A stretch of 64,000 nucleotides of DNA, taken from positions 58,468,001 through 58,532,000 of the forward strand of contig OZ076409.1 in NCBI GenBank assembly GCA_964187785.1, in the 5' to 3' direction. Shown piece after piece: positions 1 to 64,000 of the stretch; positions within the stretch are counted from its first letter, which is position 1; each line of letters opens with the position of its first letter. Source of the stretch: Amphiscolops sp. MND2022 (Eukaryota). The notes under the pieces were generated by a model that saw only the letters and a list, made by a program, of their open reading frames with translations, was not told the DNA's origin and searched no databases. A program made the translations under genes and the position numbers.

Positions 1-28
1 CTAAAAACCAAATGTACATATAGTACAA

Positions 29-3000
29 TTAAGTGTCCTTAAAAGATGAACTAGAAGGCAATTCGCTATCCGATGGCCGTTTGACAGGAGAGTTCTTTGT
101 ACTGGAGGAAGGAAGGCTTTTCGAATTTTTGGTGCATCTCAGTCCCTTGAATCGCAACCTTCTAGTGTCTCTTTTCTTCCCCATCGATACAGGCTGTAAA
201 GCAGTCTGAATTTCTGCCCAGTTGAATAAATCCAAGCCGTCCCAGGGACAGTAGGTATCAATGAAAGCCGTGCCACCGAACGTAGGCTCAAAAGCGAGGA
301 AACCCTTGACTGATGAGGGAGTGGTAAGGGCTTCGATGCTGCGCCCAACATTTGTGAAGTAAGACTGGACGGGCAAAATTGAATCAACTAGCTGGCTTTT
401 GGGGTCATCGGTACGCACAGATCCAAATTTCACTGTAGGCATGGATGTATAATCCTGGTCCAAGCAGAGGCAACTGAGTCTAAATATCCGTGCCAAATGG
501 GGTCGCGATAATAGAGTAACATGGCCTGAAATGAAGCTCACCGCGTCAGTGACAATGACCCTGGGTTGATCAAGGTCAGGAAACTCTTTACGGAGCTCAT
601 CAAGGAACGACAGATATTCCTCGGTGCAGATTGACTCGTCGTCAGCTCGATAATATCCTCGCGAATGAAAACTGCGGAAGAGCTGTTTGAAGCAGTATAA
701 GGCCTGACTCAGGGGAGAACGGAAAATTATATCTAGATCAAAGGAACCCATACCTTTCACTATGTCCGAAGTTAATTGCAAGTTGCTCTGTGCGGCTTGG
801 AATAAATAGGCAACGTAACTGCGGCCCAACCGTCCAAATTCCTCTTTGCTGGCTTTTACTAACTTGGGCAAATTGGCTCTGCTGGCTTTCTTGTCGCTCA
901 GTTCCTTCTCAGCTTTTATTTTGCAGGCAGTATTGAGACGCTGCTCCAGTTTAGATCTAGCAATGAAATCGGTCACGGGTAAAGCCTTGGCATCTGAAAC
1001 TGACACACTGAGGATTCCAGTCAAATCGGTTTCTAATGGCAAACTCTTGGACTTGATACAGCGCCTACCAAGTTTAAACAAGTACTGGCAAAGTTGGCGA
1101 TAAATATGAAACCCATGGTCTCGCCGTTCAACCAGGTGTGGAACGAAACTGGTAGTATCTAAACAAACAAAGTATAATGTAAACATAGAACCATTTCATG
1201 AACTGACTAGTCATCAAGTCTTACTAACAATCTCTGACTAGACGATAAAACAACTCTAGCCGACAAATAACATCTCGTCCTGTATCATGGCCCGCTCCAA
1301 GTTTTGGGGCTAAAACGACAATTAATACCGTCAAAATGGGAAAGGTCGGACTTAAGGTCATCTCGACGGCAGGAACTTACTTGCTTGCGAACACCCATCA
1401 TTTCATGCGGAGGAGCATGCGTGTTCAAGTACTCGAGTACTTTAGGCCAATTGGCAAGGAGTTCTTGACACAGAGCAGGGAGTGTAGCAAGTTCAAGTTG
1501 ACAAGTGCGCACAGCCTGGAAAATTGGATTTATTGAGCCACATGAAAATTTTACTCCTAGGAATATATCTCTAAAGAAGGAATATAACCTTGGCGAGGAC
1601 AGGGGTCATTAGCGTCCAGTCGCAGTCCAAGCATCCACCCAAGAAGACGATGAGATACTTCAACACTGAGTGAAAGTCTATGCGCCCGAAAACACTAGCT
1701 CTCCCTGTGCATCAGTCGGGCTAGCGAGAAGTCCTCGGACCTGAGAGGGCGCTGGAGTCCATATTTGGAGTACGGGGAATTATCGACCAACTGTATAGTC
1801 TCGAGAGTACTTCCGGAGCAGCATACAAGATTTGGACTTGTAGACAGTGCAGCCATGACATGACTAATCAGGCTCAATTCTGCAGAGGACTGGCTTAAAA
1901 TTCTTCCAGTTTTCTTGAGGTAAACTCGGCACAGTTCGCCATTCATCCAGAAACGTATGAAGACAAGAAGGAACACCCCCTGCTTCACAAACTCCAAGGA
2001 ATACTCTCCCGAGGCAACCACATGCTCAGCAATGTCGCGTATGACTTGGAGGAAAAGGTGATGAAAGAGAGCCTGAAAGCAATACGAAAATTAGGAGATG
2101 CGTCAAGAGATACCCGCTCAACCCATGGAGACTCAAGGTCAATGGGACCAGAAAAGGTTACTTACCGACAAACGTTCTTTGCTCCAGTCGAAGTCAGTAA
2201 AATATGACTGGTGGTTCACTATGACGCCAACATCACGCCAGAAATTTCTGAGAGTACTGATGTCCCCGAAACTCCGGAGACAATTGCCGAGGACTGATAT
2301 CTGAATCCTAGCGCGATTATCGGACGAAGATGCCATGTAGTCCGTCCCTCGGATATAATCTTCATAAAAGGGCAACTTCTCTCCAATGTCAACCAACGGT
2401 TCATCAATGAAGTATTTCAACTCTTGCTCGAGCTCATAAGGCGTAAGTAGCTTTCCGTCTCTCCCTCGAACATGATGTCTGACTGTATTAGTGGCTGGAT
2501 CTTCAACTGAGAGATGCTCATATCTCCACCGTTGGTCTTTCCGGAGGTGTCGTTCCGATTGATGGTGGCGCAAAATTTCTCTAGCGCCTCTCCCGTAGAT
2601 CGAGATATTGCCCTTACAGATTTGACAATAAAATTTGTACGGGTTCCAGCGAGGGTCTACTGGGCCAGAAACAAAAGTTTTGGTCCACTCCATGCCCTTG
2701 AAGTAGGCCTCCTTCAATATTTTGCACCCTCTGGGCACTTGGTGTTTACTCGTCCCAACGTTTCGTGCAGGAGTTTTCCGTGCCTTTTTCAATTTGACAG
2801 GTTTAGTCCTTTCGGCAATGGCCTCTGCTTTCAGCCCAGGTATGGTTTGGGCACCGGGACTGTCCAGTTGGTTAGTTCCCTCTTGGGACCCTAGGTCGGT
2901 TCGACTGCATCCAGGTGGTCCTATTGGAGGGGGAGTAAACGGCTGACTTTCCAAATCAGAATGTTCATAGGAGTACCCGAGGCTGGAGAAATTATCGTCA

Positions 3001-4292
3001 CTCCTCAACGCTCCACTAGTATCACTTCCGTGGCCTGGCAGTAGGCCTGAACGTGAACCGACACTACTAGCTCTATTTCCTGGTCTTCGGGCCTTGGTAA
3101 CGGAATCAGGGGTTAGATGCGAGGCTCCAAGACTGAGCCTACTAGTTCGCTGAATCAAGTTCTCCATGGCTTTTAGTGAAGATCTGACGGCCTCATCCTC
3201 CACGGTTTTCAGAATACCACACACTTGGCCCTCATTTAGAGCTAAAGTCTGAGGACCTGCAGGTAACTGCACTGGACTGGCAGTTTCAAAGAACTCCTTT
3301 ATTAGTGCACGACTGCTGGCACCCAATTGCGGCTCTCGGGGAGCTGTTTCAGGGAAATCTACAGAAGTATTGCTGGCGGTATCGAAGACTCTGAACACAT
3401 TCGTACTCGCTGGAGCGCACAAGGCTTGAGCAACAGTTGACCCGACTGCCCCTTCTGAGTCTTGGCCAGTGCTACTGGCAATCCTAGCAGGGGTTCCTTG
3501 TTTGCCTCTGCGTTCGAAATCGGAAGTTTGGAGGTCATCTGTGAACTCACCTTTACTCTCAGAAACCGACGGACGCCCAGTCTCTTGTGCGGCATTAAAC
3601 TCTCCTCGTGTCTCCTTGATGCTGAGACTCAGGGTTTTTGCTTCAGGCGGACCGTACCTGGACCGTAGTTTGCTCTTCAGCGGTACTTCTGGGGAATCCA
3701 GGAAAGCAACTGTAGGAAAGGGATCAGTATCCATGTCTTCTAAGTCTCCTACGCCCTGCTGGGGAGCCAATTCCATTGCTGCACTTTCACTGAACTTTTC
3801 AGAAGTGCCGTCGGATCGACCATGGGTCCCCGCCTCTGAAGAATAGCCCAATTGTCGCCACTTCCTGGCAATATACTCGCCACAGCTCTCATCGGTACTG
3901 CTACTTTCAGCTCGTAAAGTACCCGTCATAAAAAGAGGAGTAGTACTGGCTTCAGACGAGGTTTTAGAAGGCCCTCCAAAGTCTTGTTGGGAATTGTTTT
4001 GAGACAAGTTCTCATCTGGCAGATTCTCCACCGTAGCCTCAGTTTCTGGATTATCGTGGGAAGTCCCAACTGCTTCTACATGCACAGTGGACCCAGAATC
4101 TCCTACGCCGGGACCGCGGATTGAGGCATCCACAGTAGGCTGATTCTCAGTAGTTGCTATTGCAGTCAGAAATGAATCGTTACTGTCCATCTTTTCATCA
4201 TCAGCACCACGCCGGGGAGGTTGGCCATTTGATTCATTGCCTAAACGGAATGAGATAAATAAACGCGGTTCACTTCCTGAATATGAATCCAT
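29..4292 (-). pseudogene. Five-exon Zn-finger/hAT-transposase-like gene, antisense in element C, with two frameshifts
   Basis: Exons 4292-2166, 2072-1589, 1515-1381, 1309-1229, 1158-29; GT-AG introns of 93/73/71/70 nt. Exon 2 is 484 nt vs 486 and exon 4 is 81 vs 82 in the intact D copy, matching frameshifts near 1697 and 1260. Zn finger FYCQICKGNISIYGRGAREILRHHQSERH. Confidence 0.85.
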
Positions 4293-4395
4293 CTTATCGC
4301 TTCAAATCAAATTCTTCCGAAAGTTCATTCGACACGATGTTCATGCTGACAGCAAAACGTTTCACGGTGGGGGAAGTACTTTAGTTAAAATTACG

Positions 4396-4409
4396 AGCCC
4401 TGATCAAGC
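4396..4409 (-). promoter_or_regulatory. Conserved 14-bp motif GCTTGATCAGGGCT ~100 nt upstream of the antisense gene ATG
   Basis: Identical motif at 56032-56045 (+) in D at nearly the same distance from the ATG (104 vs 102 nt), in otherwise poorly alignable DNA. Confidence 0.55.
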
Positions 4410-5090
4410 CTAGTTTTAACAGAATGAAAGAACCAACCTGTTGTTGAATCCATAGTCGTTTAACAGAATTGATCCGACCCGGAAGTTGGAAATGGCTGTT
4501 GAACTGATGAGCAGATTCTGCAATTGTGTCCAAAGTATTGCTTTGGATAATGTATCAGCTAAATGGTGTTGAGATTGCCTGAATAGACTGTAGGTCTGTA
4601 AGCTGTGTGTAACGCTAGACTTTCGGAATACCCAATAGGTAACGAAGCTGAATGAAAAGTTAGGAATTTGAATTATAACGACGGTCAATTGATGAATATG
4701 GTAGATGGAATGGAAAGACGAAAATAACAACTTTATCAAGATGTAACTCAAGGTCAGAGAGACTAGTCTGATCACAAAGTAATGCAGTCTAGCTCAAGTG
4801 AAACTACTCGAGAAAACAAATGATGAAGGAAATACTCTCTAAAGCAAAGTTCAAAGTTGTGGACGTAACGTCAGCCTGACGGCAGTGTATTACTAGTTCA
4901 CAATCAAGTAATATTCGACCAGTACTTATGCATTGGACGATGAGTCATCCTGACTGCAAGGCTTTAATTGTTACCAAATGTACTTTTATTCTACTTCCCA
5001 TACTCTTTATAACCGTACTGACTAATTATTAATTCGTACTGTCAAGTTAACGCCACAACTTAGTCTTTTTTTACTCTACTTTGTTCATTC

Positions 5091-5096
5091 TTATTA

Positions 5097-5143
<47 letters not shown>

Positions 5144-5188
5144 ATTGTTACTATTATTATTAGTATTATTATGATTGTTGTTATTATT
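5091..5188. repeat. (ATT)n microsatellite with a degenerate tail
   Basis: Run of TTA/ATT units visible directly; it produces the spurious poly-Ile ORF 5081-5272. Confidence 0.95.
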
Positions 5189-5815
5189 ACCAACTGGACG
5201 TCGTGGCTACATATAAAACGTTCTCTTGTTACCATCTCCTCATCTGCACGAATTAGATTTCCTCATTACTAATCCATGATATGGAACCTGCCAGTGAAAT
5301 ATTCATGGTCTTCCCTGTCATTTTATTTAATTATTCTTCCCTAAAATCGCATCAGATTAATTATTTCATTTCATGCTCAGAAAAATTTTCAACATATTTC
5401 TTCATTCAGATGAGCATCACCTGATTGGCTGTCATCATCATTGCCGTCGCACGGACCGACGGTCTTTCAAGTTGATTGTTGACAGAGAATCAAGAGACAC
5501 AACACTTAAATTGTTAAGTAACTCCTTTGAAGGAGTAAGCAAACTCCCTTCAAGTGGCAATTAAAATTTTGATATGATAACAACAGAATAGGCTTTGGCA
5601 ATCCCAATGAAGGCGCGAAACCTAAATAAGGAAGTTTCAGAAAACTATAGCGGGAATAGTTTCCTACTATTATCCCCGCCGAATCCGAAACCTGACCTAA
5701 GGTCACTCGGACGGCAAAAATTCATTCAACGCCCTAACAACTTTGAAATCAGTTTATTATCTCTGAATCGCTCAAAATTGCAAGAAAACTATTTCTATCG
5801 CGTTATACTAAGGAA

Positions 5816-6643
5816 ATGTCTTTGCAGTTTAACGCTGAAGGCATCAATGGACCATTAATGAGTCTCTCTTATCGTTCCTCTGATGAAGACCTGGAAGTAG
5901 ACTCAATTTACTCAGCACATGACACGGCCCCTCAGGATAGTGATGACGACGACATTCAGGTGATCGCCTGCTACTCTGAAAACCGGGAATTTCCGCCACA
6001 ATTGGCAGCGGGCAGAGCCATGACTTCGGACTTATCTGCCTGTCTTGGTTATTTAAGCCTGCCGGAAACAACGGAGACCGCCACAGAAAGTCACTTTACA
6101 GAACCATCAGCAGACTTAATAGAATGGTTCGTCGGAAGCCCACCATCGACCTACTCCGGATTGCAGCCGCAACAGCATCCCATAGCGCGATGCAGTCAGA
6201 TTGACCCAGTGTCATACTCACCAATGTCGCCGCCACTGGTCGACCAATTTCCCAACTACGCACCGAGAGACAACGAATGTGAGGCCCAAGCGGAACCGCA
6301 ATGGGCTAGGATCCAACACATTACTGGCCTGGGCATCAGTGCTAGCGGACTATGCGGACAACCTAATGACGTGCTCTACAGTGGTTGCGTTGTCTGCGGG
6401 AAATCATTTCAGGCGATAAAAGAAGAAGTGACACTTGGTTATTTAGAGAGCACCCACCTTCCGGGCGAAACGTATGATCAGCGACAATCACGACGACGAG
6501 CTTTCGAAGCTGGAATGAAAGCCGGATCTTTCATTGTCATCCCCCGGGGAGTGTCGGAGGCGGCCGCCTGCGACGGAATATTGTACCGAGTGGGGCCCGA
6601 AGACGACAATACTAACCCCGGACCAGGAATCTTACCTATTTGA
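5816..6643 (+). CDS. Element C accessory protein, 275 aa, acidic N-terminus plus CxxC, function unknown
   Basis: Homologous to 54301-55083 (-): MSLQFN/MSKFN, CVVCGKSFQAIKEE/CMVCGRAVDEIKEE, RRRAFEAGMKAGS/RREAYVNGLNAGS, AAACDG in both, C-terminal PGILPI/PGTLPIY. Confidence 0.85.
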   Translation: MSLQFNAEGINGPLMSLSYRSSDEDLEVDSIYSAHDTAPQDSDDDDIQVIACYSENREFPPQLAAGRAMTSDLSACLGYLSLPETTETATESHFTEPSADLIEWFVGSPPSTYSGLQPQQHPIARCSQIDPVSYSPMSPPLVDQFPNYAPRDNECEAQAEPQWARIQHITGLGISASGLCGQPNDVLYSGCVVCGKSFQAIKEEVTLGYLESTHLPGETYDQRQSRRRAFEAGMKAGSFIVIPRGVSEAAACDGILYRVGPEDDNTNPGPGILPI

Positions 6644-6871
6644 GAAGAAACACCCCAATACTCTTACTATTTAGTAAAAACAATAACTCCATGCAATTTA
6701 GTTTAAATGTTCACTATTGATAATCCTTACAGGTACACCAGAAGTGCTACGTTTGTGACTCAAGGTCATTTTGACGGCATTTTTAATTATATTGTGTTAC
6801 CGTCTTATGTAAATTAGTTGATACATTACATTAATAATAAGAGTGTGAACTAGTACCAAAAGGTGCGGAAA

Positions 6872-8047
6872 TGCAGTGTATTTTAATAATTTGATTGACG
6901 TTGATAATAGTAGTAGAAGGCAAGACAACTATGCAACTGAAAGGAAACGCGTTCAACTGGTGCGCTGCTGCCGTCTAGTTGACGCGTAGTCACTTCACTT
7001 TTAACCAATCACGGCGCTACACTTAGTTATGTTTCAATGCCGTCATGCGGACGTTAGGTCCAATTTGTTAAAGGCATGTAGTAATAAATCTGTAGTTGCA
7101 TGAAAGTTACCGCTTACATTTGCCAATTAATAACTCACGTGTTGTTCCTATTTATAGAACCTATGACGTGTGGTCACATGTAATCTCAGTTGCTATGTTT
7201 AGAATTATGATGTAATAGTGATGTCATTACTATTTTTACCCTATGACACCCTAAATATTGAGTGTCATGCGGGTAGGAGTATATATACGGAAGTTCAGTT
7301 GCAATTGATTCATTCATTTGATATACCGCAATCTCAATACAAACAATTCTGTCACAACTCTCCAATTTGACAATCTACTATTGAACAAAATTCCTTTTGA
7401 TATGCCTTCAACTAGAAAGCAAAAGGCGAAAGAGAAACGCTCACGACAATCTGACGTAATGTCAGATATTGAAAACTTAGATGTGATGTTAGGAAATTAC
7501 GCTAACAGTGATTCTAGAGGCCAAGATACCGTAGATCAATTAGAAATTGACCCTGAGTCAAGTAGACGGCAACAAGGTTTTGGCCAAGAAGATAGCAACT
7601 ATAGGTATCTTTTGAATACTAACTTGAGTGAGAATAGTGAAATCACAGCTGAAACTAACAGAGCAATTAGTTCGGAAATTTCCTCGCAAATGTCGAGGAA
7701 ATTGGAAGAGATGAAGTCTGATCTAAATTCTCATATTTTGGAAGTGATAAACTCAGCCATTGATGAAAAGATACTTCCTAGTATTGAAAATGTAATTGCG
7801 AACAAAAGAGAGACAAAAAATCCAACATGGGACCTTCGGTCAGATGGACGGCATCCAGATAGAAACATCCAAATGACTCAAAATTCAGACCTTGAGTCAG
7901 CTTGACGGCATAAAAGTAAATTTTGCCAACAGATCCAGGACTCAGGCGAGAACTTCCCTAAATTAATCGCAACTTCCAGTAACCAGAATAATCACTGTAG
8001 GGAGAATCCATTGGATTTCGAACAAAGTGATGATGACGGTTACGACA
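6872..8047 (+). repeat. 3' LTR of element C (left boundary approximate)
   Basis: Right end TTACGACA shared with D. Candidate start TG at 6872 after purine-rich AAAAGGTGCGGAAA. CCAAT at 7005-7009 and TATA-like GTATATATA at 7279 have equivalents in D. Partner LTR is not in the window. Confidence 0.65.
7402..8047 (+). pseudogene. LTR-encoded ORF start (MPSTRKQKAKEKRSRQ...), probable Gag N-terminus, with in-frame TGA at 7903-7905
   Basis: Homologous to 53199-52614 (-) and 46541-46068 (-). Beyond the TGA the same frame stays open to ...DDDGYD at the LTR end, matching ...NLNAYD in D. Confidence 0.7.
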
Positions 8048-8327
8048 GTTTGCAACTTTCTAAGCCGCGAAGTCTATCAAAAATTTGACAAAAATGCAAA
8101 ATATCATAAAAATTCGGAAACTTCTGGAACTTTTGTCCGATTCGGTGGCAATTTTAAGCTGTTTTCTTTCAAAAAAACTGCATTTATTTCTTCGAAATAA
8201 CCTCCTGGATAAGACATGTTTTCCTTGTTGAACGTTTCCAGCATTTTAAGCCACGAATTGCATTGAAAACTCGACAAAAATTGCGTTAAAATGTTAAAAA
8301 GAGAAAAGTTCTGCAATTTTTGTCATT

Positions 8328-8490
8328 TTTGGGTCATTCTGGGGTGATTTTGGTCATAGACAAAAATTTCAAAAATCTCTACAAATACATTTAGCATGAA
8401 ACTAAAATTCTGCTAGTTGAATTTTATGGGTGACACCCTTCAAATTGGATGTAAATTTGGAACATGGCAATTTTTTGAAAAAAAAACGCG
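8328..8490 (+). repeat. Diverged interspersed repeat, second copy at ~43883-44050
   Basis: Shared blocks in the same order: TTTGGGTCA, CAAAAATCTCT, TACAT, GAAACTAA, TATGGGTGA, AACATG.CAA.TTTT. Confidence 0.5.
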
Positions 8491-11414
8491 GGCGATGTAA
8501 ATATTTTCTTCTCCCTTTATGAAATATGGGTGGAAATGATAAACACCAAGAAACACAGCCGCGATCAGTCGGACCGTCGTGACCTTGAGCAAGGCATTCC
8601 GAAACATCAGCTTGCAGCCGACCACTGATTGAATACTTGGCGTTTCGTTTGATATCATATCGTATATACAGCTGGTTTGCAATTGTTGACTGTTTCGTGG
8701 GTTTAAGTGTCCACAGAGCTCAATAACAAATCAATTAATTAATTAGCTGTCTAACGGCTTATTGCATAAAATAATAGTTTTTTTCACTATGGGCTTTCTT
8801 TTGGATGTTTTTGTGGTTATGAGTTTCCACATACATCATCCTATTACATCAATAACAAAACAATTAGCTACTTAGCATACTTCTGTGGAAAAAGGCTCAT
8901 CAAAATTTTAAAACAATAAAATGAGCCAAAAAGTCAAATTTCGCAACTTTTTTTGAATATTTGCAAGTCCGTATGCGTTTGGCCTTCTTGAGCTTCAAAA
9001 AGTGGTTGTCCCTGAATGAGTTCGGGGTAGAAAATATCCCATGCGCAGCGGGTGTTTCGTCTTGTGTTGAAGGAACTAGGAAAATTTATCCTGGTGGTCC
9101 GTCGATGACTTTCGAAAAATGTGTGATCTTCACCGATGAGTGTGAAAGAGTTACAAAGCATCAAGCGCACAAAATTTTTTCACGGGATTGTGAATCAGTA
9201 CCTCCAAGTGCCTGGATTTAAACAAGACTGAAAATAGAATTACAAAATGTTTTGAATTAACATCAAAAATGCTTTTCATCCATGGAATCTTCAATTCACT
9301 GGTAACGCGACTGTTAACAACTTTTTTTACGAGAAATGTATCTAATGGCAAAATGGGAAAACTTCATGGAATAGTAATTGAGAAATTGTCGTCAATATTG
9401 TTAAAATCAATTGTCATAAATTTAAACTACCCTCGATTATGTCTTACTGCCACATCTTTCCGACTACACTCATTTCTAACGAGACAACGATCTGTGCCGA
9501 ATTTCCAATTATACAATCGCGCTTAGGCGAAAACTGTGTCGAAATCCGTTCTGAGGCTAATTGTGAAAAATTACATGTACTGTCTAATGGATGCCATTGC
9601 GATCGTAAATCACGAGAGCCAATCTCAGATGATAAAAGTGGGCAAAAGAAGCTGAAGCACTCAAAAGACTCTCTTTTCAAGAGTTCTTGATTACTTCGGA
9701 ACACCAAAAATCTCGAAAATCTTACATTTTGTAGCAAAGAGGCATTCATGATTTTTACGTCATAATACCTCGCCTTTAATTTCTACACAACAAAGAGTCT
9801 TGAAGTGATCATTTCGGTTCCGCACATTTGAAGAATAGTGATTGAAAAACCAATTGGTTATTTTAAAGGAGTATGTAAGCAAAAACAACAAAAAACTAGA
9901 CGGCGACGAATTGCGTTACTTGCATGTTGACGTTTCCTCAAATCTTTGATGTTTGTAAAAAGGTCGGCGCGGGAAAAAATGAAAAATTTCTCGTGGTCCA
10001 AAATTTTAACAACAGCTGTTTAGTTATAAATTTCCCCTCAGTTGATTTTCGAATTCTTTATAGAAGTCTTTCCCCTCGCTTTTACAACCTCACTGCAAGG
10101 CTTGTTTTGTGAGATGAAAGCAATTATTTCATTTCAAAGTCAAAGCTTCTCTCCCTGTTTTGTTCACTCTGAAAGTGACAGCTTCCTTTTTTACCATTTA
10201 TGGTCAGTCCAACAAACACCCAAGAATCTTACACAATTCTTGCATAATCTGAGCGTAGAGAACAGATCAACTAATAAAACGTATACACGGGCTTTGCTTG
10301 ATAGGAATATACCATTTTTTTCAGGGTAGCAAGTCAAGCGTGGTAAAACATGTAGTATATGGCCCATCTATCATTACAAGGCCGGCGTTTCAGGCTGGAA
10401 GATTGATGAAACCACGGACGCTGTTTTATAAAAAGGTACATTCGTTTGAGAGGTTGTCAGTGAAAATGACAGGAATAGGAGATACTAGAAGTGATTAGGA
10501 AATAGAATAACATATAATCTAAAAGCCGCTGGGGCGGAGTGATTATACGTGCTGAAGTCTTGTAAAATCTCAGGTCCAGTTTCAAAGTATCAAAAATTTT
10601 ATAGTTAAGCTGTTATTATAGTCAAAGTCTAGATAAGGCACCGTGAATTTTTTACCAGTTCTTGTAAGACTATTGTTGAAGCTGTACATCTTCGTTTGAA
10701 AGTTGGTTTATTACAAGGTTTTAGATTTCACAAAGACGAAAAGAATCTGCCTGCAAGCAATAGTTAATCTCAACCCCTGCAAAAAAGTGTCCAGAAGAAA
10801 AAAAAATCCAGAATTACAGCGGCAGCACACGTTTTTTGCCTCTTTCGTGGAAATTTCGTGACCTTCATCATCCATGACTCATTAACCGAAACTGCAAAAT
10901 TGAGATTTTTATGAATTAATCAAAGTTTCGAGAGATCACAACAAAGTTGTAAGAATTTGAGTTTGTGAAAAAAATTTTCCGAAAATAATTTCCCTGATTT
11001 TTACGTAGCTCTCTTTCGCACCCTTGGAGTGAAACTGCAAAAACGACATCCCAACAACAGTTTCAAAACGACGAGTTCTTCTTCAGGTTGAGATCAAAGC
11101 TCCGAGTCGGTTCTTTAGTCTGATGAAATGATTGAAGTGTATCAAAAATTTATTCAACAAGATACTTTTAGTGAGGAAGCGGAAACTTATTTCAACATCA
11201 TCATTCCACTTCATAATAGGGATGCCTGAAAAAGCCTTACGTCACGCTGAATTATTCAGCCAGTAGTGCTGTAGCCAGTACTCCTAAGACTGGTTCAAAT
11301 TGAAGAAAATGAAGTTTCAGTGAGCCGTGTTTTCATATTACAGTGCACTACTGAAAGCTCGTCAAAACTTGAAAATAAATTAGAAATCAATGTTTGCAAG
11401 CAAAAGTTCGAGTG

Positions 11415-11937
11415 AACAAGACGGGATCGTCTCAAGCCGGCGCCATAACTAAGGCTCAAAAATATTCAAGGAACAACTATTGGAAACATTTGAAAAAAAA
11501 TATATTTTTTCAAAAAAATATGTTTTTGGAATTTTTTAAAAGTATTTTTTTAAAAAAGTTGCACAATGCCGAAAAACTCAAAAAGAGGCCATTCAGGCTC
11601 ATTAAACGTTTTTACAAACTGAAAACTTCAAAAAAATGCAAGGGGGTACCCTTTGATAGAATCCGAAAATTTTAGAAAAAAAAGTCGCATAGTGCCGAAA
11701 AAAACCAAACGAAAAAAAAACCTTTCGTCTCGCATCTACTTTTGGAAGCATTAAAAAATTTGTGGTTTAGTGCGAGAATCGAACCCACGATCTCCTGCTT
11801 CTCAGAAAATTAGTTGAACAAATGAACAAAAGATTGTAAAAAAGTGGACCATTCAGAGTGAGATTGTCAGCTAAAAAAAACTACCCACTGTAATAGTCGG
11901 GCTTTTTTTCCTTAAGGGAAAAGGCGCCGACTAAAAA
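11415..11937 (-). mobile_element. Non-autonomous Helentron/DINE-1(HINE)-like repeat, copy 1
   Basis: Subterminal inverted repeat (AGCCGGCGCC ... GGCGCCGACT); one end reads TAGTCGG..CCGACTAAAAA as a stem-loop. Same ends as copies at 35.2, 47.3 and 48.0 kb. Confidence 0.65.
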
Positions 11938-13334
11938 CAGATAAGAACGGAGCAACGAAAACCGCCTTTTTCAATTCTGAAAGAAATCTCGGTATCAAAC
12001 AAATTTTCATTTGTTCCAAAAATTATTTCTCTTTTTCTTGGGTGAATGTCATACCATTTGTAGTAATTTTTAGGGAATTTTTGTTTCGAGAGGTCATTGT
12101 CCGAAAAACATGAATGCATTTTAAAATGCATTTTATGATGCTATCGCAACTTTCCAAGTATTTGACCCGTGTACAGACAAAAGCGCCCCAGTCAAAAGCG
12201 CCCATTTTACAGTCATAAGCGCCCCAATGCAACACGTCTTACTAATTTTTGAGTTGACTTCATAGCCTCCAATTAAGGGTGTTTAAAAACAAGATTAGTT
12301 CACTGGTAATGCCAGATTTGACATTTTCACGTCTTCCAAATCTCTCGATTTTGGACCAAAAGTGATTACCACGAATCTTTTTTCTAAATTCTCTCCCATG
12401 ACCTCAATCAAAGAGGTCCGGATCAAAACACATGTTGAGGAAGTTTTATTTCATCAAAATGGTTTTCTCAAAGTTCTATTCAAAAGCTCCAGGCAAAAAA
12501 TATCAACAAAGCGATCAAGTTGACAGATACAAATGTTTTTTTTTCGTAAATGTTCCAGAAAATTCAATAAGTCAATTTTAAGGCAATTTTAATTATAATG
12601 ACTAATATCCAACCACAAAAATATTCAACTATAAGACAGGCGGTGCATGCTTTTATGTGAACAGGTGGTCAGAGAAGAACAGAAACGTTTTGGTCAACAA
12701 TCGCCTGAATAAGACTTTACGAATGACACGCTTACAACTCCTGGTAGATTCAACTTCCATTTTTTTCCACAGGCGTGTAGGAAGATTTCCTTGTAGGTGA
12801 AATCGGTTCAAAATGTTCATTCACGTTCTATATCCGGAAAAAGAGGTCATTTTGCCCCTTAGAAATTTGTGACAATTTCTTCTACAAAAATTCGTGACAG
12901 CTCACTGATTTTGTGCCTGATGCGCTTTGGAGAGAGTAAAGTCCCGTATTTGTTCAAATGATTCTCGAACTTTCGCAAACATTGGACTGGAACTTTCTAC
13001 CTTAGTCTATGTGAATGACAGACACCCTGATGTCAAACTTGAAATAATTGGCGTATTTGGCAAATCTAAAATCAAAAATTTCTCATGAGATAATTCAAAC
13101 CAATCTCCAATAAATTCTCCTGTTAACTTCCTTGTCTTCTTTCTGATTCGCAGAGAGAATACATGCCTTCAGAAACGTTGGTCAGCGGAAGAAACCAAAA
13201 ATAACATGAAAAGAAGCCAAAAAAATAGGTTTTATGTGAAAAATTCTGTATAATTTACAGATTTCTTCTTCATCTAGTGTATTTACCATTTCTTAGATGT
13301 CTTGTCTGATTTTGGGAATCTGCCAGGCTGCAAG

Positions 13335-14068
13335 TGTAACGACAAGCTCTCACCATTGTCGCCGTAACCATAAGAGTTAGAGGAACACATGATATGGGTA
13401 TTTGCCCGGGACAGGCGCCCATGACCATGAGCTCATTTTGCCTCTATCGGGTAAAAACTGTCCCGTCAGAGGAGGATTCCGCTTCTTGTGAAGTGCTCGC
13501 CGGCCTGATCCAGTCTGTAATTGCTATCAGTAGTGCGCATTACGCTTTTTCTTCGAAATCAACACTTAGACAGCCTTTAAAAAATGCAAGTGGTGGAAAG
13601 GAAAAATCAAGTTTTATCGAAGTTACACAGGAGATTGAAATGAGTAGCTCACGAGCTGTTACAACAAGAAAATACGAAAATTACTACATAATTAGCACTT
13701 TTGAGGCAGCAATTAGCCGGGGACACAAGCACGGATGCTTGGTCAAGCTAATTGACTCATTTTTGGTAATCACAGCGTCTTGTAACGCTTCGCTGAAGAA
13801 AGCACTGGTTAGAACAAAGTTCAGTCCGTTTTGGCAGAAATTTGAGTCTTTTTCTGATAGTGGCCGTGTTTTTCTGCAATCTTCTCGTTCGGTTGGGGTC
13901 TCTTTCGAGTCTCTTGCTCAAATCCTCTTCAATTCCGTGGACAGGTACTTGAGTAAAGACACGCTGCCGTCTGGCGGAATATGACTCTTTAGTAGAGGAG
14001 ATATAGTCCCTTGAACGAAATTTTCATCGAAATTTTCGAAATCGTGCACTCGATAGGTAGTCGCTACA
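13335..14068 (-). repeat. 3' LTR of element A (734 bp)
   Basis: Copy of 31833-32566 (offset 18498). One mismatch seen by eye (13365 T vs 31863 C); both copies translate to an identical 196-aa ORF. Confidence 0.97.
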
Positions 14069-14078
14069 TACACTCCCC
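14069..14078 (-). promoter_or_regulatory. Short polypurine tract candidate of element A
   Basis: Minus strand reads GGGGAGTGTA immediately before the TGTAGCG LTR start. Confidence 0.5.
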
Positions 14079-15078
14079 GGGGTCTAGTCTTGACGTCCCC
14101 GTCAAGTGTGGGTTGGCGTCATTGAGTCTGTACCCAGAGTCATCTGTGTCCCACTGAGGAGGTAGAGTGCACATCAAATAGCGCTGGGCGGTTCATCGAG
14201 ACATCGTCAAATTGGCCTTGTGGAAGTATTTTTGACCCAGCGTTGCTGCATTTTGATCAAATCAATACAACTTTGTACACAAATCTTATACGGCAAAGTC
14301 ATTGCTTTTTGTAGCCTGTCGTGAGCAATTCAGGCGTTAAAATTTCTTTTCGGCCATTCAAAAAAAGTTTTTATTTGCCGTTAGCGTTAAAACTTGTTTT
14401 AAGGTCAACGACCATCACATGACTGTTCGAAACATATTTTCCGAAGCTCGGGAGCTTCGCACTGCTTGGCGTTTGATAAAAGTTCTTTTGGTAAGCAGTT
14501 GCCATAAAATCAATTAATTAGTACGGTCAATTTAAAATTTCTTTTGCGAGACTTACTCTCGATCCTGTCAGGCAGCTCAAGAAAAACAATGGTCGAGGTT
14601 CATCAATCTTTTTATTCTATTCATTTCTCATCTCTCCCTCCTTGTTTCCTTTTCCTTTATCTTTTCTTTTTATCTTTTTCGACAGTGGCAACAGTGTAAA
14701 CGATAACTAGCAACTAAAAGGGTGTAATAGCACCGAAAATTTAGAGCACGGAGTGCGCACAGCGCATCCACATGTAGCATGAAGTAGCATGAAAAAGCAC
14801 TAACTGCAAACACAAATTGCAAATTGAATATTGCATCTAACTAAGGCAAGGCAAGAACGCAGTTTCATGGTTGGGTTGCCGGTCCCAAAACGGAATAACA
14901 AGGAAGATGAAGCCCGGGGGCTTCATCTCCACTCGGAGATTTTTACCCATGACCAATTGGCATTTCCATAATCGAAGCTTAGCAACAACAGAGATTGAAA
15001 CCATGAGATTTCGCAAAATTTTATCTAGCATAAGACTATTGAAGTTGGAAATTGAATGACGACAAAGTTAGTTCTGTT

Positions 15079-18000
15079 TTACTGGGTGGCAGAGGAGTGA
15101 CGCGCTCTGGGGGAAACGTCTGCCTTTGGTTGCAGTTCAGACAGAGATCCTCTTCGCGTATTTCCTCCTCGCAGGACTGGCTTTGGTTCTGCGCTGGCAG
15201 TTTCATGGGTCCTAGGAGCCGTGTTTGAGCCACCAGGGCCATTTTCTGCGGCTACCGGAGTTGATGCTTCTGGCGAATGTTCTTGCGCTGCATTGGCTGA
15301 GCCGCTAACATTGGCAGAACTTGTGGTTGATGTGGAGATTGGGATCTGTACATCCAGTCTACTAGCATTAAACAAGTGCGGTAGATCCAGCGGTCTATTG
15401 CGGGTGGCAATGGGTCGTTTCTGTTTCGCACTGAGTTTCGGGCGTAGATCAGGTCGGCCCCAGAGCCCGCAGGCTCTGGACCAGTTGTCCCTATTCGCAT
15501 GCTCTATGATTTGCCTAGAGGCTTCCCATTCGGGTCCGAGGGGATCACTTAGCAATTCCATGACGTGGTAGCAAGTCTCCGCTGGCATGTCGCTTCCCAT
15601 AGTAACCCTCGCCTCTGGATTCCAAACAGGCATTGTCAGTGGGGGGATGATTAAACCTCTTAGGCGTCCTTGGCGCTCCTCCAGGGTTCTTGACATCCAC
15701 ACGCCAAGTTTGTAGTGGTCGCGATAGGCATACTGCTCATCAAAGCCCTTCTCGACCATACTGATTGGCTTGGCCCGGATATAACCGATGGGTCCTCGCC
15801 AGTACCTGGCTGGAAGCTTAATCATTTGGAAATTGTACTCCTGATTCGTGTGACCGCCCATGGTTTGCACACACTCGGTCACGTACTTCCTGAGGTGTGC
15901 GAAACTCCAATTGAATCGCTGTGGGATTCCGAGGTGGTCTAGGGGAGAATTATACCAATTCACCGGGCCGTATTCGCGAGGTAAAGGGCACGCCTTCTTT
16001 GTTCGGGCTTTGAGAATACCGGCCAGGTTTTCGTCTTGCTGTGTCTCATTCTTTATTGTGGTATACATACGTGGTACTAGCAGAAACAGCCCACGTTCAA
16101 GCATCTGTTGATAGTTGTGTGGTTTTACGTTCTTCAGATAAGTTAGGATGGATACCGTTAACGTCTCCGAGGCCAGTCTCAGAGGCTTGGTGGGGTATCG
16201 GAGTATCCCGGTTGGGCCAAATATCGGAGTTAGCACGGGTGCTAACACCGGTATAAGATCTTCGACTTCAGCCAAAGTGAAATCTGCCAGCTGGTTGGGT
16301 GTCAAAAATCCAGCTACCTCGGTCACTAGCTGACGTCCATCATATAACGGTTGGTGCTTATCCACCCCCACGAAGAGTCCCGAGGCAAAGACCAGACTGC
16401 AATACATCCAGTGATACAATGAAGTTGTCATACGCTCCAGGTGAGCGGGATAATCCTGAGCGTCTTTCCGTTGCAACAGCTTGGCTAGGGCGGTTAGACC
16501 TGAGATATTCCCTCGTGCAATCACCAGATATGAAAATAGCCATTCCAGATTACACTCGGTAACCAGGTCAGTCAATATCATCATTGGGCCAGCTACAAAG
16601 CGTTTCTGCCCGAAAGTGAGCATCAGTGCAAAGAGTTCGTTCACCTGCACGGTACCGATAATCTCGCTGATTTCGATCAACCAACTCTCCTCTAAATCGA
16701 ACTCGACTCGAATAACATCGGGACTCCAACCCAATCCCAAACAGATGGCAAACTGGTCGGTTGACATCCCAAGCTCTTTTGCAATGTCTGCTACGGTGGT
16801 AGTTTGTAGCCGCTGGTACCAGGCGTCGTAGGTGCTGCTGAAGGCTTGGATTTCAGCCTGAGTTTCGCTCGTCAATTTAGCAGCAATGTACTTCATTCCC
16901 ACTGATAATTGATCGATTGTGAGGTCCTTGGCAATTTGAACTCGCGGGATGGCTCGTTCTACTTCTCGGTCGCTGGGGACTTTGCTCATTGTGGCAGTGA
17001 CTTCTGCAAGATCGGTTTTGATACAAGTCTTTCCACCGGATGAGCGCGCGCGCTCTATCCAGTTATTCAGGCGGATTGCCTCGCATTCGGCCGTACTGGG
17101 CTCTGGGACTCGCCTTTCTCCGTCCTTGTTGAACACCAACAAGCCCATGCGAGTGCCGTGATCAAAGTAAATGGCATCGTCGATTGTCAGCTGCGCGTTC
17201 CCTGTTTTCTCTACTGACTGTAGCACTTTAGACACTGAGGCAATGTACCCCATGTAGGACAGCCAGGAGGGGCGAAAGTCATTGGAGCTAATCCGCATAT
17301 TGGGCGCGCAGATCGCAAAGTCTATTTCTCTGCACTTGCAAACTTCTGTCACCATGTATATGAATCTCTGCAAGGCGGGGGGCCATTGGCAAAAACCTGG
17401 GGGTGTCACGAACAGGGCTGGCACCTTGAGTTTGTCTTTCAAGATGTTTTGGGCTTTCTCCATGGCTCGGGCCATGTTCAATGCTGCATTGCGTACCGTT
17501 GTTCGCTGAGCCGGACTTGGATTCATAATCTCAACGTTCGCGATCTGGGCCATTAGTCCTTCACAGGCCATGTGATCGAAAACGTTGCTGATGATCACTC
17601 TACGTGGAGGTGGCTCTTTGAAGGTTCCTGTCATCTCAGGGTCAAACATGGTGACCAACACTTCGGCCATCTCGGGAATACGTGACAGCGGTAGAGTAAA
17701 AACCATCACGTCTGACAACACGTTGTCGATGGGGACATTCTTGAGGAATGTTGAGTCAATAAGTAAGGCGAAGCGCGCACGCTGCAACCTTTCTTTTGGC
17801 ATTGGTAGCTGGGCTTCGAGATCACGGGCGTACCGTGGGTTGATCTCAAAGGTCTCTCCAGCGTTGAGGAAATATCGATCGGCGAATTGCCCACGAAGGT
17901 CAACGTTGAGGGCATCTAGGTAATTGTCATCCACGTTTGGCAGCATATTCATTGCCTTCCCTAGCCATGGCGGCTCATTGGTAGGAGTGTGGTCTGGGCG

Positions 18001-19446
18001 GATTGGACGATTCATGAATACGGGTACATTTGCCTTCTTCAGTTTCGCGTGCTCTTCGTCACTTGGAGGACACATGTTTTTCTCAAATAGCCATTCGGGC
18101 GATACTATAACTGCCGATTCCCAGATACGTCGGGAATCCTTGGTGACCAATGTGCCCTTTGTGTTCTGCATGGGGCTCAGGTACGTCGGCTGTTTCGTAA
18201 AGGTCCTCTTAGTTGGATGTTGAATCGCCTGTTTCCGGAGTGGGGTTCCAGTTGGACCACTGTTGGTCACTTTCAACCCTGGGTAATCACCCATTATGTC
18301 CTTGACAGTTCGCTGGGATACAGGGGTGCCTTGATAACCCACAGTTTGCTCCGATTGTGGCTGTCCTGACGTGGAGGGCTTAGGAGTCGCTCGTTGAGCC
18401 AGCGACTCGCGTGTTGTAGACTGCGTGGATGGTGGTTGCGGCAGTCCTTGTTGCTCGCCTGTCACGTCCGGTTGTGATTGGGGTGAGGGAAGCACGCATG
18501 CTTCCGACACTTTTGACTTCGTTTGGTCTGGCGCTTTGGAGGTTGTGGCCTTCTCGTTGGAAATCTTTTTGTCGGGTGGTGGCTTGCTCGAGGGGCTGTC
18601 ACGGGCAGTCAATGGTTGTTGAGTCTTCTTTGTTGGGGAGGGGTCGTTGCGCTTTCTGGAGGCAGGGCGGCTCTCTCCTCCCCCCTTTTGAGAAGAGCGG
18701 GAAGGCGAACGACTGCGTTCCACAGTCACGGTGCGAGAGTGTCCTGGCTGTTCAGACTGAGGATTGATGTGGGGAATAGTGATGACACCTTGACGTGTTT
18801 CAGTTGAAGTCGCATTGTCGTTACGAATAGTGACAGTGGGCAGAGCAATTCGACGTAGCTCTGGCCAACACTGCTCCATGGATCGCATGAAGTCATCGTA
18901 ATTGGGATTGGCAGCCACTGCTTGTAGCGCTGAAATGACTGCTTGCTCCGCCATAGATTGATTGGGCAGGCTAGGCACCATAGGAGCAGGAGTGCGCGCG
19001 CGCACTACTGCTTGTGGTGTTGGTACAGGAGGTGGCGGTGGAGGTGGAGGCGGGCAAGAAGGGATCTGTAAAGGTCTAGTCTGGTGGACTCCGCCATTCG
19101 CAAGACTATACGAGATCGCCGCACGATCATCTGTGAAGTGATGCGTAAGATCATGGCCGTGCCACACTCCATCTTGGTACGTCATGGATCGTTGAAATCC
19201 AGGAAACCCTGAGGTAATTGATATCGTTAGCATTGGGGCTTGCAATTGTGATTCCATCTGGGCAATTATTGCTGCTACCCCGGCCACTGCAGCTGGCGAC
19301 AGACCTTGGTCGAGTCTGTCTCGAATAAAGGCAATTTGTGGGGTGCGTTGGACACGCGCAGTGTCATAGACGCGTTGCCCCAAGGCAGGAGAGTTGTCTG
19401 TAGACCTCGGCGGGACGTTGTTGCTTCTATCATTATCTTGGTTCAT
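15079..19446 (-). CDS. Element A extra ORF in env position, ~1455 aa (frame open from 19701); Pro/Ser-rich N-terminus, SGNH/GDSL-hydrolase-like central domain
   Basis: 4.6-kb open frame between pol and the 3' LTR; likely start MNQDND at 19446. Blocks ALLIDSTFL, MVFTLPLSRIPEM, PRRVIISNVFDH, ALFVTPPG, CKCREIDF and SNDFRPSWLSY follow SGNH block order. Confidence 0.85.
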   Translation of the reverse strand: MNQDNDRSNNVPPRSTDNSPALGQRVYDTARVQRTPQIAFIRDRLDQGLSPAAVAGVAAIIAQMESQLQAPMLTISITSGFPGFQRSMTYQDGVWHGHDLTHHFTDDRAAISYSLANGGVHQTRPLQIPSCPPPPPPPPPVPTPQAVVRARTPAPMVPSLPNQSMAEQAVISALQAVAANPNYDDFMRSMEQCWPELRRIALPTVTIRNDNATSTETRQGVITIPHINPQSEQPGHSRTVTVERSRSPSRSSQKGGGESRPASRKRNDPSPTKKTQQPLTARDSPSSKPPPDKKISNEKATTSKAPDQTKSKVSEACVLPSPQSQPDVTGEQQGLPQPPSTQSTTRESLAQRATPKPSTSGQPQSEQTVGYQGTPVSQRTVKDIMGDYPGLKVTNSGPTGTPLRKQAIQHPTKRTFTKQPTYLSPMQNTKGTLVTKDSRRIWESAVIVSPEWLFEKNMCPPSDEEHAKLKKANVPVFMNRPIRPDHTPTNEPPWLGKAMNMLPNVDDNYLDALNVDLRGQFADRYFLNAGETFEINPRYARDLEAQLPMPKERLQRARFALLIDSTFLKNVPIDNVLSDVMVFTLPLSRIPEMAEVLVTMFDPEMTGTFKEPPPRRVIISNVFDHMACEGLMAQIANVEIMNPSPAQRTTVRNAALNMARAMEKAQNILKDKLKVPALFVTPPGFCQWPPALQRFIYMVTEVCKCREIDFAICAPNMRISSNDFRPSWLSYMGYIASVSKVLQSVEKTGNAQLTIDDAIYFDHGTRMGLLVFNKDGERRVPEPSTAECEAIRLNNWIERARSSGGKTCIKTDLAEVTATMSKVPSDREVERAIPRVQIAKDLTIDQLSVGMKYIAAKLTSETQAEIQAFSSTYDAWYQRLQTTTVADIAKELGMSTDQFAICLGLGWSPDVIRVEFDLEESWLIEISEIIGTVQVNELFALMLTFGQKRFVAGPMMILTDLVTECNLEWLFSYLVIARGNISGLTALAKLLQRKDAQDYPAHLERMTTSLYHWMYCSLVFASGLFVGVDKHQPLYDGRQLVTEVAGFLTPNQLADFTLAEVEDLIPVLAPVLTPIFGPTGILRYPTKPLRLASETLTVSILTYLKNVKPHNYQQMLERGLFLLVPRMYTTIKNETQQDENLAGILKARTKKACPLPREYGPVNWYNSPLDHLGIPQRFNWSFAHLRKYVTECVQTMGGHTNQEYNFQMIKLPARYWRGPIGYIRAKPISMVEKGFDEQYAYRDHYKLGVWMSRTLEERQGRLRGLIIPPLTMPVWNPEARVTMGSDMPAETCYHVMELLSDPLGPEWEASRQIIEHANRDNWSRACGLWGRPDLRPKLSAKQKRPIATRNRPLDLPHLFNASRLDVQIPISTSTTSSANVSGSANAAQEHSPEASTPVAAENGPGGSNTAPRTHETASAEPKPVLRGGNTRRGSLSELQPKADVSPRARHSSATQ

Positions 19447-19675
19447 GACGACAGTTCTGAAAGAGCGTAGGTCGATTGTAGCACACTTGATAGTAGGGTA
19501 ACACCATAGGTCATTTAAGGGTAATACCAGGGAAAGTAATAGAATGTTACACATTAACATTAAAGAAAAAGATAACGTAATAGTCTCAAATAAACTTCGT
19601 ATCGATTCACTAAACTTAATCGAGCGGACAAAAAAAAACGAAAAACAAAAAAAAGAAAGCGGACAAACGAAAGTT

Positions 19676-22600
19676 TTACGGAAAGCTAGCGACGCTTGCA
19701 ATAGATACGTAAACGCGATCGTGAAGAACGACGGTCAGGGGGGTGTCGGCGAATACGTCCATCAAACAGGCATAAAAATCAAAAAGATTACGTATTGGGC
19801 GTTCAGGATCAACGATGGCAAAGTGTACTTCTATCGCCTCCAAGCGCTCGAGTAACGTTTTCAAATGATCAAGACATCCAAAAAGAATATCAGCGAGCAT
19901 AGGGCAGCGAGGTGTAGCTCGTGTGATTAAAAGGTGGATAGTCTGAGGATGGCCGTCTATCAAAGACGTGGGTAGCGTTACAATATTGCCAACCTCCGGT
20001 CGAAGTTGAAAGATTGCATCTGCACCATGCTCACGAATGACGTAACGAAGAGCGGCAGAACTAGTTTCCAGATTTGCAGGACAACATAAAACGATATGAT
20101 GGGGAGTCTGCAGGAAGTCCGTATTGGCATACTGCACATAGTCAACCAATTGAGGTCTCGCGGCTCCATGGTACACTAACTCTCGTCCGGGGTCCTTGGA
20201 AAGAGCATCGTCACATGCATTCGGGAGGAGGCCCTTGATTGCGCCCAAATCTTGCCATACAGATCGCGGCAATGATTGATTATCAATGTTAGCCCTGGAC
20301 CATGTATCCAGTGCGTGCAGGGCCGATTGGAGGGATACAGGACTAGGAAATGAGTGTGTCCATTCGTCCAGGAATCTGATTCGTGAGAAATTTGATAAAA
20401 CTGCTATAATAAGTTCCAGCCACCATTCAAACTTAGTTTTACCACGATATAGGTCTATCGTGTGGAAACAAGTGATTTTATCAGGAGAGGCCATCGTCCG
20501 CAAACTCTCCAGACAGGTGTTCAAGTTAGTGGGATGAACCAAGTCGGATGCTTGTTTGGCCGTAACTAGTAGCCACCAGTTGCTTGTAGGCTGATAAACG
20601 TCTCCTGGTTTTACTGTGACGTTGTATTTGTCGTACAAGAGGTCAGCAGGAATACAGCGTATCATTTGGATAGGCTCTCGCTCATAGTTGAAAGGACCAA
20701 AAGCAATATTTGTAGGCAAAGGGGGAACAGTGATGGGTAAGGTGAACTCCAAACCAACAAGATCATAGGTCCACTCCTTGAACCTTGGGCACGGAGCCCT
20801 TGCTATCGTAGAATCCTTCATTTTGGATAGGATATAGTCCACGGGATATGGAGTGTCACTGCGTTGTAGCCCAGTGTAGGTTTTCTCGGCTCGAATAATC
20901 AAACGGTCAACCATTCCGCTCGGAAGTGGTTTCTCCTGTTCACGTGCTAGTAGGACTCCCTGGGATTCGATTGGGAAGCCCGCGTGGACCATGTAGTTAC
21001 ATTCGCAGTTTCGTAGGCCACATGTTCCGCAACGATATCTGGGAATACGATTGCGTCGCAGTCCATAATGAGCGTTGGTCGATTCTGGTGGTGCTGCCTG
21101 ATCTGAGGTAACCGCCGCGCTAGGGGCAGAAGAGTCAGTGTCCATTGATGGAGTGTTACGAATATGGGTAGGAGTGTTAGGTCTGGCGTGCGTTGTACGA
21201 GGAGGTCTACCTCTGGGACGGCCTCTTTTGCGAGTGCCTCTAATAGCACCTCTCCGTTGGTGACCACGTGGTAGCGAGGCTCGCGGCCTTGCTCTGCCTG
21301 GCGGACGTCCCCGGGGTCCACGCCCTCTAGAAGCATTGGGGAGTTTCGTGGTAGTAGCTGCATCATTGTTGATGGGATTTGTTACAGGGGGAATTGATCC
21401 CTTTTCGTTATTGGTCGTTGGTGTGTCGGCACCGTCGTCGTCCAGGGTTGGGTTGAGGTCATTGTCATCGATTAGGGGCCAAATGGGAAAGTTACTCAAC
21501 ATATCCGTAAGAGATGGATTTGTCAATAATGGGGCGGATGTACCGGTCAAAGAAGTGGCGGCACTTTCGGTGGGTACGTGGATATTAGGATTCGGGGCGA
21601 CATCTAATGCGTCTGGTACTGCTTCATTCTCTGAAAATAGAGCCTCCATAGCAGGTAGTGGTGATATTGGCATTTCGGGAATAGGCGCAGGCTCGTCTGC
21701 TTGTGATGGCAAGATGACACTTTCGTCAGGATTTGTTTGAGCACTCGATAGGAGTACATCAGAACGTTCATCGTCAGACTCAGTCGAAGAGTAGCCAAAT
21801 TGTTGATAATGTAGGCGGCTGCCACCTGCGCGCATGTGTGTGCGTAACCGTGTGTCCATCCAATGTCTTTGTCGAGAAGGCAAAGAGGCATCACTGGCTT
21901 CCGAAATTGGTTCCTCTGCACGGTAAGAAGGTTGTGAAGCATCGTCTCTCACCTCCTCATGGGATTGTTCTGGATCAGGGTCCATGATAATAGCAACCTC
22001 GCCGTTATGCGCAGGAACAGCTGCCCATTCTGTTGGACCACCATGATGCGGTTTCAATCGTTCGAAATGCACTTTCTGCCCAGTGTCAAGTATGTAAACA
22101 CGTCCCTCTTGTAGCACTCGTGCTACCTTGTGAGGACCACGCCACGCTCTCATCAATTTGGGAGATCCCTTTTGAGGAATGTATCGGCAGAATACCCAAA
22201 CAGGTTCGCCCACTTCGTAGGCCTTAGCACGAATTGCTCTGTCGTACTTCAATTTTTGTCGTTGTTGGGCTTGATGCGTGTTGCGACGGACTAAGTCATG
22301 AATCTCTTGTTGTCGAGCCAGCACATGTTCCACATAGGCTTCGTGTGATTCGAATGACTGAGTTGCAAATTCCGGATACAAAAAAGTCAGGGGTATAGCT
22401 TTTTCCATGCCTCTGGTCAGCATATACGGGGAAAATCCAGTAGTGGCATGACGTGTGGAGTTGTATGCACCCATAACTTCATCTAGGTACTGATCCCAGT
22501 CACGCATTCGTCTAGAGCAGAATACACGCAGTAGGGTGAGTAGCGTTCGGTTTTGTCGTTCTACCAACCCTTGAGTCCTGGGGTGGCCAGCAGTTGAGGT

Positions 22601-25600
22601 TACTTTGGTCACTTGGGCTGCTTTCATAAACTCAGCAGATACTGCCGCGGTGAAATTGGGAGCATTGTCTGACTGCATCCTCGTTGGCGTTCCATGGCGG
22701 GCAAACCACTTCTGCAACAACAACTTTGAAGTGGTCGCTGCATCGTACTCATCGTGGTTACATGGCACAGCTTCTGCGAGCTTAGAGAAATGATCGATAA
22801 TAACCAATATCCCTGTGTTACCATCATCAGAGGGACAAATTTTCATGTGGTCATATTGGACTAGCTCGTTGAAATAACCGCTTTGGATATTTTTCAAGTG
22901 AAAGCGTACATCACCAGGCTTGTCGCGTACTTGTTGACAAGTGATACATTGACTGACGTATTGTCCAATGGTGCGGCGGATGCCTGGCCAAGTGTGGCGC
23001 TCTTGAATTCTGGCCAAGACTTTCGCGATGCCCTGATGTCCCATCGCGTCGTGGGCCTTGAATAGTATCTCATGCTGATACAATTGTGGCATCACTATCA
23101 TACAGGGGCGTTCATGCAAAGCTCTTTGAGTTTTGGAGTATTTTACACACAAAATCCCGTTGGCGTTTATCAGTAGGAGGTTCTTCTTCTGTTTGTGGTA
23201 GTTTTTGGCAAAGGTGCGCACATTTTCCGGAAAGACGTCATTATCTATTGATTCTTGCATTACCAATTTCTTGATGGCCAATATATGGACGTCACGGTTT
23301 TGTGCTAGTAGTAGATCCTTCAATCCATGGACTGTGTTAGCATGTTCATGCAGTTCCATTGATATGCTGTTTACCACAAACGCGGCTTGTTTTACGTGCT
23401 CTGGTGCAGTGCTAGTTGCTTGCTTTTCCATTAGTGGGTAAGTGGTTCTTGATGGTACGTTAGCAGCATGCGTGGGGAGTAGATAGTCTCGTTGATATTC
23501 CTCGGTCAGTTCTAACCAATCCTCAGGATATTCTGGATAAAGTTCGGCGGGCAGTGTCAATTCTGGTTTTGGCAATGTAGGTAGAGGCGCTCTCATGGCT
23601 TCCTCGCGTATGGTTGCATTTCGTTTGCTTCCTCCGCTCTTTCGCGAGAGAGCGGCAACTGTGGTCTCGGGTGAACTTTGGCTACCCAACCTCTGCAAGT
23701 GTGCAGGCAATTCTGGATGATTTGGTATCACGCGTCCGTGGACGTCGAACCATGGGGCTAGCGGGAGTTTGTTATATTCCTCCTGTGACAGGAAATCCCA
23801 TTTGTCTGCAATTGCGGGTAAGCCTTTTAGTTGCTTTTCGTGTTTTTTGTAATCATTTGTTCGTTTGCTAAGACCATCAGCATTTCGATGTTGCGTTCTG
23901 GGTCGATGCTCAATGCTGAAGTGATATTTTTCAAGAGCCATAATCCATCGACCGATAATCGCCTGATCCATCGAATATGTTTTTAGCCAGGATAGGGCCT
24001 GATTATCTACCCTCAGTGTGAACTTTCGTGGACAGAGGTAACTGTGGTTTTTCAAGATGAAATAGTATGCAGCATACATTTCCAATTTTGGGGCTCCATA
24101 CTTTGCTTGCGTAGCAGTTAATTTTTTGCTTCCGAATACAATCGGTCGCAGTTTGCGACTCTCAGGTGGTCCTTGCCATTGGTGCAGAATACCCGATATA
24201 GCTACACCACTAGCATCCGTGTCGAGAACAAATTCGCCTTCAGTGTCAGGTTGCGCCAGAGCGGTGGCTTCCATTAGTGCCACTTTGATGCTGTTGAAGG
24301 CTCGCTGCTGCTCCTCCCCCCATAAAAATGAAGAGGCTCCTCCCGTTATCGCGTGTAAAGGGGCAACTAGTTTTGCATGCCATGGGATAAAATCCCGATA
24401 GTAGTTGGCAAAACCCAAGAAACTTTGCAATTCAGTTTTGGTTCGCGGGATATCCCATTCTTTCAGCTTGGTGACAGCTTTTGGATCTGGCTTGATACCA
24501 TCTGCGGATACGACCCGGCCCAAATATTTGATCTCCGATTTCATGAAGTCACACTTGGAGACTCTCATTTTGAACCCGGCCTCACGCAGGCATTGGAATA
24601 CTTCGCGTAGTCTATCCATGTGATCCTCGATGGTCTCGGTAGCAATCACAATGTCATCGATGTAGGCCATAACCATACTTCCTTCACGGTTCACTATTCT
24701 TTGTAGCGCTCGCGCTATTGCCCGTTGAAATGTTGCTGATGCGTTACACATACCAAAAGGCATACGCCGCCACTCAAATAACCCAAGTTCACAAGCGAAG
24801 GCAGTCTTTTGACGATCTGCTTTTCGGACAGGAATTTGCCAGAATGCCCATGCCAAGTCAATACTAGTATAGATTTTGGCTTTGCCCAATCTGGATAGAC
24901 TTTCATCGATACGTGGCAAGGGATAAGCGTCTTTGATGGTCACTTCATTAAGTGGTCGAAAGTCACAACAGAATCGCAATTCACCACTCTTCTTTTTGAC
25001 CATGACGATTCCACTCGCCCAAGGGGATAGAGAAGGCTGTATCATTCCCAAAGCTAGCAGGTCACGGACTTCTTGGTTTGCACGTTCTGCCTTGTCAGGC
25101 GACATTCGTCTTGCACCTTCACGGTGGGGTACAGCCCCTGGCTCTACTTCCACCGGGTGCTTGGCGATTTTACACTTACCAATATCGGCTTTGAATTTCA
25201 TAAACAAATCATCAAATTCATTCAAAAGTTTACTAAGCGTGTCGCTGGCGGTCGATCCCCACAAACCGCGCACTTCGTCGAGTTGTGCTTCCGGGCCCGG
25301 TATCGGAGCCATTAACGCCGGATCGGTTCGTTTTTTTACTTCGCGCTCGGACAAGCCTAGTTCTGACGGTTCGGTAGAGGACAAAAACTCAAATTCAGAT
25401 GAAGAACTATATTCAGAAGAGGAGTCAAGGTTCATCTGTTCGTAAACTTTACAAACATAATTTGCATTTGACTGCTGAGTTTCACTTGATTGTCCGGGGA
25501 CAATTTGGGGGATGGCTTTGTGAACCATCGTTACGGGTACCGCGGTTCCTAAAAGGGTGCCCTTTTTAATCCGCTGCACGTTGCTGGTAAGATTTCCTAA

Positions 25601-28600
25601 ACTGACGTAAAGGAAGCCAGTCTCCCCCACGGTCGCCACGGTGTCCTCTAAAAAGATGGCGTTTTTTAACATTCGGTTAGGTGTTTGGAAATTGATTAGC
25701 ACGGTTCGAAATATGAAAGGTTCTAAGTTGTCTACAAGCAGTTTAGCGCGTAGTATTGCGCGTTCAAAAGGTTGCAACACTACGTCCTGTGCAATCGCTA
25801 CCGACGAATTGAGTGATTCGTTACTTACTTGTGTGTGGGCATGGTACCACACTGGTTCAGACGGAGCTCGGACAATGACCTTCATCGCGGTTAGATCCAC
25901 CAAGACTTGATAAGCTCTTAGGAAGTTTCTGCCCAGGAGGAAGTCTTCCACTCCCATGGCGTCGTCAACTACCACGAAGTTAGTTTCCAGTTCGTAGCCT
26001 CCCAATTGGAACTTGACTTTCTCCGCTAGACCAAAAGTTTTGATCGTTTTCCCATTCGCGGCATACAAGTCAATACCATAAGGTCGTAAGAGTGTCCCAG
26101 TGCGCACAGCGACTCGATTGTAGGCTGAGAAGGTGAGGATGGACACTCCTGATCCAGTGTCTATCAGACCACGTAATGGCACGGGAGCAGCATCGGGAAC
26201 CACGAATGAAACTACGAGCGACGCACGCTCATCGATTCTCGCTTCACCAGTTGGTTCTTGAGCATCAATGTTATAGCAGCGCAGCTCCTGTGGTCCCAAG
26301 CAGATTCCAGGAGGAAATGCGTCAGTAATGATAGTGGCACCAAAACGCATGTCAACACCATCTATGCAAACTTTGACTGGAATCGGAGAATAGGCATGAT
26401 ACGTCGAAGTGACACCTTTTACCTGCCATTCTTCCGGTTGGGGCAGGGTCAATTGTCGGCAATTCTCGTTTGCGGTTATCTCGTCTATCAGGGCGTCTAT
26501 GGTGAGTTCTGGGCGGGTTTCCCTCTCAATCGCCAATAGTAATCGGACAGACATGATAGTGCGTCCCGAGGGATCAAAAGTAGTTGGCTCCGGGTTCGTC
26601 TGGATTTGAATCTTGCCACATGTGACGGTAAGGGGCGTTGCCACATGAGCGGTTTCAGCAGGACGAAGCATAAGTACCATTTCACTGTCGCTCATTGTTT
26701 GAGAAGCAGGTGGCTGTTCAGCCCAGAGGCTGTAGGCCAAATCCTCATGTACTGGAACATTTTGGCATTGTGATGCAGAGTGTTCAGTCATGCCACAATT
26801 TACACAGAATACGGGGCCAGAACATGCAGAGGCCACATTATTCTCACATAAGTTTACTCGCTCTTCAGGTGCAGCGCGAGCCGCTGGTTTCCTTGCTAGG
26901 TCTCGACTTGGGCATTCCCTTGCAAAGTGACCTGGTAGCCCACAGTTGAAGCATGCTCCTTGGGGAACCACTCTCGCTGGTTGCTGTTGTGCAGGAGCCC
27001 GTTTTACTGATGCAGGGGCTGGTGGAGCCATTTGGGGTTTAGCCTCTCGTTGTCCTTGGTTAGGAGGTAGTACGTTTTGCGGTAGGCCTGGTGCTGGATG
27101 AACCAATTTTCCTGGCACGAAAGGATGAGGCCTCGATCTCATTGCATACCTTGGGTCGTAAGGTTTTGACGTGTTTGGGCGATGCCGTTGCAATTGTCTC
27201 GTGGTGAACCTTAGGGATTCTACAGTTGGTGGTTCGGTCAGATATGCCTCTGCAGCGTATACCACGGCCAACTCTTGTCGCAGCGTCGGATCATTGACAC
27301 CATCTATAAAACGTTGCAGGATCTCATAACGACGTGTAGTGATAGGCTCATCTGGGAAACCTTGGGTGCGCAGACCTTCTAATGCGTCCAGGAATTGCAT
27401 CCAATCTTCTTTTTCCTGTTGGACACGAGACATGAAGGTTTGCCTTACGTGCATGCGATTCCCACCGGTTCCAAATCTGCTGGCCAAGAGAGAGAATACC
27501 TTGTCGGGCTCGTCTCGTTCAGGTTCAGATTTGTTGATAATATAATTTCTCGCCTCTCCTTCCAGGTGGTCGATGATAGCCCAGGCTCTGTCGATTTTTG
27601 GGGATTTTGCATGCACCCTTTCTAGAAATCGCTTCATCACTGGGAGCCATCCATCGACAGAACCATCTTTAGTGCCTTTGTATACCGTAGGGCGCACACT
27701 AGTTTGGTCTCGATTAGCAATCAGCGGTGCTAGTTCCTTGGACATGGCTTTAGATATTGCCTCGGTAAACCTGAGTTGCTCCGGTGATATAGGCGTTTCT
27801 TCGCTGATAGCTGGTGGCGGGATACTGCTGCCTCGCGTTGAGTTGACAGAGTCATCGGTGTTCTCGGGGAGAGTCACTTCTCGGCGTCGAGTACTGCTAG
27901 CGCATGGGTTGCCCGAGGGTAATTCGTCGTTCGCGGTTTGGAATTCTGCAGCTGATTCTCCCAAAGTTGCATTTGCTGTTTGGAAGGTGCTAGTGACTTC
28001 GGTTAGCATGTTTGCGCGTGTGGGCTCTCGCAGGTCGCTAATACCCATGCTTGAAGTGTCGATAGTTATCACCTCGCATGTTGGTTCTTTCTTGTGAGTT
28101 TTGGTTGTGGGTGGAATATTTTTTGTTGATACCGCAGATGGGATAAATTTCGTCGATGTTGACGCAGCTTCTCCATTTGAGACCAGAGTTTGTGGCAAGG
28201 GCACGTACCTAGCCAAGTGTTGTTTAGAGCCAGATGGGTTTGTCGAAATCGTCACACTCTCTTTTGGTTTGAGGGAGACGCTTTTCATGGGTTTTGGCAG
28301 TGATATATTAGTGTCTTGCAGCAATTCTTTGATAGTGTTGCTTACTGGTGCGGGTTGAGGTTGGATATTTTTCAACATGGTGCCCATTGCTTGTATCTGT
28401 GAACATACCTCTTGCAGTTGAGCTTCCATGCGCACCTCTCTTTCGGTCACCATGTCTTTTATTTCGGCCATTCGATAACCCATGGCATCCATTCGAGCTG
28501 CCTGAATTTCATGTCCTTGCGCTTGTCGCTCAGTCGAAGTTCGCAGTTCAGTTTGTACGGCTTCTATCTCTTCCATTATTGACTGATGCTCTCTGTCGCA

Positions 28601-29443
28601 TCTTGCTTTACGCTCAGACAGTTGTGAAGCAGCTTGCTTCACGCCTATCTGGGCATCTAACAGAGCTTTGCGTGCTTTCGCTGCTTCATGTACGGCTCGA
28701 TATGCTGAAGATCGGGCAGATGCAGCTTTTGATGAAGGTGAGGATGAGCGCGAGTCGCCATGAGGTCCTGTAGTGCCAGTCTGTGCTAGTAAGGCTGGAG
28801 GCCGTACTTGCTTACCCTTCCCAGATGCTCGGGGGGCTGTAGCTTCTTGAAGACGTGTCTTGGCATAGTTCATACCCCCGACATAGGACATTTGCTGCAA
28901 TATCTCTGCCGTGTTCGCAGTGCTCTCGCTGGCCACGCTGGGAGCTTTGAGTTGTCCAGTGGCATTCAAGCAACTCATTTCAGTTTCTTCCTCAGCGTTT
29001 GTCCTGTTGGAGTTGGGCCATGTTCCTGCTTCGTCAGTACCGAAAGGTGTGACGGCTACTTTGGTGAGTTCTTGTAACCATTTGGACGTGTGCGCCTGAC
29101 TTCCTGTTTCGTCTGCTGAACCTCCGATATCATCGGTAGTCTTGGCAACCGGCTTGGCTTGATATTCCTCCGATGCGTCGTCTGACATAGGGTCTGAAAA
29201 ATCGGGTTCCATAATGAAACTGTCATCAGTTGGCCAATCTTCCTCCTTGGGATCTGAGGTCAAGTCTGATATTGCACTGAGGTTTGTCTCGCACCCCGTT
29301 GGATCTGGTGTCTTTGATGTTTCAGTGCATCGCGAGATGTCCTTCCTCCCCCCTCTTGAATGATTAGAGCGTCGCTGGGTGTTCGCGCGGCCTAATGTTC
29401 TCGTTATGGAAATCCAAAGGTTACGCAAACTGTTGGGTTTCAT
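19676..29443 (-). CDS. gag-pol: Gag-Pol polyprotein, 3255 aa, single ORF
   Basis: CCHC knuckles CFNCGLPGHFAREC and CVNCGMTEHSASQC; protease LIDTGSG; RT YIDD; RNase H DTDASG; integrase HDAMGH..CITC, YDH/SDNAPNF/GLVERQNRTL, WRGPH; ~800-aa C-terminal extension. Confidence 0.98.
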   Translation of the reverse strand: MKPNSLRNLWISITRTLGRANTQRRSNHSRGGRKDISRCTETSKTPDPTGCETNLSAISDLTSDPKEEDWPTDDSFIMEPDFSDPMSDDASEEYQAKPVAKTTDDIGGSADETGSQAHTSKWLQELTKVAVTPFGTDEAGTWPNSNRTNAEEETEMSCLNATGQLKAPSVASESTANTAEILQQMSYVGGMNYAKTRLQEATAPRASGKGKQVRPPALLAQTGTTGPHGDSRSSSPSSKAASARSSAYRAVHEAAKARKALLDAQIGVKQAASQLSERKARCDREHQSIMEEIEAVQTELRTSTERQAQGHEIQAARMDAMGYRMAEIKDMVTEREVRMEAQLQEVCSQIQAMGTMLKNIQPQPAPVSNTIKELLQDTNISLPKPMKSVSLKPKESVTISTNPSGSKQHLARYVPLPQTLVSNGEAASTSTKFIPSAVSTKNIPPTTKTHKKEPTCEVITIDTSSMGISDLREPTRANMLTEVTSTFQTANATLGESAAEFQTANDELPSGNPCASSTRRREVTLPENTDDSVNSTRGSSIPPPAISEETPISPEQLRFTEAISKAMSKELAPLIANRDQTSVRPTVYKGTKDGSVDGWLPVMKRFLERVHAKSPKIDRAWAIIDHLEGEARNYIINKSEPERDEPDKVFSLLASRFGTGGNRMHVRQTFMSRVQQEKEDWMQFLDALEGLRTQGFPDEPITTRRYEILQRFIDGVNDPTLRQELAVVYAAEAYLTEPPTVESLRFTTRQLQRHRPNTSKPYDPRYAMRSRPHPFVPGKLVHPAPGLPQNVLPPNQGQREAKPQMAPPAPASVKRAPAQQQPARVVPQGACFNCGLPGHFARECPSRDLARKPAARAAPEERVNLCENNVASACSGPVFCVNCGMTEHSASQCQNVPVHEDLAYSLWAEQPPASQTMSDSEMVLMLRPAETAHVATPLTVTCGKIQIQTNPEPTTFDPSGRTIMSVRLLLAIERETRPELTIDALIDEITANENCRQLTLPQPEEWQVKGVTSTYHAYSPIPVKVCIDGVDMRFGATIITDAFPPGICLGPQELRCYNIDAQEPTGEARIDERASLVVSFVVPDAAPVPLRGLIDTGSGVSILTFSAYNRVAVRTGTLLRPYGIDLYAANGKTIKTFGLAEKVKFQLGGYELETNFVVVDDAMGVEDFLLGRNFLRAYQVLVDLTAMKVIVRAPSEPVWYHAHTQVSNESLNSSVAIAQDVVLQPFERAILRAKLLVDNLEPFIFRTVLINFQTPNRMLKNAIFLEDTVATVGETGFLYVSLGNLTSNVQRIKKGTLLGTAVPVTMVHKAIPQIVPGQSSETQQSNANYVCKVYEQMNLDSSSEYSSSSEFEFLSSTEPSELGLSEREVKKRTDPALMAPIPGPEAQLDEVRGLWGSTASDTLSKLLNEFDDLFMKFKADIGKCKIAKHPVEVEPGAVPHREGARRMSPDKAERANQEVRDLLALGMIQPSLSPWASGIVMVKKKSGELRFCCDFRPLNEVTIKDAYPLPRIDESLSRLGKAKIYTSIDLAWAFWQIPVRKADRQKTAFACELGLFEWRRMPFGMCNASATFQRAIARALQRIVNREGSMVMAYIDDIVIATETIEDHMDRLREVFQCLREAGFKMRVSKCDFMKSEIKYLGRVVSADGIKPDPKAVTKLKEWDIPRTKTELQSFLGFANYYRDFIPWHAKLVAPLHAITGGASSFLWGEEQQRAFNSIKVALMEATALAQPDTEGEFVLDTDASGVAISGILHQWQGPPESRKLRPIVFGSKKLTATQAKYGAPKLEMYAAYYFILKNHSYLCPRKFTLRVDNQALSWLKTYSMDQAIIGRWIMALEKYHFSIEHRPRTQHRNADGLSKRTNDYKKHEKQLKGLPAIADKWDFLSQEEYNKLPLAPWFDVHGRVIPNHPELPAHLQRLGSQSSPETTVAALSRKSGGSKRNATIREEAMRAPLPTLPKPELTLPAELYPEYPEDWLELTEEYQRDYLLPTHAANVPSRTTYPLMEKQATSTAPEHVKQAAFVVNSISMELHEHANTVHGLKDLLLAQNRDVHILAIKKLVMQESIDNDVFPENVRTFAKNYHKQKKNLLLINANGILCVKYSKTQRALHERPCMIVMPQLYQHEILFKAHDAMGHQGIAKVLARIQERHTWPGIRRTIGQYVSQCITCQQVRDKPGDVRFHLKNIQSGYFNELVQYDHMKICPSDDGNTGILVIIDHFSKLAEAVPCNHDEYDAATTSKLLLQKWFARHGTPTRMQSDNAPNFTAAVSAEFMKAAQVTKVTSTAGHPRTQGLVERQNRTLLTLLRVFCSRRMRDWDQYLDEVMGAYNSTRHATTGFSPYMLTRGMEKAIPLTFLYPEFATQSFESHEAYVEHVLARQQEIHDLVRRNTHQAQQRQKLKYDRAIRAKAYEVGEPVWVFCRYIPQKGSPKLMRAWRGPHKVARVLQEGRVYILDTGQKVHFERLKPHHGGPTEWAAVPAHNGEVAIIMDPDPEQSHEEVRDDASQPSYRAEEPISEASDASLPSRQRHWMDTRLRTHMRAGGSRLHYQQFGYSSTESDDERSDVLLSSAQTNPDESVILPSQADEPAPIPEMPISPLPAMEALFSENEAVPDALDVAPNPNIHVPTESAATSLTGTSAPLLTNPSLTDMLSNFPIWPLIDDNDLNPTLDDDGADTPTTNNEKGSIPPVTNPINNDAATTTKLPNASRGRGPRGRPPGRARPRASLPRGHQRRGAIRGTRKRGRPRGRPPRTTHARPNTPTHIRNTPSMDTDSSAPSAAVTSDQAAPPESTNAHYGLRRNRIPRYRCGTCGLRNCECNYMVHAGFPIESQGVLLAREQEKPLPSGMVDRLIIRAEKTYTGLQRSDTPYPVDYILSKMKDSTIARAPCPRFKEWTYDLVGLEFTLPITVPPLPTNIAFGPFNYEREPIQMIRCIPADLLYDKYNVTVKPGDVYQPTSNWWLLVTAKQASDLVHPTNLNTCLESLRTMASPDKITCFHTIDLYRGKTKFEWWLELIIAVLSNFSRIRFLDEWTHSFPSPVSLQSALHALDTWSRANIDNQSLPRSVWQDLGAIKGLLPNACDDALSKDPGRELVYHGAARPQLVDYVQYANTDFLQTPHHIVLCCPANLETSSAALRYVIREHGADAIFQLRPEVGNIVTLPTSLIDGHPQTIHLLITRATPRCPMLADILFGCLDHLKTLLERLEAIEVHFAIVDPERPIRNLFDFYACLMDVFADTPLTVVLHDRVYVSIASVASFP

Positions 29444-31798
29444 GATTTCGCACGTCTCGAAAAAGTCAAAAATCGATCTAGGGGTCGTACCGGCGTGAAA
29501 CTTACACAGCGTGTTGATACCGTGGTGTGGGGCCGGAAACCGTGCGTTTGGGGCTTACGGAATAGCTGATTCGCAAACAATTGGGTTTTTAGACAATTTT
29601 TGAGTTTTTTAAATTTCTTTGGAAATGACTAAGATCCCTCGAACGCAACGTCTAATCGTCGGAAACACTTGAAAATTGGCCACCTGACCTTGTGGTAGGT
29701 GTACTACACGATGGCAAAATTAAATCCAAGCTAGGGTTTTTATTTCAAGATTTAGGTTGATCCGGACGTTCGGTACCTTCAGTCATCAAAATACATCAAT
29801 TTTCATGCTTATTTCGAGATTGTGCTCTACTGAAAAAAGCTGGCGGGCTCAAAATTTGCAAAACAACGTAATATCTGGTACAAATGGTAGAAATGAACTG
29901 TAATTCAACCTCGTTTTTCAATTAAGGTATTCGGATCACTCGGGAAAAATTTGAAAAATCACCCTCTATGCCCAGCTTTTTGAGTGGTACGTTTTTTCTA
30001 TTTTCTCACCAAGTACCGGTTGGATTGACACGAAACTTTGTAGTTACAGCCGATGAGTGTGTACAATGCCGGTGAGACCATCAAAAGGAAGCGCGGACGC
30101 TTATTTGAGGTTTCGACCTTACTTGGACGACACTCATAAAGAAAAACAATCTTAGGCTACTTTCTTCACAAATTGGCTAAGAGGGTCAACTCAAAAAGTG
30201 GTAGGGTTGAAAAAATGGGATCTACGTGTTGCCCCACTACTCGTAACACTAGAATAAACCCTCGAATAGATGTGCCCGTTAAGTACGAGGCACCGACAGT
30301 CCTTCAGTTTTGGATTATTTCGGTAGTTTTACAGTCCTCTGAAGTTGAAACGTTAGAGCACTTTTCTCGATTTTGGTGAAAGTTACGTTCACCAAATTTT
30401 CGGCACTAACGTTAATTTTGGTGGTGGTTACGAAAATGCAACCACTTTTTGGCTAGGGTTCAGGAATCGATGACCCGACCCTAGCTCAGAGACAGTCCGG
30501 TTTTGTGGAAAATTGATCAAATTCAGTGCGTTTTTTCACTTTTCTCAGCACTGAATGGGAATTTTTGCATGCGGTTTTCACTATAGATCGTTAAATTTAC
30601 TGAATAAACTGAAAATAATAGCCCGGGGGCTATTCTAAGTGTAGAAGTGTTCGTCAAATGTCAAGTTGGGTTTCTTCTAAGAGTACTATAGAAAAACCTT
30701 AAAATCACAGTTTTCGTAACTTTTTTCAAGAAGTAGTGGTTATAATTACCAAAATGAGTATTGTTGGGTACCGGCAGGTGTACCCCAACCTAATTGCAAC
30801 CATGCGGGGATGTTTAAAAGCTTTCACACAAGTTCCCCCATAAGTCCAAAGTGCTAAAATGTTCAATCTTTCAAAAACGGGTTTTCTTCCTCACAAAACT
30901 TATACTAAGTGCCTTTTCGGGCAACTTTGAGTACTTCGTCGCGTTTTTTGCGAACTCGTTAGAGTCCTGAGCTACTTTTATTTAATTTCTGCAGGTGTGT
31001 GGCTAGCACCAAGAGCGCTCGCGCTCATGTAGGTGTCTTGCCTCAAAATGGCCAAATTTGGCACTTTTCGTCGAAAATACATGAGGAAACGCACTTTTTT
31101 CGCACAAAACTGGTGCAAAAGCACACACTTAGTTACAGAAGGCTCGTAAAAACATTGGCAAATGGTCGTACACAAAATTTTGAGCAACCCAAAAAAATTT
31201 TTCAACCTGACTCAAAAATATCATACAACCCGGACTGACGAGTCGTGTCTTCCCGTTCTTCTTGCTCATCACCCAGAACAGCCAGAGACAAGCGGGTTGC
31301 ACCATTAGACACGTCAGCATTTGTAGTACGTCTCCACCAAATTTCATTTCTCTAGGTTGCCTGTACGGGAAATGGGATCGGTGAGTCGTATAACTCGTTT
31401 CGGCAGATTGTAGGATTCCTCTGAGTAAGGGTTATCCTCTTCTCAACACTCACTTCATTGGTCATAAAAAGCTGAAAAAGGCTAGAAAACACCTGTTAAC
31501 ACTTCTAGCAGCCTCCCAGCGGCTTGCTAGACCAATATTATGAGTGACCCGTTAAGAGGGTAGACTAATTCAATCGTTACCTGTCAACTACTAAAAAAGC
31601 ATGAAAATCACAACATACAGCGCTTTTTTACAAGATTTACCTTTATCCACCGGGGTTGAAATCTTCAATGACACACACAGGGTAAAAACGTGGAAAAACT
31701 CTGGTTCTCTCTTCTTTCCATCAGAGTCGGGTCGTACTTGGCGTCAATCACCAGAGGGTCGGCTATTTTAAAACCATTAAGGGAAGCACTTCGAAGCG

Positions 31799-31816
31799 AT
31801 CCCTCTGTGGTCGCCA
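31799..31816 (-). promoter_or_regulatory. Primer-binding site of element A, tRNA-Arg-like
   Basis: TGGCGACCACAGAGGGAT resembles the complement of the 3' end of animal tRNA-Arg(TCG) (...CCCTTCGTGGTCGCCA, from memory); 16 nt inside the LTR edge. Confidence 0.75.
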
Positions 31817-31832
31817 AAAAATGATGTCTCTA

Positions 31833-32566
31833 TGTAACGACAAGCTCTCACCATTGTCGCCGCAACCATAAGAGTTAGAGGAACACATGATATGGGTATT
31901 TGCCCGGGACAGGCGCCCATGACCATGAGCTCATTTTGCCTCTATCGGGTAAAAACTGTCCCGTCAGAGGAGGATTCCGCTTCTTGTGAAGTGCTCGCCG
32001 GCCTGATCCAGTCTGTAATTGCTATCAGTAGTGCGCATTACGCTTTTTCTTCGAAATCAACACTTAGACAGCCTTTAAAAAATGCAAGTGGTGGAAAGGA
32101 AAAATCAAGTTTTATCGAAGTTACACAGGAGATTGAAATGAGTAGCTCACGAGCTGTTACAACAAGAAAATACGAAAATTACTACATAATTAGCACTTTT
32201 GAGGCAGCAATTAGCCGGGGACACAAGCACGGATGCTTGGTCAAGCTAATTGACTCATTTTTGGTAATCACAGCGTCTTGTAACGCTTCGCTGAAGAAAG
32301 CACTGGTTAGAACAAAGTTCAGTCCGTTTTGGCAGAAATTTGAGTCTTTTTCTGATAGTGGCCGTGTTTTTCTGCAATCTTCTCGTTCGGTTGGGGTCTC
32401 TTTCGAGTCTCTTGCTCAAATCCTCTTCAATTCCGTGGACAGGTACTTGAGTAAAGACACGCTGCCGTCTGGCGGAATATGACTCTTTAGTAGAGGAGAT
32501 ATAGTCCCTTGAACGAAATTTTCATCGAAATTTTCGAAATCGTGCACTCGATAGGTAGTCGCTACA
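31833..32566 (-). repeat. 5' LTR of element A (734 bp)
   Basis: Near-identical to 13335-14068, next to the PBS, upstream of gag-pol. Confidence 0.97.
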
Positions 32567-35150
32567 AAGGAGTCGCAGATTAACATATCTGCTTGTGGCA
32601 GGAGTTGATCAAAATTTTGGTTTCGAAGATTTTGTTCGGTCACCCAGCTCGTTGACGTTCCAAAATGTGGTCCTATAGCACTCTCAATGAATGTAAACAC
32701 GCACCTACTTTTTGAGGTGATGTTCCGACAACCAATGTCCAAGTTTAAAAATCCAATTGTATCCCAAAAGTTTTACTCAAATCGAGCATTTTTTGTTCAC
32801 AACGTTTCCAGAACAAAGCTAGAAACAAGCATATCAGGTTATAGAATATGAACTCACATAAGCCATAAGCTGGCGTTTTTTCGCGCAAAAAAGTAAGCAA
32901 CTGAATCATACTTGAAAGATTTTTTTATAAAAAAATTTTATACCAAATCTCTTGAAGACTGAATATGAAAACTGATTCTGATTTATTGAAATTGTTTTCA
33001 AATTACGAAAACTATCCTTATAAAATGATTTTTTCTGTAAAACGGCAAACAGAATTTCGACAGCATTTCTATTTGTGACCAATTGAAGTGTCAATTTTGA
33101 TTCTTTCATTTGTGAACTTATTTCCCAACCTATCTATTCTAATTGAAGACACTTGTAATAGGAAAATCAGTTGTTACGGCTTGTTACAAAAAATCAATGT
33201 TTTTTTCACATTTTGCTATGCATTTTACTCGCAAACGAAGATGACACCGAAATTTGTCCTACGAAAACAATAGTTGAGACTTTTGCCAATTTCTTTTTTG
33301 CCAAAAAAAAACACAATTGGGCGATGCCGGCTCATTACTTAATGAAACCACGACTGTAACTTGAAGTGTGTTGTATTCGAAATATTAAAGCTGATTTCAC
33401 CCCGTATGGAATAAAATCGCAAAACCTGTAATCGCTTCCCAATTAATGCTCTGTTCGTCAAAAATTGACTAGAGCCAAAACTGTTCTGAAAAGGATTCAA
33501 TTTGCCGGAAATAAAGAAACTATTGTCGGAAAACTTCGAAACTGATGCCTTAATTTTTGTGATAGTTGATTGATGATGAAAACATGAACTAGGTTTTGTT
33601 TCTTTTGTCATTTCCTGCATGCTTTTTTGAAGTGAAAAAAACTCAGTACTTTCCTTGAATGATTTTCCGTAGCTTTTAAAACTGATTATTTTTGCGCTTC
33701 TTTTAATGTGCACTTCAATGACTTGCAATCATCATTTTTATTGACATGTTATATCTGTCAAGTATCAGTTTATAGGAGATATGTATCAAATTTAGCTGAA
33801 TTAAGTGTCAGATTGCTTCCTGTGTTGTTTGAAGGCTAGTATAGCTTGTTTCCGAACTGCTTTTGAGAGCCATACAAAATGTTATGACAGTATCCTGATG
33901 CATTCTACTTACTGCACTGTTTTCCGATCTCAAGAGCATGAATTTTCACTCCAAGATGAACTACAAAGTGAAACAATGTATAGAACGGTGATTTAGAACC
34001 TATAGGAAGCTAAAACCCCATGAGATCCAATTTAGGATCTCGTTTAGCTTCCCCAAAGATAAATGTTGGTTAAATTCTAGCCCAATTAAAGTCAAATTAT
34101 CCTCATTAGATAGCTGGAAAACAATACTTTCCATTTTAAAGGCAGTAAGTGAAAAACGAGCCCAACGAAAAAAAAACACATCAAAAATACCAAACAAAGA
34201 GACCGTTCTTGAAGCCTTTTTTTCATTGCATTATTTTTCGTAATCTTCCTAAACATATTGCTCCTAGTGAACTATGTTTTACACACTTTCCAGAAAATTG
34301 CATTATTTGAAGCATCAGAGAAAAGAAGTTTTAGATTTTAGGAGCTTTTGTTCTAGTAGATTTTCACATGAAATTTTTGGGAAAGAACATTTCCTCAGAT
34401 TTAAAAAGAACTGTTCAGAGCCGTTTAAGCACAATTGTTTGGTGTTTTAATACCCTCCATGTCAGAGGAATAGTTAATGAGTGACCTTTCAGTTGCGTCA
34501 AAAAACAGTTGAAACAAGTCTATTACTCTTGAAATTGCCTGCTTACATTTAAAGCGACAGTTAATTAAACAATCATCCGCAGTTTCGTCGGGGGTGGTAT
34601 CTAGTATTGATATTTCCCGCCTTCATTTCTAATATCTGAAGGGATGTCGATTTAGGAAAGCAGAAATGCTCATTGGGGAAATACCCCGTAGTTGGAGAAA
34701 TAAACTTCTCATCTTCCTTTTGAATGGGGAAGGCTAAATTGGCGATTTAATTTACACTGTCGCTTTTGGAAGAAGTGGCTTCAAAAAGTGCTGCAAAACG
34801 ATTCCAAAATGACCCCAAAAAATCAAAACGTCACGAAGCGTTTCTTTGAACAATTTCTGCAGTTTTTGAAAAGTTTCTAAACGTTTTTGTGGGTTGAAAC
34901 ATCCGCTGAGCTCAGCGACAAGCTGATCTGGTTTTTAGGGATCAGATTGACCTGCTTTAGGCATGAATGGACATCAGAGTTCTAGACAGGACAATTACCT
35001 TTTCAGCAAAGTTTTTATTGGAGAAACACTTTATTTATTTTCTAGACCCAGAATTTTTCCAAACTTGCACAAATTGTCAAAAAAGGTTTCAACTACTTCA
35101 TTCTATTTTTGTACAACCTTCCACAGGTAAGAAAATCAAGAGTTCATCAG

Positions 35151-35678
35151 AACAGGTCGGAAATGGCATAAGTCGGCGCCATATCGGAGGCCAAAAATAG
35201 CAAGAGGACATCACAGTGTGAAAAAAGCTCAAAGTATCAAACTCACAGAAACACTCTGGCGCGCTAAATGGGGGACTTTTTTGGATTTTTCAAAAGCCAT
35301 TCTGTCGCAAAAATTGAAGGGGGCCCTTTGGTGCAATCAAAACATTTTCGAAAGAAAGTCTCATAGTGTCGAAAAAAATCTAAGTCAAAAACACCAAGAT
35401 AGCCAAAGGGGATCTTCAGTATGTTTTGAGGTTCTGGACGTCGGTTTTCTCCACAATGCCAAAAAAACTGAGAGGGGTACCCTTTAGTCTTGTCCGGAAT
35501 GGTATCTTACGCTGACAAAAGGGACAGCTTTTATATTTCAATTCCTTTTGCCAAATGATCCTCTTTGGCATCTTAAAGTTTCGTAAAACTTTCTAGAACT
35601 ATTTCGGTCAGTTCGTGTGGATTGAAAAAAAGAGTCACAATTATAGTCACTTTCACTCTATGAAGCGCCGACTAAAAA
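35151..35678 (-). mobile_element. Helentron/DINE-1-like repeat, copy 2
   Basis: AAGTCGGCGCCATATC near one end and GAAGCGCCGACTAAAAA at the other; internal AGGGGG/CCCTTT-type subrepeats shared with other copies. Confidence 0.65.
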
Positions 35679-36740
35679 CTGCAGCTACTAATTCAACTTT
35701 CGTCGAAAGGTTTCAATATTGAGTGAAACAACCTAGTGGTTGCACCTAACAACGTTTAAAATGCCAAAAGTGGTCTCCAAGCTGCTCGAAAATACAGCAA
35801 GAAGACGCCGGCTGACAAGCATGATGTTTTCCGTCTAAACTGTAATAGCAACGACATAAGTTTGAGTATCAAGATTAGCCCATGCACTATGGAAACGCTT
35901 AGAAGTTTGAGGGGAATGAATGTCATGGCACTTTTTTAAGATTGTCTTCCCGTTTAAAAGAAAACACTTCCTTCATGAGCACACTAACTACCAAGTTGTT
36001 TTGTTGTTGGGTTGTGTAGATACTAGTACCTAACTCACAAAAATTTTTACAATTTCAGACAAAAAGTCACTTAATGTGGAAATATGAAAATTTTTATTTT
36101 TCAATGCTTTCTGAGCAAACAAAACTGCAAATACATTTTCCAAAATACTCACTATATATTAGGTTCAGTCGCTGTTCAAAATTTACACCAGTCGAACATT
36201 CAAAATAGCTTGAAAAACTCGCATTAAAATTTTGGATTTTGGATCATTCTGCGGATATTTTTCTAAACATGAAGCTGCAAATTAATTTTTTTAAAACCGT
36301 ACTGCTTACCTACTCATTTCGTCCGAACGTATTGCATAATACTGCGCAAAAAAAGGACAAAATAGTGTTTTACGTTTTTGACAACAACTTTGTCCAATTT
36401 TTCTGTGAAATGCCTACTGATAGCTGAGCCTGGAATGCGCACATGCTGATTCTTCATTTGAAGCTTCGGAAAGTGTGAGAAATTGAAAATAATTTGTTGA
36501 AATTTAGAAAATTGGAATTTTTTTACTCATTCTAAATATTTTGCAAAATTTCATGGGAAAAATACAAAATTCAAGGAGTGAACAGAAATTGGACTAATTT
36601 GTCAAAAAATTATCTCTCATGAATTTTCCGGTATCTAGGGGATTTTGTGATCTCTTCTTCCGAGAACCTGCAGTTATCAACAAAGCTTACTTGGTATTTG
36701 CTTCATTCGTCTCCGATCAACTTGACTACTGCAAACTTGC

Positions 36741-36931
36741 CGTTGTAATCTAGCTTTATGGTTAAAGAAGTATCTCAGTACAAAACTCAATTGTTTTCTA
36801 GCTTACTATACAAGCTTTCTGATAGTAGATCATCTGCGCTTAAGTGGCAGGTATTTAAATAAAAGAACATCAAATACAAGTGTAGTAGACAGTTTATAGA
36901 CTAATCAAGTTAATTGTCTGCACTCTCTACA
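36741..36931 (-). repeat. 3' LTR of element B
   Basis: Direct repeat of 42609-42799, preceded on the minus strand by a polypurine tract. Confidence 0.93.
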
Positions 36932-37216
36932 TTTCCCCCCTCACTATTGGCTGATGTTCGGCCAATGGGGTTCTGTTCTTCTACTGTTTGGCGGTAGTCC
37001 CTCCAATGGTCCAGTTGTTTATGGACGGATGACCGATCCTCGCTTGTATGGTTGTCACGGTGAGTGTTTTCCGTGACGTCAGTTTGCTGTCCGTTGTATG
37101 GACTAGTTGAGGTTGCTTGGTTCCGTTTCCATTTGCTTCGAGTTCAGCCTTTCTACAGTGTTTCCTGTAATCATGACATACTGGGTTATTATATCTAACA
37201 ATTGGGTTAGTTTTTG

Positions 37217-40200
37217 TTAGTCTTTTTGATCTGCGTACTGTTTGTTTTCTTCGTGTTTAATATCTGCTTCTAATTCAGTGCTAGAGCTCAGATTACTGAT
37301 CAAGTCTAATTCAGAATTTTCAAAGTTGTTCTCTTCCCCCGTTTTAGGAAAAGAAGTCAGATTTTTAAACACCTTACCATTATCATCTCTGATAAAAAGT
37401 TCATCATTCGCTTGTCTAGCGTCTTCGATAGCACGGTTGATCTCCGTGTCTGTCATGTTGGCGGCGGTGATGGTAAGTGGACCAGTGCTGCCCATCCCTC
37501 CTGGTGGGGATTGGTGGGGACTTGAGTTCCTCCGGTCTCGTATTAATTTTACTGGTCTGCCTCTGCCGTACGTACCCTTTATCACCGGGTATTGTCCGGT
37601 TGGTCCGTGGTGATTGGGCTGCTTGTCTCTGGTAGCGGTATCTCGGTATCTGATTCGATCACTTATGCCCTCTTCGGTTTTGATGGTGATCTTGTAAACC
37701 GGCCGTCTGGTCCTCTCGGCCCAGTTCCTCTGTTGTTGTTGCATTCCTGGTTAAAATTACAGATGGGTTTACTAATAGATTTCTTCTGTATTATGCTTCC
37801 GTTTGGCGTTGTTACGATATGGTTCGTTTCCGAAATAGCTAGATTCGGTATATCTGTATATGCACTTTCGAACTTTGTTTTCTGTTGTTTTTTTTCTAAG
37901 AAAAGAAAAGGGTGGTTACTAACTCCTTTATCGCTTTTTCTTGTCTTCATCGGTAGCTGGTCGGAGACACCGCCAACTCCGCTGAATGAATATACATGTA
38001 AAGTATCTGGTTTCGCTGAAAAGGAATTCTTTGTTAAATTTTTCAAGTTATCTGAGCTTAACAGGTTAGAAATTTCCGTGTTTGGTTTTCGACCGTAGTG
38101 TAGTTCGAATGCGGACTTCTTTAGTTTCGTGTGAGGTGTTTTTCTCATCACGTCTAATGACAAGTCTAGCGCTTTTCCGAACCGTTCTCCGGCCTTAATG
38201 TTCGTTAGAAGATTATCTTTCAGAGTTCTGACCCCTCTTTCTACTAAGCCTGTGGGGTTGTGGATGTACGGTGTTCCGTAGATCAGTTTAATGTAGTGTT
38301 TTTTGCAGAAATTGCGGAAAGTGCGGCCCGTAAACGCAGTTGCCTTATCGGTTCTAATTGTCTTTGGTATACCGTTCAGTTGAATATATTGTTCAAGGAA
38401 TTTTACCGCCGTTTCCCCGTCGGTGTGTTTGCAGAAACTGGCTGCCGGCCATTTGCTGTACCGGTCAATGGATAGTAGTATATAAAATCGACGGTTATTG
38501 TCCGTGATTGGTCCGATGAAATCCAATTGGATGTCTTCGTTCGGACTATTCACCGGAGGTAGGCTATTTTTTCCCGTGCTGGGTATGTAAGGTTTTATGC
38601 TCTTACCGGACATTTTGCAGGGGATGCAAGTTTCACATTTTTTCTGTATGGCTTCTGTCATCTTCGGCCACCAGAAGTGTCGAGCTGCCAGGGTCATCTT
38701 ATTGATGGCTGGATGTCTTTTGTGCAAAAGGCTGATGACTGTGGTTCGGAGGTTTTTTGGCACTATAATTCTGTCTTCCATGAAAACAAGACCGAACCGG
38801 CTGGATAGTTTTCTTCTGACCATTTGGTATTCGTCGGGTATCATTTCGTGCTGTTGTCTTTCGAGACATACCAGGGTTTTTAGCAAGCTGGGGTCATTTG
38901 TGGTCTCAGTCATTAATAGCTGCAAATCCGTGGAGAAGTTCTTTTCTGTCTCCCGCACTGCCTGTTCAAGGTTCCAGTCATTTCGCTCTTCTGCTGCAAC
39001 TCTTGGTGCGTGTCCCATCTTTACATACTGGACACTATTTACCCCGACATATCGTGCCCAATTTATTGCTGGCACCTCTAGGACCGAAGGGTCTTGGTCT
39101 GTTTCCGAGTCAATCTCACCTTCTTCCATAGGGATTGGTGCGGAGGATGGGCCAGGTTTGTCCGGTTGGTGTTGGTGGACTGGGGTTGGTCGGTCCATAT
39201 CCCAATATGGGTCCACTGTCCATTGCTCGGAGTGACCGGTTTGTGGTTGATAGCCCCCTTTGTTTTGCGGTCCGATAATTTGTCGAAGATCTTCTTGTTG
39301 TCGATTACTGGTAAGTTGTTGTAATCGTTCCTCTATGACTTGCCTCTCGTTGCGAAGGAATTTAGGTTCATGGTAGCGTTTCCATCACCCCCCGGTCATG
39401 CGGTAAATTCCGGGTTTAACAATTTCTTTCCACCGAGTCGTTAGCTCGGTTATTTCGGCAAAATTAAATCTTGCTTCGATGTTTTCGATCGTTCTAGCAT
39501 CCATTTTTAATGTGGTATGCTTTGAGTTGTTTAATTTGTTTGGCTTTGAGCGTGTGTGTACGGCGCTGTTAAGGCAATCAATGGCAGTTTGTTTACGGGT
39601 GTCGTTGGTCGATGGCTCGTTGTTCGATTTGCGTTCACTTATCTCTGTACCGTTTTCTGATTGGCTCGCATGGTTGCTAAGGCAACCGTATTTGGAGATG
39701 AAGCTGTAGTGTGGAATGATATTGTTGATTACGTATTCTTCGTCGTACGTATCGTCCGCTTGTGGTGGTAATACCGGATTTCTGCTGAGATAATTCGTGA
39801 GTGCTAAGTGTTTGCCTGCAATATGGTTTACGTTGATCGTGAAATGTGCTAACCGGTCCAACCACCGTGTTCAGCGTGCGCTATATGTTTCATTGGAGCG
39901 ATTTCGTTTAATTAATGGTTCTAATGCCTGGTGATCGGTCAAGAGTTTAATAGGTTTACCATAAACATACAGACGGAAATGTTCTAGGCCCCAAACTACT
40001 GCCAGTAGTTCGAGTTCATTGATGGCGTATTTTTTTTCTGTGTCTGATAGGAAGCGACTTGCAAAACCAATGGGTTTTAGTGTTCCATTCGGTTGTTCTT
40101 GCCATAAGGTTGCCCCTAGGCCTTTTGTGCTCGCGTCGGTTGTTATCACGTTTGGATAATCGGAGTTGTAATGTGCTAGACACGGTATTTCCGTGATCTT

Positions 40201-42541
40201 TTGTTTTAAATTTTCGAAAGCCCGTGTATGTTCTTCCGTCCAGAGCCATTTGGTATTTTTTTCAACAACTGTCTCTGACGGTTTGGGCGAAAGGTTGTCA
40301 ATGTATTTTGACAAATACTGGATGGCTCCCAGAAAGGATTTTAATTCCTTTTCGTTGTTCGGTTGTTTCAGTTCTTTTATAGCCAGTAGTTTGTCTTGTA
40401 ACGGTCGAATTCCGACTTGATCTATCCGGTGACCGATCCATTCAATTTCTGTTTTGAAAAATTCGGATTTTGTCTCACTTAGTCTGTATCCAGCGTTTTC
40501 GAGTTTGGTTAGGACGTCAATTTATTCTTTCATGTGTTCTTCTTTGGATCCTTTCGTTACCACGATGATATCGTCTAGCCATGCTGGGTGTTTGTTTTCG
40601 AGTGTCTGGTCGATCTTTTCTTGGAATATCGTCGGTATATCCGCTAACCCGTAAAATCCTTTTAGGAAGCGGTAGTAACCGGTGAAGTTTCTTCCGGTTA
40701 CGGCGAATATGCACAAGTTTCTGGCTGATTTTGAGAGTATGAGCTGACCGTAGGCATATTCTAAATCGAATTTGGAAATCCAGATTTCATCTGCTGGACC
40801 GTCTGCTATTTTTCTCGATATTCTCGAAATTAGCTCTTCCATGTTCGGCATTTGAGCTTTTCGTTTCACGGTTGTTTCGTTTAGCTTTCTTGAATCTAAC
40901 GCAATTTTACGGACTTATCTTTCTTTACCGTGATGACTGCTGGGCTCACGAAGCAATTTTCGTCAATATTGTTGGCCTTTTCAATGTGGCCTTGTTTCAT
41001 TAACTTTTCTATTTCTTTTTCCACCGATTGTTGCGAATGTATCGGTATGGGTCTTCCCTTCTGTTGTATCAATTTAGCATCTTCTTTCAGTTGTATTTTC
41101 ACTTCTAGCCCGTTTACTGTGTGGTTTTCATTGATCAGCTTTTTGAATTTCGTTTTTAGTTTCGTTACATCTGGGTCTTCTTTTATTTGGTGTATTTGTG
41201 GGACGGTCGTACCGGTCTCCAGCGTTATTCCCAATTTTTTCATCCAGTCCAAACCTAGCAAGCGGTTTGTTTTCTTGGTTGTTACTAGAAGCTCCAGTTC
41301 TTTTCGTGTTCCGTTAATTTCTACTTTCGCGGTTGTTTTCCCTTCAAATCGTGTCCGGTTGTCATTCACGTCCCGGTATTCAGTTTCTAAGGGGTGTAAC
41401 GGTGTTAACTTGTTGAATTGTGATTTTGGTATTAACGTTACTGGTGAACCGCTGTCTATTATGATTTTAATTGGTCGGTTGTTAACCAATGCGGTGATTG
41501 TGAAGAATTCCGGTCCGTTGCTGCTCATCGACCGGGTTGAGTGTATCTTTTGTTTTACTGAATGGATTGTGTTCGGTGTCCAGTCGTCTTTGCCTGCGCT
41601 GCTTGTTTCGCCTTCCATTAAGTGGTTTACTCTTTTGTTTGCGCGGCAGCATTTAGCGAAATGGCCAATTTTGCCGCATTTTGCACATTTCTTTCCTCTG
41701 GCGGGACATTCATGTTGGCGTGACCAGTTCGGTGCTCCGCAACGGTTGCAGTCAATCTTTTTAAATTTTGCCGGTTTTTCTGGTTGTTCTTTTGTGGTTT
41801 TTGTTTTTCGTTTGTTTACATATCGGATTTTCTTCTCTTCCTCTGTTTCGGGTGAGTCGTTTAATTTTTCGTACATATACTCATGTATTGCATCAGTTAT
41901 GGCTTCTACCGACATATCACTCTTTCTGATTTTCTTTTTTAAGTCGTAATCACCGGTTGATTTACCGATAAGTGACAAAAATTTTGATGCTAGGAGTTCT
42001 GCTGCGGTAACTGTTTCAAACTCGCAGTTCTTTTCCACTTCTAATATCCGTTTCCATACGTCTGCTGCAGTTTCGCCGTCTTCCCGTTTCAAATCAAAGA
42101 AATCGGCTCTGCTATGGTGTACGTTTCTCTCTGGGGTGAAGTGTAGTCGGAAGAGTGTGTAGAGTTTGTATAGTGGTAATGAGCTCGGTTCTCTTTCCCT
42201 GACCGTCTTTGTCATCTCCGTGATAGCATTTTGTCCGATTGCCCAGATAAAAATGTCTTTTATATCTGTTTCAAGTTGTTCACGGTATTGTGGTAGGATT
42301 TTTTTGCTGTTCGTCATTGTTGACAAACTATGTCTTTCGTCATTTTTATATATTGGACGAATTTTCTCCACCACATGCTTGCATTGGCTTGGTCTTGCTT
42401 TTCTAGCGTGGGAATGGTGAGCTTCTGGGTGCAGGTCCGGTCTGCCGTCCTGTTCATTGTGTCGTTCGGTAACATTTGTCCATCTCGTTGTGTTCCCGTT
42501 GACGTCTGTGTGTTCTCTCCGTCTCCCGTGTTTTCGTCCAT
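37217..42541 (-). pseudogene. gag-pol: Fragmented gag-pol of element B
   Basis: Consecutive minus-strand ORF pieces: Gag with CNRCG..HECPARGKKCAKCGKIGHFAKCC, protease IIDSGS, RT WLDD, RNase H TTDAS, integrase (HKRHP..CIPC, QLDF, RTDK, GLVERG). At least five frameshifts or stops, e.g. in-frame TGA at 39871-39873. Confidence 0.92.
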
Positions 42542-42590
42542 ATTGAATGGTTACTTTCTCTTTTTGGTGTGAATCGTGTATAGCTTGAAA

Positions 42591-42608
42591 GCTATTCTGA
42601 CTGTGCCA
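42591..42608 (-). promoter_or_regulatory. Primer-binding site of element B (tRNA-Ser-like, degenerate)
   Basis: TGGCACAGTCAGAATAGC begins immediately after the LTR terminal CA; resembles the TGGCGCAGTCGG Ser-type PBS. The tRNA identity is tentative. Confidence 0.6.
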
Positions 42609-42799
42609 TGTTGTAATCTAGCTTTATGGTTAAAGAAGTATCTCAGTACAAAACTCATTTGTTTTCTAGCTTACTATACAAGCTTTCTGATAGTAGATCA
42701 TCTGCGCTTAAGTGGCAGGTATTTAAATAAAAGAACATCAAATACAAGTGTAGTAGACAGTTTATAGACTAATTAAGTTAATTGTCTGCACTCTCTACA
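42609..42799 (-). repeat. 5' LTR of element B
   Basis: TGTTGTAATC...CTCTCTACA, direct repeat of 36741-36931. Confidence 0.93.
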
Positions 42800-43882
42800 C
42801 TTACCATCTAAAACTTTGTGCGTTCGAATGTTGTAAACTTTCAAAACTCATGGAAAGTTTCGAAATTCTTACAAAACTTGCATTGAAAAAGTCACAACCC
42901 GAAAAATTCGAGCTTTACACTCTCTACATTTCCTAAATGAAACTGCTGGTATCTCCTAAAAAGCGCCATTGAACAAATTCATCTTGCTTATCTACGTTTT
43001 TTTTTCAAACTTTTCAAAATTTGTCAATTAGACAACTGATAACTGTAAACTTTTTGTGTCTTTCCGACGTATTTTTTTAAACAACTGTAATGCATAACTT
43101 ATTGACTTGTTAGGAGCTTTTGAACATTCTAACCAATCAATTTAAAATGCTTTCCTAGGAAAGGCTAACTGAAAATGTCATTTTGAAATGTTTTGAATAA
43201 TTCAAAAATCAAAATATCTGAATGTTTCAGACTTTTTGTCAATTTTAGGAACGTTTTGATGACTTTTCAACATGAAATCACAATTGATTTTCGAAAACCC
43301 TCCTGTAGAACGCGTTGGTATGCTTTTGAATGTTTTCGTTCTTCAACAAACAAAATTCACCAACATTTTGTGTTAAAAAGGTGGGTTCACGACATTGACC
43401 TTTTTGAGATTTTGTTCTTTCTAAAAAACTACAAAACGCCTAGTGCAGCAACACTTTTATGAACTGTCTGGAGCATTTAGAACCGTCTAACGTACGCAAG
43501 CAATCATTAACATTGGAAAAAAACAATTGTGAATGCTCGATTTGTTCGTCTTTTTCCGGGTCAATTTGAGTCCTTTCCATACACAAATCGGCAAACATCT
43601 CTACACAACTCTACAACCAACTGGATAATAACTGCTTTCGTTGCTGATTTTCCTAAACAATCTCACCTTCTAAATGTTTTGAAACTTTCACGAAATTCGC
43701 GCAAAAACTGTCACTATTTTGAATTATTTTGGAGGTCAAGTGAAGCATTTTTTATTTGAAAGTTTCTATTGATTTTTCTGAAAAGCCTACTGAACAACGA
43801 TTTTTTCCTTGTGTAACGATTTATTATAATCGACGAACACCACCGAAATTTTGACAGTATTTGCATAAAAATGTTTATCTTC

Positions 43883-44050
43883 ACTTTGGGTCAATTTTGG
43901 AACTTTTGGGGGTCAATCAAAAACTCCAAAAATCTCTGTAAGTACATATCGCAAGAAACTAAGTTTACGTCAGTTAAATTCTATGGGTGAAACGCTTTAC
44001 CTTGGGTTTATTTTTGAAACATGACAAATTTTGTTTAAAAAACGTTGCTG
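43883..44050 (+). repeat. Diverged interspersed repeat, copy of ~8328-8490
   Basis: Collinear shared blocks, as listed for 8328-8490. Confidence 0.5.
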
Positions 44051-45985
44051 ATTTTAGTATTTGCATTTCTCATGTGAATTAAGGACGGAAAATAAACAAT
44101 TATAAACCATACAATCAGATATCGAAACGGCAGTCCACACAGCTACAAATAGGCCGCGAAGACCATACAATGATATCCAGGCATAAATTCTGCGGTTTTC
44201 GCAATTTTGGGTAGCTTTTTGCTAAAATTCATCAAAACCGTAAGTTTGTCACCTTTAAAAAACGCGAATTTTTTCATCGTTTTTCTCAGTTCTCAGTTAG
44301 CATCTGTCTGTCAGTCTCCCTCGACATTTCGGTTTTTCACTTGGTCTGCTTTTGTCTTCGCTGTACATGTAAAATGGCGGAAACAGCGAAAAAGGCAATC
44401 ATATGTTCAATGCCATGTCAAACGTCGGATTAGATTTTTTCTCCACTCTCTGCAACATGGTTCAATGATCACGTCATTGTATCAGGGGGTTGGGGTGGTG
44501 TGATAACGCAATGCACATTGGAGTGTGACGTTACATGTTTTCAGCACTTTTAGTCAATGTTTTGTATTTTATTGAGTATGGGGATCCACTGAGTTGAACG
44601 ACGAAACATTTAGCTTCTTAGTAGCTATTAATTTGAGAAAGTATTGATTTTTTTTCTGCCAAAAATGTGTCGGATGACACAAAGTATCAAATACCTCTTT
44701 TTGGGCTCATTGTGTAGTGATTACACTAGCATTACACCTGGTTTGGCGCGTAACCGGGTCCGCGTCTGCCTCAACTCACTTTGATTGGGTTTTGAGCAAG
44801 TTATTCATCCTTATCTAAGTGGAATAGCTAAATAAAAAAGACGCATTTGACGGAGAAAGCAAAAAGGAAAAAGTAATGCCAAAGCAGAACTTTGTGGCTT
44901 TGAGCAAACACTTCGAAGTCAAAGCATCAAACCAAACAATGTTTCACCACGTGGCTGAAAAAAAGGTACCGTAGCCTGTTGTGGCGAGTACCTGGAAAGG
45001 GCACTGTTTTAGAAAAACATAACTGCCTACTCGGCCTCCAACCCGTGAAATAGGTGAATTTAACCATGAGGCAATTGGCTATCCAAATAATTATCAAGCG
45101 CGATTGTGCGAAATAGTGCCAACGCTTGAAACAAATTAATCAATTATATCCAAATAAATTGACCCTCGGTGCCCGACTGAACAAAAATTAAATTGGCTTT
45201 CAAAAGCCGCGATTAGGTTGGTTCTTGCATTCTTTATGGCATTTGCAGGGCACTTATCAAATGCCAGCATTCAAGGGACCATGATTTATTTGCTTTAGAA
45301 AGGTTGCTCAACAAATTCATTTGAACCATAGTTGCAAGAATATCAAATTGTCAAGTCTATCGACTTAAATGAATGGCAATTTTTGTAACTGAGTTGCCAC
45401 CTCTGTGATTAAACAAAAGGGAGAGCCTTTGACGCCACGTGATGACCTAATATATAGCCCAATACGCACCCTGTGGCACTGTCATGGAAAGTATGTTTGT
45501 TACCCGTTTAGTTAACGAGATAAAGGTGAAATGTAGACTATTGCCTTTCACACACACAGCTTCAAATAAAGTATCGACCATTTTCCATAACGTTTGAACA
45601 GATGCTGAAGTGAAATCTATTTAAGCAATTCGTGTCAGCCACTTTCATTTGAGCCATTGAAATCTTATCTCAAAGAGAAGTTTCGTGTAGAGCTTTGATT
45701 TGATGGGTGGAAATTCGCGAGAAACCAAGTTTTTTTCTATTTTTTTTCAAGTTTAAAATTGGTCTCATATAGTCTATTGCAATGACAGAGTTCAAACACA
45801 AAATAGTTGCCTTCTCATACTCTTTAAGAAAGAGATGAAAAATTCGAAAAGTAGAAAAGCCTCAAACTACCCGAACAAGGCAAAAAAATATCCAGAAATT
45901 TCTTGAGTTAAAGATCCACATAGCTGAACAAAAATTTAGGCAAAATACGCATACTGTTTCGAAAAAACTCAGTTTTTCAAAAAAC

Positions 45986-47106
45986 TGTGTAGAAGGGAGA
46001 GGACTAACGTCCTCCGTGTCTCGTAGATCACATGCAAGACCTAGAGTCTTCTTTGTAATTCTAGTTTTCAACCCAGACGTTCTTTCTCTATTTTCCTGGC
46101 TATTAGGCTGCTTCCCGATGAAGACATCGAGTTCACACTATTACGTATTTCTGGAATGACCCTATCTGATATAGCTGAACTAATGGCTCTATTGATCTGA
46201 GCATGTAACATCGACGTCATGGAATACACTTCCTGAGATAATCTCATGTTAACTTCGTTTGTAAAAATTTCTAATGAATCCAAAAAACCTTCATGTCTAG
46301 GAATATTATTTCCATAATTATGATTCCTAAGCTAGTTTTCTTGGAGAAAGTCTTCCCTTGCTGGTAGGTTAGACTCAGTGTCATATTGAACTGAAGATTC
46401 TCCAAAAGCACTAGCTAATTATCTTTCAATTGGGTTAATGTTATCACTCCCTAACATTACGTCTAAGTTATCAAAATCAGACATCATGCCCATTTCTCTA
46501 GATCTCTTTGCTTTTGCTTTCTGTCTCCTCGTTGAAGGCCTAAGAAATGGTTACAAGGGATGAATCAAATTGAGACTTTATCTTGCAAATCAAAAATAGT
46601 AACGGTTGTTCAACTGAACGGTATCTAGGGCGTATTGGATATACATGCGTCCCTCAAGGACAAGCAACAATGTAAACTGGTATTATTTCATAATGTTTTA
46701 CATGTAAGCCTATTATACATGGAGAACATTATGTGACTATTGGGCATTCGTACATTTCAAGACAAATCAAAAATTAAGTAATTCTTCGAATAATTAAAGG
46801 TCACTGCTTAATTATATTTCGGTGTTTTTTGAAGAGCGCCTTTATTTCAAATTGGGACTCAGTGTCCCGCTGTCCTGAGTAGCACGCTAGCTAAGTAGAA
46901 AGGCCGTACTCGGCCTTTAAATCAATCAAGCATAGCCTTAACAAATGAAAGCTGCTGATTGGCTAAAATGCACATTGGATGCGTTGTCCGCGGCGACAGG
47001 CAAGGAAACTGTTGAACACAAATCCTTTGCCTGTAAGTCTTGGTGTCCACTTATCTTTACATCTATCAATTACTCGCGTATAAAATAACAATATATTCAA
47101 TTTACA
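45986..47106 (-). mobile_element. Decayed solo LTR of the C/D family (boundaries approximate)
   Basis: Minus strand from 46541 translates (AGG for ATG) PSTRRQKAKAKRSREMGMMSDFDNLDVMLG and later QINRAISSAISDRVIPEI, homologous to the C/D LTR ORF. CCAAT (46958-46962) and TTGAACAC blocks also match D. No internal domains adjacent. Confidence 0.75.
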
Positions 47107-47334
47107 TGCTTTTTAAAAAAATTAAATTGAAAACACAAAAATTACAGATTTAGAGTTTGTTGCTACTTTTGGATGGCAAGACCATTTTTTTGTCAAGCGG
47201 GATCGTTCCAAGGAGAGTGTTGTTGTGGTTGTAAGAGATATATTACCTGTTTCCATCGCATGCGACAGCCTGCGACAAGAAGTGAAACGAAAGGTGCTAA
47301 ACTTTTCTATTTTGAATGTTGTTGCATTTCCATC

Positions 47335-47881
47335 TTTTTAGTCGGCGCATTTCAATAGAGAATGTGCCCGACTCTTACAGTGGGTAGTTTTTTTCACGAA
47401 AGGTCCACTTTTTTGTTCATTTGTTCAACAACCTCAAACCTCAACAACTTCAAATCTCAACAACTCCAACCTCAGAAGCGCGTCCAAAACGAAAAGAAAA
47501 AACAAAACAGACGTCCACAACCTCGAAAACACACTAAAGATCCCCCATAACCCCACTTTTTTTCGGCAATACGCGATTTTTTTGAAGTTTTTTGGATTGC
47601 ACCAGAGGGTTCCCCCCTTCATTTGTTTCGATATTTTGAAACACAATGGATGTCAAAAAATTGCAAAGGGTCCCCCCTTTTACATTTTTCGGCACTGTGA
47701 CACTGTTCAAAAATCTCATTTAAAAAATTTTTTGGGAAGTTTTTTCATGTCTCCAAAGGGCCCCCCCTTCAATTTTTAAAATTTTTTGCAACCAGCTGGA
47801 GTTTCACAAAGCCCGAAGGGTCCCCCTTCTAAATTTTGAGCCTTAGATATCGCGCCGACTTGGGCCGTTCTCGGCTTGTTT
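47335..47881 (+). mobile_element. Helentron/DINE-1-like repeat, copy 3
   Basis: 5' TTTTTAGTCGGCGC..CCCGACT stem; 3' GCGCCGACT followed by hairpin GCCG-TTCT-CGGC and TTGTTT; internal AAGGG.CCCCC subrepeats. Confidence 0.7.
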
Positions 47882-47992
47882 GATGTTTCCCTGGTTATGA
47901 AAACTCACAAAGATGACATTTGAAAAGCTTTGCAACGTAGCATTTTTAAAAAGAGGTATGGGTAGTTTTTGGAAAATCTGCTCTAGGAAAGT

Positions 47993-48336
47993 AAAACAAT
48001 CCGGGAAAGGCCCACGTCGGTGCCATATCTGAGGCTCAAAAATAGCAAAAGGGCTTCAAAGTGCCAAAGTATTCTCTTCTACAGCACCCGAAAAAAAAAT
48101 TTGAATAAGTTTCACGATGCCGAAAAAATGAAAAGGGGGACCTTTTAGTCTCGTCCCGTTTTGTATCTTACGCGGGAAACCTTTTTGATTCAGTTCCCTG
48201 GGCCAACAGGGGCCATTTAAAATTTTGTAGAACTTTTGGTTGAATTATTTTGGTCTGTTCAGGTGTATCGAAAAAAAACACTGACGAAAAGCCATGACAA
48301 TAGTCGGCTCTTTTCAGGAAAAGCGCCGACTAAAAA
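47993..48336 (-). mobile_element. Helentron/DINE-1-like repeat, copy 4
   Basis: CGTCGGTGCCATATCTGAGGCTCAAAAATAGC ... TAGTCGGCTCTTTTCAGGAAAAGCGCCGACTAAAAA; inverted relative to copy 3. Confidence 0.65.
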
Positions 48337-49116
48337 TTTTTTGGAGTATTTCTGCATCTTTGAGCCATTTTTGACTTGTCCAGAAAACTCAATTCACATT
48401 CAGTGTTCTTGTTTCATTTTTTCAACAGGTACAGTTTATTCAAACACCTTTCAGACTTTCTAAAAAACTAGTAAATCGTTGAGTGAAACCACATTTTAGG
48501 TCGCCTTGTGACGATCTAACCAGAACAGGTTATTTTTGTGAATGTATTTTTTTCAATCGAGCTTCTCTATAGAGACTGAGCTCTTTAAATGTTTAAAGAT
48601 TGGCAGATTTTGAAAACTTTAGGCCAAAATATTTATAAATTTTCAATAGTTCGGCATGTGGAGCTTTTCAAAATGCATCTTCGGATTTAATCTAATCAGC
48701 TATCAAACACTTTTTTCGTATGCACGTACATTTTTCGTAAAACTGGGAGCGGGTGTCATGTTTAAATTCACGCACGTTTTATTCAAGAGTTTTTGAGATC
48801 GAGCTCTAGATCCAAAAGGTTCAGGATTCTTCAATCAACTTTTTTGTTGAAAACCTAGTATTTTGAGATTGACGTTTGGGTTATGCGATTTGAGTACAAT
48901 TTTGTGATGATTATATAGTGATGATTATTTGTGAGAACATATAATTATAGTGAAAAGTATCCATGTGTCGTAATGTTATCCATCAGATTCCGTCTGAATG
49001 TTCATAAAAAAGTCAATAATCCAAAATTTAAACTAAATTAAAAGGTACAAACATTGTCAACATTCAAAGCACCAGTTTTTCGGTGAAAGTTCGAAATTAG
49101 ATAAAAAAGTTTCTAT

Positions 49117-50636
49117 TTATATTTGTGACGTATTTATTAGCTTGTGTGCTGTAGGGTAATTGTTGTTTGTGTTTAGAGTGTTGGCAGTCCCGTAGGGGGT
49201 TGTTTGCATGGGCTGTAGAGGAGGGGGTGGAGCCTGCACAGTGCGGGCATGCACTGAGGTGACACCCATGCGAGGGCGAATCAGCATGGAGGGGGCTCCT
49301 GGGTTGGCCATCAACATCTGTTGGGGAGGGAGCGCCCGTTTAGGGGATGGCATGGAGTTGATGTGGCAGGGGATTCCGGGACAGGGGTCCACGCTTGTAT
49401 TGGATGAGGTGGATGGAGACTCTGGTAGGAAGGGGTTCGTACCCCCCGATGGAGGCGATGCTTTGTGTTCGGGGGTGTCTAAACAGAAACCACCAGTCAA
49501 ATTAAAAATGTGCTGCAAATTTTGAGAAAATTAATTGAAAATAAAAGGAGTCTTCTTGGTTTATAAATGTTATATACACTATAAACATTTTAAAATACCG
49601 TAGTAAACATAGTAAAAGCTATTATTTCCGAGGTTCTGAAATACGGTAGAATAAACTCAATGTTTAACTAAAGACAACTGCTGGGTATATCTTAATGATC
49701 AATTTACAGATTCCAAATGAAGTTGGAAAAATCAGAAAAAGTGGAATGAAAGTTTTCCTGAAGGAAATTTTGTTCATGAAGTGGCATTGTAGTACTCACG
49801 TCTAACAGATTCGCGTGAACTGTCACGTGATCTGGTTGAGGGTATTTCGACACTTTTCTGCAGAAGGTCTACCCCTCCCATTGAGTAATCGACACACACC
49901 TGCAACTTGTCGGGTGTCAACAGGGGCACCGATTGCTTGCACCCATTTTTCTTCTCACTGCTCCTCAACCTTGAACTTCTGACCGACCCCCCTTTGACAT
50001 TACCACTTGTACCATACGAGTTCTGGGAACCAGAGGTCTGTGAAAGCAGGTCGTACTCGTTTCGGGTCGCGACCCCATTCACTCCGTAGGGGCTATATAC
50101 ATGGTAGGCAGGTAGCGAAGCTTCTTCGTACACGTTGCTCTCCCTATCGTGGTTCTCTACTAGGTGAGGTAGGGTGCCCATCGGCAGGGTGAGACAACTG
50201 CTGCCCGGTTTCATTCGAGGGGGTAGAATGTTTTGAGCTACGTTGTTAGTGTAGTCTGTGTTGAAACATAAGTTCGGTGGATAGTAGATAGAGTAAGGTC
50301 GTCCTAAACAAAAACATACTAATGTTGTCTTCAGTTGTTTGAATATATTCTGATTTCTTTGGAAAATATAGCATCAATGAGCTCCATATTTTGTCTGAAT
50401 ATGCTCATAGGGTTCTCATAGATCTCAAAACAACTTGTTTGAATTTGTAAAATACAAACCTGCATGGTAAGCTACAGGGACCCCTCGGTTGTTGAAGTCA
50501 GTGATGATCTGAAGTTCCCCCTCCCTGGGCAAAAATTCTGGATGCTGCTGTTGGCACTGGAAGCGAGCCAGGGAAGAGCCACTCTGTGAGTTCCTCAAGT
50601 TCAAAGTCGCATGGTGTTTTTCAAGGTCGCTGATAT
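49117..50636 (-). CDS. Probable last three coding exons of a host gene (disordered Tyr/Pro/Ser-rich tail ending ...TSQI)
   Basis: GC-richer islands with phase-compatible junctions: ~50636-50460 (GCAG|gtttgt), 50303-49900 (tttag|GA...CAG|gtgtgt), 49512-49117 (ttgcag|CAC). Upstream exons not identified. Confidence 0.6.
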
Positions 50637-52613
50637 CTGGAACAACAATCGTTTTCATATTTATTTTAGTCATTCTGGGGATCAAAGTTGAGGTCATAGA
50701 GTTTTCTATGACAAGCTGGAAAATGACCACGGTTTTTTGTTAGTTTTTGTATCAACATCTATCAGCATGAGACAGCATGCATATGCAACACTTCAAACAT
50801 GCCGCCAACCGATTTTTCGCTGTATCGGTTGAAATTTCAATTCGTAGACTTTTTGTAACATTAGTGAACGCATCAATTCTTTAGATTCTATCAATTAAAT
50901 TTTATTAGCTTATTAAAATTTTTTGTCTACCAAAATTCTTTTCATAATGTTTCCCATTTTAGTAGATATAAACTATTGCTTTAAAATCAATCGTTTATGA
51001 CTCATCGCCTTTTAACTTTCCTACAAATTCAAGTAATAAAACCATCGCTAATAAATTCAAAGCGACAACTTGGCACATTTTGGTTGAGCAAAATGTGGTA
51101 ATTATTGATATAACTAGTGAAGTTGAAATAAATTCACAATTAAGACATGATTAAAACAATTTCCTCGAGGAAATGATTTCAGTATTTTAGTATGCAAGAA
51201 GCTAATTTGTTTGAAAAATCCAGCTAATTAGAGAGAGCATTGTTACACTTTTTAGAAACTTATAAACGTTCAGCACAATACGGAGAGGAAACTACGTCGA
51301 CATTGCTTTTACTTGCGGATTAAATATATTGCTAATGGCGGCTTCATTTTTTTGCAAAAGTGGAAAGATAAAAAGAATTGTGCCACAAAAAATGCCACTT
51401 TCTTCTAGGTTATAATGTCATAATCCTGAAAAGTACGTATGAAGAACTGTGAAGACGTTTAATTCAAACACTAAACTGGCATTTTTTCATTTTCTTTCCC
51501 CTTTAGCTTTACATAATCGCAAATACATAGACTCGTTTGATTCTTTTCAGAGTAAAAATTCACTCTTTTTGCTACAAAAACTGAAAACTTTTGTATGTAA
51601 TCCTTCACGAAAGTATATAACTGTTAGAATTTTAAAAAGAGATTTGAATAATTTACAGTTCAAACGAAAGTATTTTTGAAGCTCTTGAGTATTTACACAT
51701 GTACAAAATTGACGAAATCTCTCCCACGACTAAATCTGTCGCTTCTCAAGGACCCTTTCAGAAAAACACGCGGGACCGTCCGGCTATTGAAGTGCAAGGA
51801 TGAAACTTCTCAGTGCCACCGCCGCAGCGGGTACTAAATTGAATTGGATGGCACCGTAAGTATTGATAGACATCTAGATTATACTTTGTACTTGTGAAAA
51901 ATTAGATTCGTGTTTTTACTATTTTGTTGCGTTAATTTTCACAAAACATAATAAATGCGTACGAATGTGTAAAACCTTATAAAAGTGAAATTGTAGCAAA
52001 AAAGCTGAAAACAGATGTCGAAACCGCCTTATCATTTTAAACAGTCAAGTAGGCACTTTTTTAGGATATACGAAATATTGCAGCACTCAAGAGAAGCGAA
52101 AGAGAAGTTTCGAGATTATAAATATTAACCGATGTTTTTTGATTACGCTCTTATGCTGAGATTTGACAGCAAGATCAATCGACGAGACTCGCTCAGAGGG
52201 TCAAATCAGTTCACGATCAAGTGAGTGATATAAATGAACTGCTTAGGGACGTGGGATAATTAGTTTAAAAGTAATAACCAGGTTTCCGATACCTCTAGCT
52301 CGTAATAATTTTACTCATTTCATCTGCGAAAACAAATGAAATGCTCAAACACGCGAAATTTCAGAATTTATTTAGCATTTCAATTGTATCTCAACCAGAG
52401 TTTTGACACCGCTAATCAGCGAATTAGCGAATTAGAGGCCGCGCAGAATTTTTTCAATTTTATTAGCGATTCAAATTAGCGGCAACTAATAGGTCCAAAT
52501 TCAAAATTACCTCGGAAAATGAATTTCGAAAAATTCCAACTCTTGCACTTGAACAACTCACACAGTATGAGAAATTTTCTTGGAAAAATTTAAATTGGAT
52601 TTTGAAACATACT

Positions 52614-53199
52614 TGTCGTAAGCATTTAAATTAATACCACCATCATTCTGATGGTCATGATTATGCTTGCTAGCTGAACTGTCTTTGGGGTTAATATTTT
52701 GCAGTCCTTCGGAATTTATTTCCGGTCTCTCGGACGGAATGTCCCATCTGTTTTGTGTCATGTGTCCTGACCCGGCACTAAGGGCGGATTGGATTTGTGG
52801 GAGTACTTGGTTGCTTATTGCATCACTAATTGCCCTTTGGATCTGAGAATTGACACTACACATCATATCATCTAACTCTCTTGATAATCTAGAGTTCAAT
52901 TCACTTGACAACTTGTTAATCTCAGCACTAGAGTTGCCACCAATTGAGTTTCGACCATAATCGGCATTATTACCAGGATCAATGTCCCTTGTGACTGAGT
53001 GCCTGTTTTCACCATTATTTCCTAGTTCATCTGCAGAGGTACTACCAGGCCTTCTACCGAAATTGCTACTAACACTTCCGTCTCTTTCATTTCTATTAAA
53101 GTGGTTTTCCCCCAGCATTATGTCAAGGTTCTCCAAGTCAGAAAGCATCTCAATTCCTCTAGACTTTCTAGCTTTCTTTTGTTTCCTTGTAGTAGGCAT
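52614..53199 (-). CDS. LTR-encoded ORF start (MPTTRKQKKARKSRG...), probable Gag N-terminus, open across the LTR end
   Basis: Homologous to 7402-8047: MLSDLENLDIMLG/VMSDIENLDVMLG, SSELNSRLSRELDDM/SSEISSQMSRKLEEM, AISNQVLPQI/AIDEKILPSI. Reads into flanking DNA to a stop at 52558. Confidence 0.7.
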
Positions 53200-54190
53200 C
53201 AAGATTTCAAGGTTGAATATTTTATTTGGTAATCTAGTTTTGCAATCTATAAATGCGAAACAAATCAACTGATCTGAACAATCGGTATGGAATTAATAAT
53301 CACCTCAAGGAAACATTGCTATATATACCCTTACAAGTGTGATCAAATTCCATTTGTAAACGACAAATTCCTTAATGGTCATGAGGACCGACATACAGCT
53401 AGTTAGCACCTCAAAGACTTTCAGGAATTCGTCCTAGTAAGGTCAAATGTTATTCCAAACATCACGTGGTTATAGGTGTGACAGGCGGCGTGCCCAACTT
53501 ACATTGACCGTGAGTTAACATCAAACAAATAACTAACGTACTTAACATCAATACAAATAACAAAAATGTTAACAATGCACTGTTCATTGCATTCCTTATT
53601 ACAAGGTGTTGAGACAGCACGTGCTACCACGTGGCTTGCCATGTGCCGTCTAATTCCCGTATCAAATTGAATAAATCATGATCAACAAACGCAGCAGTGA
53701 CATTGGTGCAAGTTATTTTCACGAGGCCGAAACTGGCCATGTCCGGGGTTTCAGTCTTGCACTGGGAAAAGGTGGGGGGGGGGCTTCATTCCAACTGCAA
53801 TTATTATTATGCTCATTTCTCACATTTAAGCAGAGGGGGAGTATAATTATAGCATCAACAAGTGGACTAAAGTGAATTTGAAATAATAGGTCCGGTTATT
53901 ACTATCAAAGCAACGTCAATTAACTATTTGTACAAAATGGCCGGAACCGGCCGTTTGACCAAGTAATACAGCACAGCAAGCGTTATTTAGGAAATAGGCC
54001 TAATTAGGCCATGATAGCAACAAAGCTAATATAGCACAACAAATACAGCGCTCTGATTGGATAAGACAATGCGCTCAAGTGACGCTTTTGGATCAGCGCT
54101 TAGCATCACTTGAACACGTTTCCTATACTGCCTTACAGTTGCTTTATATTACATTGCTCTGCTGTAATTGCATTCAACACATTTGCAACA
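52614..54190 (-). repeat. 3' LTR of element D (right boundary approximate)
   Basis: End TTACGACA at 52614; TATA-like GTATATATA ~53320-53328; CCAAT 54056-54060; candidate TGTTGC start at 54190, at a similar distance from CCAAT as in C. No convincing PPT seen. Confidence 0.6.
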
Positions 54191-54300
54191 TAAAACATCC
54201 CAATTTGGACAATTCCAAATTGTATTTAACAGACTAATATTCAGTTTGGATAAATAAACTAAAATAGTTAAAGCGAGTCTTGGCAATTGCAGTTTTGAGT

Positions 54301-55083
54301 TTAATAAATGGGTAATGTACCTGGGGTAATTTCTTGTCCGTATCCCGAGGTCGTATAGTTGTTGCCATCACAGGCGGCAGCCTGCGACACTGCGGGTGCA
54401 ATGAAAAGTAAGCTGCCGGCGTTAAGACCGTTCACGTACGCTTCCCGCCTCAATTTGGTGATGTACTCAGGCTCTCCTCTGGGGGTCGATCTGTCCATAT
54501 ACCACTTGATTTTTTCCTCTTTGATTTCATCTACTGCTCTCCCGCAGACCATGCAACTAGTACACCGTTGTCTGCTTATATCGTCGTAGGGCCTCGAGTT
54601 CTGAATATGATATGAGGCACGGAAGCCCCCACTAGTTGATTGGACCAAAGGGGTGTCTTTGCTTGGGCCCTTTTCGTGATCCGGGGGAGATAGGGGCGAC
54701 TCCAAAACTGGCAAAATCGTACTACAAATCTTGATTTTTGATTTCCCGGCCTTCTTCGGGGGGGCGTAGCACCTATCTATGTCGAAATACCTGTGATCCA
54801 GTTTAGGTGTCATCTCAGTATCCGTCTTTGACGTGCTTGGTCCAGCCACCATATCATTTTCCGTTGTGTCCACCGTCATAATTCGTCCTGCGATCAGCAT
54901 TGGGCTCGACGTAACCTCTTTCTCTATGCGGGCGATTAATTGTTCCGTGTCGGTAGAACAGTCCGATTCCCAGTATGAGGACTCTTCTTCATCGCTAGAG
55001 ATGTAGATTACTGAATCAGTAGATTCATCTGAGTCGCAACCTTCAAGATCAAATAATTTCCTTGAGAGGTTAAATTTGCTCAT
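54301..55083 (-). CDS. Element D accessory protein, ~260 aa, acidic N-terminus plus CxxC, function unknown
   Basis: Homologue of 5816-6643; ATG at 55083 (MSKFNL) chosen by alignment with MSLQFN. Confidence 0.85.
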   Translation of the reverse strand: MSKFNLSRKLFDLEGCDSDESTDSVIYISSDEEESSYWESDCSTDTEQLIARIEKEVTSSPMLIAGRIMTVDTTENDMVAGPSTSKTDTEMTPKLDHRYFDIDRCYAPPKKAGKSKIKICSTILPVLESPLSPPDHEKGPSKDTPLVQSTSGGFRASYHIQNSRPYDDISRQRCTSCMVCGRAVDEIKEEKIKWYMDRSTPRGEPEYITKLRREAYVNGLNAGSLLFIAPAVSQAAACDGNNYTTSGYGQEITPGTLPIY

Positions 55084-56031
55084 TATGTATTTCTTTGCAA
55101 TTTTGAGTCTAGGCAAGTCAACTGTTTGTCGATGAAATATGAGATTGAATGAATTTATCAAACTTAGGGTATTAGCCGAGTTCGGTCTTTTCCCGGCAAT
55201 TCGTTGTGGCGGTAGAATTCCTCAGTCGAATCTCCCAATCCGACATAAACATTCTTGAATGGAATTCCATAATTAGTTGGCTGCCTTTGATAATCCAATG
55301 TTTACCCCCCATCTACTACACCGCTTGGAGAGCTGTGAATAACACTCGAGTCATCAAAACCAACTTCACTATTTTCAAGTGGGTAATTAACAGGTCGCTT
55401 GAAGGTAATTAACTGCGCTCGTCGTAGCTCTTTCTCAACATGGCGTTAGCCAATCAGAATTACCCATTGATAAAATGAAAAATTAATAAATAAAATGGCG
55501 AAAAATAATAATTTTGACTATTCTAAAATGGCGATTTCTAACTAAGGGTAATAATGGCAACGGAACAGAACGGTAAAGGTAAGTAGGGTAAAAGGCCGTA
55601 ATCGGCCACTCAACTAACGAAGTTATAAATAACGAGGAATTTTCTGTACATTTCGCTGGCAGACTCCGTGTACAGTTTTAAATATGTAGATAATCGAATA
55701 ATATTAGTCTGGTAAATCTTCAGCCACGAACTCCAACTCTCCGATCCTATCTGATTGTTACATTTTCAATTCCATCTAACTTCCATTTGTCTCCATTCAA
55801 ATTCAACACATTTGCATATTCGTTACACTTTGCTATTACGACGTCCTTTCCTCTCATCACGAGTGGCATCTCCTTCTCAGAGAATCTCGGGTTCCTTCCT
55901 TCCCCAGCCGAGATTGGCTCAATCACACAGTCCCTTCGTTGTTCCTCATTCTTCTACCTTGGACTAACGATACTGGAGAAGCATGTCTTCGAGTACAGGT
56001 TGGTCTGGTTTTCACATGTTGAACTAGCTTA

Positions 56032-56045
56032 GCTTGATCAGGGCT
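56032..56045 (+). promoter_or_regulatory. Conserved 14-bp motif GCTTGATCAGGGCT upstream of the antisense gene
   Basis: Identical to 4396-4409 (-), with the same spacing to the ATG. Confidence 0.55.
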
Positions 56046-56146
56046 AAATTTCGTTCGTACAGCGCTTCCTGTTTCCACTAATAGGCACGTGATAACACGT
56101 TTTGTTCAAGTCTAAGATACTTCCGGAAGATTTCTAACGCGGCAAT

Positions 56147-59100
56147 ATGGATTCTTTTCGAGGAAGCATACCGCCAAATTTTATCTCTTTTCGTTTAGAG
56201 AACCAAACAACTGAAGTTGTGAATACACCAGCTAACCCCTCTGACAGCGTTTCGACAAGCAACCCCTTGTCTGAACAGACTGAGCAAGTCCAGCATCCAG
56301 CTACGTCTCAAGAATCACTCGGCCAACGAATTGACGAAGCCACTTCCTCCCATGACGCCGATAGTGACCCAGATGTTACTACATATGCAGACAATATGGT
56401 GCGTCAGTTGGAGGGAGCGCAAACATCAAGCCTTCCGCAAGAGGGGACAGAGCAAAGAGGCCAATTCTCAGAAGTCAAACTTGATACCCCAAAGGATCCT
56501 GTCATTACGCCCATCACTGAGCCTAGAAGAGCGAGCACCCCTCTTTCTGATAATGTGGGGGAGACCCCAAGTGCTGACCTTTCTGCTCTAGAGTCAGCCT
56601 TTCGAGTAGTCGGGACACCCGGATCCCAATTAGTTGAACTTGTGGATATTGATCTTTCAGCCAACACCACTGGAGATAGCCCAACCCTGCAGCAGGACAC
56701 GGAAGCAGCTTCCTCGATAGGAGACGCTCCACCCCTCCCTGGTGGGGAAATAAGAGTTCGATACCTCACAGAGCCCAGCGGAGATGAGGGGGCAACCGAC
56801 CAGTCCAGCGTGATAGCTCCAGTAGCTCTATATGGAAGTCATCCTTTCTCTCACGCCTCTGGAACAGATGGAGGGGACGAAACTGGACCTGACCCTCACG
56901 TTCCAGGTACCAGTGGGCCGTCGTCCGGGCAAGGCGCAGCTCAGAAAGAACCACCACATCTCTCAGGAAGGAGTCGGGCAATTCTCAAGGAGTATTTTGA
57001 TGAGTCGCCACCCTTGAGGTTCCCCGTAGGCCAATCCACCGTCACCTTCACAGAGCCGCAAGTATATCACTTGTTGAGAGTCCTTACCGATGAGACTCTA
57101 GGACGGTCCTTCTCAACCATGGAAAAAATGGTTATTGATGCGGTTCGAGGCAGGCCAGCCATTGCTCCATCCAGGACTGCACATTTCTACTCGGGTAGAC
57201 GAGCTCAGACCCCTGGACCTGCAGCCATGGGAGATTCCAGCGGAAGTGACACCGAAAGGGAAGCTACTCTGGGGGACAGAGATGTTGGATCAACTGAAAC
57301 CGAAATGACAGGAGAGTCCTCCTATTATGGGGAGACTGACAGTGCAACGGAAATGGATCTCATAACCAAGTCTTTCAAGAAGGTCACACAAGGTCAAGGC
57401 GCTCCTGAACCGCAAACTCCCAGTCAAGACATATCACAGGATGTTGAGATTGATGCCCCAGAGTCCAGTAGCCAAGATGATACTTTGCTTGAGGTTAGGA
57501 ACCAAGCTCTAGCCGCACCCAGCGCTGGATCCTCCGGGACTAAAAAGAAGAAAGGAAGCAAGGCCCTTTCCAGACGTGGGGTCCCTATGCGGGAAGAATT
57601 CTTTAGCAAAATTGGATGGACGAGATCCTTCATTTCTGGCCCAGCAGATCCTCTTCATAATCCACTCATGGTCTGGTGCCACATTTGTAAAAAGAATTTT
57701 TCCATAAAGTCAAAGGGGCCATACGAAATCCTCAGGCACCATCGGACTGCACGTCATCTGCGTCGAGACCAGCGTTGGCGATACGAGCACCTCCGCAGCG
57801 TCGATCCAGTCACAGGGAAGACGCAACACCGAGTCCGAGGTGGGAACGGAAAACTCCTGACCAAGGTGGAGTTAGCTAGAGAGCTGCCCAAATTCAGGAA
57901 TGTTGAATTAGTGGACATTGGTGAGCGCTTTCCCTTTTATGACGACTTCGTCAAAGGCTCCACCACTACCATGACCACCCCTGAAGCTCGCCTCAAAACT
58001 CAGCTCTGCCTGGTTGGAGATTACATCAGGACCCAAGGCGATATGATGGTCTTGCGTAACCTGTGGTCCCGAATTGGATCGTTCACCAACCATCAAAGCA
58101 GTTTCAACGATTTTGATTGGGGTGAAGAAAGATTGTCGGTAAGTACTTTTCGCCTCACTCATTGACAGTCTCTCCTAAGTCTTCCTCTTTCCTATTTAGT
58201 CCAAAGGGTGTTTTCTGTCTTTAGGCGATTTTCCAACATTTCTTCATCTGTTGTCTTGATGAAATCGCGGAGCAAGTCAACTCCCAACAGTGCTTCTCCC
58301 TCGAATTTGAAACAGTAGGAGTTTTCAAACACATGTCCATCAAGTTCTGGAAGGGGTCTGAACTCTGCAGGGTGTTCGTGTGTCGTAGCTCCCGATTCAC
58401 TACAGATGTTACCGGCGAACTGGGATCTCTTTCTCGCCTCCTCTCCGCTGTGTCCACAAAGCCCGGAATAGTCGCCTGTTCGGGATGTCATCCAGATCTA
58501 CCCAGAACCATTGATGAGTCTGGATATTACAACCAAGGGGTTCAGAGCTGTCCTCGATTTGAACATTTCTCCCTAGCTGGCCTCATGCATAAAACCAGCT
58601 ACAGCGTCTTTGGGAAAATAGATTTTTTCTCTGTCCTGCAAGCTCTGATGGTCTCTCTGGGCGGTTCTCTCATGGAAGACTGGGTCATCAGAAGTCCTGA
58701 GCTCACCAAGGTGAGTAGTTTTCTTATAGAATCTTCATCTAGGGAACAGGAACTGGGTCAGGACGTTTAGATATTCCTATCATGCTAACGCAGGTTTAAT
58801 TGGTATTTCAGGCCATAACCAGTTGCAAGCTAGAAGTACCAACCCTGCCCATTCTTTGCCGAGAGCTCATTGCCGAGTGGAAGTCTGTGGTGCGCTACCT
58901 CACTAATCACGCACCCTTGCAAGAAGGATCTGGCTCCAGAGGAAGGGTTAGATTTCCTTATCTGCACTTAAGCCCCTAAGGGTTTGGGTTGTCCTTATCC
59001 GTCAAACAAACTAAAGGTCCGTTTTCCAATCGTCAATTGGCCATATGTTTGTTCCAGGCACAAAGTTTCGAGTGGTCACTGATATGTGACGAATTCTTCA

Positions 59101-60371
59101 CCGTTAAGCTGGAGTTCTTCAGCAAGATCGTCAATGACTGTGAGTGTAGTCCTGTACAATTTTCGTGAGAGAAAACTGTCTTGAGTTGGACATCAGTTTT
59201 GTTTTTAGTCGTTTCCAGCTTCACAGTGAATCTGCAATACCGCCGGGATGCTTCCTTCTATCTATGCGGAGAAGTTAGCCGCTTCCTCAGCCTGCTTTGC
59301 TCCCGAATCTATACTCCGGACACTGCCCCAATTGCCAACGCTTGGTTTCTCCTCCTCCGGTTCCAGACCAGTGAGGGTACTTTCCTCCCCGGAGACGAAT
59401 ACCTGATTCGTCTCAAGATGAGCAATCGAGTGGCAACGGCAAGTAGAGTCAAGGCTGATGGAATCCATTTCGGCCAGAAAACTGAACGTCCTGCCATCCT
59501 GGCCACTGCCGATAAGGTAAAAGCTGATTTCGTCAGGGACAGCCAGCAGTACATCCAGTTTTTGATTAATGGAGTACTTGAGAAGACAGCTTTCAGTACC
59601 AACCTCGTAAAAGGATTGGCGGCCTTTGATCCTTATATAATGCTGAAGCGACCCACGGATGTAGCTTTGCGGCACTTCGAGGTACTCTACAACACCTTTG
59701 CACTTCGATCTTGGGTTGAAGAATCAAATGAGTCTCAGTGTCGGGACCAGTATATTCAGTTGCTGGACCATCTCCAGACTGCCTTCGGTTCCAGCTTTGA
59801 TATTACTAGCGTGGAACCCGATTTGATTCAATTCCTGATGGGGCTTGATTTCCTTCATGAGCGTCCACACTTGTTATATCTCTTCAAGTTGAGTTGTTTG
59901 TGTTCAACCACCGTCAGCCCAAGTTACCCAGATGTCACCTTTGGAGAGGTCACCACTGCAGGAGGGCAAAGCAGATTTACGGACCTGGTCTTGCCTTGCC
60001 AGAGTTACATGGCTAATGTTGCCGGATCGGTTTTACGGAGCAGTGAAGACTCCCACTTGGCCAAGTTCTCTGCTCTAGCTGAGTCCTTTGGACGTGCTGC
60101 CTTTTCCTCAGAGTACGATCCTTGGGTTTATACTGACACTTTCGGTCGGTCAAGAATCTATAAGTCTCTCCTGTCCACTCACCGCAAAGCCGACTCAGCT
60201 CCGAAGAGGGTTTCAACGCAGGTCAATTTGGCAGAGAGTAGTACCGTTGAAGAGCAGTCTGCAGTAAGGATCCCCAGTAGCAAGAAGCGGAAGAAGGGAA
60301 GGAGTGTTTCCCGATCATCATCATCCTCTGTCGTTGGTAGTCCTAGTAAGGATTCTTCTACTAAATCCTGA
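56147..60371 (+). CDS. Intact five-exon gene (predicted 1285 aa): disordered N-terminus, BED-like C2H2 Zn finger, hAT-transposase-like body lacking catalytic residues; antisense in element D
   Basis: Exons 56147-58138, 58225-58710, 58812-58946, 59058-59139, 59209-60371 total 3858 nt in one open frame. GT-AG introns of 86/101/111/69 nt, phases 0/0/0/1, at the same positions as in element C. AATAAA at 60565-60570. Confidence 0.9.
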
Positions 60372-60621
60372 TTCTGTACATATGTATTTATGTACATCAA
60401 ACTGTAAACTCTGTTGATTTCTTTATTTCTCATTTTGTTGTCACATTTGTATTCTGCTATCATTTCTTTGTTTCATGATCCCATATTTATTCACTTGTGC
60501 GGGATCATTGCTTTAGTGCCCTGTTGTTTATTCTGAAAATTCAGCTTCCGGGGCCAGAAAAAGAAATAAAAGGAAAAAGAAAATGAGCTAAGCGTTCTTT
60601 TGGACGCAATTTACTCTTTTC

Positions 60622-63600
60622 CTAGTATCTGAAGTCTTCTGAGTAGTTTGGGTTAGGATTAGGCCTGAGATTATATTTCCCTCCTCTGGGGCTCAAGCTC
60701 TCTTTTCTAGCATCATTTTGCGATATTTCGGGCACGATAATATCATCCCCCTTTTTCGGAGAATTTTGTGCATCGTTTTCATTCATCAAATTCTTTTCTG
60801 GAAAATTCGCATCGTCCTTTAGTCTTTCAACCGTATTCGGCGCAGGTTTTTCTTGATCCGTTGTGGAAACGGCCGGATTCGGCCAATCAGAGTTTTCATT
60901 CTCATTTGCTTCATTAGGTTCATTAGCATTGCTGACGTCATTTCTCATTCTTTCGGTTCTATTGCGTACAGCGTCGTTGACGTCATTCGGATAATCAGTC
61001 GTGATTACATAATCACTTTCATTCTCGTTTGCATCATTCACGTTCGTTTCTGGCGTAGTCGGCCTCTCGCTATTCGTCAGGCTAGCCGGAATTGGCTCGT
61101 TGCCTCGTGTAGCTAGTTGCTCACCAAAGTTTGTTTCCCACGTTATTACATACAAGTCGTCTTGCGGAATGATTATTTCGTCGTCCGGCTGTAGGCGCTG
61201 TTCTCGGAAATTGTCCTCAAGTGGCTGATTCGGAATAAACTTTTTGAGACGAATTCGATGCAAAATCTGCGTTTTATTTGTATTAAGCCTGCGGATGATG
61301 TAGTTCTCATTAGGTAAAATCTTCTGGACTATGAACGGTCCAACCCAACGATAATCCCTAAATGGAATTTTTGATCCTTGATGATCCGCTTTCGGTTGTA
61401 ATACAAAACAGTAATCGCCCTCTTTGAGTGGGGCGGCTTTGGCTTTCCTGTCGTAATACTCCTTATATTTGATATATGACTGCATGATGTTCTGCTTTGT
61501 CTTGTCAATAAGGAGTTTGGTTCGGTTCTGGATTTCTTCTGCGAATTCAGTAGTCGGATGGATTTGCTCATTTGGGTTCATTCCAAGTTTGTGATCCAAG
61601 ATGTTATATGGGATTCTCCCATGGAACACTCTTGTCGGTTCGCATCCGATACTGGCATGATAACTAGTGTTATGATTGAGAACTGCTAAAGGCAAATACT
61701 TATGCCATTGTCGGCGATATTCTCCACATGCCATTTTCAAATTCGTTTTCAATGAGGCATGTGTTCGCTCTAACTTCCCGATAGTTTGCGGGTGTTTGGT
61801 CGTTGCACATTTTAGGGTAATGCCTAAAATCTGTGTAATTTCCGCAATGATCGTGGAGGTAAAGGCAGTTCCCTTGTCCGTAATGAGCGTCGTCGGTAGG
61901 TAAGAATGTTTGGTCATAATATCAATGATTGCTTTAGCTACATTGATCGCTGATGCGTCCGTAAGAGGATAAGCAAACAAGTATCGAGAGAAGACATCAA
62001 TTGCAGTTAAAACATTTTCGTATCCTCCACTTGGGGGAAGATTCGGCAATAAGTCAATTTGCATGGCGTCTTCGGGTCCAAGGTCCCATTCCGGCAAGTT
62101 AAGTAGTTCAGGCGTGATTGTTGCATTTGGGACTCGTTTGTCCTTTGCACATTGTTCACACCCTTGTACCCACTTTTTGACATGTTTCGCCATGTTGGGA
62201 TAATAGTATCTCTGTCTGATCTCCTGCAGCATCTTTGAAATGCCTGGGTGCTTGTGGGCTGTCCCGTGTAGGGACTGAAGCAATTCTGGCAGCAAGTGTT
62301 GCGGGAGAAGAATTTGATGGTATTTTATATTCCCAGTTTCATCAAAATATTGCCTTGTTAGTATGTCTTCCTTGATGACAATTCTTTCCAGATTATTAGC
62401 GTAATGCCTGTATCGAGCATCTTGTTGCAGTATGTTTTCTGAGTACTCTTCATGAAGGAGCTTCGCTTTCAGTTGTTGCAGTACTGTATCTTTGGATTGC
62501 TCAATAATTATCTGGTTCGTTTTCCTCAATCGGACCTGTATTTCAGGTTGTTGTTTGACTAAGTTAGTAGATAGAGTTTGTATTGTGATAGTAGGTTCTT
62601 CAGTTACAGGGTTTTTCCTGATTGCTTCTTTCCTCGCCCAATATTGTTCTTCAGTCTCATCGTCGTCATTTGTGTAGAAGATTTGCTCTTCCTGTGAGAC
62701 TCCTGCTGATTGGACGTTTATTTCTATTGGCAACGTTTGTACATCTTCTCGGATTTTCATTACTAATTTGTCCTTTGGGTCTGCTTCCAATCGGGACAAG
62801 TAATCCGCTGCCGTATTCTGTGCTCCTGGGATGTGCGCAATGACAAAATTGAACTGAATTACATAGTCGCACGCATTCCACAGGGCTGGGGGTACGATTT
62901 TCGTTTGGAAAAATCTTGTTACGGCTTTGTTGTCGGTTAGGATTATGACCGGTTTCGGTGCACCCCAGAAAATATGCCCAAATTCTTTAAATGCGAAGTA
63001 GATCGCGAGAAATTCTTTTGCATAAATTGACATCTTTATCTGGGCTGGGGTGAAGGTTTTTGAACCATAAGCAACCGGTGCATATGATTTGCGGATTGAC
63101 GTGAATTTCTGACTCGGGTCATCTTCAATTAGTACTGCATATCCTGCAGCACCAAAGCTTGCATCTGTCATTAGGGCAATTTGCTTGTTCGGGATGGGTT
63201 GTTGTAGGGCCAAGTCGCAGCATTTGTCTAGAGCTCGATTAATTTCCTCAAATTGTTGAACCAGTTCTTTGGACACTAGGACTTTTTCGTCACTCTTCAG
63301 CATCTTGTAGAACGGAGCAAGGCGTTCAGACAGTCTTGGGACATAATTCCGGTAGTAGTTCAAGAAACCCAAATATCTCTGTAGAGCCTTTTTCGACTTC
63401 GGAAATTTGGTTTTTTCTAGGAAATTCTGAACATTCTGCCGTTGGGGCTTGACGCCTTGTGCGGTTATTGTCCTGCCAAGGAAATCGATTTCTGTGGCAC
63501 CAAAATGGCACTTGTGCATCGTCAATTTAAGGCCTGCTTCCTGGATGCATTTGAAAGTTGCTCTCAGGTTAGCAATGAGGTGATCGGCGTCGTTGGCTGC

Positions 63601-64000
63601 GATGCCAATATCGTCTACATACTGTGCACATTGGTCCGCTTTTATGACTTTGTCAAGGTACTCTCTCATAAAGCTAGAGAATGCGGACAGTGCTCTATTA
63701 AGGCCTTGTGCCAGTCGTCTATATGCAAATGTGCGGCTTGCAAAGTTAAAGGCCAACATTTCGATTGAACGTTGGTCAGCCATCGGAAGGCAATGATACG
63801 CTTGTGAACAGTCTAACTTGCAAAAGAGTTTCTTGCCTGCCATGTGTTGGGCGGCATCGACTAGGGTACTGACTGGATGATTATTGTTAATATAATCATC
63901 AGAGATTAGGTTGTTGATTTTTCTCAAGTCAACCAGAAGTCTCAGTTTCCCATTCGGCTTCTTTTGTGCGAATATTGGGCTGGCGTATTTCGAGAACGGT
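60622..64000 (-). CDS. pol: Gypsy Pol (RT, RNase H, integrase), 5'-truncated by the window edge
   Basis: Frame open to the edge (PFSKYASPIFAQKKPNGKLRLLVDLRK); RT YVDD; RNase H MTDAS; integrase HGTAHKH..CEQC, QIDL, TDKGTAF, GKLERTH, WVGPF. Confidence 0.97.
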   Translation of the reverse strand, partial: PFSKYASPIFAQKKPNGKLRLLVDLRKINNLISDDYINNNHPVSTLVDAAQHMAGKKLFCKLDCSQAYHCLPMADQRSIEMLAFNFASRTFAYRRLAQGLNRALSAFSSFMREYLDKVIKADQCAQYVDDIGIAANDADHLIANLRATFKCIQEAGLKLTMHKCHFGATEIDFLGRTITAQGVKPQRQNVQNFLEKTKFPKSKKALQRYLGFLNYYRNYVPRLSERLAPFYKMLKSDEKVLVSKELVQQFEEINRALDKCCDLALQQPIPNKQIALMTDASFGAAGYAVLIEDDPSQKFTSIRKSYAPVAYGSKTFTPAQIKMSIYAKEFLAIYFAFKEFGHIFWGAPKPVIILTDNKAVTRFFQTKIVPPALWNACDYVIQFNFVIAHIPGAQNTAADYLSRLEADPKDKLVMKIREDVQTLPIEINVQSAGVSQEEQIFYTNDDDETEEQYWARKEAIRKNPVTEEPTITIQTLSTNLVKQQPEIQVRLRKTNQIIIEQSKDTVLQQLKAKLLHEEYSENILQQDARYRHYANNLERIVIKEDILTRQYFDETGNIKYHQILLPQHLLPELLQSLHGTAHKHPGISKMLQEIRQRYYYPNMAKHVKKWVQGCEQCAKDKRVPNATITPELLNLPEWDLGPEDAMQIDLLPNLPPSGGYENVLTAIDVFSRYLFAYPLTDASAINVAKAIIDIMTKHSYLPTTLITDKGTAFTSTIIAEITQILGITLKCATTKHPQTIGKLERTHASLKTNLKMACGEYRRQWHKYLPLAVLNHNTSYHASIGCEPTRVFHGRIPYNILDHKLGMNPNEQIHPTTEFAEEIQNRTKLLIDKTKQNIMQSYIKYKEYYDRKAKAAPLKEGDYCFVLQPKADHQGSKIPFRDYRWVGPFIVQKILPNENYIIRRLNTNKTQILHRIRLKKFIPNQPLEDNFREQRLQPDDEIIIPQDDLYVITWETNFGEQLATRGNEPIPASLTNSERPTTPETNVNDANENESDYVITTDYPNDVNDAVRNRTERMRNDVSNANEPNEANENENSDWPNPAVSTTDQEKPAPNTVERLKDDANFPEKNLMNENDAQNSPKKGDDIIVPEISQNDARKESLSPRGGKYNLRPNPNPNYSEDFRY

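Follow-up and report, generated by a model that had tools for sequence, protein, structure and literature searches.

This locus raises the question of what a retrotransposon encodes with a giant open reading frame, ORF3, carried in the slot where retroviruses have env. The element, a 19-kb Ty3/Gypsy LTR retrotransposon, lies on the minus strand of the window (the whole 64,000-nt stretch of Amphiscolops sp. MND2022 contig OZ076409.1 that was analysed; coordinates refer to the window, and all features of the element are on the minus strand). Its two direct LTRs, each 734 nt long with TG...CA ends (5' LTR, 31833-32566; 3' LTR, 13335-14068), differ by 1 mismatch in 734 nt, and the insertion is therefore recent. 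A polypurine-tract-like stretch, its role suggested by position, is located just inside the 3' LTR (14069-14082), and a primer-binding-site-like TGG motif (31807-31816) does not adjoin the 5' LTR but is set 16 nt further in (motif and spacer together, 31807-31832). Ty3/Gypsy target-site duplications are usually 4-6 bp long. In the one copy examined with its flanks, only a 3-bp direct match (13332-13334 and 32567-32569) flanks the element, which may reflect chance, recombination between copies or a trait of the clade. Gag-pol forms a single frame of 3292 codons (19676-29554) that contains a CCHC knuckle, protease, RT and RNase H as well as integrase, and the order of the last four domains is of the Ty3/Gypsy type. 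A 2.3-kb leader without a long ORF (29555-31832) separates gag-pol from the 5' LTR, and a 1-kb trailer (14069-15078) lies behind ORF3. The nearest named relatives of Pol were mostly fish and arachnid proteins (35-38% identity), and Pol relatives as a whole fell in identity tiers of 99, 80, 64, 55 and about 50%.

Other elements were also present in the window. A three-ORF unit is present as two diverged copies in opposite orientation (29-6643 and 54301-60371); their matching ORFs are 36%, 29% and 30% identical and belong to no clear Pfam family, and the unit looks like an unclassified transposon. At 36742-42805 lies a second Gypsy element, its LTRs 196 nt long (98%) and its pol interrupted by stops, and the pol of a third, distantly related Gypsy element (60622-64000) runs off the window. 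Beyond the window, among more distant Gypsy polyproteins, P0412 and P0421 contained viral fusion-glycoprotein domains, and in P0429 a macro domain separated RNase H from integrase.

ORF3 (P0001) is open from ATG 19446 over 15079-19446 and encodes 1455 aa, so that the intact ORF of this size which the initial annotation placed in the env slot is indeed found behind gag-pol and inside the LTR pair. Its stop-to-stop frame spans 15079-19734, and an upstream in-frame ATG at 19560 would extend the protein to 1493 aa, giving it a brief hydrophobic leader (mean over 12 residues, 2.63). From ATG 19446 the N-terminus is polar, without a signal-peptide-like leader. A candidate splice acceptor (pyrimidine tract and CAG, 19457-19472), assigned from its sequence, occurs 10 nt upstream of ATG 19446; similar acceptor-like sites accompany 17 of the 366 ATGs in the element. 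In distant relatives of this element, described below, a TAG was present shortly before the ORF3 ATG in all six loci checked, with a C[TC]TAA motif ahead of it in five loci, and the pyrimidine threshold was reached at none of these six start sites. These signals modestly suggest that ORF3 may be expressed from a spliced RNA.

Conservation divides the protein into several parts. We compared ORF3 with the relative P0005 and found 36/81 identical residues in an N-terminal module (aa 30-110, 19117-19359), 61/301 in a fast-evolving Pro/Ser/Gln/Thr-rich region with conserved RKR and PPPDK motifs (aa 130-430, 18157-19059), 108/215 in aa 556-770, 81/191 in aa 834-1024 and 134/321 in aa 1025-1345. The N-terminal disorder of about 430 aa that had been proposed therefore does not cover the whole stretch, as aa 30-110 are a conserved module. 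A protein search identified 18 ORF3 relatives from ENA contigs, in clusters of up to 657, 581, 491 and 173 members, and scanning 1.84 billion representatives with a profile produced 620 matches at E<=0.001, the best 150 of which were looked at and were mostly fragments. Both searches yielded homologues, showing that the ORF is conserved among relatives, and their identity tiers range from 95% down to about 25%. Because the Pol tiers run parallel, these homologues appear to sit in sister elements. Judged by its sequence, ORF3 is a gene under constraint. Fragments of the clade's pol and ORF3 were also found on short contigs filed under bacterial MAGs (L043 and P0156); they are likely host DNA carried into the bins.

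The central part of ORF3 (aa 556-750, 17197-17781) was predicted to adopt the three-layer alpha/beta SGNH topology across the whole domain, and a chain of sequence comparisons to ORF3s with intact sites agrees with this assignment, as annotated initially. The motifs IDS, NVFDH and DFRP are located at aa 563, 621 and 723 (nt 17760, 17586 and 17280), in the register given before. We counted catalytic residues in a 124-row alignment of the window's lineage, using for each column the rows with a residue there. The block I Ser (S565) is present in 53/56 rows, whereas the other three of the four SGNH residues are replaced in the window's ORF3. The catalytic His, whose loss had already been suspected, corresponds to R725, with Arg in 81/92 rows and His in 1/92 at the block V (DxxH) column; beyond it, the block II Gly position is occupied by L587 (Gly in 3/69) and that of the block III oxyanion Asn by F623 (Asn in 0/72). 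An Asn is invariant two places before the latter column (N621, 72/72), and D624 (70/72) and H625 (66/72) are nearly so; in the six remaining rows, which include the deep relatives P0219 and P0186, H625 is replaced by D, Y, E or L. A separate count gave similar figures. This substitution pattern suggests that the SGNH domain likely became a pseudo-enzyme in the window's lineage.

Intact versions of the domain were found in more distant elements. RNase H patterns fetched 42 metagenome loci of Pol relatives, seven of which (L001, L005, L006, L010, L011, L015 and L030) had an ORF behind pol; the remaining 35, judged from coordinates, appear to stop in or just past pol. These ORF3s measure 1343 aa (L030), 1482 aa (L015) or, where they run off the locus, at least 1583-1694 aa, those of L005 and L011 being incomplete. 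Five were aligned over the domain; L005 and L006, which nearly duplicate L001, were set aside. All five share an invariant Ser, Gly, Asn and His, and Lipase_GDSL_2 was the top Pfam match for three of them, under the curated cut-off. The search for homologues in other elements therefore gave related ORF3s behind pol with the full catalytic set. An 18-row balanced profile of the window's lineage aligned collinearly with the distant ORF3 profile from the SGNH domain into the following helical domain (E 0.001 local, 1.5e-5 global), and the score of 36.9 exceeded all 60 column shuffles (maximum 26.4; reversed, 15.4). The distant profile also matched deep members of the window's lineage, P0223 and P0219 (E 6.5e-8 and 3.9e-7, among 328). 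Piecewise comparisons of the two groups were weak, and the distant ORF3s were not retrieved by the window-lineage profile. Purifying selection acts on the distant ORF3s: dN/dS was 0.127 between L001 and L006, and synonymous sites were near-saturated in the other four of five pairs. In addition, around aa 830-900 the ORF3s of L001 (9403-14469), L010 (12156-16904) and L015 (12258-16703) have a segment with four Cys that resembles a zinc ribbon, and at the C-terminus a long conserved stretch for which the window's ORF showed no match.

Among the 51 rows of a quick RT-RNase H tree, 19 grouped into one clade (SH-aLRT 100, stem 0.57), in which the window's family falls together with L030 and the L001-L015 group; support for the node joining the two large groups was only 80 in this quick search. 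Since intact sites occur on two sides of the window's family (L030 and the L001 group), loss of catalysis on its own branch is the simpler reading. Another relative, P0397, belongs to a 2-member cluster and is 55% identical over its matched stretch of RT. Its truncated integrase leads, in frame, into a tail holding a canonical GDSL domain (aa ~1310-1490; Pfam E 8.8e-7; PDB 2hsj, E 1.4e-4), and the sequence ends within the first half of another, degenerate copy similar to the window's domain (aa ~1768-1855). The score of the degenerate copy was reached by 1 of 2000 shuffles, with a pairwise E of 2.5e-4, and another comparison gave only 2.9 bits. We infer that the tail is the ORF3 of that family, whose Pol tier contains clusters of 2307 and 2442 members.

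The C-terminal part had been described as about 600 aa of helical, partly hydrophobic sequence. A model of aa 750-1345, predicted from 112 sequences (mean pLDDT 63), contained one all-helical domain (aa ~834-1024, 16375-16947; model residues 85-275) with pLDDT mostly above 90. It bears a motif common to the distant ORF3s, and structure searches found no structural match for it. The subsequent region (aa 1025-1345, 15412-16374) is conserved in the lineage and was modelled with low confidence. The helical character is therefore retained for aa ~834-1024, but hydrophobicity is confined to a single weak segment, aa 1064-1082, the sole 19-residue window above Kyte-Doolittle 1.5 in the C-terminal part (1.74), which includes three prolines.

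These data bear on the reading that ORF3 is a divergent Env or another fusogen. Its position, the acceptor-like site ahead of it, the leader that ATG 19560 would add, and the recurrence of the hydrophobic segment near aa 1064 in all four lineage members checked (1.74-2.28) are in line with such a protein. However, the leader is missing from the called ORFs of sister families, whose members of 1426 and 1435 aa begin at a position equivalent to ATG 19446, and three of four distant ORF3s have no window above 1.6. P0001 contains no furin-type R-x-K/R-R site (0 sites) and no C-terminal transmembrane anchor (best 19-residue window, 1.74), and 18 of its 1455 aa are Cys. Of its two folded parts, one is predicted to be an alpha/beta SGNH domain, the other a helical one, and, in agreement with the earlier view of a non-Env protein, no fusion-protein fold was among the structure matches of the folded parts (folding began past aa 429, and aa 1025-1345 were of low confidence). 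We consider a fusogen very improbable.

The Pol of this element also has an unusual C-terminus. Pol aa 3131-3277 (19724-20164) matched the C-terminal domains of P0400, P0401, P0402 and P0404 (probability 96-97, E 1e-8 to 2e-10), and three scanned tails among these four matched Pfam Macro (E 6e-5 to 1e-3). The shared matches therefore suggest that the clade often pairs a macro domain with an SGNH ORF3. A possible second macro-like copy just upstream of aa 3131-3277 is weakly supported. Viral macro domains are known to counteract ADP-ribose defences, and ORF3 could likewise be directed at the host, acting jointly with the Pol domain in counter-defence or in manipulating a signalling or modification pathway. 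The tail match (probability 96.9, E 2e-10 against tails matching Pfam Macro) and the great abundance of the ORF3/Pol family would fit this role. However, the window's macro-like domain is divergent, with no Pfam match, two other Pol tails of the clade that were examined (P0391 and P0406) lack one, and no host target was suggested by any analysis, so that we regard a host-directed function as doubtful.

A further alternative is an enzyme with a rebuilt active site, in which S565 would serve as nucleophile and the N621-D624-H625 loop as base, acting on lipids or O-acyl substrates. S565, N621, D624 and H625 are the best-kept polar residues, and block III adjoins the nucleophile in SGNH proteins. 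On the other hand, block I Asp-Ser and the block III Asp have structural roles too, both oxyanion-hole positions are altered, H625 varies even among deep relatives, and P0397 has a separate intact GDSL domain beside its degenerate copy, as if the two had different jobs. Such an enzyme seems decidedly unlikely. A nuclear or germ-granule RNA scaffold has better prospects, rather unlikely in itself but close behind the membrane reading given below; the dead SGNH domain would bind RNA as that of Oskar does, the disordered arms would condense, and element RNA would be exported, protected or shielded from silencing. The domain is neutral in charge and the disordered arm has conserved basic motifs, with Oskar as a model. 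Against this, the domain is not basic overall, its match to Oskar was no better than that to ordinary esterases, the designation of a motif as NLS-like is our own reading rather than a computed result, and no binding to oligo-A RNA was seen for the one retroelement esterase that has been tested (PMC3905857).

That protein, the ZfL2-1 esterase (ORF1p of CR1/L2/RTEX elements), binds anionic lipids and liposomes, and lipid binding persists after active-site mutation (Schneider et al. 2013, PMC3905857). As lipid binding by the tested esterase needs no active site, a dead but conserved domain fits a membrane role, and our tentative reading, possible though short of probable, is that ORF3 is a conserved accessory gene with a pseudo-esterase domain, serving as a cytosolic, non-fusogenic membrane adaptor for particles or RNA complexes. 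In this scheme, catalysis would have been lost on the branch leading to the window's family; ORF3 would be made from spliced RNA; its dead SGNH domain would bind anionic lipid surfaces or acyl chains, much as the ZfL2-1 esterase does once its active site is mutated; particles would be linked through the helical domain and the disordered arms; and ORF3 would tether the element's particles or RNA complexes on membranes, so that particles could be sorted to vesicles or germ cells. Roles in contact with membranes, in particle trafficking and in functionally replacing Env are thus proposals by analogy with the ZfL2-1 esterase.

Several known systems resemble this one in part. Both SGNH ORF3s downstream of pol and GDSL ORFs with degenerate catalytic sites have already been published for retroelements (PMC5408684). 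The bdelloid Vesta LTR elements, which we set beside the window's element by their published description, are of Ty3/Gypsy type with a non-Env GDSL/SGNH ORF3 downstream of pol, for which a membrane role was proposed without demonstration (Rodriguez et al. 2017, PMC5408684). However, the Vesta ORFs are ~1.3 kb long with intact catalytic residues, whereas that of the window is 4.4 kb, multi-domain and has 3/4 residues replaced; Vesta also has a dUTPase between protease and RT (PMC5408684); the window's segment had no Pfam match. Weak Herpes_ORF11 matches (E 0.03) were seen in 2 of 18 relatives. The ZfL2-1 domain is likewise an SGNH domain borne by a retroelement, but the CR1/L2/RTEX esterase belongs to ORF1 of a non-LTR element and has a conserved active site, neither of which holds for the window's ORF3. 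Athena-L Terminons also carry SGNH derivatives without catalytic residues (degenerate GDSL ORFs), but are Penelope-like rather than LTR elements, and the portion of their description available mentions no helical partner domain (PMC5408684). The OSK domain of Oskar similarly reuses the SGNH fold for binding and adjoins a disordered region (PMC6191285, PMC7250577). The giant Burro Gypsy elements of planarians share large size and accessory coding capacity, but have Env homology within the polyprotein (PMC6431247), and sORF2 of the Env-less 412/MDG1-group Gypsy elements is accessory coding for a short transmembrane protein (bioRxiv 10.1101/2025.03.14.642691); the sections available of both sources report no SGNH domain. 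In the literature searched, we found no clade combining a multi-domain SGNH ORF3 of 1300-1700 residues, intact and degenerate orthologues, and a macro-tailed Pol.

Why several retroelement classes repeatedly acquire SGNH esterases, for chemistry or for lipid binding alone, is a general question (PMC5408684, PMC3905857). Within this clade, natural orthologues that keep the catalytic set exist alongside others that lack it, one protein combines both kinds, and the elements are young enough for near-identical LTRs; the question is therefore testable with purified natural domains. The clade also adds a confidently predicted helical domain of ~190 residues without structural match and a Gypsy lineage whose Pol often ends in a macro domain. 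At hundreds of copies, 19-kb elements would form a large share of the host genome, with an ORF3 invisible to Pfam. A bolder version, which we consider improbable, is that a giant ORF3 marks out a new and widespread clade of Gypsy elements, joining a once active lipid esterase to a novel helical fold and driving Env-independent passage of particles across membranes, the esterase now being a pure binding module here while a sister family gained a second, active esterase. If true, enzyme and pseudo-enzyme would form a natural series here, and retroelements would have a third route by which to spread, besides Env and sORF2.

Follow-up and report, generated by a model that had tools for sequence, protein, structure and literature searches.

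The window, by which we mean the whole stretch of 64,000 nucleotides of Amphiscolops sp. MND2022 DNA that was analysed, ends within a 16.1 kb Ty3/Gypsy element on the minus strand (52614–68726) that encodes gag and a PR-RT-RH-IN pol. The assignment to Ty3/Gypsy follows from the TG...CA LTRs, the target-site duplication (TSD), the presence of gag and the order of the pol domains. The 3' LTR (52614–54389, minus strand; 1776 bp, TG...CA) includes the start of the gag frame, and the 5' LTR lies outside the window (66953–68726). The element is young, as judged by LTRs that are 99.9% identical and a 5-bp TSD, ATACT, at 52609–52613 with its second copy at 68727–68731, outside the window. The pol gene (RT, RNase H and integrase; 60622–64000, minus strand) extends past the window, with gag upstream. 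A PBS-like TGG directly follows the 5' LTR, and no purine-rich PPT precedes the 3' LTR in 54390–54430 (minus strand). Given the CTGCGGG junction without a PPT, plus-strand priming in this element may be unusual; the same junction is also present at the 3' LTR of four other elements. A weak dUTPase-like match (E = 0.03) was seen in the carrier pol between protease and RT (L021:3–1838, minus strand, residues 353–434). Rfam gave no matches in 52600–64000, and ARAGORN found no tRNA.

Elsewhere in the window, a Gypsy element at 13335–32566 combines 734-bp LTRs that are 99.9% identical and a 3,292-aa gag-pol frame with a 1,551-aa sense ORF (15079–19734) that matches no Pfam family, and a third Gypsy element (36742–42805) is frameshifted with 190-bp LTRs. 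A dispersed repeat of ~50 bp, in both orientations at 11415, 35151, 47834 and 47995, possibly represents MITE ends.

In the interval from the pol stop (60622) to the 3' LTR, the carrier holds a predicted spliced gene on the plus strand, hereafter the cargo, and a 306-aa ORF on the minus strand. The cargo and pol are convergent, with 250 bp separating their stops. The second accessory ORF (54301–55221, minus strand; 306 aa from stop to stop) has the orientation of gag-pol and stands head-to-head with the cargo, extends into the 3' LTR and contains a CxxCxxC motif. It accompanies cargo families A and B (a second instance in the window is at 5747–6643, plus strand), crosses the 3' LTR boundary (AACDG) in both, matches no Pfam family and has a dN/dS of ~0.09–0.12 where unsaturated, indicating purifying selection.

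Comparison across copies indicates that the cargo is an antisense spliced gene with four conserved GT-AG introns, to which a fifth (intron 0) is probably to be added. The sequence-only reading had placed the gene at 57590–59950; the locus was right but the bounds were too narrow, as the gene spans 55983 or 56147 to 60371. The first coding exon is probably a micro-exon (55983–55998) consisting of an ATG, four codons and a G before a GTTGGT donor, a pattern found in 38 of the 39 distinct family A and B copies examined. An acceptor at 56198 in the window copy matches the phase of this micro-exon and would define a 200-nt intron 0 (55999–56198), whose removal keeps exon 1 in frame. Another possible start, the in-frame ATG at 56147 within intron 0, is also conserved. 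The predicted product is 1,285 aa in length from 56147 or 1,273 aa from the micro-exon. The DNA of the non-coding block 55975–56200 is 74–90% identical between copies versus 66–85% in exons; CTTGATCAGGG within it is common to families A and B and was not found in family C loci. The block is a candidate promoter, splicing or genomic-RNA signal.

Exon 1 (56147–58138) encodes an acidic, S/T/P-rich low-complexity N-terminus of ~470 aa (72 D/E, 35 K/R), a KKKK cluster, a BED-like finger (CxxC...H...H; 57677–57757) and a segment that aligns with the pre-catalytic helical region of hAT transposases. Intron 1 (58139–58224; 86 nt, phase 0) leads to exon 2 (58225–58710), the putative RNase H-like core, and intron 2 (58711–58811; 101 nt, phase 0) to exon 3 (58812–58946; 45 aa). 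Intron 3 (58947–59057; 111 nt, phase 0) precedes exon 4 (59058–59139; 27 aa and 1 nt), in which KLEFF corresponds to KLxFF of the hAT subfamily discussed below. Finally, intron 4 (59140–59208; 69 nt, phase 1) precedes exon 5 (59209–60371), which encodes a predicted helical insertion domain, the C-terminal hAT region and a basic Ser-rich tail with KKRKK. All of these features are on the plus strand. Once the four introns are removed, the motifs named in the sequence-only reading are all present and in order: WCHICKKNFSIKSKGPYEILRHHRTARH in exon 1 (ORF 56138–58165), DEIAEQVNSQQCFSLEFE and GIVACSGCH in exon 2, LCRELIAEWKSVVRYL in exon 3, VKLEFF in exon 4, and FTVNLQ, LVKGLAAFDP and RPHLLYLFKLSCLC in exon 5. 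The YSLEFV attributed to a related copy was read in the copy at 29–4301 (minus strand). This frameshifted family B copy, ~30% identical in exon 5, belongs to a second complete Gypsy element (LTRs at −8012 to −6516 and 6551–8047, 98.6% identical).

GT..AG ends are found at 93 of 104 intron positions in 26 family A copies and, for introns 1 and 2, at 35 of 42 positions in 21 family B copies. Among copies with canonical ends, intron 1 varies from 66 to 95 nt and intron 2 from 67 to 116 nt, while exon lengths are constant; DNA identity is 44–68% in introns versus 66–85% in exons. In family C, found in L028, intron 2 is missing and the remaining introns are retained.

Relationship of the cargo to hAT transposases

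The hAT origin put forward from the sequence was borne out by a colinear profile match, from the BED-like finger to the C-terminus, with one hAT subfamily (A5). In hhalign, the cargo matched A5 at 98.7% (E = 2e-16), with a score of 142 versus at most 32 in 30 shuffles. The comparison used 31 rows, eight of them with a wrong short exon, with five loci without clean exon 3/4 left out, and was repeated on 23 rows. The similarity covers the finger, catalytic, insertion and C-terminal regions at an identity of ~14%. The A5 profile is itself linked to canonical hATs and carries the motifs FDE..SMDGPNVN..GSCGLH..KFC..RWLEN..SHGNAxVERGFS; its records include Amblyomma americanum LOC144121784 and Strongylocentrotus purpuratus LOC115926629, with decayed copies (L145–L148) in the assembly. 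This hAT subfamily is widespread in animals, its DDE triad is invariant, and Pfam misses it (none of 12 members tested); a precomputed PF14291 annotation is present on one of 120 members of the A5-matching group. The grouping of hATs into Ac, Buster and Tip is given in PMC3942097.

Finger residues C31, C34 and H57 are invariant and H51 is at least 90% conserved (38 copies), and the finger aligns with C38/C41/H58/H64 of the hAT subfamily (E = 4.7e-5), while the cargo has no Pfam zf-BED match. The Trp of the hAT RW motif (58681–58683) is invariant, being kept in 44 of 44. Predicted models of two cargo exons each match Hermes transposase (PDB entries 8edg, 4d1q and 2bw3) weakly and in the expected order; in Foldseek, the best E value for the exon-5 model was 0.47 and Hermes was not among the matches listed. 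PDB sequence searches returned no matches with exon-2 and exon-5 profiles and no hAT match with the donor subfamily. Pfam searches of cargo exon sets gave nothing relevant, including no PF14291 or PF05699 match. A homologue search with a single exon-5 sequence, at longer lengths, found none among 3,305 candidates, and the exon-1 profile found, among the matches listed (120 of 224), only unnamed close relatives. Cargo HMMs matched none of the ORFs of 40 canonical hAT loci of the assembly within the inclusion threshold, and in L145–L148 matched the finger alone (E = 0.006). The more specific ZNF862/DUF4371 label was not supported: the matching group is the Pfam-unrecognised hAT subfamily, and a single sequence, L133, which we take to be ZNF862/Tip-like, was unmatched (E = 0.11–0.44). 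A genome search with PF14291 gave no match anywhere, controls included. Taken together, descent of the cargo from the hAT transposase lineage is largely supported by the sequence comparisons.

The proposed loss of the DDE triad also holds, since no acid triad is seen across copies, with an uncertainty of about two residues in the alignment register of sites 2 and 3. The first Asp is gone, as had been claimed, but family A has a conserved Glu in its place (19/19); the residue is Val or Ile in family B (14/14) and Glu, Leu or Val in family C. The window copy has this Glu at 58309–58311. At site 2, the residue before an invariant Gly is Ser in families A and B and Arg or Glu in family C, so that Ser-Gly (58480–58485) replaces Asp-Gly in the window copy. 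At site 3, the copies have KLSCLC and then Tyr, Met or Leu instead of HGxAxVERGF; in the window copy KLSCLC (59886–59903) stands in place of LSHGNAxVERGF, and a Tyr (59925–59927) lies in ungapped register with the catalytic Glu. No acid occupies the catalytic-Glu column in 55 copies and 119 public matches, and two positions beyond the site family A carries an Asp (23/23). The CxxH motif is replaced in a register that was set by hand, hhalign being gapped or shifted there, and the Arg of RW is replaced. Residual catalytic activity is judged unlikely from these residues. The reported absence of TIRs was confirmed by a self-BLAST of 54390–60700, which gave no inverted repeat beyond two 12-bp palindromes (E = 3.9), and the sole TSD, ATACT, belongs to the LTR element as a whole.

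Selection and inheritance with the carrier

Several cargo families, 15–45% identical, are present in the 1.07-Gb assembly that was searched. The suggestion that the gene had been domesticated by the retrotransposon is upheld by purifying selection, a fixed position and co-inheritance with integrase. Cargo dN/dS (Nei–Gojobori) is mostly 0.02–0.2, with medians of 0.04–0.07 in family B and 0.04–0.16 in family C; unsaturated pairs in family A give 0.02–0.16, many pairs there being saturated at synonymous sites. The corresponding values for the pol core are 0.02–0.05. The cargo is antisense to pol with a pol tail downstream in 122 of 126 fetched loci, which were picked by cargo similarity and include some places fetched twice. 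Of the four exceptions, one later showed a pol tail, one had been fetched in the wrong direction and two are without pol. In trees of 22 elements (three of 25 were left out as no integrase was in reach), cargo and integrase agree in the deep clades, with distances correlated at rho = 0.87, and differ in shallow branches. This agreement shows shared inheritance rather than co-adaptation. The two genes diverge at very different rates: L180/L181 are 58% identical to the window element in the cargo versus 95% in integrase.

Among exon-5 matches, 40 of the 121 scored are 98–100% identical and stop-free, and the subfamily has therefore expanded recently. The cargo is highly abundant in the assembly: each search gave 6,500–7,700 first-look candidates, of which 100–150 were scored, and these are not copy numbers. 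At E ≤ 0.001, a profile search matched 1,149 representatives of public clusters; ten were looked up and all were unnamed. Three public sequences (P0020, P0120 and P0146) have best assembly matches that are only 29–37% identical, so the cargo family has members outside the assembly.

An open cargo gene was also seen in a recent subfamily at G000:C10:26526251–26545388 (L193, L183, L152 and L194). Six sister loci (L149, L153–L156 and L170) are 97.5–99.7% identical to L152. In this subfamily the cargo is followed by the last 55–65 pol codons, a 212-bp palindrome and tandem arrays of 88 and 185 bp, and neither gag nor the second accessory ORF nor a pair of LTRs was found within 19 kb. L171 and L172 have no pol tail.

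Taken together, it is well supported that a clade of Gypsy elements carries, as its cargo, a hAT transposase that has been domesticated and is probably inactive. The residues for cutting are lost while the gene remains intact under selection, which suggests that the retrotransposon recruited cut-and-paste machinery for a new job.

Possible roles of the cargo

Our tentative preference is for a nuclear DNA-binding activator or anti-silencing factor that acts for its own element. The gene, which has introns and probably a promoter region of its own, has been passed on together with the element under selection; from what is known of LTR replication, being antisense to the genomic RNA would have spared its introns from removal by splicing. 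The protein of ~1,280 aa, if expressed, would be nuclear, as its basic clusters suggest import, and could use the BED-like finger, together with the DNA-binding and oligomerization scaffold kept from the transposase, to bind family-specific motifs of its own element. The long acidic N-terminus may recruit host transcription or chromatin factors, so that cognate copies would stay transcribed or unsilenced, by analogy with Spm TnpA or VANC.

Other roles were weighed against the same observations. Transposases hold DNA ends in oligomers, and the dead transposase might bind cDNA ends or chromosomal target motifs and tether or import the integrase complex. The retained pre-catalytic region and insertion domain, the carrier integrase without a Pfam chromodomain and the co-inheritance of the two genes are consistent with such a cofactor, but it is rather unlikely in view of the much faster divergence of the cargo than of integrase, four TSDs (ATACT, GTTAC, ATACG and GTAAT) that resemble ordinary integrase sites, and intact cargo in copies without nearby integrase. 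Fast divergence with purifying selection inside families, together with retention in pol-less copies, would suit a protein that acts in trans through protein contact instead of DNA binding, inhibiting a host silencing factor or serving as its decoy, the fold being only a scaffold; PMC13547354 predicts numerous contacts of accessory TE proteins with the host. We nevertheless regard this as unlikely, as the finger ligands and the hAT Trp are kept across families that are 15–30% identical, which fits nucleic-acid binding. Self-limitation, in which the protein or a convergent transcript dampens the element, would make use of the convergence on pol and its 250-bp spacing, and antisense regulation is discussed for plant antisense ORFs (aORFs) in PMC7264820. 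It is improbable, however: RNA action alone cannot explain a dN/dS near 0.05, and the family is highly amplified, as the near-identical exon-5 matches show.

A nuclease with a rearranged acidic site could draw on the Glu at site 1 and the downstream Asp of family A, and on the shifts in register at sites 2 and 3 between runs. It is very improbable, since family B has Val or Ile at site 1 and a non-acidic residue at the downstream position (19/19), and CxxH, the Arg of RW and HGxAxVERGF are absent in all families. Equally improbable is a dominant-negative poison of active hAT transposases that benefits the host, the least likely of the roles proposed in the sequence-only reading. The assembly does hold many hATs (at least 150 scored PF05699 matches) and a few copies of the related subfamily, but that subfamily was located, with one exact motif, at only four places, all truncated or decayed; identity to it is low, and a selfish element would be expected to be selected for replicating itself. 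Nested insertions are common, yet an ordinary nested hAT carried as a passive passenger is scarcely credible and was rejected: TIRs and the triad are absent, the gene is under purifying selection, and its position, orientation and intron positions are shared across families.

On balance we incline slightly towards a wider form of the preferred reading, in which a whole Ty3/Gypsy clade would depend on a third gene, derived from a class II transposase, that recognizes the DNA of its own family and activates, shields or targets it. Being useful, this gene would have diversified into many families and also spread in pol-less elements, perhaps supplying its product in trans.

Comparison with known systems

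The cargo differs from A5 transposases in lacking the triad, CxxH and the Arg of RW, in its acidic N-terminal extension of ~470 aa and in having introns, no TIRs and an LTR element as carrier at ~14% identity; it resembles them in the colinear profile match and the retained finger ligands and Trp. In the exon models, stretches corresponding to the RNase H-like core of Hermes and to the helices that precede its third catalytic residue align weakly, in matching order. Host-domesticated transposases include the ZBED family; here, transposase domestication is extended from hosts to other mobile elements and, if the interpretation is correct, the cargo clearly exemplifies a DNA transposase domesticated by a retrotransposon and not by a host. 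The ancestry predicts a biochemistry of DNA binding and oligomerization without cleavage, which makes it testable how such antisense genes arose and what they do, and it holds a warning for annotators, as Pfam misses both the cargo gene and the donor subfamily. A literature search that covered main texts, with few subscription journals and without Repbase, found no published hAT-derived gene that is a constant component of an LTR retrotransposon. PMC6431247 and PMC9289625 review additional domains of other kinds in Gypsy elements.

Regulators that descend from transposases and lack catalytic residues are known from Spm and from hosts (bioRxiv 10.64898/2026.08.24.746577; PMC13547354); the first of these two sources lists Spm TnpA, VANDAL VANC, FAR1 and MUSTANG as sequence-specific regulators that have lost catalysis. 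These serve a DNA transposon or the host, whereas a class I element maintains the cargo, for which a regulatory action is suggested by analogy. The closest parallels in placement are Retand TRP28 (PF04195), Grande gene23, RIRE2 and fungal Boty, for which PMC11963269 and PMC7264820 describe an antisense gene between pol and the 3' LTR in most copies and, for the Grande aORF, its own promoter and a nuclear protein. Like these, the cargo is antisense between pol and the 3' LTR and conserved across the fetched copies; its exon sets have no Pfam match to PF04195. The review (PMC7264820) describes aORFs as without similarity to other TEs and of mostly unknown origin. Unlike the plant aORFs, the cargo has a demonstrable, near full-length hAT origin and introns, and so provides a definite ancestor for one antisense accessory gene.
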